This document shows, piece by piece, positions 1 through 64,000 of a DNA stretch of 64,000 nucleotides (positions are counted from its first letter, which is position 1; each line of letters opens with the position of its first letter). The notes beneath the pieces are model-generated. The model did not search any database and had not been told where the DNA came from. It was given only the letters and a program-made list of their open reading frames with translations. This DNA is from Fidelibacterota bacterium (lineage in GTDB: Bacteria > Fidelibacterota > UBA2242), in NCBI GenBank assembly GCA_049975265.1, contig JBNGDF010000008.1, forward strand, positions 1-64,000, read 5' to 3'. The position numbers were made by a program, and so were the translations under genes.

Positions 1-723
1 AAAGACGATCTGGCCCAGCAGTTTTTTGGCAAAGTTGACCGTGTCCACGCCTTTGCAGGCAAAGTCGGCTTTGATTTTGGGATCATTATTGACCACCTTA
101 TCCAGCGCCTCTTTGGTGCGGATAAGCAGCTCGCGGTATTTGAGGAAAAACTCCCTGGTGACGGTTTCGATATTGAAGGCTTCTTCCAGATCGGGCAGCC
201 GGGGAATGTCGTCGCTTTGCAGGAGTTTGACCAGTTGCCGCTGGGCGGTGTGGCTTTTGCCTTTTTCACCGACCAGAAAGGAAAACCGTTTAGCAGGCGT
301 GAATTCATCTTTTTTGCTTTCCAGGCTGTACTGCATTTTAATCAGAGAAAAACGCCAGTCGCTGGATTTTTCGCTGTGGAAGGCGACCAGCGCCGCGTCT
401 TTCATTTGTCCGCCGCGGGAGCCATTGAGATACCAGCGCACGAAATTACGCTGAGTGCTGCGGGCGTATTCGATGGAATGTTCACGCAACAATTCCACCA
501 CCAGAATATCAATCGTGTTGCCTTCTTCATCTTCAAACTTACCGATCCGTTCCATTTTGCGGATGTAGTTTTCAAAGGCGTTGGGGATGATATTGCCCTG
601 GTAGGTAAACGTTTTTTCTTCAAAATCTTTGAGCAGGTTTTTAATTAACCGGGTGTAACGGTCTTTATCGTATGCGTGTTCAAACACATCCCGAATCAGG
701 TCTTTGGCTTCGTAAAGTTTCAT
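1..723 (-). CDS. Type IIG (Eco57I-like) restriction-modification / DNA methyltransferase, N-terminal part; runs off the window edge
   Basis: Not in the ORF track. Read manually from ATG 723 and open to position 1: MKLYEAKDLIRDVFEHAYDKDRY...RFSFLVGEKGKSHTAQRQL...LEEAFNIETVTREFFLKYRE...VNFAKKLLGQIVF. The AF..E.VT.EFF and FAKKLLGQIVF segments are typical of the region preceding the MTase domain in large type IIG enzymes. The catalytic MTase motifs lie outside the window. Confidence 0.75.
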   Translation of the reverse strand, partial: MKLYEAKDLIRDVFEHAYDKDRYTRLIKNLLKDFEEKTFTYQGNIIPNAFENYIRKMERIGKFEDEEGNTIDILVVELLREHSIEYARSTQRNFVRWYLNGSRGGQMKDAALVAFHSEKSSDWRFSLIKMQYSLESKKDEFTPAKRFSFLVGEKGKSHTAQRQLVKLLQSDDIPRLPDLEEAFNIETVTREFFLKYRELLIRTKEALDKVVNNDPKIKADFACKGVDTVNFAKKLLGQIVF

Positions 724-726
724 AGA

Positions 727-2015
727 TCATTCCTGTTTGATGATTTCCCAGTGACCGCCTTTGTCAGGGCCGATACGTTTTATTATATTTTTACTTTTAA
801 GACGGGCAAGGTGTTTTTCAACTGCTCTGGGACTGATACCGATTTTTTCAGCAATGTCTTTTGCTGAAATATCTGCTTGTTGCGATATGAGTTTTAAAAT
901 TTTCTCCGAACTTTTCTCCGAACCTTTCTCCGTACTTCTTCCGTACTTTTCCTGTATTTTCACCGAAGTTTTTTTCACAGTGTCGGTAAAAATGTCGGTG
1001 AAACTTATGATTGTTTTAAAATTGTCTTTCTCGATCAATTCAAAACGAGCGTTATTGCTATATATCGGCAGGTATTTTCGGATATTTCGAATCCCTGAGC
1101 CAAGTTCTTCGGCGCGTCCCAGTTGCTGGAAGAATTTTACGATAGCCGGATTTTTGGGATGCGGATTAAAGTTATCGGGATCAATCGGACCGTGTCCGAC
1201 CGGGTTATTGGCATTTTCTGTAATGACTGAATCGCGCTGGATGATTAGTCGTGCCGGAAAGGCATTGTTATATTCGCGGTGAATAAGGATATTTGCCACC
1301 ATTTCCTGAAAATCTTTTCCCGCAGATCAACCCGTATATCGCCTTCCATAAAAAACTTATCGGGAAGATGGGTGCGGATAAACAGCATAATTTCATCGTA
1401 GGCGTCCACCAGATTGGTGCGGATTTCACGGCGGTCATCGTAGTGATCCTGATCTTGGATCCTTAACAAAGCATCGGTTTTATAAGCGGGCACTATTTGC
1501 TGCAAAACATCGTCTTTAGCGAAAAGCAGAGCGGCAGCCAGCGTATATCCTTCTTTACCGGTTTCAAAATCACGCCGGTATAAGCCGGCGCTTTTCCTCT
1601 GATATAACCGGCTGATTGCTGCGCTGGATTTAAGTGTAAAATCACCATCTTCATTACAGTCAAAAATATATTTACCCGAACGGTGTACCTGGGAACTTTG
1701 CGGCACGCGGACATAAATAATTTTCTTTTCTTCGATGGTAAATTCCTCTGGAAAAACCATAAAGGGCGGGTCAAGTTTGTTCGGGTTATTGGACAGGTTG
1801 ACCAGGTCGGTTTTAATCTTATCGATTTTTTCAGGATCAATGCCAGTCACTTTTCCTGAGTTTTTTACACCAAGAAGTAAATCTCCGCCAATCCGGTTCA
1901 GGAACGCGCAAATGGTTTCGAAAATATTGTTAGGTAAGGTATTTCTGCATTCTTTGAATTCGATGTCAATACCTTCACCGGCTGATAAAATTTTCTTTAT
2001 TTTTTCTTCGGTCAT
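727..2015 (-). pseudogene. AlbA_2 (Schlafen-like) + HATPase_c_4 + winged-HTH putative regulator, frameshifted into two ORFs
   Basis: The N-part (ATG 2015) has GEGIDIEFKE...FETICAFLNRIGGDLLLGV. The C-part (727..1302) has VANILIHREY, NPHPKNPAI, AEELGSGI and a C-terminal HTH (IAEKIGISPRAVEKHLARLK...RIGPDKGGHW). One extra G at ~1305 would restore ...KIFR-E-MVANILIHREY. Confidence 0.8.
901..947. repeat. Imperfect 12-bp tandem repeat in the linker before the HTH
   Basis: tttctccgaact / tttctccgaacc / tttctccgtact plus a degenerate fourth copy; encodes KYGRSTEKGSEKSSEK on the minus strand. Confidence 0.7.
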
Positions 2016-5000
2016 TTTACAAAGCACTCAGAAAGGATCACTTCGCTGGGATTTGCCATAATATGATCGTGTGAGATATTATTACTCATAAAAAATTCAT
2101 TCGGCAGATTGCGTTTAATGGCGCCGATTATTTTAGGCGGCTGAGTAAGACTTTTTATTTCGCCAAAGATTCGTTTGGTAACTGATTTTGGCAGTACGCC
2201 GTCTTCAAGTAATTTAATTACATTTTTGATATAGACATCATCAATTTCCGTAAAACCGCTGTATTTACGAATTTCTTTGGACTTAAGAATTTTCAAAATA
2301 CGAATGGCGTTGTCCCTGCCGCGGTGACTGGTGGCTTCCTGGATTTCTTCTTCGGTTAGATTATTGATTAATTCGGTTTTATTTTTTTTCAGCAGTGCGT
2401 GATAATTGGGCAAAATTTTCTGTCGTTTGGTTTCCGGCGTTGCTTCAAATAATTTAGCGGCAGTAATGAAATCAAGTTCTGCTGCCATGGATTCATTGGC
2501 AAGATAGAATTTTTCCAATTTGCCTTTTCTGAAATAGGTAAGTAAAGAGTCGGATTCGAGTTTTACGTTTCCTTCGATGGCACGCGATGAACGCGCTTTT
2601 TTAGGCAGGTGTTTAATCTTTGAAAATAAACTTTCATTGTTATCACGAATTTCGGTGATAACATTCAGGTATTTCAGTTCGCTCGCATCCGCTTCATCTT
2701 CACCGGTGATAAATTCTTTGGAAGTTAATTTATTGAACAGTTCAAAGGATTTAATCTCTTCACCATCGGTCAGCAGTTTGGCGTCATTCCCCAGCATTTC
2801 AATAAAATAGTTGATCTTGGCAACGGCTGCTTCTTTCAGTTTAATCAAGTCATTGGATTGATCGGTCGGGAAAAAATTGAATGTGTAAATTGTATCAAAA
2901 GGCGTGTCCACCCGGTTGATCCGACCGACACGCTGAACCATCCGGGTTGGATTCCAGGGAATATCATAATTGATAACCACATTGGAACGGTGCAGGTTGA
3001 TACCTTCGGAAAGTACGTCAGTTGTAATCAGGATGCGGTGATCATCTTTTTTATGGCGGGCTTTGGCGTCAAAATTGGAAATGACCGTATTTAAATCGGC
3101 TTGGCTCGACCCGCCATGAAACAGGATTGGTTTTTCTTTGAGTTGTTTTCTAAGATTTTTACAAAGGTATTCCGCCGTCTCTTTTGATTCGGTAAAAATA
3201 ATCAGTTTGTTCTTTTTTAATTTATCAGCGCTTTTGAGTTCGCCTATGAATTTTTCCAGTTTGGGGTCATAATCAATCTTATCCCACCAGGATTTGATTT
3301 GATTGAGCGTTTCCAGATCGGTTTGCAGGTCTTTTTTCAAGCCATCCACAAATGCCTTTGATGGATATTCTTCAACTTTTTCATCGTCGATTAATCTTTG
3401 AATGGCATCAAAATCATCATTCAGGAAAAATTCAATCACCCGGTTCCAGTATTTTTTGCTGAAATAGACAGAACCCTTTTCGTATGCTTTTATAAAATTT
3501 TCGTATGATGTAATGAAGCGATCCAAAGAATTTTTAAATGCATAGAAACTGCTTTCAAGTCGTTTAACCAAAAGTCCTTTCATAAAGCGTCCCATATTTC
3601 GCTGGGATGTTTTATCAAATTCGGACAACTCTTCTTTTAGATATAACAACGGTGTATAACGGGCATAGGTAAATGTATTTTTATCTGTGATCAGTTTGAT
3701 GGTTTCAAAAAAGATTTTATCAAGATGGTCATCTAATTCATAAAATACAGGAACTGGCGAAGCCACATCGGGAAACTTTAATCCCTGAACTTTTAAATCG
3801 GAACTGAAATAGTTTACGATTTCATTGCGTGTCCGCCTGACCATAATATGTTTTAAAATACGTTCGCGGATTTGTCGCGAATTTTCTTTGACCAAATTCA
3901 TGTATTCTTCATAATCTCTCTGGCGGTCCAATTTTTTAAGTGGTTTCTGTAAATTTGTAAAAAAGTAATCCAAATCTTTGATGCCCGGAATGGTGCTGTT
4001 TTTTCCTTTCTGAAATAATTTAATCTGTGTTAAAATATCAAACGGTGTATTATTCAGCGGGGTTGCTGTCACCAGTATAACTTTTTTACCTGAGCATATC
4101 CGCGCCAGCATTTCATAACTGATATTGGTCTCATTTCTGAATTTATGGGCTTCATCAATAAATACATTGTCATATTTCTCAGTGCCGCGTTCGATGATTT
4201 TTTCCAGTTTGCCAACCGATTCAAAATCAGCAGCAATCTTGAAATCATGAAAAACATTTAGCCATGAATTGGGATTGTCTTTATCCAACAATGCAGGGGA
4301 AGCAATGATCAGATGTCTGCCCGGTAACTGGTTTGCAAGCAGAGCGGAAATATAAGTTTTCCCCAAACCGACAACATCCGCTAAAAATACACCGCCGAAT
4401 TCTTCCAAAATACGTTTAGCATTGATCACCGCCTGTTCCTGATATTTTAACTGCATAAAATCTTTTGGGAAATTTTTAAAGAACAGATCTTCGTTAATGC
4501 TTAAATCTTGCTTGAAATACTCGTATAAAAATTTGAGATATAGTTCGTAAGGGGTAATGGAATCGTCCAAATAGGTTTTGGTTTTGATGATATCCACATA
4601 ATAATCAGAAATATCGACGGCTTCTTTCCAAAGCAATTCAAACTGATCTAATGCAAACTTAACGTCGGTGCTGTTTTTTAACTGAACATTAAATTCCCTG
4701 TTAGCAACAAGACCTGATTCGGAAAAATTGCTTGAACCGGTGATCACGTTCCCGAAATCCCGATCATCTTCGTGATAACGACTGATATACACTTTGGCAT
4801 GAAGGTCCCGGCTCGGGTGGGCTTTTATTTCAATCTTACCGGATTTAAGATATTCAATGAATTTTAAAATTCCATCTTCTACTTCTTTTGTATCCGATGA
4901 ATTTTCAATCTCTGAGACTAACTCATTTCCGAAAATTTCTTTTACCTTAGCATGTGCTTCAAAATCTATGTTACTGGCTGTTTCGATAATTTGAAAAGTT

Positions 5001-5212
5001 TTTTTATCCAGGTTTAAACCCACAAGGATTCGTATTTTTTTAATATTTTTAAATGATTTATACAAACGGAAAAATCCACTTGAACGGAAATAACCGACAA
5101 TGATATCAAAATATTTTACGTCTTTTAGGGTTTGTATGAAGCGATCGAGGAGTGTACATCCGGATTCGTTGGTAAAAAAGGTTAAATCTGTTTTTAAATT
5201 TGTTTCAGTCAT
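2012..5212 (-). CDS. PLD-like nuclease domain fused to SNF2-type SF2 helicase
   Basis: PLD motif LHAKVYI...GSSNFS...NREFN; Walker A LADVVGLGKT; FIDEAH; TATP; TDVLSEGINL; QRVGRINR. Probable start ATG 5212. The stop overlaps the next start (ATGA 2012-2015). Confidence 0.9.
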   Translation of the reverse strand: MTETNLKTDLTFFTNESGCTLLDRFIQTLKDVKYFDIIVGYFRSSGFFRLYKSFKNIKKIRILVGLNLDKKTFQIIETASNIDFEAHAKVKEIFGNELVSEIENSSDTKEVEDGILKFIEYLKSGKIEIKAHPSRDLHAKVYISRYHEDDRDFGNVITGSSNFSESGLVANREFNVQLKNSTDVKFALDQFELLWKEAVDISDYYVDIIKTKTYLDDSITPYELYLKFLYEYFKQDLSINEDLFFKNFPKDFMQLKYQEQAVINAKRILEEFGGVFLADVVGLGKTYISALLANQLPGRHLIIASPALLDKDNPNSWLNVFHDFKIAADFESVGKLEKIIERGTEKYDNVFIDEAHKFRNETNISYEMLARICSGKKVILVTATPLNNTPFDILTQIKLFQKGKNSTIPGIKDLDYFFTNLQKPLKKLDRQRDYEEYMNLVKENSRQIRERILKHIMVRRTRNEIVNYFSSDLKVQGLKFPDVASPVPVFYELDDHLDKIFFETIKLITDKNTFTYARYTPLLYLKEELSEFDKTSQRNMGRFMKGLLVKRLESSFYAFKNSLDRFITSYENFIKAYEKGSVYFSKKYWNRVIEFFLNDDFDAIQRLIDDEKVEEYPSKAFVDGLKKDLQTDLETLNQIKSWWDKIDYDPKLEKFIGELKSADKLKKNKLIIFTESKETAEYLCKNLRKQLKEKPILFHGGSSQADLNTVISNFDAKARHKKDDHRILITTDVLSEGINLHRSNVVINYDIPWNPTRMVQRVGRINRVDTPFDTIYTFNFFPTDQSNDLIKLKEAAVAKINYFIEMLGNDAKLLTDGEEIKSFELFNKLTSKEFITGEDEADASELKYLNVITEIRDNNESLFSKIKHLPKKARSSRAIEGNVKLESDSLLTYFRKGKLEKFYLANESMAAELDFITAAKLFEATPETKRQKILPNYHALLKKNKTELINNLTEEEIQEATSHRGRDNAIRILKILKSKEIRKYSGFTEIDDVYIKNVIKLLEDGVLPKSVTKRIFGEIKSLTQPPKIIGAIKRNLPNEFFMSNNISHDHIMANPSEVILSECFVK

Positions 5213-5516
5213 AAAATCCCACAAATAAAAATTTACTTATTAAGGTAATTTTCTCAATCACAAAAAATTCCGTTTTTTCCATGCAATACAGATATAGATA
5301 CAGATAGGGCTTCAGCAATTTCAAATATCCGGAGTGTTAACCGTGCCATATCGATTAAATGTTAAAGGATAATCGGAATATTGTCAACGATTATTTCAAC
5401 AGGTTTATAACCACAAAAACACGAAGAATTAAAAAGTAAGTTTCTGAACCAGAATCAGGGGAATGAAAATAAAAGACGACATGCAAATCAGATTAGAAAG
5501 GGGTGATCGAGATCGT

Positions 5517-6608
5517 TCACTGCCGGATTTTATAGAGCAGGTAGGCGCCGCAGCCGAGGAAGACAATATTGCCGATCCAGACGGCGAGGGCGGGGCTGAG
5601 AATCCCCTTATAGCCCATTACCTGACCGAATTTGATAAAGCCGTAATAGACAAAGATGACCAACAGACTCATCCCGGCGCCGAAACCGATCCCTTTACGC
5701 TCCTTGACCGCCGCCAGCGGGACGCCGAACAGGATGACGATAAAGTTGGTAAAGGAAAAGGCGATTTTGTAATGCAGATTAACCTGCCACTTGCGGGGAT
5801 CGTTGCCGCTCTCCTGAAGCCGGGCAATGAAGTCCGCCAGCTCGCTGAAGCGCATGATTTCCGGGTCCAGTGCGGTTTTGGTGACGTCTTCCGGTCTTAG
5901 ATTCAGGGACAGCAGCGAATCGGCAATTATGGCGGAGACGGTTTCGCTACCACTTTGGTCAAAGCGCCGGATTTTGAAATCCTGCAGCAACCAGGTCTCC
6001 GTTTCCGGCTGCCAGATAATTTTCCGGGCATCGATCCGCTCTCTGAGGATATTGTTGTCTGTCTTCTGAATGGTGACGATTGTCCCGGAATTGCGCCGGG
6101 TGTCGAAGCGGGATATGACGACATTGCAGGTGGGTGAATCCTGAAACATAATGTTGGTAAATACGGTTTTCTTCGAATGCCGCCGGCGTTTCATCTGATT
6201 TTCTTCAATTTCAATCCGCTTGCGGGATGCCGGAATAACGACAGCATCCTCGAAAAAGAATGAGCCTATGCTGAACAACAGACCGATCAGCAGCAGCGGC
6301 GCCGAAATCCGATACAGACTGATTCCTGACGATTTAATGGCGCCCAGCTCGTTGGATTTACCCATACTGCCAACGGTAAAAACCGACGCCAGCAGAAGCG
6401 ACATCGGCAGCGCTATATGAACAAACCAGGGCAGCTGGTAATAATAAAACCAGGCGACGTCGGTGAACGACATCTCGGATTTCAGAAATTTGTCAATCTT
6501 CTCGATTACATCGACAATTTGAAAAATTACCAGAAAAACCAGCATGGACAGAAAAAAGAGGGTAATGAATTTTCTGATAATGTAGCGATCGAGAATTTTG
6601 ATTTTCAT
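5517..6608 (-). CDS. lptG: LPS export ABC transporter permease (LptF/LptG family)
   Basis: MKIKILDRYI start, three N-terminal TM helices, ELGAIKSSGISLYRI, a periplasmic domain and three C-terminal TM helices. The lptG versus lptF assignment is tentative. Confidence 0.85.
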   Translation of the reverse strand: MKIKILDRYIIRKFITLFFLSMLVFLVIFQIVDVIEKIDKFLKSEMSFTDVAWFYYYQLPWFVHIALPMSLLLASVFTVGSMGKSNELGAIKSSGISLYRISAPLLLIGLLFSIGSFFFEDAVVIPASRKRIEIEENQMKRRRHSKKTVFTNIMFQDSPTCNVVISRFDTRRNSGTIVTIQKTDNNILRERIDARKIIWQPETETWLLQDFKIRRFDQSGSETVSAIIADSLLSLNLRPEDVTKTALDPEIMRFSELADFIARLQESGNDPRKWQVNLHYKIAFSFTNFIVILFGVPLAAVKERKGIGFGAGMSLLVIFVYYGFIKFGQVMGYKGILSPALAVWIGNIVFLGCGAYLLYKIRQ

Positions 6609-6732
6609 AGCCTAAGAAATCTATAACAGCGCAGACACTTTCGCCAAGCTTTTCTCTTAACAGTTTTGGATATTTTCATTATATTGCCACCAGCGGTATG
6701 ATGACAGGCAAAATATACGGGACATCAAAGAT

Positions 6733-8190
6733 ATGGTCGTGAAACCACCGGGCAGGGCGGTAATGACGTTTTGGAAAGCCATGCTTCCCATCGGCTATCT
6801 GGCGATTGCTCTGATCTATACCCTGCGCTTCTTAGGCGGTGACCCCCATATTCCGATTTTATCAGCGGCTGTGGTAGGCGCGCTGGTAGCCGTCCTCAGC
6901 GGTTACAAGTGGGTGGATATTCAGGAGGGTATTGTCGCGACCATTAAGATGTCCATGGGGGCAATTTTAATCCTCATGATCATCGGGATGGTCATCGGCA
7001 CGTGGATACTGGCAGGCATCGTACCGACCATGATCTATTACGGTTTGCAGCTGATTGCGCCCGGCGTTTTTCTGCTGGCGACGGCTGTAATCTGTGCCAT
7101 TGTCTCTGTCGCCACCGGCAGCAGCTGGACCACCGCCGGAACGGTAGGCATTGCTCTGATCGGTGTCGGTGAAGGTTTCGGGATTCCTCTGCCCATGGTG
7201 GCGGGTGCGATTATCTCCGGAGCATACTTCGGCGATAAAATGTCGCCCCTGTCCGATACCACCAATCTGGCGCCGGCAATGGCGGGCGCGAAATTGTTCG
7301 ATCACATCCGGCATATGGTCTTTACCACCGGTCCGAGTCTCCTGATTGCTCTGATTCTCTATACCATCCTCGGGCTGCGCTATCGCCAGACGAATCTGGA
7401 CCTGGAGGGTATTCACCTGATATTGAATGGACTTGAGAGTCAGTTTACGCTGTCTCCCTGGCTGTTACTGCCACCGCTGCTGGTAATTGTCATGGTGATC
7501 CGGCGAATACCGGCGATTCCGGGATTGATCGGCTGTACCCTGATCGGCGCCCTGTTCGCGACCATCTTTCAGCGCTCCGGACTGGCTGAAATCGTCAGAG
7601 CCGCCCATTATGGTTATGTATCTGCCGGCGGTGTGGAGGCGGTGGACAGCCTGCTGACCCGCGGCGGACTGGACAGCATGATGTGGACTGTCTCACTGAT
7701 TCTTTGCGCTATGTGTCTGGCGGGTGTGCTGGAGAGCACCGGAATGCTGAATGCGATTGCCGGGCGTATCGTCAGGCTGGCGCGCAATAACGGCAGTCTG
7801 GTAACGGCGACAATCCTGACCAGCATCGGCACCAACCTGGTCGCCGGGGATCAGTATCTGTCCATTGTCGTACCCGGGCGGATTTTTAAAAAAATATACG
7901 ACGATCGCGGACTGAAACCCAAAAATCTGTCGCGGGTACTGGAGGATGCCGGAACCCTCAGCTCACCGCTGATTCCCTGGAACACCTGCGGTGCCTTCAT
8001 GTACACCACGCTGGGGGTTTATCCCTTTGCCTATCTGCCCTTTGCTTTTATGAATCTGATCAATCCGCTGGTATCTATCTTTTACGGTTTTACGGGTATT
8101 ACCATGGAAAAATTCAGCGATGCCGAGCTGCACGTACGGCAAGCGGAGCCCAAAGAAGACCACACCCCCTCCGCTGATACCCGCGTCTGA
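6733..8190 (+). CDS. nhaC: Na+/H+ antiporter NhaC family
   Basis: TGSSWTTAGTVG, GAYFGDKMSPLSDTTNLA, LSRVLEDAGTLSSPLIPWN; polytopic membrane protein. Confidence 0.92.
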   Translation: MVVKPPGRAVMTFWKAMLPIGYLAIALIYTLRFLGGDPHIPILSAAVVGALVAVLSGYKWVDIQEGIVATIKMSMGAILILMIIGMVIGTWILAGIVPTMIYYGLQLIAPGVFLLATAVICAIVSVATGSSWTTAGTVGIALIGVGEGFGIPLPMVAGAIISGAYFGDKMSPLSDTTNLAPAMAGAKLFDHIRHMVFTTGPSLLIALILYTILGLRYRQTNLDLEGIHLILNGLESQFTLSPWLLLPPLLVIVMVIRRIPAIPGLIGCTLIGALFATIFQRSGLAEIVRAAHYGYVSAGGVEAVDSLLTRGGLDSMMWTVSLILCAMCLAGVLESTGMLNAIAGRIVRLARNNGSLVTATILTSIGTNLVAGDQYLSIVVPGRIFKKIYDDRGLKPKNLSRVLEDAGTLSSPLIPWNTCGAFMYTTLGVYPFAYLPFAFMNLINPLVSIFYGFTGITMEKFSDAELHVRQAEPKEDHTPSADTRV

Positions 8191-8246
8191 TTAGAGAATA
8201 CACGCCATTCACACCTGGATTGTCAAGCACAATTTACCCTGCCCGG

Positions 8247-8603
8247 TCACTTTCCCTGAACATAATTTGCTACCTTGAGGATTTTGCGTTTGATGCAGAT
8301 ATGTCCGGCTCGGGCGTAGCCGCAGGATTTCATGGCGGTCATAAACTGTTCGTCCAGTGATTGGATCATGCTATCGAGAGATTCGAATTGGAGCGGATCG
8401 GTCTGCTGAACGATCTGCCGGAAGGTTTGAACGGCGTGCAGCTCGTTATCATAGAGTGCCATATTCTCTCTGTGAACGTAGTTCGTAATCAGCCCTTCCT
8501 GCAGTCTCTGTTCGCAGATTTCTTTCAGGGTCTCGATGTCCTCTTTCAGATCATCCAGTTCGATGTTGAGAATTTCGAGAAAATTGTGCTGTTGATGTTT
8601 CAT
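8247..8603 (-). CDS. Hypothetical helical protein (~118 aa)
   Basis: ATG 8603 preceded by GGGAG; no recognised motif. Confidence 0.6.
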   Translation of the reverse strand: MKHQQHNFLEILNIELDDLKEDIETLKEICEQRLQEGLITNYVHRENMALYDNELHAVQTFRQIVQQTDPLQFESLDSMIQSLDEQFMTAMKSCGYARAGHICIKRKILKVANYVQGK

Positions 8604-8689
8604 GATTTCTCCCGCCTGTACCACTATTTACGAAATCGGGCGGTAATATTCAATAGAGAAAACGGTTGGAATCATTCCGGTGAGAATAT

Positions 8690-9472
8690 TTAACGCAGGT
8701 TCCTGATAAAGGTTCGGATAGCACTTTTCCGGGTATCCGGCGCTGTCTGTTCCAGAAGCCTGATAAAGGCGCTGCCGATGATCACGCCGTCGGAGTATTG
8801 GGTATAGAGTTGAAAATCCTGCCGGTCTTTGATACCGAATCCGATCAGCCAGGGGTGAGTCAGAGTGCGGTTCAGATTGTCAAAGAATTGAATCGTTTCC
8901 GGCGTCGGTCGGTTGTCCTGACCGGTGACGCCGGTATAGGCGACGCAATAGATGAAAGCGCTGGTGACACTGTCGATTGTATGGATTCTGGCAGGCGGAG
9001 TATTGGGTGCGATCAGATGGATCAGATCGAGGTCGGCGGCTTGCAGCTGTGCCTGGCAGGACAGGCTCTCCTCGAGGGGCCAGTCGGGAATGATTAATCC
9101 GTCAACACCGGCGGTTTTCGCTCTGGTTAAAAACGCCTCCATGCCCATCACATGAAATGGATTCAGATAACCCATGAGGATAATGGGAATCTCTGTATTT
9201 CGGCGGATATCCTTAACCATTTCCAGCACGTCCTGCAAGCCGATTCCATTGGTAAGTGCCCGCTGGGAGGCTCTTTGGATGACCGGCCCGTCGGCGACGG
9301 GATCGGAGAAGGGTACGCCCAGCTCGATGAAATCGACACCTTCGTCGGCTGCCTGGCAGATGATATCCACGGTGGCATCCCGCTCCGGGAATCCGGCGGT
9401 CACGAAGAGGGAGAGACATTTCCGGTGCTGCTTTTTATAACGCTCTAGGAGACGGATCAATTTTTGACTCAT
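8690..9472 (-). CDS. trpA: Tryptophan synthase alpha chain
   Basis: [38 protein letters not shown]. Confidence 0.97.
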
Positions 9473-11313
9473 GATAATTCACCCTGCGGTTGACAGAGAT
9501 GGTTAATGTAGGTCGACATGTCTTTGTCACCGCGACCGCTAAGATTGACAATAATCAGGCTGTCTTTAGCGGTTTCCGGCATCAGGTAGTCCAGAAAGGC
9601 TAAGGCGTGCGCCGATTCCAGCGCCGGAATAATGCCCTCCAGGCGGCAGAGTTGCCGGACCGCCGAGAGCGCTTCGGCGTCGGTCACTGAGTGGTAGTCA
9701 ACCCGTTTGCTGTCGTAGAGAAAGCTGTGTTCCGGACCGACACCGGGGTAGTCCAGCCCGGCGGAGAGGGAGTAGGGCAGTTGAATCTGACCGTCGCTGT
9801 TCTGCAGAATGTAGGTTTTCATACCGTGGAATATACCCACGGAGCCCCGCCCCAGCGTGGCGGCATGTTCGCCGCTGTCCAGTCCGCGACCGGCGGCTTC
9901 CAAGCCGATCAACTTTACCGATTTCTCACCAAGGAAAGGGTGGAAAATGCCGATCGCATTGCTACCGCCGCCGACACAGGCGATGATATAGTCGGGTAAG
10001 CGTTGCTCTTTTTCGAGAATCTGCCGATGGGTCTCTTCGCCGATAATTTTCTGAAAATCCCGGACAATGGTGGGGAAGGGGTGAGGACCGACAACGGAAC
10101 CGATGATGTAATGGGTGGTTCCGACGTTTACCAGCCAGTCGCGGAGGGCTTCATTGGTGGCGTCTTTCAGGGTTGCCGTACCGGAATCCACGGCGCGGAC
10201 TTCGGCACCCAGCAGCCGCATCCGCTGGACATTGGGGTGCTGTCGCTGCATATCCTCGGTGCCCATATAGATGCAGCATTCCAGTCCGGCGCGGGCGGCG
10301 ACGGTAGCGGTGGCAACGCCGTGCTGCCCGGCTCCGGTTTCGGCGATGATGCGGATTTTTTGCATCGCTTGGGCGATCAGGATTTGCCCGATGGCATTGT
10401 TGATTTTGTGTGCACCGGTGTGATTGAGGTCTTCCCGTTTCAGGTAGATTTTCCCGCGACCGTAGTGACGGGTCAGATTTTCGGCATAGTAAAGCGGCGT
10501 GGGACGTCCGGCATAGTCGCGCAGTTCATTCCGGAAGCGCTGCTGGAAGTGCTGATCTTTTTTCAGTTTTGTATAGGCGGTTTCCAGCTCCCGCAATGCC
10601 GGTTTTAAAATTTCCGGGATAAACTGACCGCCGTAGTCGCCGAAATAACCGGTTTGAGATTGAATAGATACCTGCATTGTACTCCTTTTACATTGATTGC
10701 GATTAAACTGCCGAATATGATTCATCAGGGCTTTGATTTTCCGCGGGTCTTTGATTCCCGGTGCTGTTTCGGCGCCGCTGGCGATGTCGATGATTGCCGG
10801 TGTGACCTGTTCCAGGGCTGCAGGAATGTTATCCGGATTAATGCCGCCCGCCAGAACCAGCTTTTGCCGGGGAATCTCGTCGGGTATTAAATTCCAGTCG
10901 AAAGTCTGACCCGTGCCGCCCAGCTGCGATTTTGTATGGCTGTCAAACAGGATCATGGCAGCGTTTTTATAGACCTTCGATTCCGCCGGATAGGTTTTGG
11001 GATTGAAGCAGATAATCGCCGGAAGCGGTAGCCGGCTCAGGTCGGTAAAATCCAGGGGATCGTAGAGTTGCAACCAGTGAACGCCGCTGATGGAGGCGAT
11101 ATGGCATGCGCTGGTCAGGGATGGTTTGACCAGGATGCCGACGCTGTTGACATATTCCGGCAGATTGACGATAATACGACGGGCGGCGGATGGAGCGATA
11201 TAGCGCGGGCTTTCGGGATAAAAATTGAATCCCAGCCACTCTACACCGTTTTCAACGGCTATCCGGGCATCCGCCTGGTTGGTGATGCCGCAAATTTTCA
11301 GTTTAACCGGCAT
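9469..11313 (-). CDS. trpFB: Phosphoribosylanthranilate isomerase - tryptophan synthase beta chain in-frame fusion (TrpF-TrpB)
   Basis: The N-terminal ~210 aa have [35 protein letters not shown] (TrpF). The remainder has [39 protein letters not shown] (TrpB). Confidence 0.93.
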
Positions 11314-12100
11314 AGCGAGTCGCCTTTCTGAATTTCTGCAGGAGCGCCTGGGGTTTTGTGGAGCTCATCAGGGCTTCGCCGATGAGCGCCCCTGCAAAGT
11401 CATGCTTCACAAGTGCGCTGATGTCCGCCGGCGTTGTGATGCCGCTTTCGCTGATGACCGGAATGGTGTCCGGGAGCAGTCGTATCAAGCTGAACGATTT
11501 TGCCAGATTGACCGTAAAGTTGCGTAAATCACGGTTATTGATTCCCAGAATCAGATGATGATTTTGGACGGGGATTTTACCGAGATCCGACTCATCGGAC
11601 AGTTCCAGCAATATCTCCATTCCCAGCTCTGCTGCCAGCCCGGTAAAATCTGCGATTTGACAGGAGCTCAATACCCGGGTGATCAGCAGGATAAGATCTG
11701 CCCCGGCGGCGCGGGATTCATATATTTGATATTCATCGAAGATAAAGTCTTTGCGCAGCAGGGGGAGAGAAGTTACGGAGCGCACTGCCCGGAGATGATC
11801 CAGATGACCCTGAAAGAATTTTTCGTCGGTCAGAACCGAAATTGCAGCGGCGCCCGCGGTGAGGTAAGCTTGTGCCTGTTGTATGGGGTCGAAATCGGTA
11901 CAGATGATTCCCCGTGACGGCGAGGCTTTTTTAATTTCGCAGATGAACCGAAAAGGGGAACCGGTTTGCAGCTGATGGCGCAGACGAACAGTCGGTGGCA
12001 GACTGTCGATTTTTTCTTTCAGAATGTCGACGGGTGTGTTGCGCTTGCGGGCAGGCAACCCGGCTTTCTGATGGGCGATGATGGTATCGAGAATAGCCAT
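11303..12100 (-). CDS. trpC: Indole-3-glycerol phosphate synthase
   Basis: [40 protein letters not shown]. Confidence 0.96.
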
Positions 12101-12108
12101 GATCTTTC

Positions 12109-13119
12109 CTACGTCGCCAATTTTTGACTGACGCTGATGAAATCGTTCAGTTTCGCCAGCGCTTTACCGCTGTCGATCAGTTCGGCTGCCAGTTGCATGC
12201 CCTCGCCGGGGTCGCCGACTTTTCCGGCGACATAGAGACCAAAGGCGGCATTCAGAAGTGTCATCTCCCGGTGGGTTCCCCGGTCGCCCTTCAGGATCGC
12301 AAGCAGAATCCGGGCATTTGCTGTGCGGTCGCCGCCGCGGACCGAAGCGTCCGCTTTAAGTCCGGTGTGGAAACGATTCTGGTGAACCGTTTTGTAGCGG
12401 CTGTCCACTTCGAAAATCCGGTTTTCTGCAAAAGGTGAAATCTCATCGAAACCGTCTTCGCTGTGCACGACACAGGCTTTGGCGTAGCGGCGTTGCTGCA
12501 GGACAGACGCCATCTTTTCGGCGGTTTCCAGATTGAATGTCCCGATCAATTGCCGCCGGACACCGGCGGGATTTAGCAGCGGTCCCAACATGTTGAAGAC
12601 GGTTCGGGTTGCCAGATTGCGCCGGTGGGGTACCACGGCTTTCATTGCCGGATGGTAGAGTGGCGCAAAGAGAAAACCGATGCCTGTTTCGTCGATGCAC
12701 TGTCTCGTTTTTTCCGGCGGGAGATCAATCCGGACACCCAGTTCTTCCAGAACATCGGCGGAACCGGTCTTGCTGGAAACCGAGCGGTTGCCGTGCTTTG
12801 CTACGGTGACTCCTCCGGCAGCGGTCACGATGGCTGTGGCGGTGGAGACATTGAAAGAGTGCTTGTTGTCGCCCCCGGTCCCGCAGACATCGACGGCATC
12901 CTCGTCTGAGAGGTGAACCCGAACCATGTTTTGCTGCATGGTATCAATGAAGCCCTGGATTTCGTTTACCGATTCACCTTTCATTCGCAGACCAAAGAGA
13001 AAGGCGCCGATTTCCGTGCCGCTCAGTTGATTTTCGATCATCATCTGCAATACCATCGCTGCCTCCTGCCGGCTAAGATCGACTCCCTGCGCGATTTTTT
13101 CCAACTGTTCTCTGATCAT
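12109..13119 (-). CDS. trpD: Anthranilate phosphoribosyltransferase
   Basis: DVCGTGGD, FNVST, KHGNRSVSSKTGSADVLE. Confidence 0.97.
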   Translation of the reverse strand: MIREQLEKIAQGVDLSRQEAAMVLQMMIENQLSGTEIGAFLFGLRMKGESVNEIQGFIDTMQQNMVRVHLSDEDAVDVCGTGGDNKHSFNVSTATAIVTAAGGVTVAKHGNRSVSSKTGSADVLEELGVRIDLPPEKTRQCIDETGIGFLFAPLYHPAMKAVVPHRRNLATRTVFNMLGPLLNPAGVRRQLIGTFNLETAEKMASVLQQRRYAKACVVHSEDGFDEISPFAENRIFEVDSRYKTVHQNRFHTGLKADASVRGGDRTANARILLAILKGDRGTHREMTLLNAAFGLYVAGKVGDPGEGMQLAAELIDSGKALAKLNDFISVSQKLAT

Positions 13120-13130
13120 GTATCCCTCCC

Positions 13131-13718
13131 TTATGATAAGGATTGAAATTTTCGGGTAATTTCCAGCCAGTTCCGTAACAGCGTCATCCCATCGGGCGTC
13201 AGGATGGATTCCGGATGGAACTGAACACCGTAAAGTGGAAATTGGCGATGTTGAATACCCATTATCAGACCGTCGCTGCTGGTGGCACTGATGATGAAAT
13301 CCGGGGGCAGACTCTCCCGTTCAATCATCAGCGAATGGTAGCGGGTGGCTGACATGGGTGACGGAATTCCGCTGAACAGACCCTGCCTGTTATGGTCGAT
13401 AGCAGAGGTTTTTCCGTGAACCGGACAGGGTGCCCGGACGATTCGTGCATGAAAAACCTGCCCGATGGTTTGAAAACCCAAACAGACGCCGAGGATAGGA
13501 ATTGTATGGTAGCAGGTCCGGATGACGGTGGCGGATATACCGGCGTCTTCGGGTGTGCCGGGTCCCGGCGAGATGACAATGCCCTGCGGATGGAGGCGGA
13601 GAATTTCGCCGGCGCTACTCTGATCGTTGCGGACAACCTGCAGGTCTGGTTCCATCTGTCCGATATAATCCACGAGGTTATACGTAAATGAATCGTAGTT
13701 ATCGATAAATAAAATCAT
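13131..13718 (-). CDS. trpG: Anthranilate synthase component II (glutamine amidotransferase)
   Basis: The real start is ATG 13718 (MILFIDNYDSFTYNL); ISPGPG, GVCLG, RYHSL, QFHPES. Confidence 0.95.
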   Translation of the reverse strand: MILFIDNYDSFTYNLVDYIGQMEPDLQVVRNDQSSAGEILRLHPQGIVISPGPGTPEDAGISATVIRTCYHTIPILGVCLGFQTIGQVFHARIVRAPCPVHGKTSAIDHNRQGLFSGIPSPMSATRYHSLMIERESLPPDFIISATSSDGLIMGIQHRQFPLYGVQFHPESILTPDGMTLLRNWLEITRKFQSLS

Positions 13719-15177
13719 TGATTCCCCCGTCCGCCTGTTCGATCGCCCGCCGCAGCGCCATACATTTATTGAGGGTCTCCTGATACTCGTTTTCCGGGAT
13801 GCTGTCCGCGACAATCCCAGCACCAGCCTGATAAAAGAGTCTGCCCTGACTGGCGACGATCGTCCGGATGGCGATACAGAGGTCCATATTACCACCGTAA
13901 TTGAAATAACCGATGGCACCGGCATAGATGCCGCGTTTTTCGGGTTCCAGTGCGTGAATAATTTCCATCGCCCGGACTTTCGGTGCACCCGAAACAGTAC
14001 CGGCTGGAAAGACGGCTTTGAACGCATCGATAATGGACAATCCCCGGCGCAGCCGGCTTTTGACACGGGAGATGATATGCATGACGTGGGAATATTTCTG
14101 GATGGTCTGAAAATCGTGAACCCTGACGCTGCCGTATTCGGAAACCCGCCCCAGATCGTTGCGCCCGAGATCCACCAACATTACGTGTTCCGCCAATTCT
14201 TTCGGGTCGTTTAATAACTCCTTCGCCAGCCGGCGGTCTTCGGATTCGTCCTTGCCCCGTCTGCGGGTGCCGGCAATGGGAACAATCTCCAGCTCCTGAT
14301 CCGCGGCTTGAATCAGCGGTTCCGGTGACGATCCGATCACCTGACAATCCAGAAAATCGAGATAGAACATATAGGGCGATGGATTGATATTACGCAACGC
14401 CCGGTAGACCTGAAATGGATCACCGTGACAGCCGACCGAAAAGCGTTGGGACAGGACTACCTGGAAAATATCACCGGCGAAGATGGATTCCCGGGCACTA
14501 TTGACGGCATCCAGAAAACCGGCTTTGGTGATATTTGATCGCTCGGTTGACCAGTCGGCGCTGAACATCAGTTCAGTGGTAACCGGTTTGTTCAATTTTT
14601 CCTGAAGATGATCCAGGCGGTTCTGGGCTTCCCGGAAGAGCTGATGATGGTCGCTGTCTTCATCCACAAAGACATTGGCGATGAGGATCACCTCGTTTTT
14701 CAGATGGTCAAAAGCGATCAGCTGGTTGTAGAATCCCAGCAGAGCGTCGTCGGTTTGGGTGACATCGGTTTTTGGGGAGGGTAGTTTTTCCATGTGGGCG
14801 ACCATTTCGTATCCGATAAAGCCGACGGCGCCGCAGGTGAAACGGGGCAGACCGTCCGTCTGTGCCAGCTGGTAGTGTTCAAGCCGGTGCTGCAGCAGGT
14901 CAAAAAAGCCTTCCCGGTGGATTTTGGTGGTGTGGTGGCTGACGGATACCGTTTTGCCGTTACGGAATTTTTGAATCAGGTAGGGATCACGACTGATAAA
15001 TGAGTAGCGCCCGATCTGTTCGCCGCGTATAACGCTTTCCAGCAGGAAGGAGTGTTTGCCGGCTTCGCGGAGTTTCAGATAGGCTAGCACCGGGGTGATG
15101 AAGTCGGCGTTGAATTTGCGATAAACCGGAACGATTACCCCGGGCTTGCAGTGTTGTAGAAACTCTTTGTAGTTCAT
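13699..15177 (-). CDS. trpE: Anthranilate synthase component I
   Basis: SFLLES, GDIFQVVLSQRF, NPSPYM, PIAGTR, EHVMLVDLGRNDL, PAGTVSGAPK; start at ATG 15177 or 15183. Confidence 0.96.
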   Translation of the reverse strand: MNYKEFLQHCKPGVIVPVYRKFNADFITPVLAYLKLREAGKHSFLLESVIRGEQIGRYSFISRDPYLIQKFRNGKTVSVSHHTTKIHREGFFDLLQHRLEHYQLAQTDGLPRFTCGAVGFIGYEMVAHMEKLPSPKTDVTQTDDALLGFYNQLIAFDHLKNEVILIANVFVDEDSDHHQLFREAQNRLDHLQEKLNKPVTTELMFSADWSTERSNITKAGFLDAVNSARESIFAGDIFQVVLSQRFSVGCHGDPFQVYRALRNINPSPYMFYLDFLDCQVIGSSPEPLIQAADQELEIVPIAGTRRRGKDESEDRRLAKELLNDPKELAEHVMLVDLGRNDLGRVSEYGSVRVHDFQTIQKYSHVMHIISRVKSRLRRGLSIIDAFKAVFPAGTVSGAPKVRAMEIIHALEPEKRGIYAGAIGYFNYGGNMDLCIAIRTIVASQGRLFYQAGAGIVADSIPENEYQETLNKCMALRRAIEQADGGINDFIYR

Positions 15178-15199
15178 AATCATCTCAATGTTTATAAAC

Positions 15200-15237
15200 A
15201 AAAAACCCGCTGAAGCATTTCTCCAGCGGGCTTTTTG
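15200..15237 (-). terminator. Intrinsic terminator (attenuator) upstream of trpE
   Basis: Minus strand: AAAAAG-CCCGCTG-GAGAAATGCTT-CAGCGGG-TTTTTTGTTT. Confidence 0.9.
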
Positions 15238-15258
15238 ATATCTTCGATTCTCTTCTAA

Positions 15259-15342
15259 TTAATCATGTGCCTGTCCCGGGAAATGCTTCGCATTCGTCAT
15301 TTCCCACCACCAATTGTTGCTCTTTTTGAATTGTACGTGCAT
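15259..15342 (-). CDS. trpL: trp operon leader peptide (27 aa, three tandem Trp)
   Basis: Manual translation MHVQFKKSNNWWWEMTNAKHFPGQAHD*, directly upstream of the terminator and trpE. Confidence 0.9.
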   Translation of the reverse strand: MHVQFKKSNNWWWEMTNAKHFPGQAHD

Positions 15343-15631
15343 AAAATTCAGGCGCTCAATTTGATTTGCAATTATAAACAAATCAGGAAAAGGATGCAAG
15401 CAAATTATTTTAAAATGACAGGGCAAAGGATTATGTAATTCTCTGCCCCATCGAGCGGTAATTGTGTGGATCTATTTTTCCAGCGGTTTGTGGCAGAACC
15501 ACAAGTCGTAGCCCTCGTACTTCTTGAGCCGTTTTTCGGACGAATTTTTCCGAAGGTTGTATTGAGAATGCTTTAACGTTTGAAATTTGGTGCTTAAAGA
15601 TTAGATTATTTTGTAAACAGAAGGAGCAGAG

Positions 15632-17776
<2,145 letters not shown>

Positions 17777-17801
17777 ACGAATCCGGAATATCCGCAGTAT
17801 T

Positions 17802-17834
17802 AAAGCCCGCGGCCAATTATCCGTGGGCTTTTTT
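17802..17834. terminator. Intrinsic terminator between convergent genes, likely bidirectional
   Basis: aaagcccgcgg-ccaattat-ccgtgggctttttt. Confidence 0.75.
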
Positions 17835-19719
17835 ATTTCAGGAAAACCACCTTTCGGGTGATATCGGTGTCCGCCGCTCTCAGCCGGACCAGATAAATTC
17901 CGGAACTGTATGCTGCCGCTTCCCACCGGATTTGATATTTACCCGCCCGGTAATCTCCGGAGGCGAGAATTGCAATCTCCCGACCTGCCAGATTGTAGAT
18001 TGAAACAGTCAGCGCCGTCGCTTCGGGTATCGCAAATTGAACCGTCAAAACCCCATTGAATGGATTGGGATAATGCGTCAGGCTGAAGGCTGCCGGCAAT
18101 TTGGGTGTCTCTGAGAGCGCCGTGATGGGATTGACCGGGAGCAGCGCCGGTAGATTTTCTGCGTCGTCAAGCACCTGTTCATAAGAGTAGGGAATCGCCA
18201 GATCACAGGTCGGTTCCGTCGTGACATAACTGTCGCCGAAATCATTGCCGATCAATTGCACATATCCATTTTCAAGGCTGTAATCCATGAAGACCGCCTT
18301 ATTGACATTTTCGAAATAGTTTTTTTCCACCCGGACACAGGCACCCATCCGGGAGTTGATGGCGGTGTTGCAGTCTTTATAATAATTGTTGAAAATGTGT
18401 GCCTTACCAAAGCGGATACTGGGCAGACGGGAATCACAATGATAGAAAAAGTTATGATGATAGGTGACGCGAATGATGGAATCCTGGGGACTTTCGTCAT
18501 TGGAACAGATCAGGCTGGTTTTATAATGATCATGAAAGGAGCAGTTCGAGACGGTAATGAAGCTGGATTCGTTTTTGATATCCAGCAGACCGTCATAATA
18601 TTCGCTGCCGTGTTCGCGGTCGGAATAGAGTTCGCATTGATCAATTATTATATTTCGGGATTTACCGGTAATGACAATCGCATCGCCCGGCGTCACATGG
18701 GACACCCGGATATTTTGGATGATCACGTTGCGGACGCCGTTGATTTCGATCTCGATGCCCTGCAGGTGGGCGGTGCGGTTCAGTCCCAGCAGGGTTTTAT
18801 CGGAGCCGATTTTCAGGTCCTCCGTGCCGACAATCCGGCGATCCAGTGTTACCACCAATGGCTCGCTGCCGCCGAGATGGTTTTTTAATTCGCTGAAGGT
18901 GGTGGCGCTGACGGTATCGCCCAGTGCCCCGCCGATGACCAGATAGGGTGTTCCCCGGTCATCCTGAACGGTGGCGTAACCAATAAAACCGGAATCCATT
19001 GAGGTTCCGGCAGGCAGAAAGATCGCCGTGACCGCGACATTGTGATTCATTGCAAAGGTAAAGACTGAATCTGGGCTGGTCATATCCCCGGACCAGCTTT
19101 GGAAGAAATAGCCGGGATTGGAGTGGGCGCTCAGCGTCACCGCCGTACCCTCGTCATAGTAGTTCTGCACCGGAGCATAGGAGACCGTTCCAGCTTCGGC
19201 TAAATTTTGTCCCACTGTAAGAATATAAGAGGGAACACAGTCCGCCGGGGACAAGTCCGGACCGCTGAAGACAACATAGTCATAATTGGCGGTGCCGTCG
19301 GGATTATAGGCTTCGATCCGCACCTGATTTTTACCTTTGATCAATTCCACCTCCACGGAATCGCTGATCGTCCAGTTGGTCCATTCGCCGGTGTGGGGAA
19401 AGTTGACGGTATCGAGAGCGGTTTCATGGTTGATCAGTAGTCTGACCGGGCGGTCGCCGCTGCCGCCGCCGTTGGCGTAGCGCCATTTGATGGAGTAGAT
19501 TCCGGCTGAAGCGGCGTTGACGCTCCAGGTGATGCTCTTACCGACGCCCCGCTCGGTATCGGCATAGCCGTCTCCGGTATAACCGGTGACACTGGTCTCG
19601 ATTGAACCGTCAATGGCGCAGAAGCCCGGTTCGTTTTCCTGGATCATCAGCTCCTGCGCAGACGACAGACCAGTGAAAACAGTGTACATCACCGCCAGCA
19701 GATAATTTACTTTATGCAT
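17833..19719 (-). CDS. Secreted pectate lyase (PL1) with N-terminal CBM35-like module, InlB/Flg_new-like repeat and C-terminal sorting (FlgD-Ig/T9SS-like) domain
   Basis: GYTGDGYAD...WRYANG...TGEWTNW (CBM6/35-like); GYFFQSWSGD; NVIIQNI, YDGLLDIK, VTYHHNFF, SRLPSIRFG, HIFNNYY (PL1); YPNPFN...SSGIYLVRL C-terminus. Confidence 0.88.
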   Translation of the reverse strand: MHKVNYLLAVMYTVFTGLSSAQELMIQENEPGFCAIDGSIETSVTGYTGDGYADTERGVGKSITWSVNAASAGIYSIKWRYANGGGSGDRPVRLLINHETALDTVNFPHTGEWTNWTISDSVEVELIKGKNQVRIEAYNPDGTANYDYVVFSGPDLSPADCVPSYILTVGQNLAEAGTVSYAPVQNYYDEGTAVTLSAHSNPGYFFQSWSGDMTSPDSVFTFAMNHNVAVTAIFLPAGTSMDSGFIGYATVQDDRGTPYLVIGGALGDTVSATTFSELKNHLGGSEPLVVTLDRRIVGTEDLKIGSDKTLLGLNRTAHLQGIEIEINGVRNVIIQNIRVSHVTPGDAIVITGKSRNIIIDQCELYSDREHGSEYYDGLLDIKNESSFITVSNCSFHDHYKTSLICSNDESPQDSIIRVTYHHNFFYHCDSRLPSIRFGKAHIFNNYYKDCNTAINSRMGACVRVEKNYFENVNKAVFMDYSLENGYVQLIGNDFGDSYVTTEPTCDLAIPYSYEQVLDDAENLPALLPVNPITALSETPKLPAAFSLTHYPNPFNGVLTVQFAIPEATALTVSIYNLAGREIAILASGDYRAGKYQIRWEAAAYSSGIYLVRLRAADTDITRKVVFLK

Positions 19720-20426
19720 GGGTTATCAGCTCCTTTATCAATAGATAACGACTGTTTAAAAAAATGTAAAACGCTCTGGATCAGGTGGGTGTCTTTTTCG
19801 CTTAAAAGCGCCAGCCGCTCGATAATGCGCTTATGAATCGGCAGGCGGTCGGTCATCCCGATTTGATTCAGGACTGCTGCGACGTTCTGTTTTAATTTTT
19901 GGAAAGCGGCGTCGGTCGGCGGAGGCGGCGGGAGCCGGGAAGGATGCCGGTTCAGGGGGGATAATTCATAGGCATAAATCATCACCGCCTGGGCGAGGTT
20001 CAGGCTGGGTTGTGGCTGCTGCATCGGAATGTGGGACAGGAGATCGCAGATCGCCAACTGGTCATTATTCAGACCCCGGTCTTCGGAGCCGAAAAGCACG
20101 CCTACGGTCTGAATCGTAGCCCCTTTTTCTTTCAATAGTTCCGCCAGCCTGCCGGCGGGCAGGTTTTCGTTTTTGGAGGGTCGTTTTTTCGATGATGTAC
20201 CGATCAGAAAATCAACGTCGGCTGTCGCTGCCGCAAGTGAATTGAAAACACGGGCTGTTTCCAGGATTTCTTCCGAACCGTGCGCCAGCCAGCGGGCGGG
20301 GGAACTCAGATGATCACAGGGATTGATCAGACGCAAATCGCTGAATCCCATGGTTTTCAGAGCCCGTGCGGCGGCACCGATATTTTCGGGGGTTTTCGGG
20401 GCGCTGAGAATAAAGCAGACCTTCAT
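19707..20426 (-). CDS. SPOUT tRNA/rRNA methyltransferase (TrmJ/LasT family)
   Basis: PENIGAAARALKTMG, LFGSEDRGLNN, PSLNLAQAV. Confidence 0.9.
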   Translation of the reverse strand: MKVCFILSAPKTPENIGAAARALKTMGFSDLRLINPCDHLSSPARWLAHGSEEILETARVFNSLAAATADVDFLIGTSSKKRPSKNENLPAGRLAELLKEKGATIQTVGVLFGSEDRGLNNDQLAICDLLSHIPMQQPQPSLNLAQAVMIYAYELSPLNRHPSRLPPPPPTDAAFQKLKQNVAAVLNQIGMTDRLPIHKRIIERLALLSEKDTHLIQSVLHFFKQSLSIDKGADNPCIK

Positions 20427-21463
20427 GGCTGTTCCCCTATGTCGAAAATCGTCATCACACCGAAGTGATCCGACGGATGCAGGTTGTCTGCGACCTTGTT
20501 CAAGACAACCTCCGACCGCCGGACTTTTAATGGTTGCCCCCGGAAAAAAATGTAATCAATGCGATCCCGGCGGGCGTTTTCCGGAGAGGGAATTTCAGTC
20601 AGGTAATGTAGCCGGATGTTGCGATTCAGCCGTTCGTCCCAGGTGGGACCCGGTTCCCGATTGACCTGACTGTAACTATCGATAAAACCGCTTTCCCGTA
20701 GCATCCGGATGGGGTCAGAGTCGATCAGATCGTTAAAGTCGCCCATCAGGATAGCCGGATTTTGCGCGGCGGTTTTGTTGATGAATTCAATCGTCCTGCG
20801 GGCTTCGCCGAGCCGCCATTTTTTTCCTTCTACGGCGTCAGTGACGATGTTCAGATACTGGTCATCGCCGATTTCACCCTCCAGATACTGTTGGGTGATT
20901 TTTTCCAGGGTTGCGCGGTTGGCATAGCGGCTGGCGTGCCAGTGGGTATTGAAGAGGTATATTGTTTGTCCGGCAAACTCAATCGTGGCGCCGATCACCT
21001 GGGTCGCATCGGCGAAATGAAAGGTAAAAAAGCGCCCCACGTAACCACCGGAGAGCTGCCGGCGTCCTGCGGACTGGAGATTGAGGTCTTTTTTGGCGAG
21101 AATGACATCGCCCTCCCGCAGATTGAGCGGCAGTCCCAGCGGACCGATATGAATGCCAGCCACACCCAGATGGTGCAGCTGATCAGCATTCAGATCACGG
21201 GCGATGCGTCGGGCGTAACGGGGGAGTTTGTTGGCTTCATTCAGCGCGATGACATCGGGGTCCAGCTCCCTTATTTGCTGTAGGAGAATCTGATACCGCT
21301 GTTCCCGGATTTCCGCACTTTCGTATTCACCCATTTTCAACGAACCGATATAGTCGAGTCCGGACCAGACGTTAATGGTGACGACTTTCAGCGAATCGGC
21401 GGCAGCCCGGTTGAAAATTAAAACTAGAAAGAGTAGGACTGGGAACGTTTTTGGTTTCATCAT
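20423..21463 (-). CDS. Exported endonuclease/exonuclease/phosphatase family protein
   Basis: Signal peptide; TINVW, DVIALNE, NTHW, MGDFN, RIDYIF, SDH. Confidence 0.88.
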   Translation of the reverse strand: MMKPKTFPVLLFLVLIFNRAAADSLKVVTINVWSGLDYIGSLKMGEYESAEIREQRYQILLQQIRELDPDVIALNEANKLPRYARRIARDLNADQLHHLGVAGIHIGPLGLPLNLREGDVILAKKDLNLQSAGRRQLSGGYVGRFFTFHFADATQVIGATIEFAGQTIYLFNTHWHASRYANRATLEKITQQYLEGEIGDDQYLNIVTDAVEGKKWRLGEARRTIEFINKTAAQNPAILMGDFNDLIDSDPIRMLRESGFIDSYSQVNREPGPTWDERLNRNIRLHYLTEIPSPENARRDRIDYIFFRGQPLKVRRSEVVLNKVADNLHPSDHFGVMTIFDIGEQP

Positions 21464-21535
21464 TGTTTCCCTGTTTTAAGTAACAGATTGACATTATTCT
21501 CTGAAAAGGGATGTTCCAACGTGAATGTCTCAGAA

Positions 21536-22348
21536 TTATTGTGCTCCGGTCACCATTTCAGTGAGCCGCGCGGAAAAAATCGTCACGGCGGTCCCGCCGA
21601 GAAGAATCCGGTCTCCCTTTACCGCGACTCGCACAATCCCGCCGCGGCTGGAAGCCTGATAGGCGGTAAAGGCGGATTTATTCAGTTTGTTCATCCAGTA
21701 TGGACCCAATGTACAGTGAGCGGAGCCGGTGACCGGATCCTCATCAATTCCGATTGCCGGAGCGAAAAACCGGGAGATGAAATCAATTTCCTGACGATCG
21801 GAGCGGGCGGTGACAATGACACCCCGTTGGGTGGTGGCAGCCAGCTGCCGGAAATCCGGTTGCAGCCCGATAATCTCCTCTTCCGAACCGGCTTCGATAA
21901 GATAATCAACTGCATTTTTACCGGTCCAGAGGATGTGGGTAAGCCCCAGGGATTTTGGCAATGCTGACGGGAGTGAGCAGGGCGCCGCCGGTGTGGCGGG
22001 GAAATTCATCTGCAGTCGTCCGTTTTTCATCGTAACGGTCAGCCATCCGCTCATCGTTTGAAAACGTGCCGCCTGGTCCGGCTTGATGGCGCCGGTTTCA
22101 AATAGAATGTGTGCCGTGGCGAGCGTGGCATGCCCGCAGAGCTCTACTTCCGCAACCGGCGTGAACCAGCGCAACCGATAGTCTTTTTCCAGCGGATAGC
22201 AGAAGGCGGTTTCCGACAGGTTCATCTCCGCCGCCAGCTGTTGCATCCATTTTTCCGGTGCCGGTTTTTCCAGAAGACAGACCCCGGCGGGATTACCCCG
22301 AAAGGGTTTTTCCGTAAAGGAATCCACCTGATAAAGTTGTGCTTGCAT
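21536..22348 (-). CDS. PhzF family (DAP epimerase-like) protein
   Basis: VDSFT..PFRGNPAGV, EMNLSETAF, EVELCGHATLA, EDPVTGSAH; start ATG 22348 after GGGAG. Confidence 0.92.
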   Translation of the reverse strand: MQAQLYQVDSFTEKPFRGNPAGVCLLEKPAPEKWMQQLAAEMNLSETAFCYPLEKDYRLRWFTPVAEVELCGHATLATAHILFETGAIKPDQAARFQTMSGWLTVTMKNGRLQMNFPATPAAPCSLPSALPKSLGLTHILWTGKNAVDYLIEAGSEEEIIGLQPDFRQLAATTQRGVIVTARSDRQEIDFISRFFAPAIGIDEDPVTGSAHCTLGPYWMNKLNKSAFTAYQASSRGGIVRVAVKGDRILLGGTAVTIFSARLTEMVTGAQ

Positions 22349-22565
22349 GGCTCCCTTTCTATTGTTTGTCAAAAATAATTTATCCATTTTATCCGGGGAA
22401 TCAAATGCTGGTCGGCGGACAACAGGGATGGAAAGAGATAAACAGGTTCATCCTTCATTTAATAATTAAGATTTTTTCCAATCATTTTTTATATTATGAA
22501 AGCATCTGGATCATCATGATGACACCAAAATATGGCAACCACGGAATAAAGTAAGGAAGAGAATC

Positions 22566-24668
22566 ATGAAAAATCTGTTTCTGCTCTTTTTGGCAATTCT
22601 TTTTACAGGGATCTCCTGTACCCGGGAGAGTGCGGAGAATCCCTTTTTCACGCAGTGGAAGACACCGCTGGGAACGCCACCCTTTGAAAAAATCAGAACC
22701 GGGCACTTTATGCCGGCTTTTGAAGAGGGCATGCGCCTGCAGAAAGCCGAGGTGCACGCCATTATTGCGAACCCCGAGCCGGCGACATTTGAAAATACCA
22801 TCGCAGCGCTGGACTATTCCGGTGAACTGCTGCGCCGGGTGTCCGCCGTATTTTATGCGTTGAATGGCGCCCACACCAACGATGAGTTGCAGCAAATCGC
22901 CAGGGAAATCGCGCCGCAGCTGTCCAAACATGAGGACGATATCGGGTTGAATGACACCCTGTTTCAGCGAATTAAGAGCGTTTACGATCAGAGGGAACGC
23001 CTGGATCTGAATGCCGAACAGGCGAAGCTGCTGGAGAAGTATTACCAGGATTTCGTACGGGGTGGTGCAAATCTCGCTGACGAGAGCAAAAAGCGCTACC
23101 GCGAAATCAATGAAGAACTGGCGGTGCTGACCACCAAATTTGGTGAAAATGTCCTGAAGGAGGATAATAATTTCGAACTGGTCATTGATAATGCTGCCGA
23201 TCTGGCGGGTCTGCCGGATAATGTGATAGCCGCCGGTGCCGCTGCCGCCAAAGAGAGAGGCTATGCCGGTAAATGGGTCTATACTTTGCACAAACCCAGC
23301 TGGATCCCCTTTCTGACCTACTCTGAGAAGCGCGACCTGCGAAAAAAAATCTATCTGGCGTATACCAATCGCTGCAATAACGACAACGAATACGATAACA
23401 AAGCAATCGCCGCCAGAATCGCGGCGCTGCGGGCAGAACGGGCGCAGCTGCTGGGATTTCCTACCCATGCCCACTATGTCCTGGATGTAAACATGGCGAA
23501 AAATCCCGCCAACGTTTATAAATTACTGGATCAGCTCTGGCGACCGGCACTGCAACGCGCCCGTGCCGAACTCCGGGACATGCAGGCGATCGCCAGACGC
23601 GAGGGCGCCCGCTTTCAGTTGGAGTGCTGGGACTGGTGGTACTATGCGGAGAAGCTGAAAAAGGAGAAATATGCTCTGGACGATGACCTGCTGCGACCCT
23701 ATTTTCAACTGAAAAATGTCCGTCAGGGTGCCTTTGACCTGGCGACGAAACTCTGGGGCATCACCTTCCATGAACGCCGGGACATTCCGGTCTATCATGA
23801 GGACGTTCAGGTTTTTGAGGTAAAAGATGCCGACGGTACAATCCTCGGCATGCTGTATGTGGATTACCATCCCCGCGCCAGTAAACGGGGTGGCGCCTGG
23901 TGCGGTTCTTTCCGCAAGCAGATGAAAAAGGACGGTCGAAATATCACCCCGCTGATGACGAATGTGTTCAATCTTTCCAAGCCCACCGCTGAAAAACCGG
24001 CGCTATTGAGTCTGGATGAAGTTGAAACGATTTTTCATGAATTTGGACATGCCCTGCATGGACTCTTCAGCGACGGGACATATCCGCGGCTGACGGGAAC
24101 CAGTGTGCCGCGGGATTTTGTGGAATTGCCGTCTCAGATCATGGAGAACTGGGCGCTGGAGCCGGAGGTTCTGAAAAGCTACGCTTTCCATTATGAAACC
24201 GGTGAGCCGATACCCGATGAGCTGATTGAAAAAATCCGGAAAGCGAGTCTGTTCAATCAGGGTTTTGCGACGGTGGAGTATCTTGCAGCAGCCTATCTGG
24301 ATATGGATTGGCATACCCTGACTACACCCCGCCCGATTGAAGATGTGTTGGAATTCGAGGATGAATCGCTGGGCAGAATCGGGCTGATTCCGGAGATTAT
24401 CAGCCGCTACCGGACTCCCTATTTCCGGCATATTTTTACCAGCGGGTATTCCGCCGGCTACTACAGCTATATCTGGGCGGAGGTGCTGGATGCCGATGCC
24501 TTTCAGGCATTCAAGGAGACCGACCTGTTCAACCGGGAGCTGGCGCAGTCTTTTCGGGAAAACATCCTTGCCAGGGGTGGCAGTGAGGAGCCGATGGTGC
24601 TATACAAGCGTTTTCGCGGCAGGGAGCCGAGCATTGAGCCGCTGCTGGAGAAAAGAGGTTTGAAGTAA
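22566..24668 (+). CDS. dcp: M3 family peptidyl-dipeptidase Dcp-like, probable lipoprotein
   Basis: Lipobox-like TGISC; KRGGAW, FHEFGHALH, DFVELPSQIMENW, GYSAGYYSYIWAEVLDAD. Confidence 0.92.
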   Translation: MKNLFLLFLAILFTGISCTRESAENPFFTQWKTPLGTPPFEKIRTGHFMPAFEEGMRLQKAEVHAIIANPEPATFENTIAALDYSGELLRRVSAVFYALNGAHTNDELQQIAREIAPQLSKHEDDIGLNDTLFQRIKSVYDQRERLDLNAEQAKLLEKYYQDFVRGGANLADESKKRYREINEELAVLTTKFGENVLKEDNNFELVIDNAADLAGLPDNVIAAGAAAAKERGYAGKWVYTLHKPSWIPFLTYSEKRDLRKKIYLAYTNRCNNDNEYDNKAIAARIAALRAERAQLLGFPTHAHYVLDVNMAKNPANVYKLLDQLWRPALQRARAELRDMQAIARREGARFQLECWDWWYYAEKLKKEKYALDDDLLRPYFQLKNVRQGAFDLATKLWGITFHERRDIPVYHEDVQVFEVKDADGTILGMLYVDYHPRASKRGGAWCGSFRKQMKKDGRNITPLMTNVFNLSKPTAEKPALLSLDEVETIFHEFGHALHGLFSDGTYPRLTGTSVPRDFVELPSQIMENWALEPEVLKSYAFHYETGEPIPDELIEKIRKASLFNQGFATVEYLAAAYLDMDWHTLTTPRPIEDVLEFEDESLGRIGLIPEIISRYRTPYFRHIFTSGYSAGYYSYIWAEVLDADAFQAFKETDLFNRELAQSFRENILARGGSEEPMVLYKRFRGREPSIEPLLEKRGLK

Positions 24669-24692
24669 CCACGCTGTTTTTAGCGATTGGAG

Positions 24693-24724
24693 GCGGGAGT
24701 GTCACGGTGACACTCCCGTTTTTT
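24693..24724 (+). terminator. Intrinsic terminator after dcp
   Basis: gcgggagtgtcac-g-gtgacactcccg-tttttt. Confidence 0.9.
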
Positions 24725-24751
24725 ATGTTTTTGGAGACAGCGGAAAAACAC

Positions 24752-24790
24752 TTGACTTTAAAGATTCAACATATTAATATATATTAAAAT
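24752..24790 (+). promoter_or_regulatory. Sigma70-like promoter with overlapping palindromic (ArsR-type) operator
   Basis: TTGACT (24752)-N17-TAATAT (24775); atattaatat|atattaaaat is a 9/10 palindrome at 24771-24790. Confidence 0.6.
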
Positions 24791-24803
24791 ATAGGATTGA
24801 AAA

Positions 24804-25130
24804 ATGGGTGAGAGTTTGGAAGAGATCAAAAAGCGCTTTAAAAACAATGAATTTGCCTGCCAAAAGGTGGTGGATGTCTTTACCCTGATATCCAACAAAA
24901 CCCGTTTCAGGATTTTGTGTCTGCTGGCGGAAGGTGATTTCTGTGTCGGAGATATCGTGGATACGATTCAGATGGGCAACTATTCCAATATTTCCCAGCA
25001 GCTGCGGCTTTTAACGATGGCTGACATTATCACCAGTCGCCGGGACGGAAAACGTATTATCTATCATCTGAAAGACCAGCGTGTCCGGGATGTCATTCAT
25101 TATCTGCATGAGAAATTTTTGGAAAGTTAG
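24804..25130 (+). CDS. ArsR/SmtB family transcriptional repressor (SqrR/BigR-like context)
   Basis: TRFRILCLL, SNISQQLRLL, RRDGKRIIYHL; three Cys. Confidence 0.88.
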   Translation: MGESLEEIKKRFKNNEFACQKVVDVFTLISNKTRFRILCLLAEGDFCVGDIVDTIQMGNYSNISQQLRLLTMADIITSRRDGKRIIYHLKDQRVRDVIHYLHEKFLES

Positions 25131-25139
25131 GAAGGATTA

Positions 25140-26372
25140 ATGAAACGCCTCTTGATTCTGGGCGCCGGGACCGCCGGCACCATTATGGCGAATCGCCTGC
25201 AGCGTAAGCTGGATCGCCGGGAATGGACGATTACCATGGTGGATCAGCACCCGTTTCACTATTATCAGCCCGGTTTTCTGTTTATCCCTTTTGAAATGTA
25301 CACCGCGGCGGATGTAACCCGCGCCAAGACCGATTTTCTGCCGAAGCAGGTCGAGTACATTCAGGAGACGATTGAATTAATCGAAGCGGATAAAAACCGG
25401 GTGAAATTAAACAGCGGTGAAATTCTGGAATATCAGATTCTCGTGATCGCCACCGGTACGGATATTGTTCCTGGCGAGGTGGACGGATTACTGGACAGCG
25501 GCTGGGGCGAGAACGCCTTTGATTTTTATACGATTGAGGGAGCGCAGGCGCTGGCGGAACGGCTGAAGGACTGGAAGGGCGGCAAACTGGTGGTACATAT
25601 TGCCGAGATGCCGATTAAATGTCCGGTGGCACCGCTGGAATTCACCTTTCTGGCGGACTGGTATTTTACCAAAAAGGGTATCCGTGACGACGTGGAAATC
25701 ACCTATGTGACACCCCTGTCCGGCGCGTTTACGCGTCCCCGCGCCTCTGCGGTGCTGAACCATCTGCTGGAGAATAAAAATGTCAGGCTGGTGCCCGATT
25801 TTAATATTATGACCGTGGACGGAGCCTCAAAAAAACTGATCTCTTATGACGAGAAAAAGGTGGATTACGATCTGCTCATATCCATTCCCACCAATATGGG
25901 CAGCAGCGTAATCGGGCGTTCCGGATTGGGTGACGAACTGAATTTTGTACCCACGCAAAAACACACTCTGCAGTCACAAGCCTATGAGAATATCTTTGTC
26001 CTGGGCGATGCGACCGACCTGCCCAGCTCCAAAGCCGGATCGGTGGCGCATTTTCAGGCGGAAATTCTGACCGAAAACATCCTGCGTTTTATTAATAGAA
26101 AACCGCTGAAAGAGGAGTTCGACGGGCATGCCAACTGCTTTATCGAATCGGGATTCGGAAAGGGCTTTCTGATTGACTTCAATTATGATATCGAGCCGGT
26201 GGAGGGGAAATTTCCCCTGCCTGTCATCGGTCCGATGGCGTTATTGAAAGAGTCGCGCATGAATCACCTGGGCAAGCTGGCATTCAAGTGGATTTACTGG
26301 AATGTGCTTCTGCGCGGCTTGCCGATTCCGCTGATCACGGCAAAAATGAGCACCGTTGGAAAGAAAATTTAA
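25140..26372 (+). CDS. sqr: Sulfide:quinone oxidoreductase-like flavoprotein
   Basis: ILGAGTAG, HYYQPGFLF, IKCPVAPLEF, VLGDATD, HANCFIESG (two candidate catalytic Cys). Confidence 0.85.
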   Translation: MKRLLILGAGTAGTIMANRLQRKLDRREWTITMVDQHPFHYYQPGFLFIPFEMYTAADVTRAKTDFLPKQVEYIQETIELIEADKNRVKLNSGEILEYQILVIATGTDIVPGEVDGLLDSGWGENAFDFYTIEGAQALAERLKDWKGGKLVVHIAEMPIKCPVAPLEFTFLADWYFTKKGIRDDVEITYVTPLSGAFTRPRASAVLNHLLENKNVRLVPDFNIMTVDGASKKLISYDEKKVDYDLLISIPTNMGSSVIGRSGLGDELNFVPTQKHTLQSQAYENIFVLGDATDLPSSKAGSVAHFQAEILTENILRFINRKPLKEEFDGHANCFIESGFGKGFLIDFNYDIEPVEGKFPLPVIGPMALLKESRMNHLGKLAFKWIYWNVLLRGLPIPLITAKMSTVGKKI

Positions 26373-26391
26373 ACCAAAAAAGGAGTATGTC

Positions 26392-26706
26392 ATGGCAGTC
26401 AAAAATCTTGCCGGAGTTGACATTAATGTAAACGAAGAGGGTTATCTGACCGATTCGTCGCAATGGACAAAGGACGTTGCCGTTGCTATTGCGAAGGAAG
26501 AGGGCATCGAGCTGACGGAGCTGCATTGGCAGGTCCTGGAATACCTTCGCAAAGAGGTGGCGGAAAACGGCAAGCTGCCTACTATTCGACGGCTGACAAA
26601 GTCCGGTGTTGTGGATACCAAGACGCTGTACCGACTCTTCCCCGACGGACCGTTAAAAAAAGCGGCGAAGATTGCCGGTCTGGAAAAGCCGGTTAGTTGT
26701 GTTTAG
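26392..26706 (+). CDS. TusE/DsrC/DsvC family sulfur relay protein
   Basis: EEGYL...WT..VA..IA..EGIELTELHW.VL.YLR, LFPDGPLKKAAKIAGLEKPVSCV; start ATG 26392 after AGGAG. Confidence 0.92.
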   Translation: MAVKNLAGVDINVNEEGYLTDSSQWTKDVAVAIAKEEGIELTELHWQVLEYLRKEVAENGKLPTIRRLTKSGVVDTKTLYRLFPDGPLKKAAKIAGLEKPVSCV

Positions 26707-26717
26707 AGGAGAGTAAA

Positions 26718-27212
26718 ATGGCGGATGAAAAAATCAAAAAAGTTTCCATCGTAGTCTCCCGGGGCTCACTGGATGGGGTTTATCCCGGTCTGATTATGGC
26801 AAACGGTGCCCGGATGGAGGGCATTGAGGCAAACCTCTTTTTCACCTTTTTCGGGCTCTATGCGGTGCTGGATAAATACATGGACAAGATAAAGATCGCC
26901 ACGGTGGGCAATCCGGCGATGCGGGTGCCCGATGCCAAAGGGTTGCCGCTGCCGACGCTCCTGGGTGCATTGCCCGGCATGTCGGCGTTCGCCACCTGGC
27001 AGATGAACCGGACAATGGATAAGCTGGACATTCCCCCGGTGCGGGAATTTATTGAGATGATCAGCGCCGCCGGAGCGAAACTCTATGCCTGCAAGGCGAC
27101 GGTGGATATGTTCAATCTGCGTATGGAAGATTTCTGTCCCGAGGTAGATAAGGTCCTCACGGTGGGTGAGTTCTATGAGATATCCGCCGGGGCGCAGATT
27201 ATTTTTACCTGA
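26718..27212 (+). CDS. DsrE/DsrF/DrsH-like (DsrE2) sulfur transfer protein
   Basis: SIVVSRGSLD, LFFTFFGL, KLYACKATVDMF. Confidence 0.88.
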   Translation: MADEKIKKVSIVVSRGSLDGVYPGLIMANGARMEGIEANLFFTFFGLYAVLDKYMDKIKIATVGNPAMRVPDAKGLPLPTLLGALPGMSAFATWQMNRTMDKLDIPPVREFIEMISAAGAKLYACKATVDMFNLRMEDFCPEVDKVLTVGEFYEISAGAQIIFT

Positions 27213-27349
27213 GCGCTGACCAAAACGGATGTAGGATAATTTCCAACTTCAGGCTTTGAATTCTGTACGTAACCAAAGATGATCGAACTTCTGTTGGTGC
27301 ATGCGATGAGAATGTTTTAAATTAGTGTCAAAAGCGGAGTCAAGAGCGA

Positions 27350-28693
27350 TTGATCACGTTGAAAAAAGGGCTGAATCTTCCGCTTGACGGTGCCCCGGAG
27401 CCGGAAATTTCAGCGGCGCATGCGGTCGGTCAGGTGGCGCTGCTAGGTCCGGATTATATCGGCATGAGACCAGACTTTGCCGTCACAGTGGGGGACCGGG
27501 TCAAACTGGGACAGTTGCTTTTTACGGATAAAAAGAGACCGGCGATCCGCTTTACGGCGCCCGGTGGCGGGGAAGTGGTTGAGATTAATCGCGGTGCGAA
27601 GCGGCGTTTTTTATCCATCGTCATTCGGTTGGATGGTGACGCTGCCATCGGTTTTCCCTCCTTTTCCGAAAAGCAATCAGAGTCTTTGACACGGGAAAAA
27701 ATAGTGACTCAGCTGCTCGAGTCCGGGGTCTGGACGGCAATTCGCAGCCGACCCTTTGAAAAAATCGCCGATCCGGAGAGCGTTCCTCATTCAATCTTCA
27801 TAACGGCGCTGGATACCAATCCGCTGGCGCCGGATGTGGGAATGATTATCCGCCGGCGAAAAGATGAATTTTTAGCGGGGATTCGGATCATCTCAAAACT
27901 CACCGATGGTCATCTGTTTTTATGTAAATCCCCGGCTGCGGAAATACCGGTCGCGGAGGCAGTGAATGTAAAAGTAGTGGAGTTTGCCGGACCGCATCCG
28001 GCGGGCAATGTGGGGACGCATATTCATTTTCTCGATCCGGTTTCCCGAACCAGGCAGGTCTGGCATCTCATGGCTCAGGATGTCATTGCTGTGGGGCATC
28101 TTTTTTTACGTGGTGAAATATTGACCGAGCGGGTTATTGCGCTCGCCGGACCGCTGGTGAAACAGCCGCGTCTGGTGATTACGCGCACCGGGGCAAACCT
28201 CGCCGATTTGACGAAAGATGAATTGTATGCGGAGCGACGACGGGTGATTTCGGGTTCCATCCTGCATGGTTATCGGTCGGACGAGGCTCTGGGCTATCTG
28301 GGTCGTTTCCATCAGCAGGTGACGGTGATTCCCGAAGGCGGTGTCCGGAAACTGTTCGGCTGGCTGAGTCCCGGATTCCACCGACATTCGGTAAAAAACA
28401 TCGTCCTGTCCAAATTTTTGCGGCATGGCAAAATTGAATTTAATACAGATTTGCATGGCGGTGTTCGTGCCATTATACCGATCGGCAGTTATGAAAAGGT
28501 GATGCCTCTGGATATTCTGCCAACCTTTCTGCTGCGGGCTCTGGCGATGGACGATATTGAAGAGGCGGAAAAGCTGGGTTGTCTGGAGCTGGCGGAGGAG
28601 GATTTAGCTCTCTGCACCTATGTCTGTCCGTCGAAAATCGAGCATGGTGACAATCTGCGCCGGGTATTAACCCTGATTGAGAATGAGGGTTAG
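27350..28693 (+). CDS. nqrA: Na+-translocating NADH:quinone reductase subunit A
   Basis: [40 protein letters not shown]. Confidence 0.96.
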
Positions 28694-28698
28694 GGCAG

Positions 28699-29898
28699 GT
28701 GTTGCGAAAATTTCTGGATAAGCAGGCAAAGCACTTCTGGCAGGGCGGGAAGCTGGAGCGTTTTTACTATCTGTTTGAAGCCGTGGACACCTTTCTCTAC
28801 TCGCCGGGGAAGGTAACCGGGTCGGTGGTCCATGTTCGTGATGTCATGGACCTCAAGCGTATGATGGTGACGGTGATGGTGGCGCTGATTCCGGCGGTTG
28901 CCATGGCGCTGTACAACACCGGATTACAGGCGAATCTGACGCTTGCCGGGCTGGCATCGGTCCCGCTGGATACCTGGCAGCAGCGGGTCATACACTGGTT
29001 GGGGATCGGATTCAATCCGCACCATTTTTGGGTGAATGTTGTGCACGGTGCGTTCTATTTTTTTCCGGTTTATATTGTTACTCTGGCTGTCGGCGGTTTC
29101 TGGGAGGTGCTGTTTGCCACTGTGCGCCGACATGAGATTGCCGAGGGATTTTTCGTCACGAGTCTGCTCTTTCCGTTGATTCTGCCGCCGACAATCCCCT
29201 ACTGGCAGGTGGCGCTGGGTATCAGCTTCGGCGTGGTCATCGGGAAGGAGGTCTTCGGCGGCGTTGGAATGAATGTTTTAAATCCGGCGCTGGTGGGGCG
29301 GGCGTTTCTCTTTTTTGCCTATCCGGCGCAAATTTCCGGCGACAAGGTCTGGGTGGCGGTGGATGGAATCAGCCGGGCGACGCCCCTGGCGCAAATGGCA
29401 GACCCGGTGATGCAATTCGGGGCGCGCTGGTGGGACGCCTTTTTGGGGTTTATTCCCGGTTCCATGGGGGAGACCTCGACGCTGGCGTGCCTGATCGGAG
29501 CCGCAATTCTGATCTTTACCGGTGTGGGTTCCTGGCGGATCATGCTGAGTATTCTGCTGGGAATGGTGACGACCTCGCTTCTCTTCAATCTGGTTGGCAG
29601 CACGACAAATCCACTGTTTCAGGTGACGCCCTGGTGGCATCTGGTGCTGGGCGGTTTTGCTTTCGGGACGGTGTTCATGGCAACCGATCCGGTGACAGCG
29701 GCGATGACGAATCCGGGCAAGTATCTTTACGGTTTGCTGATTGGTATACTGGTTGTCCTGATCCGGGTCATCAATCCGGCGTTTCCCGAAGGGATGATGC
29801 TGGCGATTCTGTTCGGGAATGTTTTTGCACCGATTATTGACCGGATTTTTATTAATGCCCATATCAAAAGAAGGCAGGCGCGCTATGCCGATGGATAG
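28699..29898 (+). CDS. nqrB: Na+-NQR subunit B
   Basis: [52 protein letters not shown]. Confidence 0.96.
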
Positions 29899-30688
29899 TA
29901 CCCGTAAGACGATTCTGGTGGCGCTGGGCGTCTGCCTGGTCTGCTCGGTGCTGGTGTCCACGGCGGCGGTGAGTTTAAAAAGCCTTCAGGACAGAAACCG
30001 CCGGCTGGATAAACTGCGCAATATTCTGGATGCCGGTAACATCTCCTATGCCGATGCAGATATTCAAAAGTTGTTCAATGAAAAAATCGAAGCGGACATT
30101 ATCGAGCTGCAGAGCGGTTCCATTTTACCCAAAAAGGATTACACCGATTGGCTCAATCCGGAGACGTTTGATATCAAAGCCATAGCGAAAAATCCACAAT
30201 ACAACCGCAGACTGCCAGCCGGTGACGACTTTGCTCAACTCGGACAGATTCCGAGGTATATGGTGGTTTACTGGGTGCGGGACGCCGGACAGATTGCCAA
30301 GGTCATTCTGCCAATTTACGGGAAGGGTCTCTGGTCGACGATGTATGGCTTCATCGCTTTGGACAGCGACTGGATCACGGTACAGGGATTTACGTTTTAC
30401 GAGCATGGTGAGACGCCCGGCTTGGGCGGCGAGGTAGATAATCCAGGCTGGAAGCGTGGCTGGATCGGCAAACGGATCAGCGATGCTGCGGGTAAATTAA
30501 AAATCGAGGTTATCAAGAATAAAGTTGATCCGGCGGATCCCGATGCAATTCATCAGATCGACGGGCTGTCGGGTGCAACGATCACCACCCGCGGCGTCAA
30601 CGACCTGGTGCGTTTCTGGTTGGGTGAGAACGGTTATGGTCCTTTGCTGGAACGTTTACGGGAGGGTGAGTCGCCATGGGCAAAATGA
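29885..30688 (+). CDS. nqrC: Na+-NQR subunit C
   Basis: [14 protein letters not shown] N-terminal TM ([16 protein letters not shown]), [29 protein letters not shown]; start 29885 or 29891. Confidence 0.95.
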
Positions 30689-31296
30689 AAAAAATTTTGA
30701 CCACCCCGATTTTCAACGAAAATCCGATTGCCTTCCAGATTCTGGGCATCTGTTCGGCACTGGCGGTGACCGCCAAGCTGGAGACCGCCATGGTCATGTC
30801 GCTGGCGGTGACCTTTGTACTGGCTTTTTCCAATTTGTCGGTCAGCCTGATCCGCAAACAGATTCCCGGCAGCATCCGGATCATCGTGGAGATGACCATC
30901 ATTGCGTCGCTGGTGATCATTGCCGATCAGATTATCAAAGCCTTTGCCTATAATATCAGCAAGCAGTTGTCGGTCTACGTGGGTCTGATTATCACCAACT
31001 GTATCATCATGGGGCGGGCGGAAGCTTTTGCCCTGAAGAATCCCCCCTGGGAGAGTTTTCTGGACGGCATCGGCAATGGGTTGGGCTATACGGTCATCCT
31101 GTTGACGGTGGGATTTTTCCGGGAGCTGATCGGATCGGGGAAACTGCTGGGTTTTCAGGTTTTACCGGTGTACACGGAAGGCGGCTGGTACGTGCCAAAC
31201 GGTCTGTTTGTCCTGCCGCCCAGTGCCTTTTTCCTGATTGCGTTGATCATCTGGGCGCTGCGGACCTGGAAGCCGGAACAGGTGCAGGAGGAATAA
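30676..31296 (+). CDS. nqrD: Na+-NQR subunit D
   Basis: [34 protein letters not shown]. Confidence 0.96.
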
Positions 31297-31299
31297 AAG

Positions 31300-31911
31300 A
31301 TGCTGGAGCACTATTTAAGTCTTTTTATCAAATCTGTCTTTATCGAGAATATGGCGCTGGCGTTTTTCCTCGGCATGTGCACCTTTCTGGCGGTTTCCAA
31401 GAAGATCGAGACGGCAGTCGGGCTGGGGCTGGCAGTGGTGGTGGTGCAGACCATCACCGTTCCGGTCAACAATCTGCTCAATCGGTATGTGATTGCCGAT
31501 GGCGCACTGACCTGGGCAGGGCTGCCGGAGGTGGATTTGAGTTTTCTGGGGCTGATCACGTATATCGGGGTGATTGCCGCGATGGTCCAGATTCTGGAGA
31601 TGGTCCTGGATAAATTCATTCCCAAACTGTATCATGCGCTAGGCATTTTCCTGCCGCTGATTACGGTGAACTGTGCAATTCTCGGCGGGTCACTGTTTAT
31701 GGTGGAGCGGAATTACAATTTTCCCGAAAGTGTGATTTTCGGATTGGGATCGGGCACCGGTTTTGCCCTGGCGATAATTGCCTTAGCCGGTGTTCGGGAC
31801 AAAATGAGATATAGTAATGTACCCGCCGGTCTGCGGGGTCTGGGAATTACCTTTATTACGGTGGGACTGATGGCGATTGCCTTTATGCTGTTTTCGGGAA
31901 TTCAATTATAA
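31300..31911 (+). CDS. nqrE: Na+-NQR subunit E
   Basis: [33 protein letters not shown]. Confidence 0.96.
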
Positions 31912-31920
31912 GGACTGTTT

Positions 31921-33153
31921 GTGTCGGGAGCAGGTCTCATATTGCTGGGTGTGATTATGTTCACGGTAATCGTACTGGCGCTGGTGATTCTGATTCTCGT
32001 TGCCAAGTCCCGGTTGGTTCCCGGCGGTGATGTCCGGATAACGATTAATGGGGATCCGGGGAAATCGCTGGAAGTGCCAATCGGCGGAAAACTACTGAAT
32101 GTTTTGGCTGACAACGAAATCTATCTGGCATCCGCTTGCGGCGGTGGCGGTACCTGTGGCATGTGCAAGTGTGTCATCACCGCCGGGGGCGGACCGTTGC
32201 TTCCCACTGAGGCGACCCATATCAACCGCCGGGAAGCCCGGGAAGGTGTCCGGCTGGCGTGCCAGGTAGCGGTAAAGGAGGATCTGCAGCTACAGCTTCC
32301 GCCGGAAGTATTTGATGTCCGCAAATGGGAGTGCCGGGTAAAATCGAACCGGTGTGTGGCGACTTTTATCAAAGAGCTGGTTCTGGAATTACCGGAAGGT
32401 GAAGAGGTCGATTTTCGGGCAGGCGGCTATGTTCAAATCGAGGCGCCGCCGCACAGAGTCAAATACGCTGATTTTGAGATTGAAGAGAAATTCCGCGAGG
32501 ATTGGGACCGCTATAACTTATGGCGGTATGTATCGGAAACCGATGAGGAGGTCATGCGTGCCTATTCCATGGCAAATTATCCGGGTGAGAAGGGCATTAT
32601 CATGCTGAATGTCCGGATTGCCACGCCGCCGCCGGACAAACCCGATACACCTCCCGGCAGGATGTCCTCGTATATTTTCAGTTTGAAACCCGGTGACAAG
32701 GTGACTATTTCCGGTCCTTACGGAGAATTTTTTGCCAAAGAGACAGATAATGAGATGGTATTTATTGGCGGAGGTGCTGGGATGGCGCCCCTGCGGTCTC
32801 ACATTTTTGATCAGTTGAAACGGCTGAAGAGCAGACGGACAATCTCTTTCTGGTACGGAGCCCGCAGTCTGCGGGAGGTGTTTTATGCAGAAGAATTCGA
32901 TAAGCTGGCAAAGGAACATGACAATTTCAGCTGGTATCTGGCGCTTTCCCAACCGATGCCCGAAGATTACTGGAGAGGCAAATGCGGATTCATTCATCAG
33001 GTGCTGTTTGATTCTTACCTGAAAGACCATCCCGCACCTGAGGATTGCGAATACTATATCTGCGGACCACCGTTAATGAACGAGGCGGTCATTCACATGC
33101 TTGACAGTCTTGGTGTGGAGCCGGAAAACATCCTCTACGATGATTTCGGTTAA
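31921..33153 (+). CDS. nqrF: Na+-NQR subunit F
   Basis: [12 protein letters not shown] (2Fe-2S), [25 protein letters not shown]-terminal DDFG. Confidence 0.97.
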
Positions 33154-33171
33154 AGTGAAAAAGCGAGGTTT

Positions 33172-33633
33172 ATGATGAAATTAGCAGAGGATATTCTTAA
33201 TGAAAAAGATCGTCCGATGATCTCCGTGCAGCAGACTACCATCCTCGTGGATGCTTTGAAAACAATGGCGAAGAATGATATTGGTGCGATTGTAATTAAA
33301 AAAGGCAAGGAGGTTGTCGGCATTTTCACGGAGCGGGACCTGTTAAAACTGGCGGCGGGGCGCAAATTCGATCCCGATTCCACTATTATTAAGGATGTTA
33401 TGACAACCGATCTTTTCAGTGCTCCCTATAACGACCCGATTTATCTGCTGCTGGATAAGATTCTGGGTAAGCGAATTCGTCATATATTAATCGAAAAAGA
33501 AGGTCGGTTTATCGGCATCCTGTCGGCGGGTGATGTGACCAAAGCCTGCCTGAATGAGCGCACCCGCGAAATGGATTCGATCATCTGGGATTATTACGAA
33601 AACTGGCGCTGGAAGCCTAAGAAAAAGTCCTGA
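33172..33633 (+). CDS. CBS-domain pair protein
   Basis: IGAIVI...VVGIFTERDLL, DVMT, RIRHI, GILSAGDV. Confidence 0.88.
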   Translation: MMKLAEDILNEKDRPMISVQQTTILVDALKTMAKNDIGAIVIKKGKEVVGIFTERDLLKLAAGRKFDPDSTIIKDVMTTDLFSAPYNDPIYLLLDKILGKRIRHILIEKEGRFIGILSAGDVTKACLNERTREMDSIIWDYYENWRWKPKKKS

Positions 33634-33635
33634 GT

Positions 33636-33809
33636 ATGGTGTTGAAAATTATCAGCCTTACGGTAGTTGTCATGCTGGTCTTCACGGCGGTAATGACGAT
33701 CGTTCTATTTGCAAAGAGGGATGGGCGACATTCCGGCTGTCATTACGACGGCGGGAGCTGTTCTGCTTGTAAAACCGGCAATACCGGCGACGATTGCAGG
33801 GTTTTGTAG
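33636..33809 (+). CDS. nqrM: NqrM-like (DUF539-like) small membrane protein with four Cys
   Basis: Not in the ORF track. 57 aa: MVLKIISLTVVVMLVFTAVMTIVLFAKRDGRHSGCHYDGGSCSACKTGNTGDDCRVL*. One TM helix followed by C-x6-C-x2-C-x8-C, at the end of the nqr operon. Confidence 0.65.
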   Translation: MVLKIISLTVVVMLVFTAVMTIVLFAKRDGRHSGCHYDGGSCSACKTGNTGDDCRVL

Positions 33810-34096
33810 CCAGTTCTGCATATTCTCTGAAGATCACACATTGCTCAGAGGATGGTCAGATTCCGGGAAAAATCAATCGCGGAAGCGGACTGCTTTCGGA
33901 AGAAGGCAGACAAATATGGTATATCGGAACTGAAATTCTTAAATTACCGGCGACCAATGGTGATTGATATATTGAATCAGAGAGATAACCGGGAAAATCC
34001 ATATATCCGCATTCCCTACGGAATGAACCGAATTTACACGATGAAGCGCATGCCTGTTCCCTGGAGCGATCTTCGTCCAAATGTGAGGAGTAACTG

Positions 34097-34894
34097 TTGA
34101 AAATCGTTGTACCCATCAAACAGGTTCCTGAGACCAGCAATGTCAAAATGGACCCCGCAACCGGTACCATGGTGCGTGAGGGAGTGGAATCGATCATTAA
34201 TCCGCTGGACCTGTATGCAATTGAAGAAGCTATTTTGTTAAAAGAGAAATATAACGCCGAGGTTATTGCCATTTCCATGGGACCGGCGAAAGCCGGCATG
34301 GCTCTGAAAGAGGCGATCGCCATGGGTTGTGATAACGGGATTTTGCTGAGTGACAAGGCATTCGCCGGTGCCGACACCTGGGCGACCTCCTATGTTCTCG
34401 CTCAGGCAATTAAAAAGATCGGTGATTTCGATCTGATTTTGTGCGGGGAGCGTGCCACTGACGGCGATACCGGACAGGTTGGTCCCGGCATTGCCGCCTG
34501 GCTGGATATTCCCTTCCACACCTACATCAGTGCGATCAAAGAGGTATACGCCGAATTTATGGTTATTGAGAGAATGGTGGAAACCGGATACGAAATCCTG
34601 GAGATTGATCGTCCCTGTTTACTGACGGTGGTCAAGGAGATTAACTATCCGCGTCTGCCCACACTGCGGGGCAAACAGAGAGCCCGGAAAATGCAGAGTG
34701 TAGTCTGGGGTCCCGCCGAGATTGAGGCAAGAGCGGAGTGTTTGGGACTGCAGGGTTCGCCGACCCGGGTTGTGAAAATATCCAAACCGCAGGTTACCCG
34801 GAATGGCAAAATCCTGCAACCGAAGGATGAGCAGCAGGTCGAGGAGGCGGTTGATCAGCTGCTGGCGTTTCTGGAAGAAAGAGAGATATTGTGA
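34097..34894 (+). CDS. etfB: Electron transfer flavoprotein beta subunit
   Basis: VPIKQVPET, INPLDLYAIEEA, FAGADTWATS, ATDGDTGQVGP. Confidence 0.95.
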   Translation: MKIVVPIKQVPETSNVKMDPATGTMVREGVESIINPLDLYAIEEAILLKEKYNAEVIAISMGPAKAGMALKEAIAMGCDNGILLSDKAFAGADTWATSYVLAQAIKKIGDFDLILCGERATDGDTGQVGPGIAAWLDIPFHTYISAIKEVYAEFMVIERMVETGYEILEIDRPCLLTVVKEINYPRLPTLRGKQRARKMQSVVWGPAEIEARAECLGLQGSPTRVVKISKPQVTRNGKILQPKDEQQVEEAVDQLLAFLEEREIL

Positions 34895-35931
34895 AAATAG
34901 CGGAGCTGGAAATGGCGTACGAGGGTGTTTGGGTTCTCGGAGAACAGGAGGAGGGGCGCATCAGACTGGTGTCTTACGAGCTGCTCAAACGGGGCCGTGA
35001 ACTTGCCGACAAACGACAGGTCGAATTGTGGGCGGTTGTTTTTGGTAAACGGATTGACAGACAGGATATAAAGGAGCTGTTCTATCGGGGTGCGGATAAG
35101 GTGCTTGTCGCCGAACACCCGGAATTGGAGCATTTTTTACCGGAACCATATACCAGCTGCCTGAACCACCTGATTCAAAAGTACAAGCCCGAAATTCTGA
35201 TCGCCAGCGCTACCACCACCGGTCGGACGGTGGCACCGGCGGTCGCCATCACCTGCAATACCGGTCTGACCGCCGATTGTACGGGACTGGATATTGAGCC
35301 AGAGACCGGCAATCTGATCCAGACCCGACCGGCTATCGGCGGGAATGTTCTGGCAACCATCAAGACACCCAATCACCGACCGCAGATGGCAACGGTCCGC
35401 CCGCATTCCAACAAACCGCTGGAGGCGGACCTCTCCCGCAACGGTGAGGTCATTTATGAAAAAATTGATAACGATCTGGTAAAAAGCCGGGTGCGACGGC
35501 GTGATTTCAGACCGATTGGGGAAGAAGGCAGCAATATTCAGGATGCTGAAATTGTGATCGCCGGCGGAAAGGGATTCAAGAAGGAAGAAAATTTTAATAT
35601 GGTATCCCAGCTGGCGGTTGCGTTCAAGGGGGCGATCGGAGCGACCCGTGACGCGGTGGATCTGGGGTGGGTAACCTACCCCCATCAGGTCGGTCTGAGT
35701 GGGAAAACGGTGAGTCCCAAGCTGTATATTGCCATCGGGATTTCCGGCTCCGTTCAACACCTGGCTGGGATAAAAACCGCCGAAAACATCATAGCGATCA
35801 ATAACGATCCCGATGCCCAGATATTTCAGGTGGCGGATTTCGGAATTGTCGCCGACCTGTTTGAGGTGCTGCCGGTTTTACAGGAGAGGATACATCAGCG
35901 AATTAAGAGCAAATGTAACATTCAAGACTGA
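34891..35931 (+). CDS. etfA: Electron transfer flavoprotein alpha subunit
   Basis: GLTADCT, RPQMATVRP, QVGLSGKTVSPKLYIAIGISGSVQH. Confidence 0.95.
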   Translation: MKIAELEMAYEGVWVLGEQEEGRIRLVSYELLKRGRELADKRQVELWAVVFGKRIDRQDIKELFYRGADKVLVAEHPELEHFLPEPYTSCLNHLIQKYKPEILIASATTTGRTVAPAVAITCNTGLTADCTGLDIEPETGNLIQTRPAIGGNVLATIKTPNHRPQMATVRPHSNKPLEADLSRNGEVIYEKIDNDLVKSRVRRRDFRPIGEEGSNIQDAEIVIAGGKGFKKEENFNMVSQLAVAFKGAIGATRDAVDLGWVTYPHQVGLSGKTVSPKLYIAIGISGSVQHLAGIKTAENIIAINNDPDAQIFQVADFGIVADLFEVLPVLQERIHQRIKSKCNIQD

Positions 35932-35943
35932 CGCGGAGGATTA

Positions 35944-37371
35944 GTGTCAACTTATCAATATAGTGTCGTTACGCCTGAAATCATCGCCGAATTAGAAAAG
36001 ATTCTCGGTAAGAAGTGGGTGATTTCCGGGGATAAGGATAAACTCGAACCCTATTCCCATGATGAGGTCGCCGAGAAGAGCTATGCCCACATGCCGGAGG
36101 TGGTCATTAAACCGCGCACCGCTGCCGAAATTGCCGCCGTGATGAAACTGGCAAACCGGGCAAAAATTCCGGTCACACCACGGGGTGCCGGCAGCGGACT
36201 GTCGGGAGGAGCGGTGCCGCTTTATGGTGGCATTCTTGTGTCCTTTGAGCGGATGAATGAAATTCTGGAGATTGATCAAGACAATCTGGTCATTGTGGTG
36301 GAACCGGGTGTAGTGACCAACGATATTAACACCAAACTGCAGGATGATGGACTCTGGTTTGCCGGGTATCCGATGAGTGTGGAGAGCTGCTTCATCGGTG
36401 GCAATGTCGCCGAGGATGCCGGTGGCGGCAAGGCGGTCAAATACGGTGTCACCAGCCGCTATATTCTGGGGCTGGAGGTGGTCACGCCGGAGGGAGAGAT
36501 TCTGCATCTGGGCGGAAAAAACGTCAAGGATGTTGTCGGGTACAACCTTTTGAAGCTAATGATCGGCTCCGAAGGGACTCTGGGCATTTTTACCAAAATC
36601 ATTATTAAACTGATGCCGCTGCCCACTGAAGCCGTGGACCTGCTGGTGCTCTTTAAGGATATCGACAGCGCGATTCGAATGGTGCCGATTATTATGACTT
36701 TCGGCAGGATCATCCCCACCGCCGTTGAATTTATGGACAAATTGTCTTTCCAGACCTCTTGCAAATACCTTAATGAGCACATGCCCTACGAACAGGCTGG
36801 CGCCATGCTCCTGATTGAAGTGGATGGCAATCATATCGAACAGCTGGAAAAGGAGTATGAAACAATCGGCGAACTCTGTCTGGAGCATGGTGCGCTGGAG
36901 GTTTATGTCGCTGATAATCACACTACCCGGGAACGGGTCTGGAAAATCCGCCGCAATATCGCCGAAGCCTTCATGGTCTATTCACCCGTGCAGAGCCTTG
37001 AAGATATCGTTGTTCCGGTTGGAAATATTGCTAAAATCCTACCGGAAATTGAAAACATCGGCGAGAAATATGATGTACTAATTCCCTGCTATGGTCATGC
37101 CGGAGATGGCAATCTGCACGCAACTCCGGTGAAAAAACCGGAAATGACTATCGAAAAATGGAACCGCGTTTTACCGCAACTGCTGCTGGAAATCTATCAG
37201 CGGACCAGAGCCTATGGCGGAAAAATCAGCGGCGAGCATGGTATCGGGCATAAGCGCAAAAAGTACCTCGGTGAATCCCTGGAAGCGGTTGCCATTGATC
37301 TGATGAAAAGAATTAAAAAGTCCTTTGATCCAAACTACATTCTGAACCCGGGGAAAATTTTCGACCTGTAA
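35944..37371 (+). CDS. FAD-linked 2-hydroxyacid dehydrogenase (GlcD/LctD-like lactate/glycolate dehydrogenase)
   Basis: PRGAGSGLSGG, IGGNVAEDAGG, GSEGTLG, GHAGDGNLH, SGEHGIG. Confidence 0.88.
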   Translation: MSTYQYSVVTPEIIAELEKILGKKWVISGDKDKLEPYSHDEVAEKSYAHMPEVVIKPRTAAEIAAVMKLANRAKIPVTPRGAGSGLSGGAVPLYGGILVSFERMNEILEIDQDNLVIVVEPGVVTNDINTKLQDDGLWFAGYPMSVESCFIGGNVAEDAGGGKAVKYGVTSRYILGLEVVTPEGEILHLGGKNVKDVVGYNLLKLMIGSEGTLGIFTKIIIKLMPLPTEAVDLLVLFKDIDSAIRMVPIIMTFGRIIPTAVEFMDKLSFQTSCKYLNEHMPYEQAGAMLLIEVDGNHIEQLEKEYETIGELCLEHGALEVYVADNHTTRERVWKIRRNIAEAFMVYSPVQSLEDIVVPVGNIAKILPEIENIGEKYDVLIPCYGHAGDGNLHATPVKKPEMTIEKWNRVLPQLLLEIYQRTRAYGGKISGEHGIGHKRKKYLGESLEAVAIDLMKRIKKSFDPNYILNPGKIFDL

Positions 37372-37430
37372 ATCTGATCTTAAAATGAACCAGCGGGATG
37401 CAACAGGGTACGGCTCTCGGATGCGCAGGG

Positions 37431-38384
37431 CTAATTGACCCGGTTGACGGGCGTACCGTCAAGAAATGCCCGGACATTCTGTACCACGGTTTTCATCAAG
37501 CGGGCTCGCGCTGCTCGGGTCGCCCAGGCGATATGGGGCGTGATGTAGCAGTTTTTTGCCGACAGCAGCGGATTGTCCGGTGCCGGCGGTTCGGTGGAGA
37601 GAACATCCAGCCCGGCGCCGGCGATATTTTCGCTGTTCAGTGCCTCAGCCAGGGCGGCTTCATCAATGAGCTGACCGCGGCTGGTGTTGATTAAAAAAGC
37701 CGTTGATTTCATTAACCTGAGCTGTTTTTTGCTGATCAATCCTTCCGTTTCCGGTGTCAGTGGACAGTGCAGTGTGATAATATCGCTTTCCCTGAACAGT
37801 CTATCGAGAGTGACGTTCCGATAGTCGGAATCAATCTGGTCCGGTGGATTGATATCGTAATAAATAATGTTCATACCGAAGGCTTGCCCCAGAGTGGCGA
37901 CCTGCCGCCCAATGCGACCAAAGCCGACAATGCCAAGCGTCTGGCTTTGCAATTCCACCAATGGAAATTTCCAATAGCAGAAATCCGGAGATTGAGACCA
38001 TTCTCCGTTTTTTACGGATAGTGAATGTCCTCCCACATGCTGACAGAGATTGAGAATATGGGCGAAAGCCATCTGAGCCACGGACAGCGTACTGTAAGCC
38101 GGCACATTTGTAACGACGATGTTTCGATCTGCGGCGGTCTGAATGTCAACTACGTTATAGCCGGTGGAACAGAGACCGATATATTTTAATTTCGGCAGCC
38201 GGTCAATTTCCGATTTGCCGATGACGACTTTATTGATAATGAGAATCTCGGCGGCATACGCTCGTGTGATAACTTCTGCCGGACTGGTGCGATCATACAT
38301 GACGCAATCCCCCAGTTTTTCCAGTTCAGCCCAGCTCAGATCGCCGGGATTGAGGGTATGACCATCGAGTACGACGATATGCAT
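37431..38384 (-). CDS. NAD-dependent D-2-hydroxyacid dehydrogenase (glycerate dehydrogenase/hydroxypyruvate reductase-like)
   Basis: LDGHTLNPGDLSW, GIVGFGRIG, LHCPLT, INTSRG, DVLSTEPP, TPHIAW. Confidence 0.9.
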   Translation of the reverse strand: MHIVVLDGHTLNPGDLSWAELEKLGDCVMYDRTSPAEVITRAYAAEILIINKVVIGKSEIDRLPKLKYIGLCSTGYNVVDIQTAADRNIVVTNVPAYSTLSVAQMAFAHILNLCQHVGGHSLSVKNGEWSQSPDFCYWKFPLVELQSQTLGIVGFGRIGRQVATLGQAFGMNIIYYDINPPDQIDSDYRNVTLDRLFRESDIITLHCPLTPETEGLISKKQLRLMKSTAFLINTSRGQLIDEAALAEALNSENIAGAGLDVLSTEPPAPDNPLLSAKNCYITPHIAWATRAARARLMKTVVQNVRAFLDGTPVNRVN

Positions 38385-38532
38385 CGTTTTTCCTCCGTTT
38401 GGATGGTTTCTTATCAGGATTCAGGTAGTTGTCAACTATCCCGATCATGAATGGCAAGGAGCTCTGAAAAAATTTACACTTTCCCGCGGGAATGCGAAAT
38501 CATTTTATTGTTGCTGATAATAATGTTGAGAT

Positions 38533-39162
38533 TTACGCCGATGCGCCGATAATATTTTCGACGATTTTGACAGCCTCGTTGGCATCGCGACCGTAGGCGT
38601 GGGCGCCGATGGAATCGGCGTATTTCTGAGTTACCGGGGCACCGCCGATAACGACCTTGACTTCGGGAGTATCTTTAAAATGTTTGACCACCTCTTCCAT
38701 ATAGGTCATGGTGGTGGTCAGCAGAGCACTGCACATGACGATTTTAACGCCGGCATTGACGGCTTCGGTATATTTATCAATGCTGCAATTGGTGCCCAGG
38801 TCGAGTACTTCGTAGCCGGCACCTTTCAGCATAATCGCCACCAGGTTTTTGCCGATGTCGTGCAGATCGCCCTTAACGGTACCCACGGCGATTTTTCCCC
38901 GGGGCTTGTGGTTGGATTGGGCTAACACCGGTTCGATAATGCTCAAACCAGCCTGCATTGCCCGGGCGGCGATCAGCATTTCGGGAACATAGACCTCGTT
39001 GCGGGAAAAGCGTTCTCCGATCTCGCGCATCGCCGGGATCATCGATTCGTCCAGCAGTTCGGTGACGTTCTGTTCCTGGTCGATGGCACTCTGCATGATG
39101 GTCTGAACGGTATTGCGATCGCCTTTTACAATTGCATTAAAAAGTTCTTCGTTGCGTGCCAT
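38533..39162 (-). CDS. Corrinoid (B12-binding) methyltransferase protein, MtaC/MtbC-like
   Basis: Cap domain (EVYVPEML) plus GDLHDIGKNLV (DxHxxG), SALLTTT, IGGAP. Confidence 0.93.
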   Translation of the reverse strand: MARNEELFNAIVKGDRNTVQTIMQSAIDQEQNVTELLDESMIPAMREIGERFSRNEVYVPEMLIAARAMQAGLSIIEPVLAQSNHKPRGKIAVGTVKGDLHDIGKNLVAIMLKGAGYEVLDLGTNCSIDKYTEAVNAGVKIVMCSALLTTTMTYMEEVVKHFKDTPEVKVVIGGAPVTQKYADSIGAHAYGRDANEAVKIVENIIGASA

Positions 39163-39212
39163 AGGTTCTCCTGTTTTGTTGCTAAATTTAATGAAGTCTG
39201 GTCATTATCAAA

Positions 39213-40250
39213 CTATTTTCCGCCGGAAATACGATAATTCCGCCCCGCCTGCATAAAGGCTTCGATGTTTTTTTCCGGTGTGTTTTTCGGCAAATCGCAG
39301 CCGGTGCTGAGGATAAAATTTGGATACGAATCGACGGATTTCAGCAGCTCACTTACCTCCGCTGCCACTTCCACCGGTGAGCCGGTCAGGATCTTACCCA
39401 CGGGATTGAGATTGCCCATTACCAGCACATCTTTGGGTACCTTTGGCATAATTTTGGGTAAATCCATGCCGGAATCAGGTGAATCGAGACTCAGACCATT
39501 GACGCCGCTTTTCACCATGTTTCCGATCAGATGCATGGTGTTGCCGCAAACATGGTAAACCGAAACGACCCCTTTCCAGCGGCACAGATCAGCCAATTCT
39601 TTAACATAATTTCCGGAAAATTCCTGGAAATGGTCCGGACCCAGCATCGAGGCGCTGGGCTCCAGTACGCAGATGACCTCGGCGCCGTGATCCATGAGAA
39701 GCCGGGCGTAATCGTTGATGATTTTCATGCAATATTCGGTAAGGACATGCAGCCCTTTGGGTTCCAGGATAATGGACTGGGCGGCTTCCTGAGCACCGAG
39801 AATCAGAGCCGCCAGGGTATAGGGACCGGTGACATAGGCGCCTTTGAAAATGGTATCGTCACTGCTGTTCTGAAGAAGTTCTACGACTTTGGCATAGCCC
39901 AAAGCGCGGGTGTCGGCGGCGATGTCAATTTTCGGCAGCATGTCCACATGATCGAGATGGAAGGCGACATGCGGCACCGTAGCGGTATCGTCAATCGGGA
40001 AAAGGGTGTAGCGCCCGATGGCATTGGCTTCCACAGACAGGTCCATGAGTGGAAATATCATGTCAGGTCCGAAGCGATGGATCAGAGCCGCCAATGCCGA
40101 CTGATGGACCCGGTAATTTTGCTGACCCAGCTTGATCGTACTGTTGATCATTTTCAAACCGGGCATGCCCACCAGGGGAGCCACAAGTCGCTGTCGGTTT
40201 TCATAGGCACGCTGAACCCGTGACATCAGTTTTGAATTCTGCATGTTCAT
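39213..40250 (-). CDS. Uroporphyrinogen decarboxylase-fold methyltransferase (MtaA/CmuA-like)
   Basis: DLSVEA, GPYTLA, Zn-type YHVCG (HxC) and LSTGCD, MGNLNP. Confidence 0.82.
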   Translation of the reverse strand: MNMQNSKLMSRVQRAYENRQRLVAPLVGMPGLKMINSTIKLGQQNYRVHQSALAALIHRFGPDMIFPLMDLSVEANAIGRYTLFPIDDTATVPHVAFHLDHVDMLPKIDIAADTRALGYAKVVELLQNSSDDTIFKGAYVTGPYTLAALILGAQEAAQSIILEPKGLHVLTEYCMKIINDYARLLMDHGAEVICVLEPSASMLGPDHFQEFSGNYVKELADLCRWKGVVSVYHVCGNTMHLIGNMVKSGVNGLSLDSPDSGMDLPKIMPKVPKDVLVMGNLNPVGKILTGSPVEVAAEVSELLKSVDSYPNFILSTGCDLPKNTPEKNIEAFMQAGRNYRISGGK

Positions 40251-40381
40251 CTTCCTGGTCCTTTGTCCCTGCTTCTGTTTTTAATGATCAAATAAAATCC
40301 TTTATATTTGCATATAAGATAAAGTCTGTTATCGTTAATAAATAGTTTTATTTTGTCAAAATATTGCTGTATATTATCATC

Positions 40382-41311
40382 ATGAATGCCATTGCGCTGA
40401 CCCAGAGTGGATTTATCTCTTTCCCGGCGGGCGCCAATATTACCTTTCATCGGCTTGCCTGGGAGTCGGGACGACGATCCTTCAGCATGAATGCCGGTCC
40501 CGATGTCCGCTATCATACGCTGGTCAGCGATGCGACAGCCCTGCACACCCACGAATTCGCCGAATTTTTTCTGATCATCAGCGGGAAGATCAGACACATT
40601 ATCAACGGTGAACATCAACCGCTGGATGCGGGCACTTTGGTGTTCATTCGACCGACGGACATTCACGGTTTTGAGCAGCGTGACGAAGCCGCTTGTGAAC
40701 TGGTCAATGTGGCGTTTAAACTGGAGTTCCTGCGCGACCTGAGCAATTATCTGGGCAATGATTTTTTCCTACGCCGCTATACGGGACCGGTGACGTCGCC
40801 GGTTTTTAAACTGTCTCTTGCCGAAACGGATACGCTGGCTACCCAATTGATTCGGATGAATCTGCTGCAAAGTACCGCCCAGGATGTTGCCCGTTTAAAA
40901 ATCAAGGTGCTGATCGCCGAGCTTTTCACCCGTTTTTTTCTGGATAATGAGTCCTCCGGCACCGGTCGTGATCACCCGGAGTGGTTCGAGCAGCTGATTG
41001 TGGAGATGGGAAAACAGGAAAATCTGTACGGCGGTCTGGTACGGATGAAGGCATTGGCGCCGTGCACTCAGGAACATTTGTGCAAGTGTTTTCGGAAATA
41101 CCTGGATAAAACCCCCACCCAGTTTATTAACGAGTTGCGGATCAAGCGAGCCGCCAAGCAGATTGTCGAGACCGAGGAAAAGATCCTTTCCATTGCCCTG
41201 GATCTGGGATTTGTCAGTCTCAGTCGTTTCCACAATCTGTTTAAAAAATATTACGGCATCCCGCCGGCAAGGTACCGTCTGATGAGTCGCCGGAATGATA
41301 TCCCGATTTGA
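40382..41311 (+). CDS. AraC family regulator with cupin sensor domain
   Basis: LHTHEFAEFF...IRPTDIHGF; C-terminal EHLCKCFRK..., LGFVSLSRFHNLFKK. Confidence 0.9.
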   Translation: MNAIALTQSGFISFPAGANITFHRLAWESGRRSFSMNAGPDVRYHTLVSDATALHTHEFAEFFLIISGKIRHIINGEHQPLDAGTLVFIRPTDIHGFEQRDEAACELVNVAFKLEFLRDLSNYLGNDFFLRRYTGPVTSPVFKLSLAETDTLATQLIRMNLLQSTAQDVARLKIKVLIAELFTRFFLDNESSGTGRDHPEWFEQLIVEMGKQENLYGGLVRMKALAPCTQEHLCKCFRKYLDKTPTQFINELRIKRAAKQIVETEEKILSIALDLGFVSLSRFHNLFKKYYGIPPARYRLMSRRNDIPI

Positions 41312-41356
41312 GTGAAAAGAACGGTTGCAAAACCGGATTCGGGTTTGTAAATTTAT

Positions 41357-41378
41357 ATTTGTAAGATGTATGACAAAT
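41357..41378 (+). promoter_or_regulatory. Putative GntR-family operator
   Basis: Imperfect palindrome ATTTGT-aagatgtatg-ACAAAT just upstream of the gntR gene (GT...AC core). Confidence 0.5.
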
Positions 41379-41395
41379 TTAAGCGGACCTAAGAG

Positions 41396-42142
41396 ATGAC
41401 AGCCCTCTTCCGGAAAATTGGCAACTCGCAAACCTTAAGTCAGGAAATCGTTGCGAAGATCGAGGCGGTTATCCGGCAAAAAAAGGTTCTCCCCGCTGAA
41501 AAATTGCCGACCGAGAAGGAGCTGTGCCACATGTTCGGGGTCAGCCGGACCGCCTTGCGGGAAGCGCTGCAGATGCTCAGTGCCCGGGGGCTGATCAGCA
41601 TTCGAAAGGGTAGCGGGATTTATGTCAACGACTATTCCTCAATGCATGTGATTGAGCCGATGAACCTCTTTCTTGAATTGAAGCTGGACCGTGATTATAT
41701 CCTGTATGTCATGGAGGTTCGCAAGATGTTCGAGCCGACGATCGCCCGGCTGGCGGCGCTTAACAGGAACGCCGATGATCTGCGCAAACTTGCCCTGAAT
41801 CTGCAGAAGCTGCAGCAGTCTCCGCCGGAGGATTATATCAAACAGGGACAGATTGATCGGGATTTTCATCTGATCATTGCCAATGCCTGCCGGAACCCGA
41901 TCATACCGCTCATGGTGACACCGATTTTTCAACTGATGCCGAAAATCCGTTCGCTGGTGTATGCCAATGTGACATCTGCCCAGGATGAAGCGATCGATTA
42001 TCATCAGAGAATTGCATTGAAAATCCGTGACCGGGACCCGGAAGGCGCCTATCAGGCGATGGTGGCGCATCTGCAACGCGCCGAAAGTCATTCGAAAGAG
42101 ATATTATCCGCAGCTGATTTAAAATTACAGGAGCTATCGTGA
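41396..42142 (+). CDS. GntR/FadR family regulator (UxuR/ExuR-like context)
   Basis: LPTEKEL...FGVSRTALREAL, RKGSGIYV, DRDFH FCD domain. Confidence 0.92.
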   Translation: MTALFRKIGNSQTLSQEIVAKIEAVIRQKKVLPAEKLPTEKELCHMFGVSRTALREALQMLSARGLISIRKGSGIYVNDYSSMHVIEPMNLFLELKLDRDYILYVMEVRKMFEPTIARLAALNRNADDLRKLALNLQKLQQSPPEDYIKQGQIDRDFHLIIANACRNPIIPLMVTPIFQLMPKIRSLVYANVTSAQDEAIDYHQRIALKIRDRDPEGAYQAMVAHLQRAESHSKEILSAADLKLQELS

Positions 42143-42789
42143 AACGGGCAATCATTCAGGAAACATTGGAACGGTCGGGTATCATGGCAGTGATTCGACT
42201 GAGGAATGCCGATAAGCTGACCGAGATAATCGACGCCCTGATCAACGGAGGAATTCGGGCGTTGGAAATCACCATGACGACACCGAATGCGGTTGAGATT
42301 ATCCGTGACACCAGTCAAAATCTCTCTGCGGATTTTATTATAGGGGCGGGAACGGTTCTCAACGCGGAAGCGGCGGAGGCGGTCATCCAGGCGGGTGCTC
42401 AGTTTGTGGTCAGCCCGGTATTCAAACCGGAAATCATCTCAGTGGCGCATAAGCATGACAAAGTCGCCATTCCCGGTGCCTTCAGTGCGACGGAAATCCT
42501 GGTTGCCTGGGAGAGCGGCGCCGATATGGTAAAGGTTTTCCCGGCGACCGTTCTAGGACCGCGCTATTTCAAGGATATACACGGACCTCTGCCGCAGGTA
42601 AAATTGACACCCACCGGCGGCGTATCGCTGAGCAATGCCGAAGAGTTTATCCGTTGCGGGGCGGTCTGTCTGGGGGTGGGCAGTGCCTTGCTGGATAAGG
42701 ATCTCATCTGGGGTCAGAATTGGGCGGCTTTGACGGAAAAAGCCCGTCAGTTCAGGGCGGCGGTAGAGAAAGGAAGAGCGCTAAAATGA
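42139..42789 (+). CDS. eda: KDPG/KHG aldolase
   Basis: LEITMTTP, IGAGTVL, FVVSP, VKVFPA, PTGGV. Confidence 0.95.
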   Translation: MKRAIIQETLERSGIMAVIRLRNADKLTEIIDALINGGIRALEITMTTPNAVEIIRDTSQNLSADFIIGAGTVLNAEAAEAVIQAGAQFVVSPVFKPEIISVAHKHDKVAIPGAFSATEILVAWESGADMVKVFPATVLGPRYFKDIHGPLPQVKLTPTGGVSLSNAEEFIRCGAVCLGVGSALLDKDLIWGQNWAALTEKARQFRAAVEKGRALK

Positions 42790-42814
42790 ATTTATTGAAA
42801 TGGAGATGGTCCCA

Positions 42815-43840
42815 ATGATTCCCAGGATTGTAACCTTTGGAGAGATCATGCTGCGCCTGGCGCCTGATGATTATGAGCGGATCATCCAGACGAATCGGTT
42901 TCAGGCAACCTACGGCGGAGGTGAAGCCAATGTAGCGGTATCGCTGGCACAGCTGGGCGACGAGTGTTGGTTTGTGACCCGTCTGCCGGAGAATGCTCTC
43001 GGCGATGCGGCAATCCAGACGCTGTCTGGCTATGGTGTCCGGGTTGACCACATTATACGCGGCGGTCAGCGGATCGGTATCTACTTTCTGGAGCAGGGTG
43101 CCTCGCTGCGTCCGTCCAGGGTGATCTACGACCGCGCCGGATCGGCGATAACGGAAATCAAGACCGGGAGCCTGGAATGGTCAGCGATTTTTAAGGGGAA
43201 GGACTGGTTTCATATTACCGGAATCACGCCGGCGATTTCGAAGTCGGCAGCCGCCGTCAGTCTGGAGGCAGTCAGGACGGCGAAGCATGCCGGTCTGAGA
43301 GTCAGTTGTGACCTGAATTATCGCAGGAAGCTCTGGACCCGCGTTGAGGCGCAGGCAGTTATGGCGGAATTGGTTCGGTATACCGATCTGATCATTGCCA
43401 ATGAAGAGGATGCCGCTGACGTATTTGGAATCCGCGCCGGTGCCGGTGATGTAAAAGCGGGGAAGTTGGATAGTGCCCAGTATCGGGATGTTGCAGAACA
43501 GCTGGCGGCTTTGTCGGGTGCCGGAAAAGTCGCCATAACTCTGCGGGAAAGTCTCTCGGCGTCGGATAACAACTGGTCGGCGCTGCTGTTTGATGGTGAA
43601 AATTTTTATGAGAGTCGCAAATATGCGATTCACATAGTCGATCGGGTTGGCGGCGGCGATTCTTTTGGTGCCGGTCTGATTCACGGTCTGCTCAGGGGTT
43701 GGGAGATGCAGACCGCGCTGGAGTTTGCCGTTGCGGCATCCGCGCTGAAACAGACCATTCCCGGAGATATGAATCTGGTCAAAGAAGATGAAGTTATGGC
43801 TGTCGTGAAGGGTGATGTTTCGGGGCGGGTTCAGCGCTGA
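42815..43840 (+). CDS. kdgK: 2-dehydro-3-deoxygluconokinase (PfkB family)
   Basis: VTFGEIMLRL, GGGEANVAVSL, YDRAGSA, DLNYRRKLW, DRVGGGDSFGAG; start 42800-42815. Confidence 0.92.
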   Translation: MIPRIVTFGEIMLRLAPDDYERIIQTNRFQATYGGGEANVAVSLAQLGDECWFVTRLPENALGDAAIQTLSGYGVRVDHIIRGGQRIGIYFLEQGASLRPSRVIYDRAGSAITEIKTGSLEWSAIFKGKDWFHITGITPAISKSAAAVSLEAVRTAKHAGLRVSCDLNYRRKLWTRVEAQAVMAELVRYTDLIIANEEDAADVFGIRAGAGDVKAGKLDSAQYRDVAEQLAALSGAGKVAITLRESLSASDNNWSALLFDGENFYESRKYAIHIVDRVGGGDSFGAGLIHGLLRGWEMQTALEFAVAASALKQTIPGDMNLVKEDEVMAVVKGDVSGRVQR

Positions 43841-43903
43841 AATATCGCATCCGGCAGCTGTCGCCGGCTGAATGATTTTGGAAAACATGAAAAAGGAGTT
43901 GTT

Positions 43904-45151
43904 ATGAAATTGTCCAGGTATTCGATGGGTGTTGGGGACCGCTTTGGTCGGGAAGGGGTTGCCCAGTTAGCCGCGATGTTCAAAGCCAGTGAACAGGGTA
44001 TTCCGATAACACCTGTTTGGAATAAATCGTTTCGCGAACATCAGATCATTGGTAGTACACCGGCGGACACCCGTCGGGCGGCGGATGAAGCGGTGCGCTC
44101 TGCGGGATGGCAGGCGGCTTACTTTGTGGATGGCGACCATATCGATCTGAAAACGGTGGACGATTTTATGCAATCCAGCGATTTTTTTACCATGGATGTC
44201 GCCGACGAAATCGGCAAGCCGGTGGAAGATGCAAAATTGCGGGAGTATATGCAGTTTTGTGAGCGGTTTCACCGGTCGTTTGAAATTCCCGGGATTGCGG
44301 AGAAGCTCGACGTCAGCCCCGAGATGGTTCGTCAGATTGCGCAACAGTATCTGGCGGGTATTCTGGAGGCAGAAAAAATCTACCGGCATATCGCAGAACG
44401 GGTAAAGAAGCCCTTTGTGCTGGAGTTGTCCATCGATGAAACAGAGCAGCCGCAGCGTCCGGTGGAGCTTTTCTTTATTCTGGCGGGTGCCGCCTGGTGC
44501 CGTCTGCCGCTGGATACGATCGCGCCGAAGTTCAGCGGTCGTTTCAATAAGGGGGTCGATTATGTGGGTGATGCCGCCCGGTTTGCCCGGGAATTTGAGG
44601 AGGACATTCTGGTGGTCAAATTTGCCGTACAGGAATTTGGATTGCCGGCATCGTTGAAACTGAGCGTCCATTCCGGCAGCGATAAATTTACCCTTTATCC
44701 GATTATTCGGAAAATTTTGCATAAACAGAACGCCGGAGTTCACCTGAAGACGGCGGGTACCACCTGGCTCGAAGAGCTGATTGGTATCGCTGCCGCTGGT
44801 GGCGCCGGTCTGGATCTGGCGAAATCGATCTATTCCGATGCCTATGACCGCCAGGCGGAGCTGGTAAAACCCTATGCTCCGGTGCTGGATATTCACCCCA
44901 AACGTCTGCCCTCTCCGGCGGATGTCCGGACCTGGAGCAGTGCTGAATTCGTTGGTGCATTGCGGCATGTTCAGACGGAAAAACGGTATAATCCCGACTT
45001 TCGCCAGCTCCTGCACGTAGCATATAAAATTGCCGCCGAGCGGTGCACAGAATTCGACCGGGCGCTCCAGCATTATGTCGATTTTATCGCTCCCAACGTG
45101 ACCGAAAACCTCTTTGAACGCCATATCAAGCCGCTGTTTTTAGAGGAATAA
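43904..45151 (+). CDS. uxaE: Tagaturonate/fructuronate epimerase family protein
   Basis: SMGVGDRFG, DGDH, ELSIDETE, GRFNKGVDY, KLSVHSGSDKF, HLKTAGTTWLE. Confidence 0.88.
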   Translation: MKLSRYSMGVGDRFGREGVAQLAAMFKASEQGIPITPVWNKSFREHQIIGSTPADTRRAADEAVRSAGWQAAYFVDGDHIDLKTVDDFMQSSDFFTMDVADEIGKPVEDAKLREYMQFCERFHRSFEIPGIAEKLDVSPEMVRQIAQQYLAGILEAEKIYRHIAERVKKPFVLELSIDETEQPQRPVELFFILAGAAWCRLPLDTIAPKFSGRFNKGVDYVGDAARFAREFEEDILVVKFAVQEFGLPASLKLSVHSGSDKFTLYPIIRKILHKQNAGVHLKTAGTTWLEELIGIAAAGGAGLDLAKSIYSDAYDRQAELVKPYAPVLDIHPKRLPSPADVRTWSSAEFVGALRHVQTEKRYNPDFRQLLHVAYKIAAERCTEFDRALQHYVDFIAPNVTENLFERHIKPLFLEE

Positions 45152-45169
45152 TTCCATTTAGCGGGTCCT

Positions 45170-48100
45170 ATGCGACGTTTCAATCAATTCAAGAAGATAA
45201 ACCAATTCCTTCTGTTTATTGGACTGGTGACGGGATTTCTGTATGCCGCCGTTCCGAAAATCAGTTTTGAGCATCTGACGATCAAAAACGGTCTTTCCGA
45301 CGGCAGAATAGACTGCATCACCCAGGACAGCTACGGCTTTCTGTGGTTTGGAACGCAGGATGGGTTGAATCGCTTTGACGGCTACAGTTTTACGGTTTTT
45401 GACCACGACATTTTTGATTCCACGTCGATATCTTCCAACTGGATTCGTTGCGTTGCCGAGGATCGTGAGGGTAATCTCTGGATTGGAACGGAGGGCGGCG
45501 GGTTAAACCGCTTCGATTACGAGATGGAGCAGTTTACCCGCTGGTTCAATCAACCGAACGATCCGGAAAGTCTGAATGATAACTTTGTCCGGGTCATTCT
45601 GGTGGACAGCTACGGCGATCTCTGGATCGGAACCAGGACCGGGCTGGTCCAATTTGATTACGAAAAGGGTCGCTTCGTCCCCTTCCACCATGAACCATAT
45701 AATGTCAACAGCCCGGCTTTCAATGAAAATATTACCGATTTGATTGAGGACAGTCACCGCAATCTCTGGATCGGTACGCAGGACGGCATTTACCATTACA
45801 ATCGTCAAAAGGGAACCGTCCGGCACTGGCGCTTTTCCAGTGAAGCAGACCGGATCAGTGCTATTTTCGAAGACAGCTACGGAGACGTCTGGGTTGGCAG
45901 CCGCTATACCGGCATCAAAGTCTTTGACCGGAAAACCCGTTCCTTTACTCTATTTCAAAACGAACCCGACGATGCTGCCAGCCTGAGCAGCAACGAGGTG
46001 AAGGATATTTTTGAAGACCGGGACAATAATCTCTGGATTGCGACGATTCAGGGCGGTCTGAATCTATACGATCGGAGTAGCGGCAAATTCCGGCATTTTA
46101 TCAATAATCCCGATGATCCTTCGAGTCTGAGCAGTAACAGTGTCCGCACCATCTACCAGGACCGTACCGGTGTGATGTGGTTCGGAATGGACGGGAGCGG
46201 CATCGACCACTATGTTAAAGACCGTCAAAAATTCCAACTCTACCATAACCGGATCGGGAATCCCTATAATCTCAGTAACAATACGATTTTATCCATTTAT
46301 GAGGACCGCGAAGGTCTTCTCTGGCTTGGAACCGAGGGTGGTGGCTTGAACCGCCTTGATCTCAAATCCAGCAGTTGTGTTCATTATCTGGCTGATAAGG
46401 ATGATCAGCGGAGTATCAGCAGTGATCAGGTCACCTGTATTTTTGAAGATGGCGACGGGCATTTCTGGATCGGGACAAAGGAGGGTTTGAACCGCTTTGA
46501 ACGGCGTCAAAATTCCTTTACCCGTCATTACAATACCAATACACCGATCACCTCCAATAATTTCATCAACATTATTCAGGAAGATGATCGCGGGCGGCTT
46601 ATTCTGGGCACCAATAATGGGATTGTCTGCTTTGACAAGTCCAGTGGCGAATTCGAGCACCTTGATTTTGATGAGAGCGGGGTTCTGAACAGTGAGGTTG
46701 TCCTGACGCTGCTAGTCGATAATGGGATTTTGTGGATCGGATATCTACGTTCCGGTCTGGTGGCTTACGATCTGCAGGAGAAGCGGTACACCCATTTTCG
46801 CTCTGACCCCGCCCGCTCGGACCGTCTGAGTAATAATTTTGTGCAGTATATTTACAGGGACAACAGGGGACATCTCTGGGTTGCCACCCGGAAAGGACTG
46901 AACTGCAAAATTCCGGGTTCCGATGGCTTCCGGCAGTACACCAAGGCGGAGGGTTTGCCCAGCAATGTGATCGTCGGCATTCTTGAAGACCGTAACGGCT
47001 GCCTCTGGCTCAGTACCACCAACGGGCTTTCGAAATTTGATCCGCGGCAGGAAACCTTCACGAATTACGATATTGATGATGGACTGCAGGGCAATCAGTT
47101 TTGGATCAACTCCTGCTTCAGGAGTCCTTCCGGTGAACTCTTTTTCGGGGGCAATAACGGTTTTAATTCCTTCTATCCCGAGCGGCTGGAGGCGCTGTCC
47201 AATCCTCTGGTACCGCCCATCTTCATTACCCGCATTGTGGTGCGGGAAAAGCCCTATCCCTACAGTGTGACATCAAATTTCAGCGAACGCCCGCCGGTTG
47301 AATTTGCCCATAACGAAAACCGGATTTCCTTTGAATTTGCAGCGCTCGACTTCACCCGCCCGGGGAAAAATCAGTATGCGTACCGGCTGGAAGGCTTTGA
47401 TGACAAGTGGATCAGCGCGGGAACCCGACGCTATGCAAATTATACGAATTTAAATCCCGGACGCTATGTTTTCCGCGTAAAAGGGAGCAATAATGACGGC
47501 GTCTGGAACGAGACGGGGACATCATTCAGCTTTATCATCAAAACGCCTTTCTGGAAAACCGGCTGGGCGATTCTGCTCTATGTAATCGGGTTAATCGGAA
47601 TTGTTTATGGAATCAATGTGTACACCCTGAATCTGGTACGTGCCCGGCATGATCTGAAAATCGAACGGATGGAGAAGGAACAGGTTCAGAAGTTGAACAA
47701 ATTCAAACTGCAATTTTTTACCGATGTAGCGCATGAACTCAAGGCTCCGTTGACCCTGATTCAGGCGCCGCTGGATGAGATTTTGCATTCGGGCAGAAAA
47801 AATCTACCCTATAAAAAAGAGTTGCAGTTAATGTATCGTAATGTAAAATACCTGACCCGGCTGGTCTATCAGTTGCTGACCTTTCGGCGGGCTGAGCAGA
47901 AACGCATGACTCTGAAGGCTTCGCAGGGTGACCTGATTCAGTTCGCCCGGGAGGTGTTCGAACTCTTTGCCGAAAGTGCCAGAAAGCACCATATCGATTA
48001 TCGCTTTGAGGCGCAGGTGTCACCGCTCAACGGCTGGTTCGATTGGGAAAAGCTGGAAGAGATACTCATCAACATCATCGATAACGCCTTCAAATATACG

Positions 48101-49291
48101 CCGGATAACGGGCGTATTTGTGTGAAAATCGCGCCGGACGACGACGCCCCGGACAGCTGGGTAGAGATCAGTGTCAAGGACAGTGGGGTCGGAATCAGTG
48201 CCAAAAATCTGGAACATCTTTTTGAACGGTTTTATTATGCCGGCAACGGACAACATACCAGCCGGCTCAGTTCCGGATTGGGTCTGGCGCTGACCAAACG
48301 GCTGGTGGAGCTGCATCACGGGAGGATCCTCGTTGAGAGTCAGGAGGGCTGCGGAAGCACCTTCCGGATACAATTGCCCGTGAGTCGTGAAAAGTTGAGC
48401 GATGATGAGATTATCACCGATATTTCGGAGACAGCTCATTTTCACCGGATTGTGGAAGCGGGCAGTGAGGATCCGGTGGTATCGGAAGATACGGTGGAAA
48501 AGACGGCGGACTCCAAAGACGTCGCCGAGCGACCGCTGGTGTTGCTCGTTGAAGATGACAGTGAGCTGCGGGCGTACCTGCGTAAATCGTTATCTCAGAA
48601 ATACCGTATCGCGGAAGCACGGGATGGCGCCAAGGGCTTTGAGAAGGCGAGAATGCTGGTGCCGAACATCATTATCAGCGATGTCATCATGCCGAATCTT
48701 GATGGGATTGAGATGTGCCGGCGGCTCAAAGATGAAATTACCACCAGCCATATTCCGATTATTCTGTTGACGGCGAAGGCGACCATCGAGGCAAAAATCC
48801 AGGGAATTGAAACCGGTGCTGACGATTATATTGAAAAACCTTTCCATTTCCGCTTTCTGAATGCCCGCATCAAGAATATTCTGAAATCCCGGGAGAAATT
48901 GCGGGAGCGCTACCGCAAGGAGCTGATTCTTGAGCCGGAAGAGGTCTCGGTGACCTCGACGGACGAAAAGCTGTTGATGAGTATCCGCAAACTCGTGGAA
49001 GCGCGCCTGGACGATCCGACTCTGGAGGTCGGACATCTTGCCGTTGAAACCGGTTTGAGCCGCACGAACCTGTTCATCAAGCTGAAAGCGCTGACCGGTT
49101 ATTCGCCCGGGGAGTTCATCAGAACCATCCGTCTGGAAAAAGCCGCCCAGTATCTGGAGAAGAGCGATATGACCGTCAGCGAGATCGCCTACGCCGTGGG
49201 ATTCAAATATCCCAAATATTTCAGTACCTGCTTCCATCAGTATTTCGGTCGGACACCTTCCGAATACCGGGAGCAGGTGGAAATTCGGTAA
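45170..49291 (+). CDS. Hybrid two-component system (beta-propeller sensor, Y_Y_Y, TM, HisKA, HATPase, REC, AraC)
   Basis: Many D..G.LWIGT..GL repeats; YTNLNPGRYVFRVK; AHELKAPLTLI; GLGLAL; SDVIMP; VGFKYPKYFS. Confidence 0.96.
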   Translation: MRRFNQFKKINQFLLFIGLVTGFLYAAVPKISFEHLTIKNGLSDGRIDCITQDSYGFLWFGTQDGLNRFDGYSFTVFDHDIFDSTSISSNWIRCVAEDREGNLWIGTEGGGLNRFDYEMEQFTRWFNQPNDPESLNDNFVRVILVDSYGDLWIGTRTGLVQFDYEKGRFVPFHHEPYNVNSPAFNENITDLIEDSHRNLWIGTQDGIYHYNRQKGTVRHWRFSSEADRISAIFEDSYGDVWVGSRYTGIKVFDRKTRSFTLFQNEPDDAASLSSNEVKDIFEDRDNNLWIATIQGGLNLYDRSSGKFRHFINNPDDPSSLSSNSVRTIYQDRTGVMWFGMDGSGIDHYVKDRQKFQLYHNRIGNPYNLSNNTILSIYEDREGLLWLGTEGGGLNRLDLKSSSCVHYLADKDDQRSISSDQVTCIFEDGDGHFWIGTKEGLNRFERRQNSFTRHYNTNTPITSNNFINIIQEDDRGRLILGTNNGIVCFDKSSGEFEHLDFDESGVLNSEVVLTLLVDNGILWIGYLRSGLVAYDLQEKRYTHFRSDPARSDRLSNNFVQYIYRDNRGHLWVATRKGLNCKIPGSDGFRQYTKAEGLPSNVIVGILEDRNGCLWLSTTNGLSKFDPRQETFTNYDIDDGLQGNQFWINSCFRSPSGELFFGGNNGFNSFYPERLEALSNPLVPPIFITRIVVREKPYPYSVTSNFSERPPVEFAHNENRISFEFAALDFTRPGKNQYAYRLEGFDDKWISAGTRRYANYTNLNPGRYVFRVKGSNNDGVWNETGTSFSFIIKTPFWKTGWAILLYVIGLIGIVYGINVYTLNLVRARHDLKIERMEKEQVQKLNKFKLQFFTDVAHELKAPLTLIQAPLDEILHSGRKNLPYKKELQLMYRNVKYLTRLVYQLLTFRRAEQKRMTLKASQGDLIQFAREVFELFAESARKHHIDYRFEAQVSPLNGWFDWEKLEEILINIIDNAFKYTPDNGRICVKIAPDDDAPDSWVEISVKDSGVGISAKNLEHLFERFYYAGNGQHTSRLSSGLGLALTKRLVELHHGRILVESQEGCGSTFRIQLPVSREKLSDDEIITDISETAHFHRIVEAGSEDPVVSEDTVEKTADSKDVAERPLVLLVEDDSELRAYLRKSLSQKYRIAEARDGAKGFEKARMLVPNIIISDVIMPNLDGIEMCRRLKDEITTSHIPIILLTAKATIEAKIQGIETGADDYIEKPFHFRFLNARIKNILKSREKLRERYRKELILEPEEVSVTSTDEKLLMSIRKLVEARLDDPTLEVGHLAVETGLSRTNLFIKLKALTGYSPGEFIRTIRLEKAAQYLEKSDMTVSEIAYAVGFKYPKYFSTCFHQYFGRTPSEYREQVEIR

Positions 49292-49315
49292 TCCGCATAA
49301 CATATATCAATCACA

Positions 49316-49378
49316 GAACATAATTGAACCATTTCTGAACGCAATCGGATTGACACGGGGGGGCGTTATCCGTATTTT
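49316..49378 (+). promoter_or_regulatory. Promoter with upstream phased direct repeats (candidate HTCS site)
   Basis: GAAC at 49316, 49326 and 49337; TTGACA (49350)-N17-TATTTT (49373). Confidence 0.55.
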
Positions 49379-49421
49379 CAAACAGGATGTAAAGAAATAA
49401 AATAAGCGGAGGATTGTCGGT

Positions 49422-50792
49422 ATGAAAAAAATGTTACTATGTCTGAGTGTTCTTTTTGCGGCGGGTACGCTGCTGTATTCGCAGATATTTGTTCCACCCG
49501 GCGAGGGTACTCTCCATCAGGCTCTGGCTGATGCTGCCGACGGTGATGTTTTTCAGCTGGCGCCCGGTGAGACCTATACCGAAACCGGCTATACGGAGTT
49601 TGGCAATATTGTCGGGATGGATATCGCCATCGAAGTTGATGGCGACGGTTCGGAAAAGGCGGTTGTAAAGATGCAGACTGAGCGTGAGGGTGAAGAGACC
49701 ATTGCCTTTTTTAATGTTGGTGATCAAGCCTCACTGACCCTGCGGGGTGTCGAATTCGACGGCGCCTTAAACGATCTTCCCAATGCCAATTATCTGGTTA
49801 CCTTTACAATGGGAGAGGAGCCCACACCGATTCTGGTTAAAAAGATAACAGTTGAAAACTGCTATATCCACAATCTGGTGGACGATGTAATCGCCGCCGG
49901 TAACGGTGATATGAAGTATAATGTGGTCGTGGATTCCACGATCGTTGATAATGTCGTTATCACGAATACCTGCACCTCGATTTATTACAAATATGCCGGG
50001 GCAAATTTTATCTCCCTGACCAATTCGACCATCCACAACATCAACAGCTACGGTCTGCGGATCGCCGGTCCGGTGGAGAGCGGTCTGCCGGATAATACGC
50101 CCGTCGTCGTGATTGATCATACGACCTGGTATAAAATCGGGGTCGGCGACGATCAGCGCGAGACGATTCAGGGTGAGAAGGGACCTTTGCTGAATCCCTG
50201 GACGGTTTCGAATTCGATTTTTGTTGATCAGGTAAATAAAGACCGGACTTTTATTAATATTAAGGATAATCCCGGTCCTGGTGAAGAGAATGACTATCTG
50301 TCAACCATTGCCAGTATCTGTTTCTGGGATATCGGACAGGTGAATTTCAGGAGCCACACGGTGATGGATACATTGCGGATGGATCCGGGTTTTGCCGATC
50401 CTGATAACGGGGATTTTACCCTGCCGGCGCATTCACCACTCTTTTCTTTGGGGACGGATGGTGGTCCCATCGGTGATCCCCGCTGGTATATCGGGGTTTA
50501 TGCGATTGAAGATGATGTTCCGGTGGTCAGGTCTTTTGCATTGCATCAGAACTATCCGAATCCCTTTAATCCGGTGACGCAAATTTCCTTTGACTTGGCA
50601 AAATCGGGCTGGACAACGCTGGCGGTCTATGATTTGATGGGACGCGAGCTGGCGGTGATTGCCTCTGAAAACATGCGTCCCGGGAGTTATGAATACCGTT
50701 TTGATGCCAGCGGTTTGAGCTCGGGGGTCTATTTTTACCGGCTCAGTACCGCCGGTCAGACACTCACCAGGAAGATGATGTACCTTGAATAG
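49422..50792 (+). CDS. Secreted acidic beta-helix-like protein (DUF4957/DUF5123-like) with C-terminal sorting domain
   Basis: Signal peptide; stacked V.N/I.N repeats; DPGFADPDNGDFTL...IGDPRW; LHQNYPNPFNP...SSGVYFYRL. Confidence 0.7.
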   Translation: MKKMLLCLSVLFAAGTLLYSQIFVPPGEGTLHQALADAADGDVFQLAPGETYTETGYTEFGNIVGMDIAIEVDGDGSEKAVVKMQTEREGEETIAFFNVGDQASLTLRGVEFDGALNDLPNANYLVTFTMGEEPTPILVKKITVENCYIHNLVDDVIAAGNGDMKYNVVVDSTIVDNVVITNTCTSIYYKYAGANFISLTNSTIHNINSYGLRIAGPVESGLPDNTPVVVIDHTTWYKIGVGDDQRETIQGEKGPLLNPWTVSNSIFVDQVNKDRTFINIKDNPGPGEENDYLSTIASICFWDIGQVNFRSHTVMDTLRMDPGFADPDNGDFTLPAHSPLFSLGTDGGPIGDPRWYIGVYAIEDDVPVVRSFALHQNYPNPFNPVTQISFDLAKSGWTTLAVYDLMGRELAVIASENMRPGSYEYRFDASGLSSGVYFYRLSTAGQTLTRKMMYLE

Positions 50793-50829
50793 AATCATTC
50801 TTTCTCCTTTGGTTTCTCCTTTTCTGAAA

Positions 50830-50876
50830 GGTTTGGGCGTCCCGGCTAATGGTCTCATTGCCGGGACGCACAGACC
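50830..50876 (+). other. Long intergenic stem-loop without a U-tract
   Basis: ggtttg-g-gcgtcccggc...gccgggacgc-a-cagacc. Confidence 0.65.
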
Positions 50877-50937
50877 AATTCCCGAGGCGGGAAATAGCGG
50901 GCTGGCTGAATAATTTTATGAATGGATGTAAACGGAT

Positions 50938-52623
50938 TTGAGACTACGAAAATTTATTAAATACGGGCTGTTTTGCGGAGTGGGAATAAGTATGGTTGTG
51001 ATCGTTGACGGCAAACCGCTGGCGTTCCCGACAGCTGAGGGTGCCGGTCGTTATACCATCGGCGGCAGGGGCGGTGTTGTTTACGAGGTGACCAATCTGA
51101 ATGACAGCGGTCCGGGCAGTCTGCGGGAGGCGGTGGAAGCCTACGGCCCCCGTACCGTGGTGTTTCGGGTATCCGGGACAATCCAGTTGGAAAGTGAGCT
51201 GAAAATCGGCAATGCCTATATCACTATCGCCGGACAGACGGCGCCCGGAGACGGCATCTGTCTGCGGGACTATCCGGTCAGAATCGACGCTCATAATGTT
51301 ATTATCCGGTACATGCGCTTCCGGTTGGGTGATGAAACACCGGATGGTGGCGATCACGATGCTCTCTGGAGCCGTTACCGCTGGAATATCATCCTCGACC
51401 ACTGTTCTGCCAGCTGGAGCGTGGATGAGACTATGTCGATTTATGGGACCGACAGTCTGACGATTCAGTGGTGCCTGATTTCCGAAAGTCTTTACATGTC
51501 CCATCATGAAAAAGGTGCTCACGGTTACGGCGGCATCTGGGGCGGCAGGGATGTTAGTTTTCATCATAACCTTTTTGCCCACCATTCCAGCCGGACGCCC
51601 CGTTTTGCCGGTGGCGAGACGCCGGTTTGTGTCAATGTCGATTTCCGGAACAATGTGATTTATAACTGGGGTTTTAATAATATTTACGGCGGTGAAGGGG
51701 GCACCATCAATATTGTTGCCAATTACTACAAACCCGGACCTGCAACCAAGTCCAATGTCCATGACCGGATTTTCGATCCCACGGGAAGCGAGGGGCGGTA
51801 TTACATTGTTGATAACTATATGGACGGATATCCCGATATAACAGCGGACAATTGGAGCGGAGTCGATGGAAGTTATGCCTATGCACCGGAAATTAAATCG
51901 GATTCCGCATTTCCGGCGGTGGCGCTTGAATGGCAGCCGGCGGAAGAGGCTTACGAACTGGTACTGGACAATGCGGGTGCCACCTTTCCCGTACGGGACA
52001 CGGTGGACAAACGGGTCATTCGTGATGTTCGCAACGGTACAGCCACCTTTGATGGCTATTACTATGAGATCAAACAGGGTTTTAGCGATACAAGCGTAGT
52101 GCGGGGGATTATTGATTCTCAAAATGATGTCGGTGGTTGGCCCGCCCTGCAGAGCCTTGAAGCGCCTCTGGACAGCGATCATGACGGTATGCCTGATCTG
52201 TGGGAGGTGTCGCAGCTGCTCGATCCTGACGATCCGGAGGACCGCAATCGAACCGATGAAAAGGGGTATACCGCATTGGAAAATTATCTGAACAGCATCG
52301 TCGACGAGTATGTCAGCAGCATGGCGGCAGAAGCCGCCCTTCCGGCAGGATTTCAGGTGGGTCAAAATTATCCCAATCCCTTCAATCCGACGACAACGCT
52401 GCAGTTCTTCGTGCCCAAATCCGGGAACATGTCGATCATGGTTTACGATCTCGCCGGACAGCGAGTGAAAAATCTCTACACCGGATTCTGTCCAGGTGGC
52501 TATCATTCGGTTCGCTGGCAGGGAGATAATGACCGGGGTTATGCGGTTTCCAGCGGAGTCTATTTAGCTGTGTTCAGATTTAACAGAGTACAGGAAGTCA
52601 TCAAGATGCAGTTGATGCGTTAA
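50938..52623 (+). CDS. Secreted pectate lyase (PL1-type) with C-terminal FlgD-Ig sorting domain
   Basis: LAFPTAEGAG..T.GGRGG, NLNDSGPGSLR, IAGQTAPGDGI, DHCSASWSVDE, HHNLFAHHSSRTPR, DSDHDGMPD, NYPNPFNP. Confidence 0.9.
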   Translation: MRLRKFIKYGLFCGVGISMVVIVDGKPLAFPTAEGAGRYTIGGRGGVVYEVTNLNDSGPGSLREAVEAYGPRTVVFRVSGTIQLESELKIGNAYITIAGQTAPGDGICLRDYPVRIDAHNVIIRYMRFRLGDETPDGGDHDALWSRYRWNIILDHCSASWSVDETMSIYGTDSLTIQWCLISESLYMSHHEKGAHGYGGIWGGRDVSFHHNLFAHHSSRTPRFAGGETPVCVNVDFRNNVIYNWGFNNIYGGEGGTINIVANYYKPGPATKSNVHDRIFDPTGSEGRYYIVDNYMDGYPDITADNWSGVDGSYAYAPEIKSDSAFPAVALEWQPAEEAYELVLDNAGATFPVRDTVDKRVIRDVRNGTATFDGYYYEIKQGFSDTSVVRGIIDSQNDVGGWPALQSLEAPLDSDHDGMPDLWEVSQLLDPDDPEDRNRTDEKGYTALENYLNSIVDEYVSSMAAEAALPAGFQVGQNYPNPFNPTTTLQFFVPKSGNMSIMVYDLAGQRVKNLYTGFCPGGYHSVRWQGDNDRGYAVSSGVYLAVFRFNRVQEVIKMQLMR

Positions 52624-52696
52624 TACAGCGGACGATATGAACGCAATGAGTTATATGACATATAATCAAAACAGTCAACGATTTTCAGGAGAGGCG

Positions 52697-55600
52697 ATGT
52701 TGCGTAGACAATATATGGCGGGTGGTATTCGCTATATTCTGATTGTGATGCTTTTGATGGGTTTTACAATGACCTTTGCCCAGACCCGCAGCCGGATCGG
52801 CGGCACCGTCCGCGATGCCAAAACGGGGAGACCGCTGGTCGGCGTCAATGTCATTGTGGAAGGTACGGAACTGGGTGCCGCCACTGATGAGAACGGACAA
52901 TACATTATTATCAATGTGCCGGTGGGAACCTACCGGGTTCGGGCGTCTATGATCGGATACGAGACTATGGTCATGAAAGAGGTGCTGGTTTCGGCGGAGC
53001 GGATGACGAAGCTGGATTTTCATCTGGTTCAAACCGTCATTGAGGGCAGTGTCGTCGAAGTGACGGCAACCCGCCACGTGCTGCACAAGGAGGTTTCCAG
53101 TACCCAGATGGTGGTTACGACGGAACAGATGCAGGATGCTTCAGGCATTCGGGAGATCAATGCTTTTTTGTCGAAAATGCCCGGTGTGTCCGAGGAGAAC
53201 GGCTATCTGACGATTCGCGGCGGCTCCGCCGATCAGACCGGCATGATGATGAACGGTATTTCCTATATGAACGCCGCCGCCGGCAATGCCGAAACCAGCA
53301 TCCCCATGAGTGCGATAGAGCAGGTTGCGTTGCTCTCGGGCGGTTATAATGCCGAGTACGGAAATTTTCGCTCCGGACTGATCAATGTTACCACGAAATC
53401 AGGGACGAAAGACAGTTATCACGGTACGGTATCCTATTCCCGGGACCAACCCCATATCCGGCGGTTCGGTGGTTCCTTTTATGATCAATCATGTCCGGCT
53501 GTGGCGCCCTATATTGATCCGGAACAGTGTATGGATATGTGGATCAAAGCCGCCAATAATTTTAATCTGAGCAATCCGAAATATCCGGCGAATGCCACCG
53601 ATTATTTCTATCTCGCCAACTGGATGCACATGACGATTCCCGATTATGAGGGGCTGGCAGCGCTTTCCGATTCCGTGAAAGAGGTGATTGGTTATTATGA
53701 ACTGACCGATGAGCAGAAAAAGGCGTTTAAAGAGCACCACATGAAGGAGGAGTATTCGGACTGGAATCTGGATGGCGGATTCGGGGGTCCGTTGCCTTTT
53801 GTCGGCAAAGCGCTGGGTGATGCGACCTTTTATATTTCCCATAATTCCAAGGAACGCCACTACATCCAGCCGGTCTCCCGGAAAAGCGATCTGCTCTCCA
53901 CGACACTCCTGACCCTGAAAATGCAGCCGCTGAACAACCTGACCCTGACTCTAAACGGTTTGTATAAGCACCAGATCGGAGTCAGTCCGATCCGACCGCC
54001 CTGGGGCGATTTCCCCGATGCCAGTCGGGAGGGTGGCTTTATGCCCCAGGACAACCTCAAATTTTTCACCCGTACCCAAAATCCTGACTATTTTTACGAC
54101 CCGCCTTTCTTTCCGAAAATCGAGCAGAAAACCCTGGTGGGCGGAATTACCATCAATCATATTTTGAACAAATCAACTTTTTGGGAATTGAGTCTGAATG
54201 GCTCACAGATTCGCGATTTTTCGGAAGTTGGCAATACCCGTGATTCCACGGTCATCACCCATTTCGGACCCTTTCCGGTGACCGAGATGCCCTACGGAAA
54301 ACTTCAGTATGGCAATAACCGGATAATCGGAATTTTCGGTGAGGACACCCTGAATTATAACTATCCCTCCTATGACGCGCTGCCTGGAGTCACCAACCGT
54401 CGTTTCCGGCGCAAGGAGGGGGACCTGTATACCAATGTCAAGCTACATCAATACCGGGCGAAATTCGACCTGAATTCCCAGATCGGAATGGTGCATTATC
54501 TGAAAGCGGGGCTGGAGTACAATCTGTTTATCCTCAATCATAATCTCTGGAATAAATGGAATGAGAATTATTATAACGTTTACGAATATAACTACTACAG
54601 AAAACCGAGTCAGACGGGACTATACTTTCAGGATCAGATCACCCTGGAGTCTATCGTAGCCAATCTGGGTGTTCGTTTTGATTATTACTATGGCGGCGGC
54701 GGTGAGTGGCCTACCGGTGATCCCTTTAACGAAGAGATGTTTCTGCCCCAGAAGGTCGCCGAAGATACCGTCCTCTTCCGATATCTGGAGGAGGGCAGAT
54801 CCTACATCTGGGACCTCTGGGAAGCCTATGACGATTCGGTGGATCCCGGTTTTCTGCAACCAATCAAAAATCACTTTACCATCAGTCCCCGGATTGGAAT
54901 CTCCTTTCCCATTACGGAGAATTCGAAATTCTATTTCAATTACGGACATTTTCGCTCCAATCCGCCCTACTATTCCATGTATCTCTATCGGTATCGGTAT
55001 GATAAAAACGGGCTCTACGATATGTCCAATCCCAATCTCGATCCGCCGCGGACGATTTCCTATGAGCTGGGCGTGATGTACAATTTCTGGAAAAGCTGGC
55101 TTCTGAAAATTTCAGGATATTCCAAGGATGTGACCGGACAGCACGGGGAGGTCACCTACAAGACCAATCGCTTGGATTATGATATGTGGGTGAACAATGA
55201 ATACGAAGACATTCAAGGGATGGAGATCAATCTTTCCAAAAGCGATAACAGCTGGCTGACGGGCTGGATAAATTTCAACTATATGCTGAAAAAAGAGGGG
55301 CTCACCGGCAAAGAGGAAATCACCGAAATCACCCTGGACAATTATGCCGAGGACCTGTATCAGGGACAGGAAAGCCGGGCGTTGCCGCAACCGAAACTGA
55401 ATGCCAACATCACCTTTCGCTCGCCGGAAAAGTGGGGCCCCGCCATCGGTCGCTTTTACCCGCTGGGCAGTCTCAGTCTGACACTGTTTGGTGAATGGGA
55501 AGCTGGCGACTATTTTACGGCAAATCCAACCGGCATACCGAACCTGAACAATAATATGCAATGGCCGGATTACTACATGGTTGATCTCAAAGCCGCCAAA

Positions 55601-55951
55601 AAGATCAGGTTCGGTAAGGTCACCTCCACGATTTTTGTCGATGTCAGCAACTTTTTCAATTTCAAGGTCAGCCTGATGCACAGGGGGTACTGTTTTGCCA
55701 AGGATTCCGGTGATGATTTTGAAGATTGGCAGGACTTTCTGAATTATATCAAGACTCTGCATCTGCCGGACTGGGCATCCTCGGAATATGACAATGTCCG
55801 CAACGAAGAGGCAGGGTACTATATCCCCGGTAATGATAAAATCGGTGAACTCCGGTCTGAGAAAAAACCGTATATAGATGATCCGAATTATAGCTGCTGG
55901 ATTTACGGACAGCCGCGGGATATCTGGGTCGGTATCCGGTTTGATTTTTAG
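52697..55951 (+). CDS. TonB-dependent receptor with N-terminal carboxypeptidase-regulatory-like domain
   Basis: GTVRDAKTGRPLVGVNV...GAATDENG, IRGG, GGYNAEYG, SPRIGISFPI, C-terminal GIRFDF; start ATG 52697 after AGGAG. Confidence 0.92.
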   Translation: MLRRQYMAGGIRYILIVMLLMGFTMTFAQTRSRIGGTVRDAKTGRPLVGVNVIVEGTELGAATDENGQYIIINVPVGTYRVRASMIGYETMVMKEVLVSAERMTKLDFHLVQTVIEGSVVEVTATRHVLHKEVSSTQMVVTTEQMQDASGIREINAFLSKMPGVSEENGYLTIRGGSADQTGMMMNGISYMNAAAGNAETSIPMSAIEQVALLSGGYNAEYGNFRSGLINVTTKSGTKDSYHGTVSYSRDQPHIRRFGGSFYDQSCPAVAPYIDPEQCMDMWIKAANNFNLSNPKYPANATDYFYLANWMHMTIPDYEGLAALSDSVKEVIGYYELTDEQKKAFKEHHMKEEYSDWNLDGGFGGPLPFVGKALGDATFYISHNSKERHYIQPVSRKSDLLSTTLLTLKMQPLNNLTLTLNGLYKHQIGVSPIRPPWGDFPDASREGGFMPQDNLKFFTRTQNPDYFYDPPFFPKIEQKTLVGGITINHILNKSTFWELSLNGSQIRDFSEVGNTRDSTVITHFGPFPVTEMPYGKLQYGNNRIIGIFGEDTLNYNYPSYDALPGVTNRRFRRKEGDLYTNVKLHQYRAKFDLNSQIGMVHYLKAGLEYNLFILNHNLWNKWNENYYNVYEYNYYRKPSQTGLYFQDQITLESIVANLGVRFDYYYGGGGEWPTGDPFNEEMFLPQKVAEDTVLFRYLEEGRSYIWDLWEAYDDSVDPGFLQPIKNHFTISPRIGISFPITENSKFYFNYGHFRSNPPYYSMYLYRYRYDKNGLYDMSNPNLDPPRTISYELGVMYNFWKSWLLKISGYSKDVTGQHGEVTYKTNRLDYDMWVNNEYEDIQGMEINLSKSDNSWLTGWINFNYMLKKEGLTGKEEITEITLDNYAEDLYQGQESRALPQPKLNANITFRSPEKWGPAIGRFYPLGSLSLTLFGEWEAGDYFTANPTGIPNLNNNMQWPDYYMVDLKAAKKIRFGKVTSTIFVDVSNFFNFKVSLMHRGYCFAKDSGDDFEDWQDFLNYIKTLHLPDWASSEYDNVRNEEAGYYIPGNDKIGELRSEKKPYIDDPNYSCWIYGQPRDIWVGIRFDF

Positions 55952-55996
55952 CAAAGGAAAGAACATGACCGCCAATCATAAAGATATGGAGAGTTC

Positions 55997-58174
55997 ATGA
56001 AGGCTTTTGAAAAGAGTCGCAGATTAAAAGCGGGCGGAACGGCATTTTGGGTTGTAAGGCTGCTTCTCGTTGGAATGGTGTTCGCCCAGACGCAGCCGGA
56101 GCTGGAAACAGCCACCGTCCAGATGGGACGGGTCTGGGTCGGTGTCAAAGCCAATGGCGATAAAGGCAATTTCGAATTCCGCTACCCCTTTTTCCCCAAC
56201 GATTACGACGTACTCGGCGTGCGGGGTCAGCAACAGGATTTATGGGGCGGTGCAGGCTTCCGGCTGGTGACCACCAACTGGTGGGACCCGGTCTATCCCG
56301 ATTCGCTGCACAAAGTGGCTATTTTCGGACCGACGAACGAGTATATGCCTCAGGGAAAAGTCGTTGAAGGCGGCGAGCTGACCAATTATGCCCGCTTTGG
56401 GTATCCGGAGCAGTATGTTGATTTCGAACCGCTGTCTCTGCCGGAATTCAGTCCGACCGCTCCCGATATGCTGGGCGATTACAGTTACGATCAGGTGGTA
56501 GAGGTGACCTCGGAAAATATTCTCGGTGTGCAGCTCCGCCGCAAGCTGATGGCTTGGAGCCAGAGCCTGAATGATGATTACGTCATTCTCGATGTGGAAC
56601 TGACCAACGTCAGTGGCGATACGCTGCCCGATTTTTATATTAATGTGGAATCCAACGGGGAAAACACCTATCATTCCACTGGCTCCAATCCGACCCTGAG
56701 AGGAGAAGAGGCGATCCAGACATCCTATACCTGGCAGCACTATTACGGCGGTCGGGTCGGCGACAGCCTGCGGGTCTTTTATGAATACAGCGCTGACGAT
56801 CCCAACATTGTCGGCGATGATATGGGCAAACCGGCGATTAGCCAGAACGGGCGCCTGGTTTTTCCGAAATTTGTCTGGTATTCGATCCTGCACGCATCAG
56901 AACAGCCCTATACGAAACCGGAGGATGACGAAGATGATTTTCTGCAGCCAAAGGTGACCTACATCGGCAAAAGCAACCTGATTCCCTACAATGATGAGAG
57001 CGATGAATTCGGCAGTAAAAATTTCTGGGCGATTCGCGGCGCCTATTCAGAATTCTTACCCATGAGCGGTAATACCTGGCCGGGTACTTATCACGGGGTC
57101 AATAGCGACGAGTACAATTCGCCGGATTTTTCGGCTCTGGGCGCCGTTTCCAAAGATAATAATAATTCCAAGATGTATTCCAGCTTCGGTCCCTACACCT
57201 TTCTGCCGGGTCAGAAAATCCGGCTGGTGTTTGCCAGTGGCTATTCCGGTCTCAGTCTCGAAAAGGGCAAGGAGATCGGACGCAAGTGGCTGAACGGCAC
57301 TCTGGAAGATCCACCCAATCTACCGGATGATCATACCGGGTACCTCCCAGCCAATTTTGTTTTTCCCGCTGGCGCCACGGAAATGGACCGGCGCAAAGAC
57401 CGCTGGATCAGTACCGGAATTGATTCGGTCATGGCGAGCGCTTCCCGGGCGAAGTGGAATTTTGACCATGGCTATAAAATTCCCCTTTCACCGCCGCCGC
57501 CCAGCCGGATAGATATTACCGGTCTCGGAACGGGCGTAGAAATAAAGTGGGTAGATATAGAGGCGGAAGCCATGCCGAATTTTGCCGGCTATCGGATTTT
57601 GCGGCGGATATCCAACCTGGATTCGGTCTTTTATGATGTTGTCTACAATTCTGATTCCGATGATAAGGCGGCGGAACATCTTTTTGTTGACACTACGGTC
57701 GTTGTGGGCGCGCAGTATTACTACTATGTACAGGCAAAAGCCCGCGTTGCACCGGATGATCTGACCGCCCATGCTTCGACGCGCGGAAAGATCATGTACA
57801 GTAACCGGGTGCTGCATCCCAATCTGACGCCGGTGTTTCCGCCCTATTTCTCCCAGGACGACCTCAGCAAAATCCGGATTGTCCCGAATCCCTACAATAT
57901 CAACGATCCGCTCTTACGTGATGTCGGATGGACCGATCGCCGCGGCTTGATGTTTCTGAATCTGCCTCCGGAGGTGACTATCAAAATCTTCACTGAAAAC
58001 GGCGACTGGGTGCAGACGCTGGAACATTACAGCCCGCCCACTGTGCTCGCCGGCAATAAATTCTGGGATATGATCACCCGCAACCAGCAGGTGATTCACA
58101 GCGGGGTCTATATTGCGGTTTTTGAGACGCCGGACGGGCAGACATCCATGCAAAAATTTCTGGTAATCCGTTGA
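55997..58174 (+). CDS. Secreted protein of unknown function with FN3-like domain and IVPNPY-type C-terminal sorting domain
   Basis: Signal peptide without lipobox Cys; PPPPS...GYRILR...YYYYVQA; IRIVPNPY...FLNLP...IKIFT..G...WDMITRNQQVIHSGVY...KFLVIR. Confidence 0.75.
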   Translation: MKAFEKSRRLKAGGTAFWVVRLLLVGMVFAQTQPELETATVQMGRVWVGVKANGDKGNFEFRYPFFPNDYDVLGVRGQQQDLWGGAGFRLVTTNWWDPVYPDSLHKVAIFGPTNEYMPQGKVVEGGELTNYARFGYPEQYVDFEPLSLPEFSPTAPDMLGDYSYDQVVEVTSENILGVQLRRKLMAWSQSLNDDYVILDVELTNVSGDTLPDFYINVESNGENTYHSTGSNPTLRGEEAIQTSYTWQHYYGGRVGDSLRVFYEYSADDPNIVGDDMGKPAISQNGRLVFPKFVWYSILHASEQPYTKPEDDEDDFLQPKVTYIGKSNLIPYNDESDEFGSKNFWAIRGAYSEFLPMSGNTWPGTYHGVNSDEYNSPDFSALGAVSKDNNNSKMYSSFGPYTFLPGQKIRLVFASGYSGLSLEKGKEIGRKWLNGTLEDPPNLPDDHTGYLPANFVFPAGATEMDRRKDRWISTGIDSVMASASRAKWNFDHGYKIPLSPPPPSRIDITGLGTGVEIKWVDIEAEAMPNFAGYRILRRISNLDSVFYDVVYNSDSDDKAAEHLFVDTTVVVGAQYYYYVQAKARVAPDDLTAHASTRGKIMYSNRVLHPNLTPVFPPYFSQDDLSKIRIVPNPYNINDPLLRDVGWTDRRGLMFLNLPPEVTIKIFTENGDWVQTLEHYSPPTVLAGNKFWDMITRNQQVIHSGVYIAVFETPDGQTSMQKFLVIR

Positions 58175-58194
58175 TGTGCAAAGGAGAAGAATCA

Positions 58195-59211
58195 ATGCGA
58201 CTCAATAAAATGACCGGATATGTACTGATTTTACTCTTTGTGTCTTTTACGCTGACGGATGCCCAGGTGGGTCTGAAAAAGGTGGCGCAGAGCACTATGA
58301 ATTTTCAGCTGGTCAGCGTCTCGCCGCGTGCCAGCGCGCTGGGTGAAGCCTTCATTACCCTGGGCACCGGTGCCGAGAGTATCTTTTTCAATCCCGCCGG
58401 AATCGCCGAATCTGAAAATCGTCTGGATGTCAAACTGTACATGACCCACTGGATTGCGGATATTGATTACTTAGCCGGTGCGCTCAGCTGGAATCTGGGA
58501 ACTTACGGTACAGTGGGACTGAGCGCTCTGAGTGTGGATTACGGTACCATCTACGGGACGAGTCTGGTATCCGGTACTGAGATGGTACACTATCCGGCTG
58601 GCTACCGGGATTTGGGAACGGTCAGCAATGTCGGTGCCTATTCGGTGGGTGTCTCTTATGGAAAAGCCGTCAGCACGCAGTTTTTTATCGGCGGCAATGT
58701 TCGTCTGGCAGGTCAGAATCTCGGACAGAGCTATCTGGAATCCGGACGGAAGGACAATAACGCCACCAGACTGGTTTTCGACGCCGGCGTGAAATATTAT
58801 ACCGGTCTGCGCAGTTTTCGCTTTGGAATGGCGATCCGCAATTTTTCTTCCAATATCAAGCGGGAACGGATTTACGAGCAGCTGCCGCTGATCTTTATCA
58901 TGGGTGCCGCTATTGATCTGTTTGAAATGGTGTCACCGGGTGGGGAACGAAACAGCAACCTGACATTGGCGGTGGATTTTTTACATCCCAATAATTACTC
59001 CGAGCGGATGAATATCGGACTCGAATATCTGGCTTTCGGAAGGCTGGCATTAAGAGCCGGGTATCAGACCAACCAGGATGTGGCTTCCTGGTCGGCGGGC
59101 TTGGGGGTCAATGCCAACCTCGCCGGCAGGACGGTGGCGTTTGACTATTCCTATTCCAATTTTGATATCTTTGATGGGGTCAATCGCCTCTCAATCGGAT
59201 TTAATTTTTAA
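58195..59211 (+). CDS. PorV/PorQ-like outer-membrane beta-barrel
   Basis: F..VSVSPRASALGEAF...IFFNPAG, LRAGY, FDYSY, C-terminal IGFNF. Confidence 0.85.
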   Translation: MRLNKMTGYVLILLFVSFTLTDAQVGLKKVAQSTMNFQLVSVSPRASALGEAFITLGTGAESIFFNPAGIAESENRLDVKLYMTHWIADIDYLAGALSWNLGTYGTVGLSALSVDYGTIYGTSLVSGTEMVHYPAGYRDLGTVSNVGAYSVGVSYGKAVSTQFFIGGNVRLAGQNLGQSYLESGRKDNNATRLVFDAGVKYYTGLRSFRFGMAIRNFSSNIKRERIYEQLPLIFIMGAAIDLFEMVSPGGERNSNLTLAVDFLHPNNYSERMNIGLEYLAFGRLALRAGYQTNQDVASWSAGLGVNANLAGRTVAFDYSYSNFDIFDGVNRLSIGFNF

Positions 59212-59224
59212 CGAGCTGATTCTA

Positions 59225-60439
59225 ATGAAGCTTCAACATCGCATCACTATTTCAGCGCTAGCGGGTCTGATTCTGATTACCTGCGTGCAATTTTGCGGCG
59301 GACGGCTGCAGAGTGACTATCTGAGCTGGGCAACCCGCACAGCCGATTCCTTTATTGAGCGTGCGCCGGATTACAAAATTACCTACGAAGAAAATCGCGC
59401 CAAGCACAAATGGCATTACGAGCAGGGCTTGATGCTGAACGCACTGCACAGACTCTGGCATATGACAGGGGATCGGTGTTATTTTGACTTTATCCGGCAG
59501 AATATCGATCTGTATGTCCAGGAAGATGGCTCGATCCTGACCTATGATCAGGAGGATTTCAAGCTGGATGATATCGGTCCGGGAAGAACATTGCTGCGAC
59601 TCTACGAGGAGGTCGGTGACGAAAAGTATCACAAGGCGGCACAGCGGCTGCGTCGCCAGCTGGAGAGGCAACCACGCACGTCGGCGGGCGGTTTCTGGCA
59701 TAAGAAAATTTATTCCTGGCAGATGTGGCTGGATGGACTCTATATGGCGGCGCCCTTTTATGCGGAATATGAAAAAAGATTTGCCGCATCGCCGGATTAC
59801 GCCGATGTCGTTCGGCAATTCCGGCTGATCTATACACAAACCCGTGATCCTGAAACCGGTTTGCTGTATCACGGCTGGGATGAGAAGCGGCAGCAGATCT
59901 GGGCGAATCCACAGACCGGATTGTCATCGCATTTCTGGGGGCGTGGTCTCGGCTGGTATATGATGGCGCTGGTGGATGTACTGGAGATTTTACCGGCGGA
60001 GACAACCGGCAGGGAGAATCTGTTGAAGCAACTGAATGATCTTGCACAAGCCATATTAAAGGTGCGGGATCCGGAGTCAAAAGTCTGGTATCAGGTGCTG
60101 GACCAGGGGGATCGTGAGGGCAACTATCTGGAATCTTCCGCTTCGGCGATGTTCATTTATAGTTTTGCCAAAGGTGCGAATAAAGGCTACCTGCCGGCTG
60201 AGTATCGCAAAATTGCCAAAGAATCCTTTCGGGGCTTTATCGCTGAATTCGTCCATGTGAATGAGGACGGTTTGGTGGATGTGCGGCACGTCTGCTCCGG
60301 TGCCGGTTTGGGCGGTAAGCAGCAGCGCGACGGCAGCTTTGAATATTATATCAGCGAACCGCAGCGCACCAACGACTGCAAAGCCGTGGGTCCTTTTATT
60401 TTGGCGGCGCTGGAACTGACGAAAGGACGCGGGAAGTAG
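59225..60439 (+). CDS. GH105 (GH88/105) unsaturated rhamnogalacturonyl/galacturonyl hydrolase
   Basis: WHYEQG, LDDIGPG, GGFWHKKIY..QMWLDGLYM, HGWDE, WGRGLGW, ESSASAM; start ATG 59225. Confidence 0.93.
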   Translation: MKLQHRITISALAGLILITCVQFCGGRLQSDYLSWATRTADSFIERAPDYKITYEENRAKHKWHYEQGLMLNALHRLWHMTGDRCYFDFIRQNIDLYVQEDGSILTYDQEDFKLDDIGPGRTLLRLYEEVGDEKYHKAAQRLRRQLERQPRTSAGGFWHKKIYSWQMWLDGLYMAAPFYAEYEKRFAASPDYADVVRQFRLIYTQTRDPETGLLYHGWDEKRQQIWANPQTGLSSHFWGRGLGWYMMALVDVLEILPAETTGRENLLKQLNDLAQAILKVRDPESKVWYQVLDQGDREGNYLESSASAMFIYSFAKGANKGYLPAEYRKIAKESFRGFIAEFVHVNEDGLVDVRHVCSGAGLGGKQQRDGSFEYYISEPQRTNDCKAVGPFILAALELTKGRGK

Positions 60440-60442
60440 TAG

Positions 60443-62044
60443 ATGAACCGGTACGGCTATATCGGGTACTTATTTCTCGGAGCGGTCATGCTGGTGATCG
60501 TGTTAAACTGTGCCAGAGAAACCACTACCTATAGCAATCCCATCATTCATGCCGATTATTCCGATCCGGATGTCATTCGTGTCGGGGACGATTTTTATAT
60601 GGTGTCATCCAGTTTCGCCCATACGCCGGGGTTACCGGTTCTGCAATCGAAGGATTTAGTGAACTGGAAAATTATCGGTCACGCAATAGAGAATTTGCCA
60701 CACAGAATTTACGAGAAACCGCAGCACGGGAAAGGCGTCTGGGCGCCGAGTATCCGGTACTATCAGGGCGAGTTCCGGATTTATTACGGTGATCCCGATT
60801 TCGGGATTTACATGGTTCGCGCTAAAAATCCCGCCGGTCCCTGGAAAAGACCGGTATTAATAAAAGCCGCCCAAGGGCGCATCGATCCCTGCCCCTTCTG
60901 GGATGATGACGGCAGCGGTTACCTGGTCCACGCCTGGGCGAAAAGCCGTTCCGGATTCAACAGCATTCTTACACTCTGCCGCCTGAATGAAGACGGGACC
61001 CGGATCACCGACGAGGGAACCACGATTTTCGATGGGCACACAAATCATCCGACCATCGAGGGACCGAAAATGTACAAACGGGATGGTTTTTACTATATCT
61101 TCGCCCCGGCGGGTGGTGTGAAGGAGGGCTGGCAGACGGTGCTGCGTTCGAAAAATATCTACGGTCCCTATGAGGATAAGATTGTTCTCGAGCAGGGCAG
61201 CACCAGGATCAACGGTCCGCATCAGGGTGCCTGGGTGCAGACCCAAGCCAGGGAATCGTGGTTTATCCATTTTCAGGATAAGGCTGCCTATGGACGGATT
61301 GTTCATCTGAATCCGGTGAAATGGGTTGCCGGCTGGCCGGTCATGGGAACAGATTTCGATGGCAACGGTATCGGCGAACCGGTGGCGGAATACAGGCTGC
61401 CATTGCCGGATGAAAAGGAAATCTTTGAAATTCAGACCGGTGATGAGTTTGAATCTGAGAACCTGGGACTGCAGTGGCAGTGGCAAGCCAATCATTCAGA
61501 TGAGTGGTATTCGCTTACCGACAAGCCGGGTTATCTGCGGCTGTATTCTGTTGAATTGCCGGAAGATAACGAAAATCTGTGGGATGTCGCAGCGATTCCG
61601 GCTCAGAAATTTCCGGCGGAAGAATTCGAAGTCACGACACGGTTGAGTCTCATGAGTGCCGGCGGAGACAGAGCCGGACTGGTGGTAATCGGATTGGATT
61701 ATGCTTGTCTCGCAATCTCCCGCAACGGCGCTGATTATTTTCTCACCTTTGCCGAATGTAAAAACGCAGACGCCGGGACAGCCGAAGTGGTTGTCGAGAG
61801 GATTCCGGTGCAGAATGCGGAGATTTTTCTCGGCGTTGCCGTTCGGAAAGGGGGACGCTGTTCCTTCAAATACAGCGAAGACGGTGCCCGATTCCATTCC
61901 ATCGGGCGGGAATTCCAGGCGCGCAAGGGTAAATGGGTTGGCGCTAAAGTCGGGTTGTTTTGTGCCCGCCAGGGTAACAAAAGCGGCGGCTATGTGGATA
62001 TTGATTTTTTCAGAATCGACCCTGGAGATCAGGGAAATGTATAA
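60443..62044 (+). CDS. GH43 glycoside hydrolase (beta-xylosidase/arabinosidase-like) with C-terminal ConA-like domain, possible lipoprotein
   Basis: NPIIHADYSDPDV, WAPSI, IDPCPFWD, IEGPK, HQGAWV; N-terminal VLNC. Confidence 0.93.
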   Translation: MNRYGYIGYLFLGAVMLVIVLNCARETTTYSNPIIHADYSDPDVIRVGDDFYMVSSSFAHTPGLPVLQSKDLVNWKIIGHAIENLPHRIYEKPQHGKGVWAPSIRYYQGEFRIYYGDPDFGIYMVRAKNPAGPWKRPVLIKAAQGRIDPCPFWDDDGSGYLVHAWAKSRSGFNSILTLCRLNEDGTRITDEGTTIFDGHTNHPTIEGPKMYKRDGFYYIFAPAGGVKEGWQTVLRSKNIYGPYEDKIVLEQGSTRINGPHQGAWVQTQARESWFIHFQDKAAYGRIVHLNPVKWVAGWPVMGTDFDGNGIGEPVAEYRLPLPDEKEIFEIQTGDEFESENLGLQWQWQANHSDEWYSLTDKPGYLRLYSVELPEDNENLWDVAAIPAQKFPAEEFEVTTRLSLMSAGGDRAGLVVIGLDYACLAISRNGADYFLTFAECKNADAGTAEVVVERIPVQNAEIFLGVAVRKGGRCSFKYSEDGARFHSIGREFQARKGKWVGAKVGLFCARQGNKSGGYVDIDFFRIDPGDQGNV

Positions 62045-62142
62045 AGCAGGAGCCATGCTGTTTCTTGGCAGAATAAAAAAAAGGAGGGAAAGATGAAGGA
62101 AAGAGTTATCGGAATGAATATTTTACAAAAGAGGAGGTTAAG

Positions 62143-64000
62143 ATGAAGAAAAGTGCGATTTTTGGCGTAATCTGCATCGTATTCGCCTTGCTGGCTTTTA
62201 TACCTTTGAAAGCCCAGTGGCAGGTATACGATGGCAGTGTATTGCCGGCTGAGACCGGCAGCAGCGGCACTCTGGATATATCGAGTGTCAGCGATGACTC
62301 ACCCGGTCTTGACATGGTACAGGAAATTATTGATGATCCCGATATTCCGGGTAACAAAATTTTCAAGTACCTGCAGCCCAACGGCAAGACGAATTTCCGG
62401 CATTACTTTAGTGACACATATGCGGACTCGGCTTTTACGATTGTCGCCAGAGTAAAGGGAGATACGGCTTCGGTATTTGATCGTGCCTTTGATTTTGAAT
62501 GGCGCAACGGCAATGCCGGTACCCGGGATAAACTGCTGCTCTGGACCCAGGATAATCTGCTGGAGTTGGATAATAACGGTGCCAAGATTGATCCGGGAGT
62601 CAGTATTTCCGATTGGCATACTTATCGGATTACCGTGTTTGGAGATACGGCGACGATCTTCATTGATGAGAATCCGGTGCCGGTTCACAAAGCCGGTACG
62701 AGCAACTCCACTTCGGACAAATATTTCAAGATGGGCGACGGTTCCGGCGATGCCATCGGTGGCTATATGGACTGGTGTGCGCTGGATACTTCTGGGGCTT
62801 ATGCACCCGGTGAGGGTACACCTATTCCGGCGGAACTGTATGTTGATGGTACCCCGATCCCACCTTCTTGGAAGGTATACGACGGAAGTGTGCTACCAGG
62901 CGAAACAACCGGTGAGGGCGATAATCTGGATATATCGAGTGTCAGCGATGACTCACCCGGTCTTGACATGGTACAGGAAATTATTGATGATCCCGATATT
63001 CCGGGTAACAAAATTTTCAAGTACCTGCAGCCCAACGGCAAGACGAATTTCCGGCATTACTTTAGTGACACATATGCGGACTCGGCTTTTACGATTGTCG
63101 CCAGAGTAAAGGGAGATACGGCTTCGGTATTTGATCGTGCCTTTGATTTTGAATGGCGCAACGGCAATGCCGGTACCCGGGATAAACTGCTGCTCTGGAC
63201 CCAGGATAATCTGCTGGAGTTGGATAATAACGGTGCCAAGATTGATCCGGGAGTCAGTATTTCCGATTGGCATACTTATCGGATTACCGTGTTTGGAGAT
63301 ACGGCGACGATCTTCATTGATGAGAATCCGGTGCCGGTTCACAAAGCCGGTACGAGCAACTCCACTTCGGACAAATATTTCAAGATGGGCGACGGTTCCA
63401 GTGATGCCATTGGTGGCTATATGGATTGGTGTATCCTCGATGTGACCGGTGCTTATGCGCCCGGCGAAGGCGCGCCGATTCCGGCGTATCTCTACGTTGA
63501 TGGCGGACCGCCGCCGGCAAAATGGCTGGTCTATGATGCCGGTGTATTGCCCACTGAGACCGCAGATGCCGGTGGTGACACGCTGGATATATCGGATATC
63601 AGCGATGATTATCCGGGAACCGGCATGGTGGCGGAGATTATTAACGATCCGGATATTAGCGGGAACAAGTTATTCAAGTACCTGCAGCCGGATGGCAGAC
63701 TGACTTTCCGCCACTATTTTGATGAAAGTTATGAAGATTCGAACTTCACCATTGTAACCCGGATTAAGGGTGAAAACGATGCCGCTTATGACCGCGCCTT
63801 TGATATCCGCTGGGACAACGCCAATGCCGGCACCCGCGATGAATTGCGTATCTGGCCGGCGGACAGTACTCTGGAGCTGGAAAAAGCGGATGTTTCCATT
63901 AAACTGGACGTGGATTTTTATGTCTGGCACACTTTCCGAATAGTGGTCAATGGTGATCTTGCCGAAGTCTATCTGGATGAAAATCCGGAGCCGGTTATCA
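62143..64000 (+). CDS. Large secreted protein with at least three tandem ~218-aa beta-sandwich-like repeats; runs off the window
   Basis: Not in the ORF track. AGGAGG precedes ATG 62143: MKKSAIFGVICIVFALLAFIPLKA-QWQVYDGSVLP...DWHTYRITVFGDTATIFIDENP...; repeats begin W.VYD at ~62218, ~62869 and ~63523; no stop to 64000. Confidence 0.85.
   Translation, partial: MKKSAIFGVICIVFALLAFIPLKAQWQVYDGSVLPAETGSSGTLDISSVSDDSPGLDMVQEIIDDPDIPGNKIFKYLQPNGKTNFRHYFSDTYADSAFTIVARVKGDTASVFDRAFDFEWRNGNAGTRDKLLLWTQDNLLELDNNGAKIDPGVSISDWHTYRITVFGDTATIFIDENPVPVHKAGTSNSTSDKYFKMGDGSGDAIGGYMDWCALDTSGAYAPGEGTPIPAELYVDGTPIPPSWKVYDGSVLPGETTGEGDNLDISSVSDDSPGLDMVQEIIDDPDIPGNKIFKYLQPNGKTNFRHYFSDTYADSAFTIVARVKGDTASVFDRAFDFEWRNGNAGTRDKLLLWTQDNLLELDNNGAKIDPGVSISDWHTYRITVFGDTATIFIDENPVPVHKAGTSNSTSDKYFKMGDGSSDAIGGYMDWCILDVTGAYAPGEGAPIPAYLYVDGGPPPAKWLVYDAGVLPTETADAGGDTLDISDISDDYPGTGMVAEIINDPDISGNKLFKYLQPDGRLTFRHYFDESYEDSNFTIVTRIKGENDAAYDRAFDIRWDNANAGTRDELRIWPADSTLELEKADVSIKLDVDFYVWHTFRIVVNGDLAEVYLDENPEPVI
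62271..63399 (+). repeat. Two apparently identical 475-bp direct repeats, 654-bp period (62271-62745 and 62925-63399)
   Basis: Both start tctggatatatcgagt and end gacggttcc; the shadow ORFs 62299..62688 and 62953..63342 translate identically. Confidence 0.9.

Follow-up and report, generated by a model that had tools for sequence, protein, structure and literature searches.

A corrinoid protein and an MtaA-like methyltransferase next to a pectin locus of a Fidelibacterota bacterium: candidate parts of a split O-demethylase for O-methyl sugars

The cassette and its neighbourhood

The window, i.e., the whole stretch of 64,000 nucleotides that was analyzed, stems from a genome that is 95% complete (G000) and contains a small cassette next to pectin genes (Table 1). 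Corrinoid and methyltransferase genes are separate open reading frames with 50 bp between them. The preliminary description recognized a corrinoid protein by its DxHxxG motif and a UroD-fold protein by its HxC...C residues, and both assignments hold: the former exceeds the cut-offs of PF02310 and PF02607, and the latter matches PF01208 with 167.5 bits and carries an MtaA-type H233-x-C235...C318. It was also correct that MtaB, an activator and a THF methyltransferase are missing from the window, as a profile search found no MtaB, RACo or stand-alone THF methyltransferase there. On the 3' side of the divergent AraC gene follow genes for GntR/FCD, KDPG aldolase, PfkB kinase, UxaE and a hybrid two-component system, and then a PL1/TonB/GH105/GH43 cluster; beyond the window edge the pectin cluster goes on with PL1, CE8, PL10, GH28, KduI and UxaC. 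Since GC and GC3 of the cassette equal those of its neighbors, there is no sign of recent transfer. An Rfam search of the window and four loci gave no match and thus no cobalamin riboswitch above threshold, promoter and terminator scans stayed at chance level (7 vs. 5.8 and 4 vs. 5.7), and plasmid searches returned distant relatives only.

Table 1. Positions of the cassette, its motifs and its neighbors within the window
Feature	Position	Strand	Remarks
D-2-hydroxyacid dehydrogenase	37431..38384	-	neighbor, probably outside the cassette; G002 and G005 also have it close to the corrinoid gene
Corrinoid (B12) carrier protein	38533..39162	-	209 aa, stand-alone, cap and Rossmann domain
DLHDIG of the corrinoid protein (D99-L-H101-D-I-G104)	38851-38868	-	
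UroD/MtaA-fold methyltransferase	39213..40250	-	345 aa; putative terminal (MT2-type) enzyme, judged from sequence
Predicted Zn site of the methyltransferase	H233 39552-39554, C235 39546-39548, C318 39297-39299	-	
Two 13-bp direct repeats, consensus TGATAAwATAvAG	40346..40379	-	21 bp apart; putative AraC operator
AraC-family regulator	40382..41311	+	cupin and HTH domains; longest ORF from 40364
Near-palindrome 5' of gntR	41357..41378		core kept in locus L037; putative uronate-operon operator and cassette edge
gntR-eda-kdgK-uxaE hexuronate operon	41396..45151	+	neighbor, probably not part of the cassette

The AraC gene probably starts at ATG 40382, because the codons upstream of it coincide with a conserved DNA repeat. 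This repeat pair is kept in all 11 cassettes compared and represents the only strong tandem site of the genome (32.6 vs. 16.3 for the next one at that spacing). In a genome scan, the putative operator was not found upstream of two further UroD-fold genes on contigs C45 and C4. As there is no second strong tandem site, a regulatory tie to C45, C4, the RACo contig C30 or the pectin genes is not indicated. The regulator would control only this cassette, via the two repeats spaced 21 bp. It travels with the corrinoid gene, as orthologues with 58-83% identity occur in the same cassette. That the AraC gene is divergent from the pair had been described correctly, whereas its alleged lead into gntR is adjacency only, because the 85-bp gap carries a near-palindrome of its own that is kept in the closest relative.

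Identity of the corrinoid protein and the methyltransferase

Residues D99, H101 and G104 are invariant across 20 aligned corrinoid proteins. Apart from the one in the window, no stand-alone corrinoid protein of the methyltransferase type was found in the genome. An alignment of the methyltransferase with M. mazei MtaA (4ay7) places H233, C235 and C318 on the LHICG and APGCG motifs of the latter, and all of 37 aligned relatives share these three residues, which are predicted to bind Zn. The protein is modelled as a UroD-type TIM barrel (pLDDT 88), a predicted fold that superposes on 4ay7 with a TM-score of 0.82 (Z 35.1, rmsd 2.5, 320 aligned) at 18% identity by structure. NCBIfam ranked MtaA-type profiles over HemE in all five matches. 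Fold and H-x-C...C site are like those of the methylcobamide:coenzyme M methyltransferases MtaA, MtbA and MtsA; unlike these, the window enzyme scores below all curated cut-offs (TIGR01463 116 vs. 235; NF004889 115 vs. 244; NF040654 103 vs. 400; NF041608 91 vs. 600) and belongs to a bacterial host in which MtaB and MttB were not found. In contrast to the MtaBC methanol system, the corrinoid protein lacks a detectable MtaB partner and stays below the MtaC cut-off (128 vs. 420 bits), and in contrast to the chloromethane methyltransferase CmuA, the window enzyme is not fused to a corrinoid domain. A search of its longer relatives, which counts as weak evidence, gave one tandem duplication, no corrinoid fusion and nothing informative.

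The family of the window methyltransferase comprised 1310 proteins in our search, and the named ones are labelled uroporphyrinogen decarboxylase. Fold searches do not separate MtaA from UroD, neither for the window nor for the C45 enzyme (Z within 1), and no first-step O-demethylase structure was among the matches of both. A true uroporphyrinogen decarboxylase would fit the Pfam URO-D match and the tie on fold (Z 34.5 vs. 35.1), but is extremely improbable: the RQAGR motif and the C-terminal His of four HemE controls, residues with a role in HemE, are absent, the HemE score is 62.6 bits at a cut-off of 302.95, and HemB was not found in the 95% complete genome. Three UroD-fold genes (window, C45 and C4) without HemB speak against a haem role. 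Thus, motifs and HemE tests agree with the earlier proposal of a corrinoid-dependent methyl-transfer pair.

Pectin, xylan and the partner genes

The pair had also been regarded as attached to the pectin locus, where it might salvage methyl from methanol or methyl-galacturonate. The nearest relative indeed keeps the adjacency of cassette and uronate operon (21 kb, 82% DNA identity), the locus has a CE8 methylesterase, and a sister clade of the methyltransferase occurs in pectin loci of the RG-II type. We nevertheless consider such a role very unlikely. Only 2 of the 13 genomes having the AraC-corrinoid cassette show this adjacency, and strict pectin markers lie near 2/80 genome and 0/80 metagenome loci of orthologues. 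Co-occurrence of the methyltransferase with PL1, a check named beforehand, is not evident (3/9 shared, 2.4 expected) among 42 compared genomes, whose relatedness to each other means that the significance of this and the following co-occurrences is overstated. PL1 matches at 11/80 loci, obtained with full-length queries, traced to a shared C-terminal sorting tail, and none was left with catalytic domains alone. For methanol, MtaB would be needed, while PF12176, whose control matched in M. acetivorans, gave nothing in the 95% complete genome. The pectin cluster is of the homogalacturonan type, and RG-II enzymes (GH141, BT0339-type GH31, BT0342-type, GH78 and BT1020-type genes) were not found in G000. 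G005, a member of the same genus, still has hpr-CBS-nqrF on one side of the corrinoid gene, but different genes on the other. That the cassette lies next to pectin genes is probably coincidental.

In G000 and Ignavibacteria, the measurable carbohydrate link leads to glucuronoxylan; for the sister clade, it leads to RG-II-type loci of Bacteroidales. From the earlier interpretation, O-methyl sugar demethylation is retained, with relatives in glycan loci, whereas attachment to this pectin locus is not supported. The link to glucuronoxylan is given by the second UroD-fold gene (G000:C45:4070-5101), which lies within a GH115-GH43-UroD-xylA-xylB-galM cluster. C45 enzyme and GH115 occur together in 13 of 14 genomes (4.7 expected among 42), at a distance of up to 7 kb in 10 of the 14, and an eleventh genome has GH67 next door. 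Since the C45 enzyme also co-occurs with PL1 (9/11), its profile is in part that of glycan generalists. Its orthologues stand beside corrinoid, homocysteine-methyltransferase (HMT) or MetH-activation genes in 6/80 methyltransferase loci and 3/12 Bacteroidales loci; a single locus, L098, unites GH115, GH43, corrinoid, HMT, activation domain, both UroD-fold enzymes, uxuA, xylB and xylA. For the window enzyme itself, there is no tie to xylan: 4/9 of its close orthologues occur together with GH115 (3.0 expected), and 8 of 13 genomes with a window-type enzyme are without the C45 enzyme.

First-methyltransferase candidates of the UroD fold in G000 are the C45 and C4 enzymes, and for C45 docking is predicted. 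Placing the window corrinoid protein on the C45 enzyme gave an ipSAE of 0.75 in three runs (best of three controls 0.00), a score that may reflect likeness to solved corrinoid complexes. The runs share at least 92% of contacts, partner pLDDT is at least 90, and the predicted interface covers residues 101-103; the docking mark, which is roughly applicable to this pair, was reached by 116/157 solved vs. 2/215 mismatched pairs.

Previously, an activator was suggested to be sought outside the window, and RACo is indeed present (G000:C30:1528-3078; 2Fe-2S, middle and C-terminal domains), although only 6 of the 13 genomes carrying a window-type methyltransferase have it. The equally suggested MtvA/AcsE-type search was unsuccessful: PF00809 matches in G000 comprise MetH and one FolP-like gene only, and a stand-alone pterin-dependent second methyltransferase as in G010 and G014 was not found. 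A genome search for MttB, MtaB and AcsB found none of them; without AcsB, the methyl is not used for acetogenesis. For homocysteine methylation, G000 has MetH and two stand-alone HMT, while MetE was not found.

One might speculate that the cassette serves methyl donors other than sugars, namely the methylated thiols, methoxylated aromatics or halomethanes of anoxic sediments, comparable to MtsA, CmuA and Mto, and that the carbohydrate neighbors are background. Most orthologue loci are without a sugar marker, glycan loci abound in the host family, and the MtaA/CmuA family has bifunctional members that act on methylated thiols and chloromethane (PMC8630106, accessible part). However, this is quite unlikely, given that the only UroD-fold partner with telling context in G000 belongs to a glucuronoxylan locus and that MttB, MtaB and AcsB were not found. 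Furthermore, genes next to the cassettes of relatives encode SASA esterase and GH13 phosphorylase (6 genomes), GH38, GH78, GH31, GH141 and sugar transporters.

The exchangeable slot and a proposed route

The slot between AraC and corrinoid gene holds the window-type methyltransferase in G000, G002, G004 and G017, and a UroD-CxxC-thioredoxin fusion together with CobW in G001, G013, G024, G275 and G276. It is empty in G011, G016 and G022, where one of both enzyme types is encoded elsewhere. Window-type enzyme (13 genomes) and thioredoxin fusion (14) share 0 of 42 genomes (4.3 expected), while both slot types occur inside the genera g1 and g6. One type or the other, but never both, fits an exchangeable final step. 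However, this exclusivity is not universal, since the Bacteroidales locus L062 carries both. In a 76-sequence tree, complete-site enzymes form one group and altered-site enzymes another, and cassettes have one complete-site enzyme that stays constant and a partner that varies. The complete H-x-C...C site, the MtaA alignment, the slot swap and the position as constant member together point to a terminal role of the window enzyme. On the other side, no one-carbon partner lies in the searched flank of 58/80 genome and 74/80 metagenome loci, with flanks below 10 kb in 23 and 55 of these, respectively, and G027 (99% complete) has the C45 enzyme, while a search for three candidate terminal enzymes gave none of them.

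Could the window enzyme instead be the first methyltransferase for some O-methyl sugar, with the methyl leaving via a stand-alone HMT or MetH? RG-II carries two O-methyl sugars, both 2-O-methylated, and two paralogues could take one each. Orthologues occur in xylan or sugar-acid loci in 12/80 cases by a marker set that includes GH9 and a sugar-acid dehydratase picked from these loci (GH115 itself in 5/80). Moreover, according to the accessible part of PMC13222342, the UroD superfamily holds the first-step O-demethylases MtvB, OdmB, VdmB and MtoB. We judge this unlikely all the same: across loci for different glycans, the window enzyme stays constant while its partners vary, the thioredoxin fusion can take its place, and the tested glycosidase markers are mostly not close to it.

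Our preferred explanation, with a probability of roughly 0.45, is that the pair serves a split corrinoid O-demethylase acting on O-methyl sugars, here mainly 4-O-methylglucuronate, as its carrier and its terminal methyltransferase, and that the methyl goes to a small thiol. 4-O-methylglucuronate is a decoration on most hardwood and grass xylans. GH115 and GH67 would free it from glucuronoxylan, and the C45 enzyme would then transfer its methyl to the cob(I)amide of the window corrinoid protein; the remaining glucuronate would enter the UxaC/UxaE route, and the C4 enzyme may feed another substrate. At its predicted Zn site, the window methyltransferase would hand the methyl to the thiol and thereby regenerate Co(I), while RACo would reactivate Co(II). 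By analogy, the likeliest thiol would be sulfide or methanethiol as a disposal route; sulfide as acceptor is suggested by elimination and analogy only.

The same split O-demethylase could also methylate homocysteine through the window enzyme, so that sugar methyl ends up in methionine and SAM. Core-MetE of Dehalococcoides and methanogens is described in the accessible part of PMC7005905 as a barrel of ~340 aa whose H-x-C...C binds Zn and activates the thiol, homocysteine, which takes the corrinoid methyl. The window enzyme resembles this MesA/MesB type in size, barrel and motif, and MetE-type folds are its next structural matches (Z 24.0, rmsd 3.1, 282 aligned). Bacteroidales GH31 cassettes have no HMT gene by marker search, and G000 is without MetE. 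On the other hand, the window enzyme is structurally closer to MtaA, PF01717 (MetE C-terminal family) matched neither it nor any protein of the genome, and G000 already has three enzymes for this step. An HMT gene stands beside the window-type enzyme in 8/80 orthologue loci and would be redundant there, and the methyl yield of sugar catabolism would exceed the need of methionine synthesis. This alternative is therefore improbable in our view.

In one Bacteroidales family, 9 of the 10 genomes with a match have the sister clade (support 0.976 in the 76-sequence tree, 32% identity) in a GH31-UroD-SSS-corrinoid-MT-activation cassette, with GH141 adjacent in four. By gene names, these cassettes match the 'Mta' locus BT0338-BT0343 of B. 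thetaiotaomicron, which comprises GH141, GH31 (PDB 5f7c presumably is BT0339), a corrinoid protein, a symporter and two methyltransferase-like genes. Like the window, this locus has a corrinoid protein and an MtbA-like enzyme in a glycan context; unlike the window, it brings a first enzyme and a transporter of its own, its corrinoid protein is of another type (42% identity), and its RG-II partners were not found in G000. L187, with the same gene set, encodes an enzyme of the sister clade that is 32% identical to that of the window and has the same Zn motif, and it differs from BT0338-43 by an additional MetH-type activation domain. BT0338-43 respond to plant glycans and were induced 34- to 361-fold in two conditions, whose column headings were mapped with uncertainty, in a pattern resembling the RG-II locus BT0977-1031 (PMC3243724, Table S1). 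The accessible parts of a fitness paper (PMC8121099) and its preprint contain nothing on BT0339-43 and one unrelated supplement row on BT0338; we found no function of the locus in print.

More generally, anaerobic glycan degraders of many phyla might share a modular B12 route for sugar methyl ethers, in which substrate-specific UroD-fold enzymes of glycan loci (for 4-O-methylglucuronate with GH115/GH67, for 2-O-methylxylose with GH141/GH31) would all charge the same corrinoid carrier, and an MtaA-like enzyme, exchangeable and here that of the window, would release the methyl as methanethiol or dimethylsulfide. We regard this generalization as rather unlikely as it stands. To our knowledge, there is no enzymatic explanation for the anaerobic removal of ether-linked sugar methyls, and strict multi-term literature searches, which covered few subscription papers, found no description of corrinoid-dependent sugar demethylation. 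If true, the route would connect the breakdown of hemicellulose and pectin with volatile sulfur and with methylotrophic methanogenesis, give fiber fermentation a B12-dependent step and allow xylan side chains to be fermented more fully. Candidate enzyme-substrate pairs would be the C45 type with 4-O-methylglucuronate and the BT0342 type with 2-O-methylxylose, and a terminal role is proposed for the large uncharacterized family of the window methyltransferase. What the window adds is the substrate link and the slot swap.

The closest known systems are the corrinoid O-demethylases Mtv of Moorella, Odm/Vdm of Acetobacterium dehalogenans and Mto of Methermicoccus, which, in the accessible parts of PMC8630106 and PMC13222342, consist of a UroD-superfamily first methyltransferase, a stand-alone corrinoid protein, a second methyltransferase and an ATP-dependent activator. 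G000 likewise has a stand-alone corrinoid protein and the RACo activator. In contrast, its parts are spread over four contigs, its putative donors are sugar methyl ethers instead of aryl ethers, and its candidate terminal enzyme is MtaA-like instead of pterin-binding.

The AraC-corrinoid cassette and the adjoining pectin locus

The window, positions 1-64000 of contig C8 in genome G000, contains by sequence and domain profiles the three reading frames claimed in the preliminary description, encoding a corrinoid protein, a UroD-fold protein and an AraC regulator. The corrinoid protein possesses both B12 domains and the motif D99-x-H101-x-x-G104, while in the UroD-fold protein H233, C235 and C318 (the H-x-C...C-type site) fall on the zinc motifs of MtaA (4ay7) when aligned and are shared by all 37 aligned relatives. 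Its model matches 4ay7 with a TM score of 0.82 and a Z score of 35.1, tied with true UroD structures, and to that extent a true uroporphyrinogen decarboxylase would fit. However, the enzyme scores below the curated HemE cut-off and lacks the HemE motifs, and a search for HemB gave no match in the source genome G000 (2.86 Mb, 95% complete), so that this reading, which the preliminary description had set against its own, is extremely improbable. The curated MtaA and MtbA cut-offs are likewise not reached.

Among all 42 genomes of the order, 20 encode a corrinoid protein of the window type (61% identity or more), which in 13 is accompanied by the orthologous AraC, once split across two contigs. 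Two 13-bp repeats, 21 bp apart, lie at the AraC start; as they are kept in the 11 cassettes compared and the tandem is unique in the G000 genome, we infer a putative operator. The cassette is real, but its link to pectin is weak.

The preliminary description had attached the pair to the local pectin cluster (PL1, PL10, CE8, GH28, GH105). However, the uronate operon adjoins the cassette only in G000 and its nearest relative. In six other genomes the genes downstream encode a SASA esterase and a GH13 phosphorylase, and in G005 the corrinoid gene is still near hpr-CBS-nqrF, with other genes on its far side. The suggested co-occurrence with PL1 (11 of 42 genomes) did not emerge: the overlap is 3/9 for close methyltransferase orthologues (2.4 expected) and 6/20 for corrinoid orthologues (5.2 expected). 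Of 422 genome loci of the methyltransferase the best 80 were scored: 2 carry strict pectin markers, 12 carry markers of xylan or sugar acids, 12 have a corrinoid gene and 22 have some one-carbon partner. The 80 best-matching loci out of 541 from metagenomes, 55 of the 80 being shorter than 10 kb, give 0, 8, 0 and 6 in the same order. That the pair serves the adjoining pectin locus is therefore quite improbable.

Glucuronoxylan and the proposed donor side

Parts missing from the window are encoded elsewhere in the genome: the activator sought there was found (RACo on contig C30), and MetH, MetF, Fhs and a second stand-alone homocysteine methyltransferase (HMT) are present. The stand-alone pterin-type second methyltransferase, also sought outside the window, was not found in G000, nor were MtaB, MttB, AcsB and MetE; non-sugar compounds as methyl donors seem rather unlikely. 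Among seven B12-binding matches the window protein is the only stand-alone methyltransferase-type one, the others being classed by length and sequence as MetH, a mutase-sized subunit, a sensor-like protein and longer enzymes.

G000 contains two further UroD-fold genes, on C4 and C45. The C4 type adjoins a corrinoid gene in G009, G012 and G018, but not in G000. The C45 enzyme belongs to a large family (7577 matches among 8000 scored candidates) with invariant C76, D205, D206 and H238-N-D240. It occurs in 14 of 42 genomes, as does GH115, with both in 13; it lies within 7 kb of GH115 in 10 of its 14 genomes and adjoins GH67 in one more. Both GH115 and GH67 release (4-O-methyl)glucuronate, and G000 encodes GH67 and GH10 on C14. 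In records of Ignavibacteria type, such as L098, an orthologue of the window enzyme sits in the same GH115-type cluster as the C45-type enzyme. In Bacteroidales the link is looser: of 12 loci of the C45 enzyme, 3 have GH115 and 3 have one-carbon partners. A predicted complex of the window corrinoid protein with the C45 enzyme scored 0.75 (ipSAE) versus 0.00 for the best control, with contacts agreeing to at least 92% and partner pLDDT of at least 90; among solved pairs 116 of 157 reach the mark, among mismatched ones 2 of 215. Resemblance to solved corrinoid complexes may account for this score, which is not proof of binding but does speak for corrinoid dependence of the C45 family. Judged by gene context, the donor side in G000 points to glucuronoxylan.

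We propose, with a probability of roughly 0.45, that a split O-demethylase acting on O-methyl sugars has its carrier and its terminal methyltransferase in this pair; in G000 it would be fed mainly by 4-O-methylglucuronate and would deliver methyl groups to a small thiol. O-methyl sugar demethylation, suggested previously, thus stays the most likely reading, with glucuronoxylan on the donor side and without the pectin locus as partner. The proposed way of working resembles that of O-demethylases of the Mtv/Odm/Vdm/Mto type, in which the first enzyme is a member of the UroD superfamily (PMC13222342, PMC8630106); on the pterin-type second enzyme the G000 system falls outside that group. No description of corrinoid-dependent sugar demethylation was found in the literature searched, in which subscription journals are poorly covered.

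Features and their locations
Feature	Location	Remarks
Corrinoid protein, 209 aa	window 38533-39162 (-)	
UroD-fold methyltransferase, 345 aa	window 39213-40250 (-)	
GH115-GH43-UroD-xylA-xylB-galM operon	G000:C45:285-9863 (L130)	divergent LacI and TonB receptor; UroD-fold gene C45:4070-5101
RACo activator and ATP:corrinoid adenosyltransferase genes	G000:C30:1528-3659 (L132)	divergent
Third UroD-fold gene	G000:C4:4351-6324 (L131)	beside MmuM-like HMT
GH115-type cluster	L098	GH115, GH43, corrinoid, HMT, activation domain, C45-type enzyme, window-type enzyme, uxuA, SDR, xylB, xylA
UroD-fold methyltransferase (F-x-C...C site) fused to CxxC thioredoxin-like domain	L266:7285-9602	also L260, L263, L265, L256, L062
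Half cobW gene, transposase-like remains	L255:7250-8900 (G005)	upstream of corrinoid gene
SDR, 6-phosphogluconate dehydrogenase-like, LarA-like, PfkB-like genes	G000:C8:81474-86886	after uxaC; labels except SDR by eye
Further PL1 pectate lyase (CBM, sorting tail)	window 17833-19719	30 kb from main pectin cluster
725-aa protein	window 55997-58174	after TonB receptor
1213-aa secreted protein	window 62143-64000, to C8:65784	near-identical internal repeats of ~215 aa, sorting tail; within pectin cluster
etfB-etfA-GlcD-like FAD oxidoreductase operon	window 34097-37371	downstream of nqr operon

The proposed terminal step and its acceptor

From its genomic distribution, the window enzyme appears to behave like an exchangeable final step. 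It occupies the slot between AraC and corrinoid gene in four genomes, whereas five carry the thioredoxin fusion and CobW there (a sixth is interrupted by a contig end). Three have an empty slot and encode one of the two types elsewhere; in G035 the slot is filled by two different UroD-fold genes, with a 35% identical enzyme downstream. The fusion, followed by a CobW-type GTPase gene in the loci mapped, takes the place of the window type in 14 of 42 genomes. None of these is among the 13 genomes with the window type (4.3 expected), although genera g1 and g6 each contain both types. Two cases count against exchangeability: locus L062 carries both types, and in G027 none of the candidate terminal enzyme types was found. 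A THF-type enzyme with MetF occurs in six genomes and in none of the 13 window-type genomes, a weak signal (1.9 expected). The remains in G005 suggest loss of a thioredoxin-fusion cassette. In G010 and G014 (L289, L290), whose genomes encode the GH115-linked UroD-fold enzyme but neither thiol-type enzyme, genes for a pterin-binding methyltransferase, a MetF C-terminal-like protein, MetF and a corrinoid protein are clustered.

From 196 UroD-fold proteins 87 were selected, and 76 of them entered a tree once 11 duplicates or fragments had been removed. In it, enzymes with a complete Cys site cluster apart from altered-site ones, and cassettes of different glycan loci combine one of each. A first-step role of the window enzyme for some O-methyl sugar is unlikely. 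As acceptor we would favour sulfide or methanethiol, since G000 already has three homocysteine routes and 8 of the best 80 loci (of 422) have HMT next to the enzyme; the same observations argue against homocysteine, an acceptor we likewise consider unlikely.

RG-II contains the methyl sugars 2-O-methylxylose and 2-O-methylfucose; RG-II-type queries of five kinds matched nothing in the G000 genome. Ten of 81 genomes of one Bacteroidales family encode a matching enzyme of the window enzyme's sister clade, and in nine of these the same-motif enzyme sits in GH31-UroD-SSS-corrinoid-MT-activation cassettes, with GH141 beside four and GH78 beside three. Judging by its protein names, locus L187 belongs to a Dysgonomonas. 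One protein, P0277 (687 aa), is a tandem duplication of two sister-clade enzymes with a full HxC...C site in each. In three sources, B. thetaiotaomicron BT0339-43 are named as these kinds of genes and BT0338 as a GH141 (PMC3243724 Table S1, PMC8264420, PMC8941943). BT0338-43 show 34- to 361-fold induction under two conditions, whose column assignment is uncertain, in a pattern resembling RG-II locus BT0977-1031 (PMC3243724 Table S1). By analogy, the sister clade would support the general idea of sugar demethylation, via pectin of another kind.

Other neighbours

While uxuA was not found in the G000 genome, the genes after uxaC possibly form a mannonate-to-gluconate route. The sole match of the 1213-aa repeat protein is a sub-threshold 3-keto-disaccharide hydrolase. 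The 725-aa protein matches no Pfam or NCBIfam family; its place corresponds to the SusD-like position in glycan loci of the phylum. The etfB-etfA-GlcD-like operon resembles electron-confurcating lactate dehydrogenase.

Follow-up and report, generated by a model that had tools for sequence, protein, structure and literature searches.

The systems described so far that come closest to the locus analysed here belong to nutrient uptake and to type IX secretion. SusD, the partner of SusC, has a helical-repeat fold. The lid mechanism of SusC/SusD (RagA/RagB) systems has been described (PMC13543919). In the PorZ–PorQ and PorU–PorV pairs of type IX secretion, the cargo is reported to retain its C-terminal sorting domain (CTD) and to stay on a barrel of the PorV/PorQ family (PMC10202324). 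For type B cargo (SprB–SprF, PG1035–PorP), PMC9143113 describes cargo genes that neighbour a cognate barrel gene, many such pairs in one genome, and uncleaved anchoring; TonB receptors are not mentioned in that paper (0 occurrences). For the xylan locus Rmar_1070-1073 of Rhodothermus marinus, Table 1 of PMC6987092 gives a TonB receptor followed by two hypothetical proteins, the first with a putative Por sorting domain; a SusC/SusD pair lies beside them. This gene order is like that of the triad reported here, of which the locus may be an example, and no function or barrel is assigned to these genes there. No description of a receptor, CTD protein and PorV/PorQ-family barrel in this arrangement was found in the literature.

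The window (the whole 64,000-nucleotide stretch of DNA that was analysed) carries such an arrangement within a pectin locus (Table 1). As the first-pass annotation had described, a TonB-dependent receptor, a 725-aa non-lipoprotein and a barrel are encoded one after the other; the three open reading frames lie on the + strand, separated by short gaps. Pectate lyases, a pectinesterase and a GH28 enzyme are encoded just outside the window. Because the transporter gene is grouped with a regulator and with enzymes specific for the substrate, this is a polysaccharide utilisation locus. It is similar to SusC/SusD loci in the central position of the TonB-dependent transporter among enzyme genes that are accompanied by a hybrid two-component regulator, in the fixed downstream partner, and in the many paralogous copies per genome for different substrates. 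Promoter and terminator scans of the locus gave results near the shuffle level.

Table 1. Features of the pectin locus and of its receptor–partner–barrel triad (window coordinates).
Feature	Position	Strand	Remarks
GntR regulator, KDPG aldolase, PfkB kinase, tagaturonate epimerase UxaE	41396..45151	+	Pfam
Hybrid two-component sensor-regulator	45170..49291	+	Pfam
DUF4957/DUF5123 beta-helix protein and pectate lyase	49422..52623	+	Pfam, NCBIfam; both with ordinary type A tails
TonB-dependent receptor	52697..55951	+	1084 aa; N-terminal CarboxypepD_reg-like domain, then plug and barrel; not SusC by profile
Unnamed secreted protein, non-lipoprotein	55997..58174	+	725 aa; proposed to be anchored by the barrel and to capture substrate for the receptor
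Beta-supersandwich and helical linker	56087..57481	+	aa 31-495; structural superposition
Proline-rich hinge and FN3-like domain	57482..57841	+	aa 496-615; DSSP strands, Foldseek FN3 matches
Type IX C-terminal sorting domain, distinct subtype	57854..58171	+	aa 620-725; superposition and profiles
PorV/PorQ-family outer-membrane barrel	58195..59211	+	338 aa; locus-specific paralog; proposed carrier/anchor of the middle protein
PF07470 (GH88/GH105) unsaturated uronyl hydrolase and GH43	59225..62044	+	Pfam; start site
1213-aa repeat protein, type A tail	62143..64000	+	Extends beyond window end

The receptor frame is open from 52637 to 55951, and its likely start is the ATG at 52697, with a purine-rich ribosome site ahead of it. 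Pfam detected CarboxypepD_reg, Plug and TonB barrel domains, and Foldseek searches with the structure model (pLDDT 80.3) matched TonB-dependent transporters. The SusC model TIGR04056 scored 53.3 bits (cut-off 368.25) with a match confined to the N-terminal part, and by this profile the receptor lies outside the SusC/RagA subfamily. Large extracellular insertions were located at residues 271–375, 686–745 and 1005–1094 (numbering of the 1104-aa frame from 52637); in the model, these loops form large, well-folded extracellular subdomains. The receptor of the window is a long branch in the receptor tree.

In contrast to SusC/SusD, the receptor fails the SusC model, and its partner is a non-lipoprotein of mostly beta structure that has no SusD match, bears a type IX tail and is followed by a third gene for a private barrel. 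Cysteine is absent from the first 45 residues of the middle protein, and a loose lipobox pattern was found in one of its 218 homologs. Searches with the SusD models PF07980, PF14322 and PF12771 gave no match in the middle protein, as anticipated by the first-pass annotation, nor among 52 aligned homologs, nor anywhere in the 95.3% complete genome; Bacteroides thetaiotaomicron served as the positive control. No Pfam family at E<=0.01 and no PDB sequence match was obtained for the middle protein, and a protein atlas returned unnamed clusters alone. Its superfamily comprises 4728 clusters (50% identity) at E<=0.001. In one 1604-aa homolog, the body of the middle protein is combined with repeat domains and with a tail of type A.

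The structure model of the middle protein (pLDDT 89.8) begins with a hydrophobic helix up to residue 31, a putative signal peptide by sequence and model. Residues 31–495 superpose on 5nz7 (Z 16.3, rmsd 4.2, 274 aligned) and 7w2t (Z 15.8, rmsd 4.0, 275 aligned), and the supersandwich with its linker resembles the N-terminal module of GH94, GH116, GH65 and GH15 enzymes (Z 14–16.6, rmsd about 4, 8–12% identity). The alignments reach only this module: the model contains no (alpha/alpha)6 catalytic barrel, and the FN3-like and sorting domains stand where that barrel would be expected. The supersandwich was also matched by a GH174 fucanase (Z 11.9, rmsd 4.5, 229 aligned) and by aldose epimerase-like proteins (Z 11.4, rmsd 4.2, 220 aligned). 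The supposition that the protein has no catalytic carbohydrate-active fold was thus borne out for the catalytic barrel and not for the fold, which is common to carbohydrate-active enzymes; the modelled protein may be catalytic, yet it is without their barrel. PL4 rhamnogalacturonan lyase consists of a supersandwich plus FN3. It was absent among the best 50 structural matches listed, which does not exclude a likeness to PL4. The FN3-like domain, proposed earlier together with the sorting domain, was recovered in both model strands (DSSP) and Foldseek matches, and PF00041 was recorded for one homolog (P0118).

The sorting domain was likewise confirmed by superposition on the CTDs of PorU (Z 10.5, rmsd 2.5, 88 aligned) and PorZ (Z 12.1, rmsd 2.1, 85 aligned). 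With a signal peptide, judged from the hydrophobic N-terminal helix, and a C-terminal beta-sandwich sorting domain, the modelled protein has the make-up of a type IX cargo. The tail does not fall into the type A class (TIGR04183 or PF18962; 15.6 bits for the window tail vs. a cut-off of 23). It lies far below the type B cut-offs as well (PF13585, 17.7 bits vs. 27), TIGR04131 was weakly matched by 1 of 10 paralog tails, and, in contrast to type B systems, no PorP/SprF-family barrel (PF11751) was found in the genome. The PorZ model was matched by all ten paralog tails of this genome. A profile built for the tails scored 76–142 bits in leave-one-out tests, and a type A profile trained on the same genome gave 6–20 bits with the paralog tails. 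By these profiles, the tail is a CTD subtype of its own; it is tied to private barrels.

The barrel (likely start, ATG 58195) scored 154.7 bits with the PorV/PorQ family model NF033709 (cut-off 90); the other nine triad barrels scored 170–215 bits. It is not recognised as an ortholog by NF033710/NF033711 (PorV, 36.3 bits vs. a cut-off of 250; PorQ, 63.9 bits vs. 220), and by sequence it is a PorV/PorQ-family paralog distinct from the housekeeping PorV. The best candidate for the latter is encoded at G000:C6:29015-30301 (184 bits, below the cut-off; Pfam PorV, 92 bits). The earlier designation of the barrel as a PorV paralogue can be kept as regards the family, and the fitting analogy is anchoring of the PorZ–PorQ or SprB–SprF kind, not PorV shuttling. 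The likeness to PorZ–PorQ is the closest, in that the tail is nearest to PorZ by profile and structure and the barrel scores higher with PorQ than with PorV; all triad pairs score below the PorZ and PorQ cut-offs. PorZ–PorQ and PorU–PorV are single housekeeping pairs, whereas here about ten paralogous pairs occur per genome, each with a receptor in a nutrient locus.

The gene-neighbourhood survey proposed in the first-pass annotation demonstrated that the triad is conserved. Under a strict criterion, the receptor lies upstream of the middle-protein gene in 66 of 68 genome loci (the two misses, with an N-gap and a longer spacer, are still adjacent), and the barrel gene is directly downstream in 78 of 78. 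In metagenome loci the figures were 60/60 for the receptor and 68/68 for the barrel. A pectin enzyme was present in all 44 long related loci, with flanking genes being shuffled. Chance does not account for the triad order: every related locus that could be assessed preserves it, and it occurs 10 times in this genome alone, where the 10 proteins with the subtype tail are all in receptor-plus-barrel loci: eight immediately before the barrel gene, one with one intervening gene, and one at 7 kb. Among the clear type A proteins, only 1 of 75 has a barrel-like gene directly downstream. In the 30 top-scoring loci of the phylum, a barrel gene was always in the cluster (16 direct, 14 behind a SurA/PPIase-like gene). 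At two loci, two partners accompany a single receptor. An apparent receptor–partner fusion in L047 was rejected as an artefact of a 100-base N-gap; a search for fused forms of 1270–3625 aa, which is weak evidence, scored none.

The paralog triads neighbour amylases, GH3/CBM9, GH5, peptidases and phosphodiesterases, so the module is not restricted to glycans, and a binding scaffold fits this diversity better than one enzyme family does. A capture role is also favoured by 102 distant homologs, in which many residues fixed in the pectin subfamily are missing although the scaffold persists. Four or five paralogs with large partners cluster in the receptor tree (92/97) and in the barrel tree (85/86), and the paralog barrels, a possible group, lie on one side of a tree branch (29/74), with tree supports that fall below the starred threshold. 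Pairwise distances correlated at 0.80 between receptor and partner and at 0.59 and 0.54 between the barrel and each of them, all three values being inflated by shared inheritance. Covariation between receptor loops 3–6 and the supersandwich (71–76 triads, effective number about 53) gave 2.45 strong pairs per thousand vs. 1.46–2.12 with relatives' partners swapped, and is mostly phylogeny.

SprA (824 bits) and PorU (696 bits) were detected in the genome, which also encodes the PorV candidate and TonB; by these matches, it possesses the SprA, PorU and PorV required for type IX cargo. GldM, GldL and GldN gave no matches in the genome, and GldK gave a partial one (72.6 bits vs. a cut-off of 350). 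The GldM search was validated by 14 of 61 genomes above the cut-off in another phylum sample; the GldL and GldN searches had no positive control, and divergent homologs of these are possible. Across the phylum, SprA was found in 61/61 genomes and GldM in 0/61. The system therefore looks like a reduced type IX system by its gene content: of the components proposed earlier for a genome search, sprA was present and porKLMN was not found. The subtype tail occurs in 61/61 genomes of the phylum, with a median of 10 copies per genome, and in 0/14 GldM-positive genomes. Presence or absence of the motor follows lineage. TonB lies beside sprA in this genome, but their proximity was rejected as a conserved link: among the matches listed, with 12 TonB matches outside the listing, the two are within about 10 kb only in G000, G032 and G052, and in G023 the distance is about 18 kb; TonB is close to sprA in few genomes, mostly of one family. 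In a second phylum sample, 17 of 33 genomes carry both the tail and SusD, as do 12 of the 61 genomes of this phylum, so the two can coexist. The description of the module as a SusD-less glycan system holds for this genome as regards SusD, but it is neither glycan-only nor exclusive of SusD elsewhere.

We propose that the 725-aa protein, carried by its own PorV/PorQ-family barrel, would leave through the SprA translocon and remain attached to this barrel by a tail that is not cleaved. There it would serve, without catalysis, to capture pectin oligomers and present them to the TonB-dependent receptor. Export and barrel anchoring appear highly probable by analogy with PorZ–PorQ and SprB–SprF; precedents for anchoring through a cognate barrel are given in PMC10202324, PMC9143113 and PMC10994853. 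Cooperation of the protein with the receptor, suggested by gene order and duplication as a unit, is quite probable. That it binds sugar and closes over the receptor barrel as a putative lid is slightly favoured, and so is the whole explanation, a conserved outer-membrane unit combining export, barrel anchoring and non-catalytic pectin capture, which we hold to be just on the probable side. The receptor may not need a lid because its own loops form large folded extracellular subdomains. Further points against capture by a lid are the occurrence of the supersandwich in catalytic proteins (GH174, aldose epimerase-like), the persistence of H299, H366, D274 and D313 in 62–70% of distant homologs, the coexistence with SusD, the loci with two partners per receptor, and the low tree supports. 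The export route is incomplete as known because the GldL/M/N motor, needed for cargo release according to PMC10994853, was not found.

The persisting residues would also suit a barrel-anchored surface enzyme with a supersandwich active site, trimming substrate at the receptor mouth. Its fold would be that of carbohydrate-active proteins such as the GH174 fucanase, and the pectin subfamily has invariant Asp, His and Arg residues, some of which are retained in distant homologs. The top matches (Z 15–16), however, are N-terminal modules of GH94/GH116 with no catalytic barrel following here; the same architecture adjoins enzymes for starch, beta-glucosides, peptides and phosphodiesters; and lyases, an esterase and hydrolases are already encoded at the locus. 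We consider such an enzyme unlikely. A structural scaffold or assembly factor, which would bind no substrate itself but fold or stabilise the receptor loops or bring type A-tailed enzymes together near the pore, is improbable too. The very large receptor loops, the SurA/PPIase-like gene within 14 related clusters and the highest conservation in the linker, FN3 and tail (0.69–0.75 vs. 0.58–0.66) agree with it, but the supersandwich differs strongly from one substrate class of loci to another, as expected of a specificity domain, and most loci keep one partner per receptor rather than one shared factor.

Receptor-less cargo–barrel pairs are known (SprB–SprF and PG1035–PorP in the sources cited above), and pairs with other atypical tails occur in this genome too. 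The protein and its barrel could accordingly form an adhesin on polymer particles that is merely co-transcribed with the receptor, without physical contact. With the receptor as the upstream neighbour in all loci that could be assessed, among other surface proteins that vary from locus to locus, and with the receptor–partner distances correlating better than those with the barrel (shared inheritance inflating all), this is distinctly improbable. Least credible is a role of the receptor mainly in supplying TonB energy for release of the barrel–cargo pair from SprA in a GldLM-less system. It would suit the distribution of SprA, GldM and the tail, but about 75 type A cargo proteins lack a dedicated receptor, the receptor subfamily tracks sugar context, TonB is near sprA in few genomes, and the motor pattern follows lineage.

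If the capture partner is as proposed, a wider picture may be drawn, which we put forward tentatively and at somewhat less than even probability. Receptors of Marinimicrobia, KSB1, Calditrichota and Ignavibacteria would be capped by a beta-supersandwich lid. A GldLM-less type IX system would deliver this lid, and a sorting signal of an unrecognised class would tether it to a private PorV/PorQ barrel. This second widespread nutrient-capture architecture, present about ten times in a genome, would take the place of SusC/SusD in the uptake of sugars, peptides and other polymers. Since polysaccharide-utilisation-locus finders key on SusC/SusD, they would overlook the principal uptake loci of several phyla that take part in carbon cycling; in this phylum, the tail is in every genome and SusD in 12 of 61. 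The triad could serve as a marker for such loci and help to predict their substrates. It also defines a protein superfamily that lacks annotation and a sorting-signal class missed by current models, joins type IX secretion and TonB import, which have been studied apart, and raises the question of how SprA works without a detectable GldLM motor. Cultured carriers of the same pectin triad are Rosettibacter primus 4148-Me, Melioribacter sp. Ez-97 and OK-6-Me.

Three closely spaced, consecutive plus-strand genes encode a receptor, a 725-aa partner protein and a PorV-like barrel (table), as the first-pass annotation had read them, and this triad is a real, widespread and unannotated three-gene module. 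The source genome, G000, has 2.86 Mb in 66 contigs and is 95.3% complete. The nearest named homologs came from Marinimicrobia (Fidelibacterota), followed by KSB1, Calditrichota and Ignavibacteria; judged by these labels, the host is probably a member of Marinimicrobia. The cluster around the triad is a pectin locus: UxaE, a PfkB kinase, KDPG aldolase, pectate lyase, PF07470, GH43 and a hybrid two-component regulator are encoded inside the window, and more lyases, a pectinesterase and GH28 outside it. The repeat protein and the DUF4957/DUF5123 protein listed in the table may be surface glycan-binding proteins of the locus.

Coordinates of the triad and of related features in G000 (C, contig; the window lies on C8; L, compared locus)
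Feature	Position	Strand	Description
Receptor	C8:52697 (likely start)-55951	+	CarboxypepD_reg, plug and barrel domains (Pfam)
Partner	C8:55997-58174	+	725 aa
Barrel	C8:58195 (likely start)-59211	+	PorV/PorQ family model passed (154.7, cut-off 90)
DUF4957/DUF5123 protein	C8:49422		
Repeat protein	C8:62143-64000 (runs on to 65784)		1213 aa, type A tail, near-identical repeats of ~220 aa, weak lectin-like Pfam matches
Housekeeping PorV, best candidate	C6:29015		away from the triad
Triad of L092	C8:98785-104467		SurA/PPIase-like gene between partner and barrel
Broken triads	C5:39770-42404; C5:69171-72147		one receptor and one partner each in two frames
Triad of L095	C23:22241-32417		order: partner, two other genes, receptor, barrel
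Triad of L086	C3:151973-167518		flanked by S51, M14 and M20 peptidases
Atypical-tail proteins	C5:143223; C23:16193; C2:67200; C29:14242; C6:25773		adjoin own PorV-family barrel, without receptor
exbB-exbD-exbD-tonB-like run	C29:10166-12285		converges on sprA cluster

The partner had been claimed to be a non-lipoprotein, and this holds: it has no lipoprotein cysteine, and a loose lipobox pattern is present in 1 of 218 partner homologs. Neither Pfam nor PDB sequence searches gave a match. In a model from 77 homologs (pLDDT 89.8, pTM 0.87), residues 31–495 form a beta-supersandwich with a helical linker, as at the start of GH94, GH116, GH65 and GH15 enzymes (match to 5nz7: Z 16.3, rmsd 4.2, 274 aligned); the catalytic helical barrel of these enzymes is missing. 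The FN3-like domain and the C-terminal sorting domain (CTD) of the first-pass annotation were both recovered, the former after residue 495 and the latter as the final 105 residues, of which 88 can be aligned to the PorU CTD by superposition (Z 10.5, rmsd 2.5) and 85 to PorZ (Z 12.1, rmsd 2.1). PorZ was also the top Foldseek row, with a low whole-chain TM.

The fold stays compatible with an enzyme, because catalytic supersandwiches (GH174, aldose epimerase-like) match the model at Z 11–12. Among 102 distant homologs (20–29% identity), the residues lost include R76, H248, D267, Y322 and D371, and scaffold residues are kept; since H299, H366, D274 and D313 persist in 62–70% of them, a metal or catalytic site common to the homologs is possible. 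From gene neighbourhoods we favour the partner as a substrate-agnostic binding scaffold, because its G000 paralogs adjoin amylases, GH3/CBM9, GH5, peptidases and phosphodiesterases. The receptor model, a TonB-dependent transporter (pLDDT 80.3), has large, folded extracellular loops of its own, which would allow a scaffold role for the partner. The peptidases around L086 suggest a peptide or cyanophycin-type substrate for that triad, and the lamin-tail and OB-fold proteins around L095 suggest nucleic-acid use. The homolog P0245 (1604 aa) combines the partner body with Chlamydia-PMP-like repeats and has a type A tail of the ordinary kind.

The partner tail is a distinct subtype linked to private barrels. 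The survey listed 97 tail-bearing ORFs in G000 (10 subtype, 75 clear type A and 12 intermediate). The ten subtype proteins (581–1219 aa, one split) scored 76–142 bits on leave-one-out profiles and 6–20 bits on a type A profile for which 18 neighbours served as training set, and no remaining G000 protein exceeded 30.4 bits on the subtype profile. The PorZ model was weakly matched by all ten tails, the type A model by nine and the type B model by one; the window partner's tail stayed under every one of these cut-offs. Eight of the ten ORFs directly precede a barrel, one is separated from it by one gene and one by 7 kb, against a weak barrel-like gene directly downstream in 1/75 clear type A ORFs. 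The window barrel itself is below the cut-offs of both the PorV (36.3 vs 250) and PorQ (63.9 vs 220) models. The atypical-tail pairs without a receptor include a second C25 peptidase; in one pair the best PorV candidate adjoins an inactivated, M6-like protease, and another atypical-tail gene, part of the sprA cluster, has two barrels after it.

The triad is conserved. Of 102 genome loci, the best 80 were compared: the receptor ends within 400 bases upstream of the partner in 66/68 assessable cases (one miss is due to an N-gap and the other to a longer spacer, and the receptor is still the neighbouring gene), and a barrel lies downstream in 78/78. For metagenome loci, where the best 80 were taken out of 191, the counts were 60/60 and 68/68; the two sets may overlap, and the selection of both favoured close relatives. 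Despite differing neighbours, a pectin enzyme was present in 44/44 long loci. With a profile of the partner family, 4728 clusters were reached at E≤0.001. A phylum sample of 61 genomes carried the tail throughout (61/61, with 603 matches in total and a median of 10), but where a genome has a single match, as up to 8 do, it may be PorZ-like; SprA and TonB were each found in 61/61, SusD (PF07980) in 12/61 and GldM in 0/61. The 30 tail loci with the highest scores belong mostly to the large-partner class, and in 16 of them the barrel is the next gene; one SurA/PPIase-like gene intervenes in 13 fetched loci and in the C8 paralog of G000, and tandem partner pairs occur in two.

The GldM search is validated by a contrast sample, 61 genomes from the phylum around a Melioribacteraceae genome, since 14 passed the cut-off. 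The tail was found there in 0/14 GldM-positive and 33/47 other genomes, and the median SusD count was 17 in GldM-positive and 1 (maximum 6) in tail-positive genomes, a contrast confounded by lineage and thus descriptive. In genomes poor in SusD the triad predominates, but it does not exclude SusD. The proposed alternative to the SusC/SusD architecture stands in part: the receptor is not SusC (53 bits, cut-off 368) and the module is widespread, but SusD and the tail coexist in 17/33 tail-positive contrast genomes. The triad, not a member of SusC/SusD, probably works alike.

The type IX machinery expected from the first-pass annotation was also found in part. G000 encodes SprA (824 bits), PorU (696 bits) and TonB; GldL, GldM, GldN and PorP were not found in it, and GldK gave a partial match only. 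According to the available text of PMC10994853, cargo stays trapped on SprA without the motor; the missing motor thus counts against a fully canonical export route and makes the energy source a problem. About 75 type A cargo proteins are nevertheless encoded in G000, whose type IX system has no recognisable motor, and the 61 SprA-positive phylum genomes gave no GldM match. The exbB-exbD-exbD-tonB-like run near sprA (TonB by profile, exbB/exbD read from sequence only) is not conserved past close relatives.

The partner would be exported via Sec and then through SprA while bound to its cognate barrel. Its tail would be kept and the barrel would turn into an anchor in place of a lipid anchor, probably in the style of PorZ-PorQ, because in PorZ-PorQ, SprB-SprF and PG1035-PorP the cargo tail is kept and the barrel anchors (PMC10202324, PMC9143113, available text). 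The pair would work with its receptor, since their adjacency is fixed and the G000 paralogs with large partners form matching clades in the receptor (92/97) and barrel (85/86) trees. Oligomers freed by type A-tailed lyases would putatively bind the supersandwich and then be presented to the pore.

In a literature search with most subscription journals outside its reach, the arrangement was not found described; PorV, type IX and Ignavibacteri- were absent by term search from the available text of a 2026 review of glycoside transporters (PMC13543919). SprA and SusCD across FCB phyla are treated in an extended table of PMC12611786, which may bear on distribution. A Rhodothermus xylan locus in Table 1 of PMC6987092 lists, without comment there, a receptor, a sorting-domain hypothetical protein and another hypothetical protein, and is possibly an unrecognised triad.

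Several variants were also seen. L092 and L126–L138 form a triad subfamily with the SurA/PPIase-like gene, and in L130 and L133 the receptor is accompanied by two partners. The split frames of the C5 triads are either a frameshift or an assembly error. In L074, a second triad (447-1475) ends close upstream of the matched triad in the same pectin locus.
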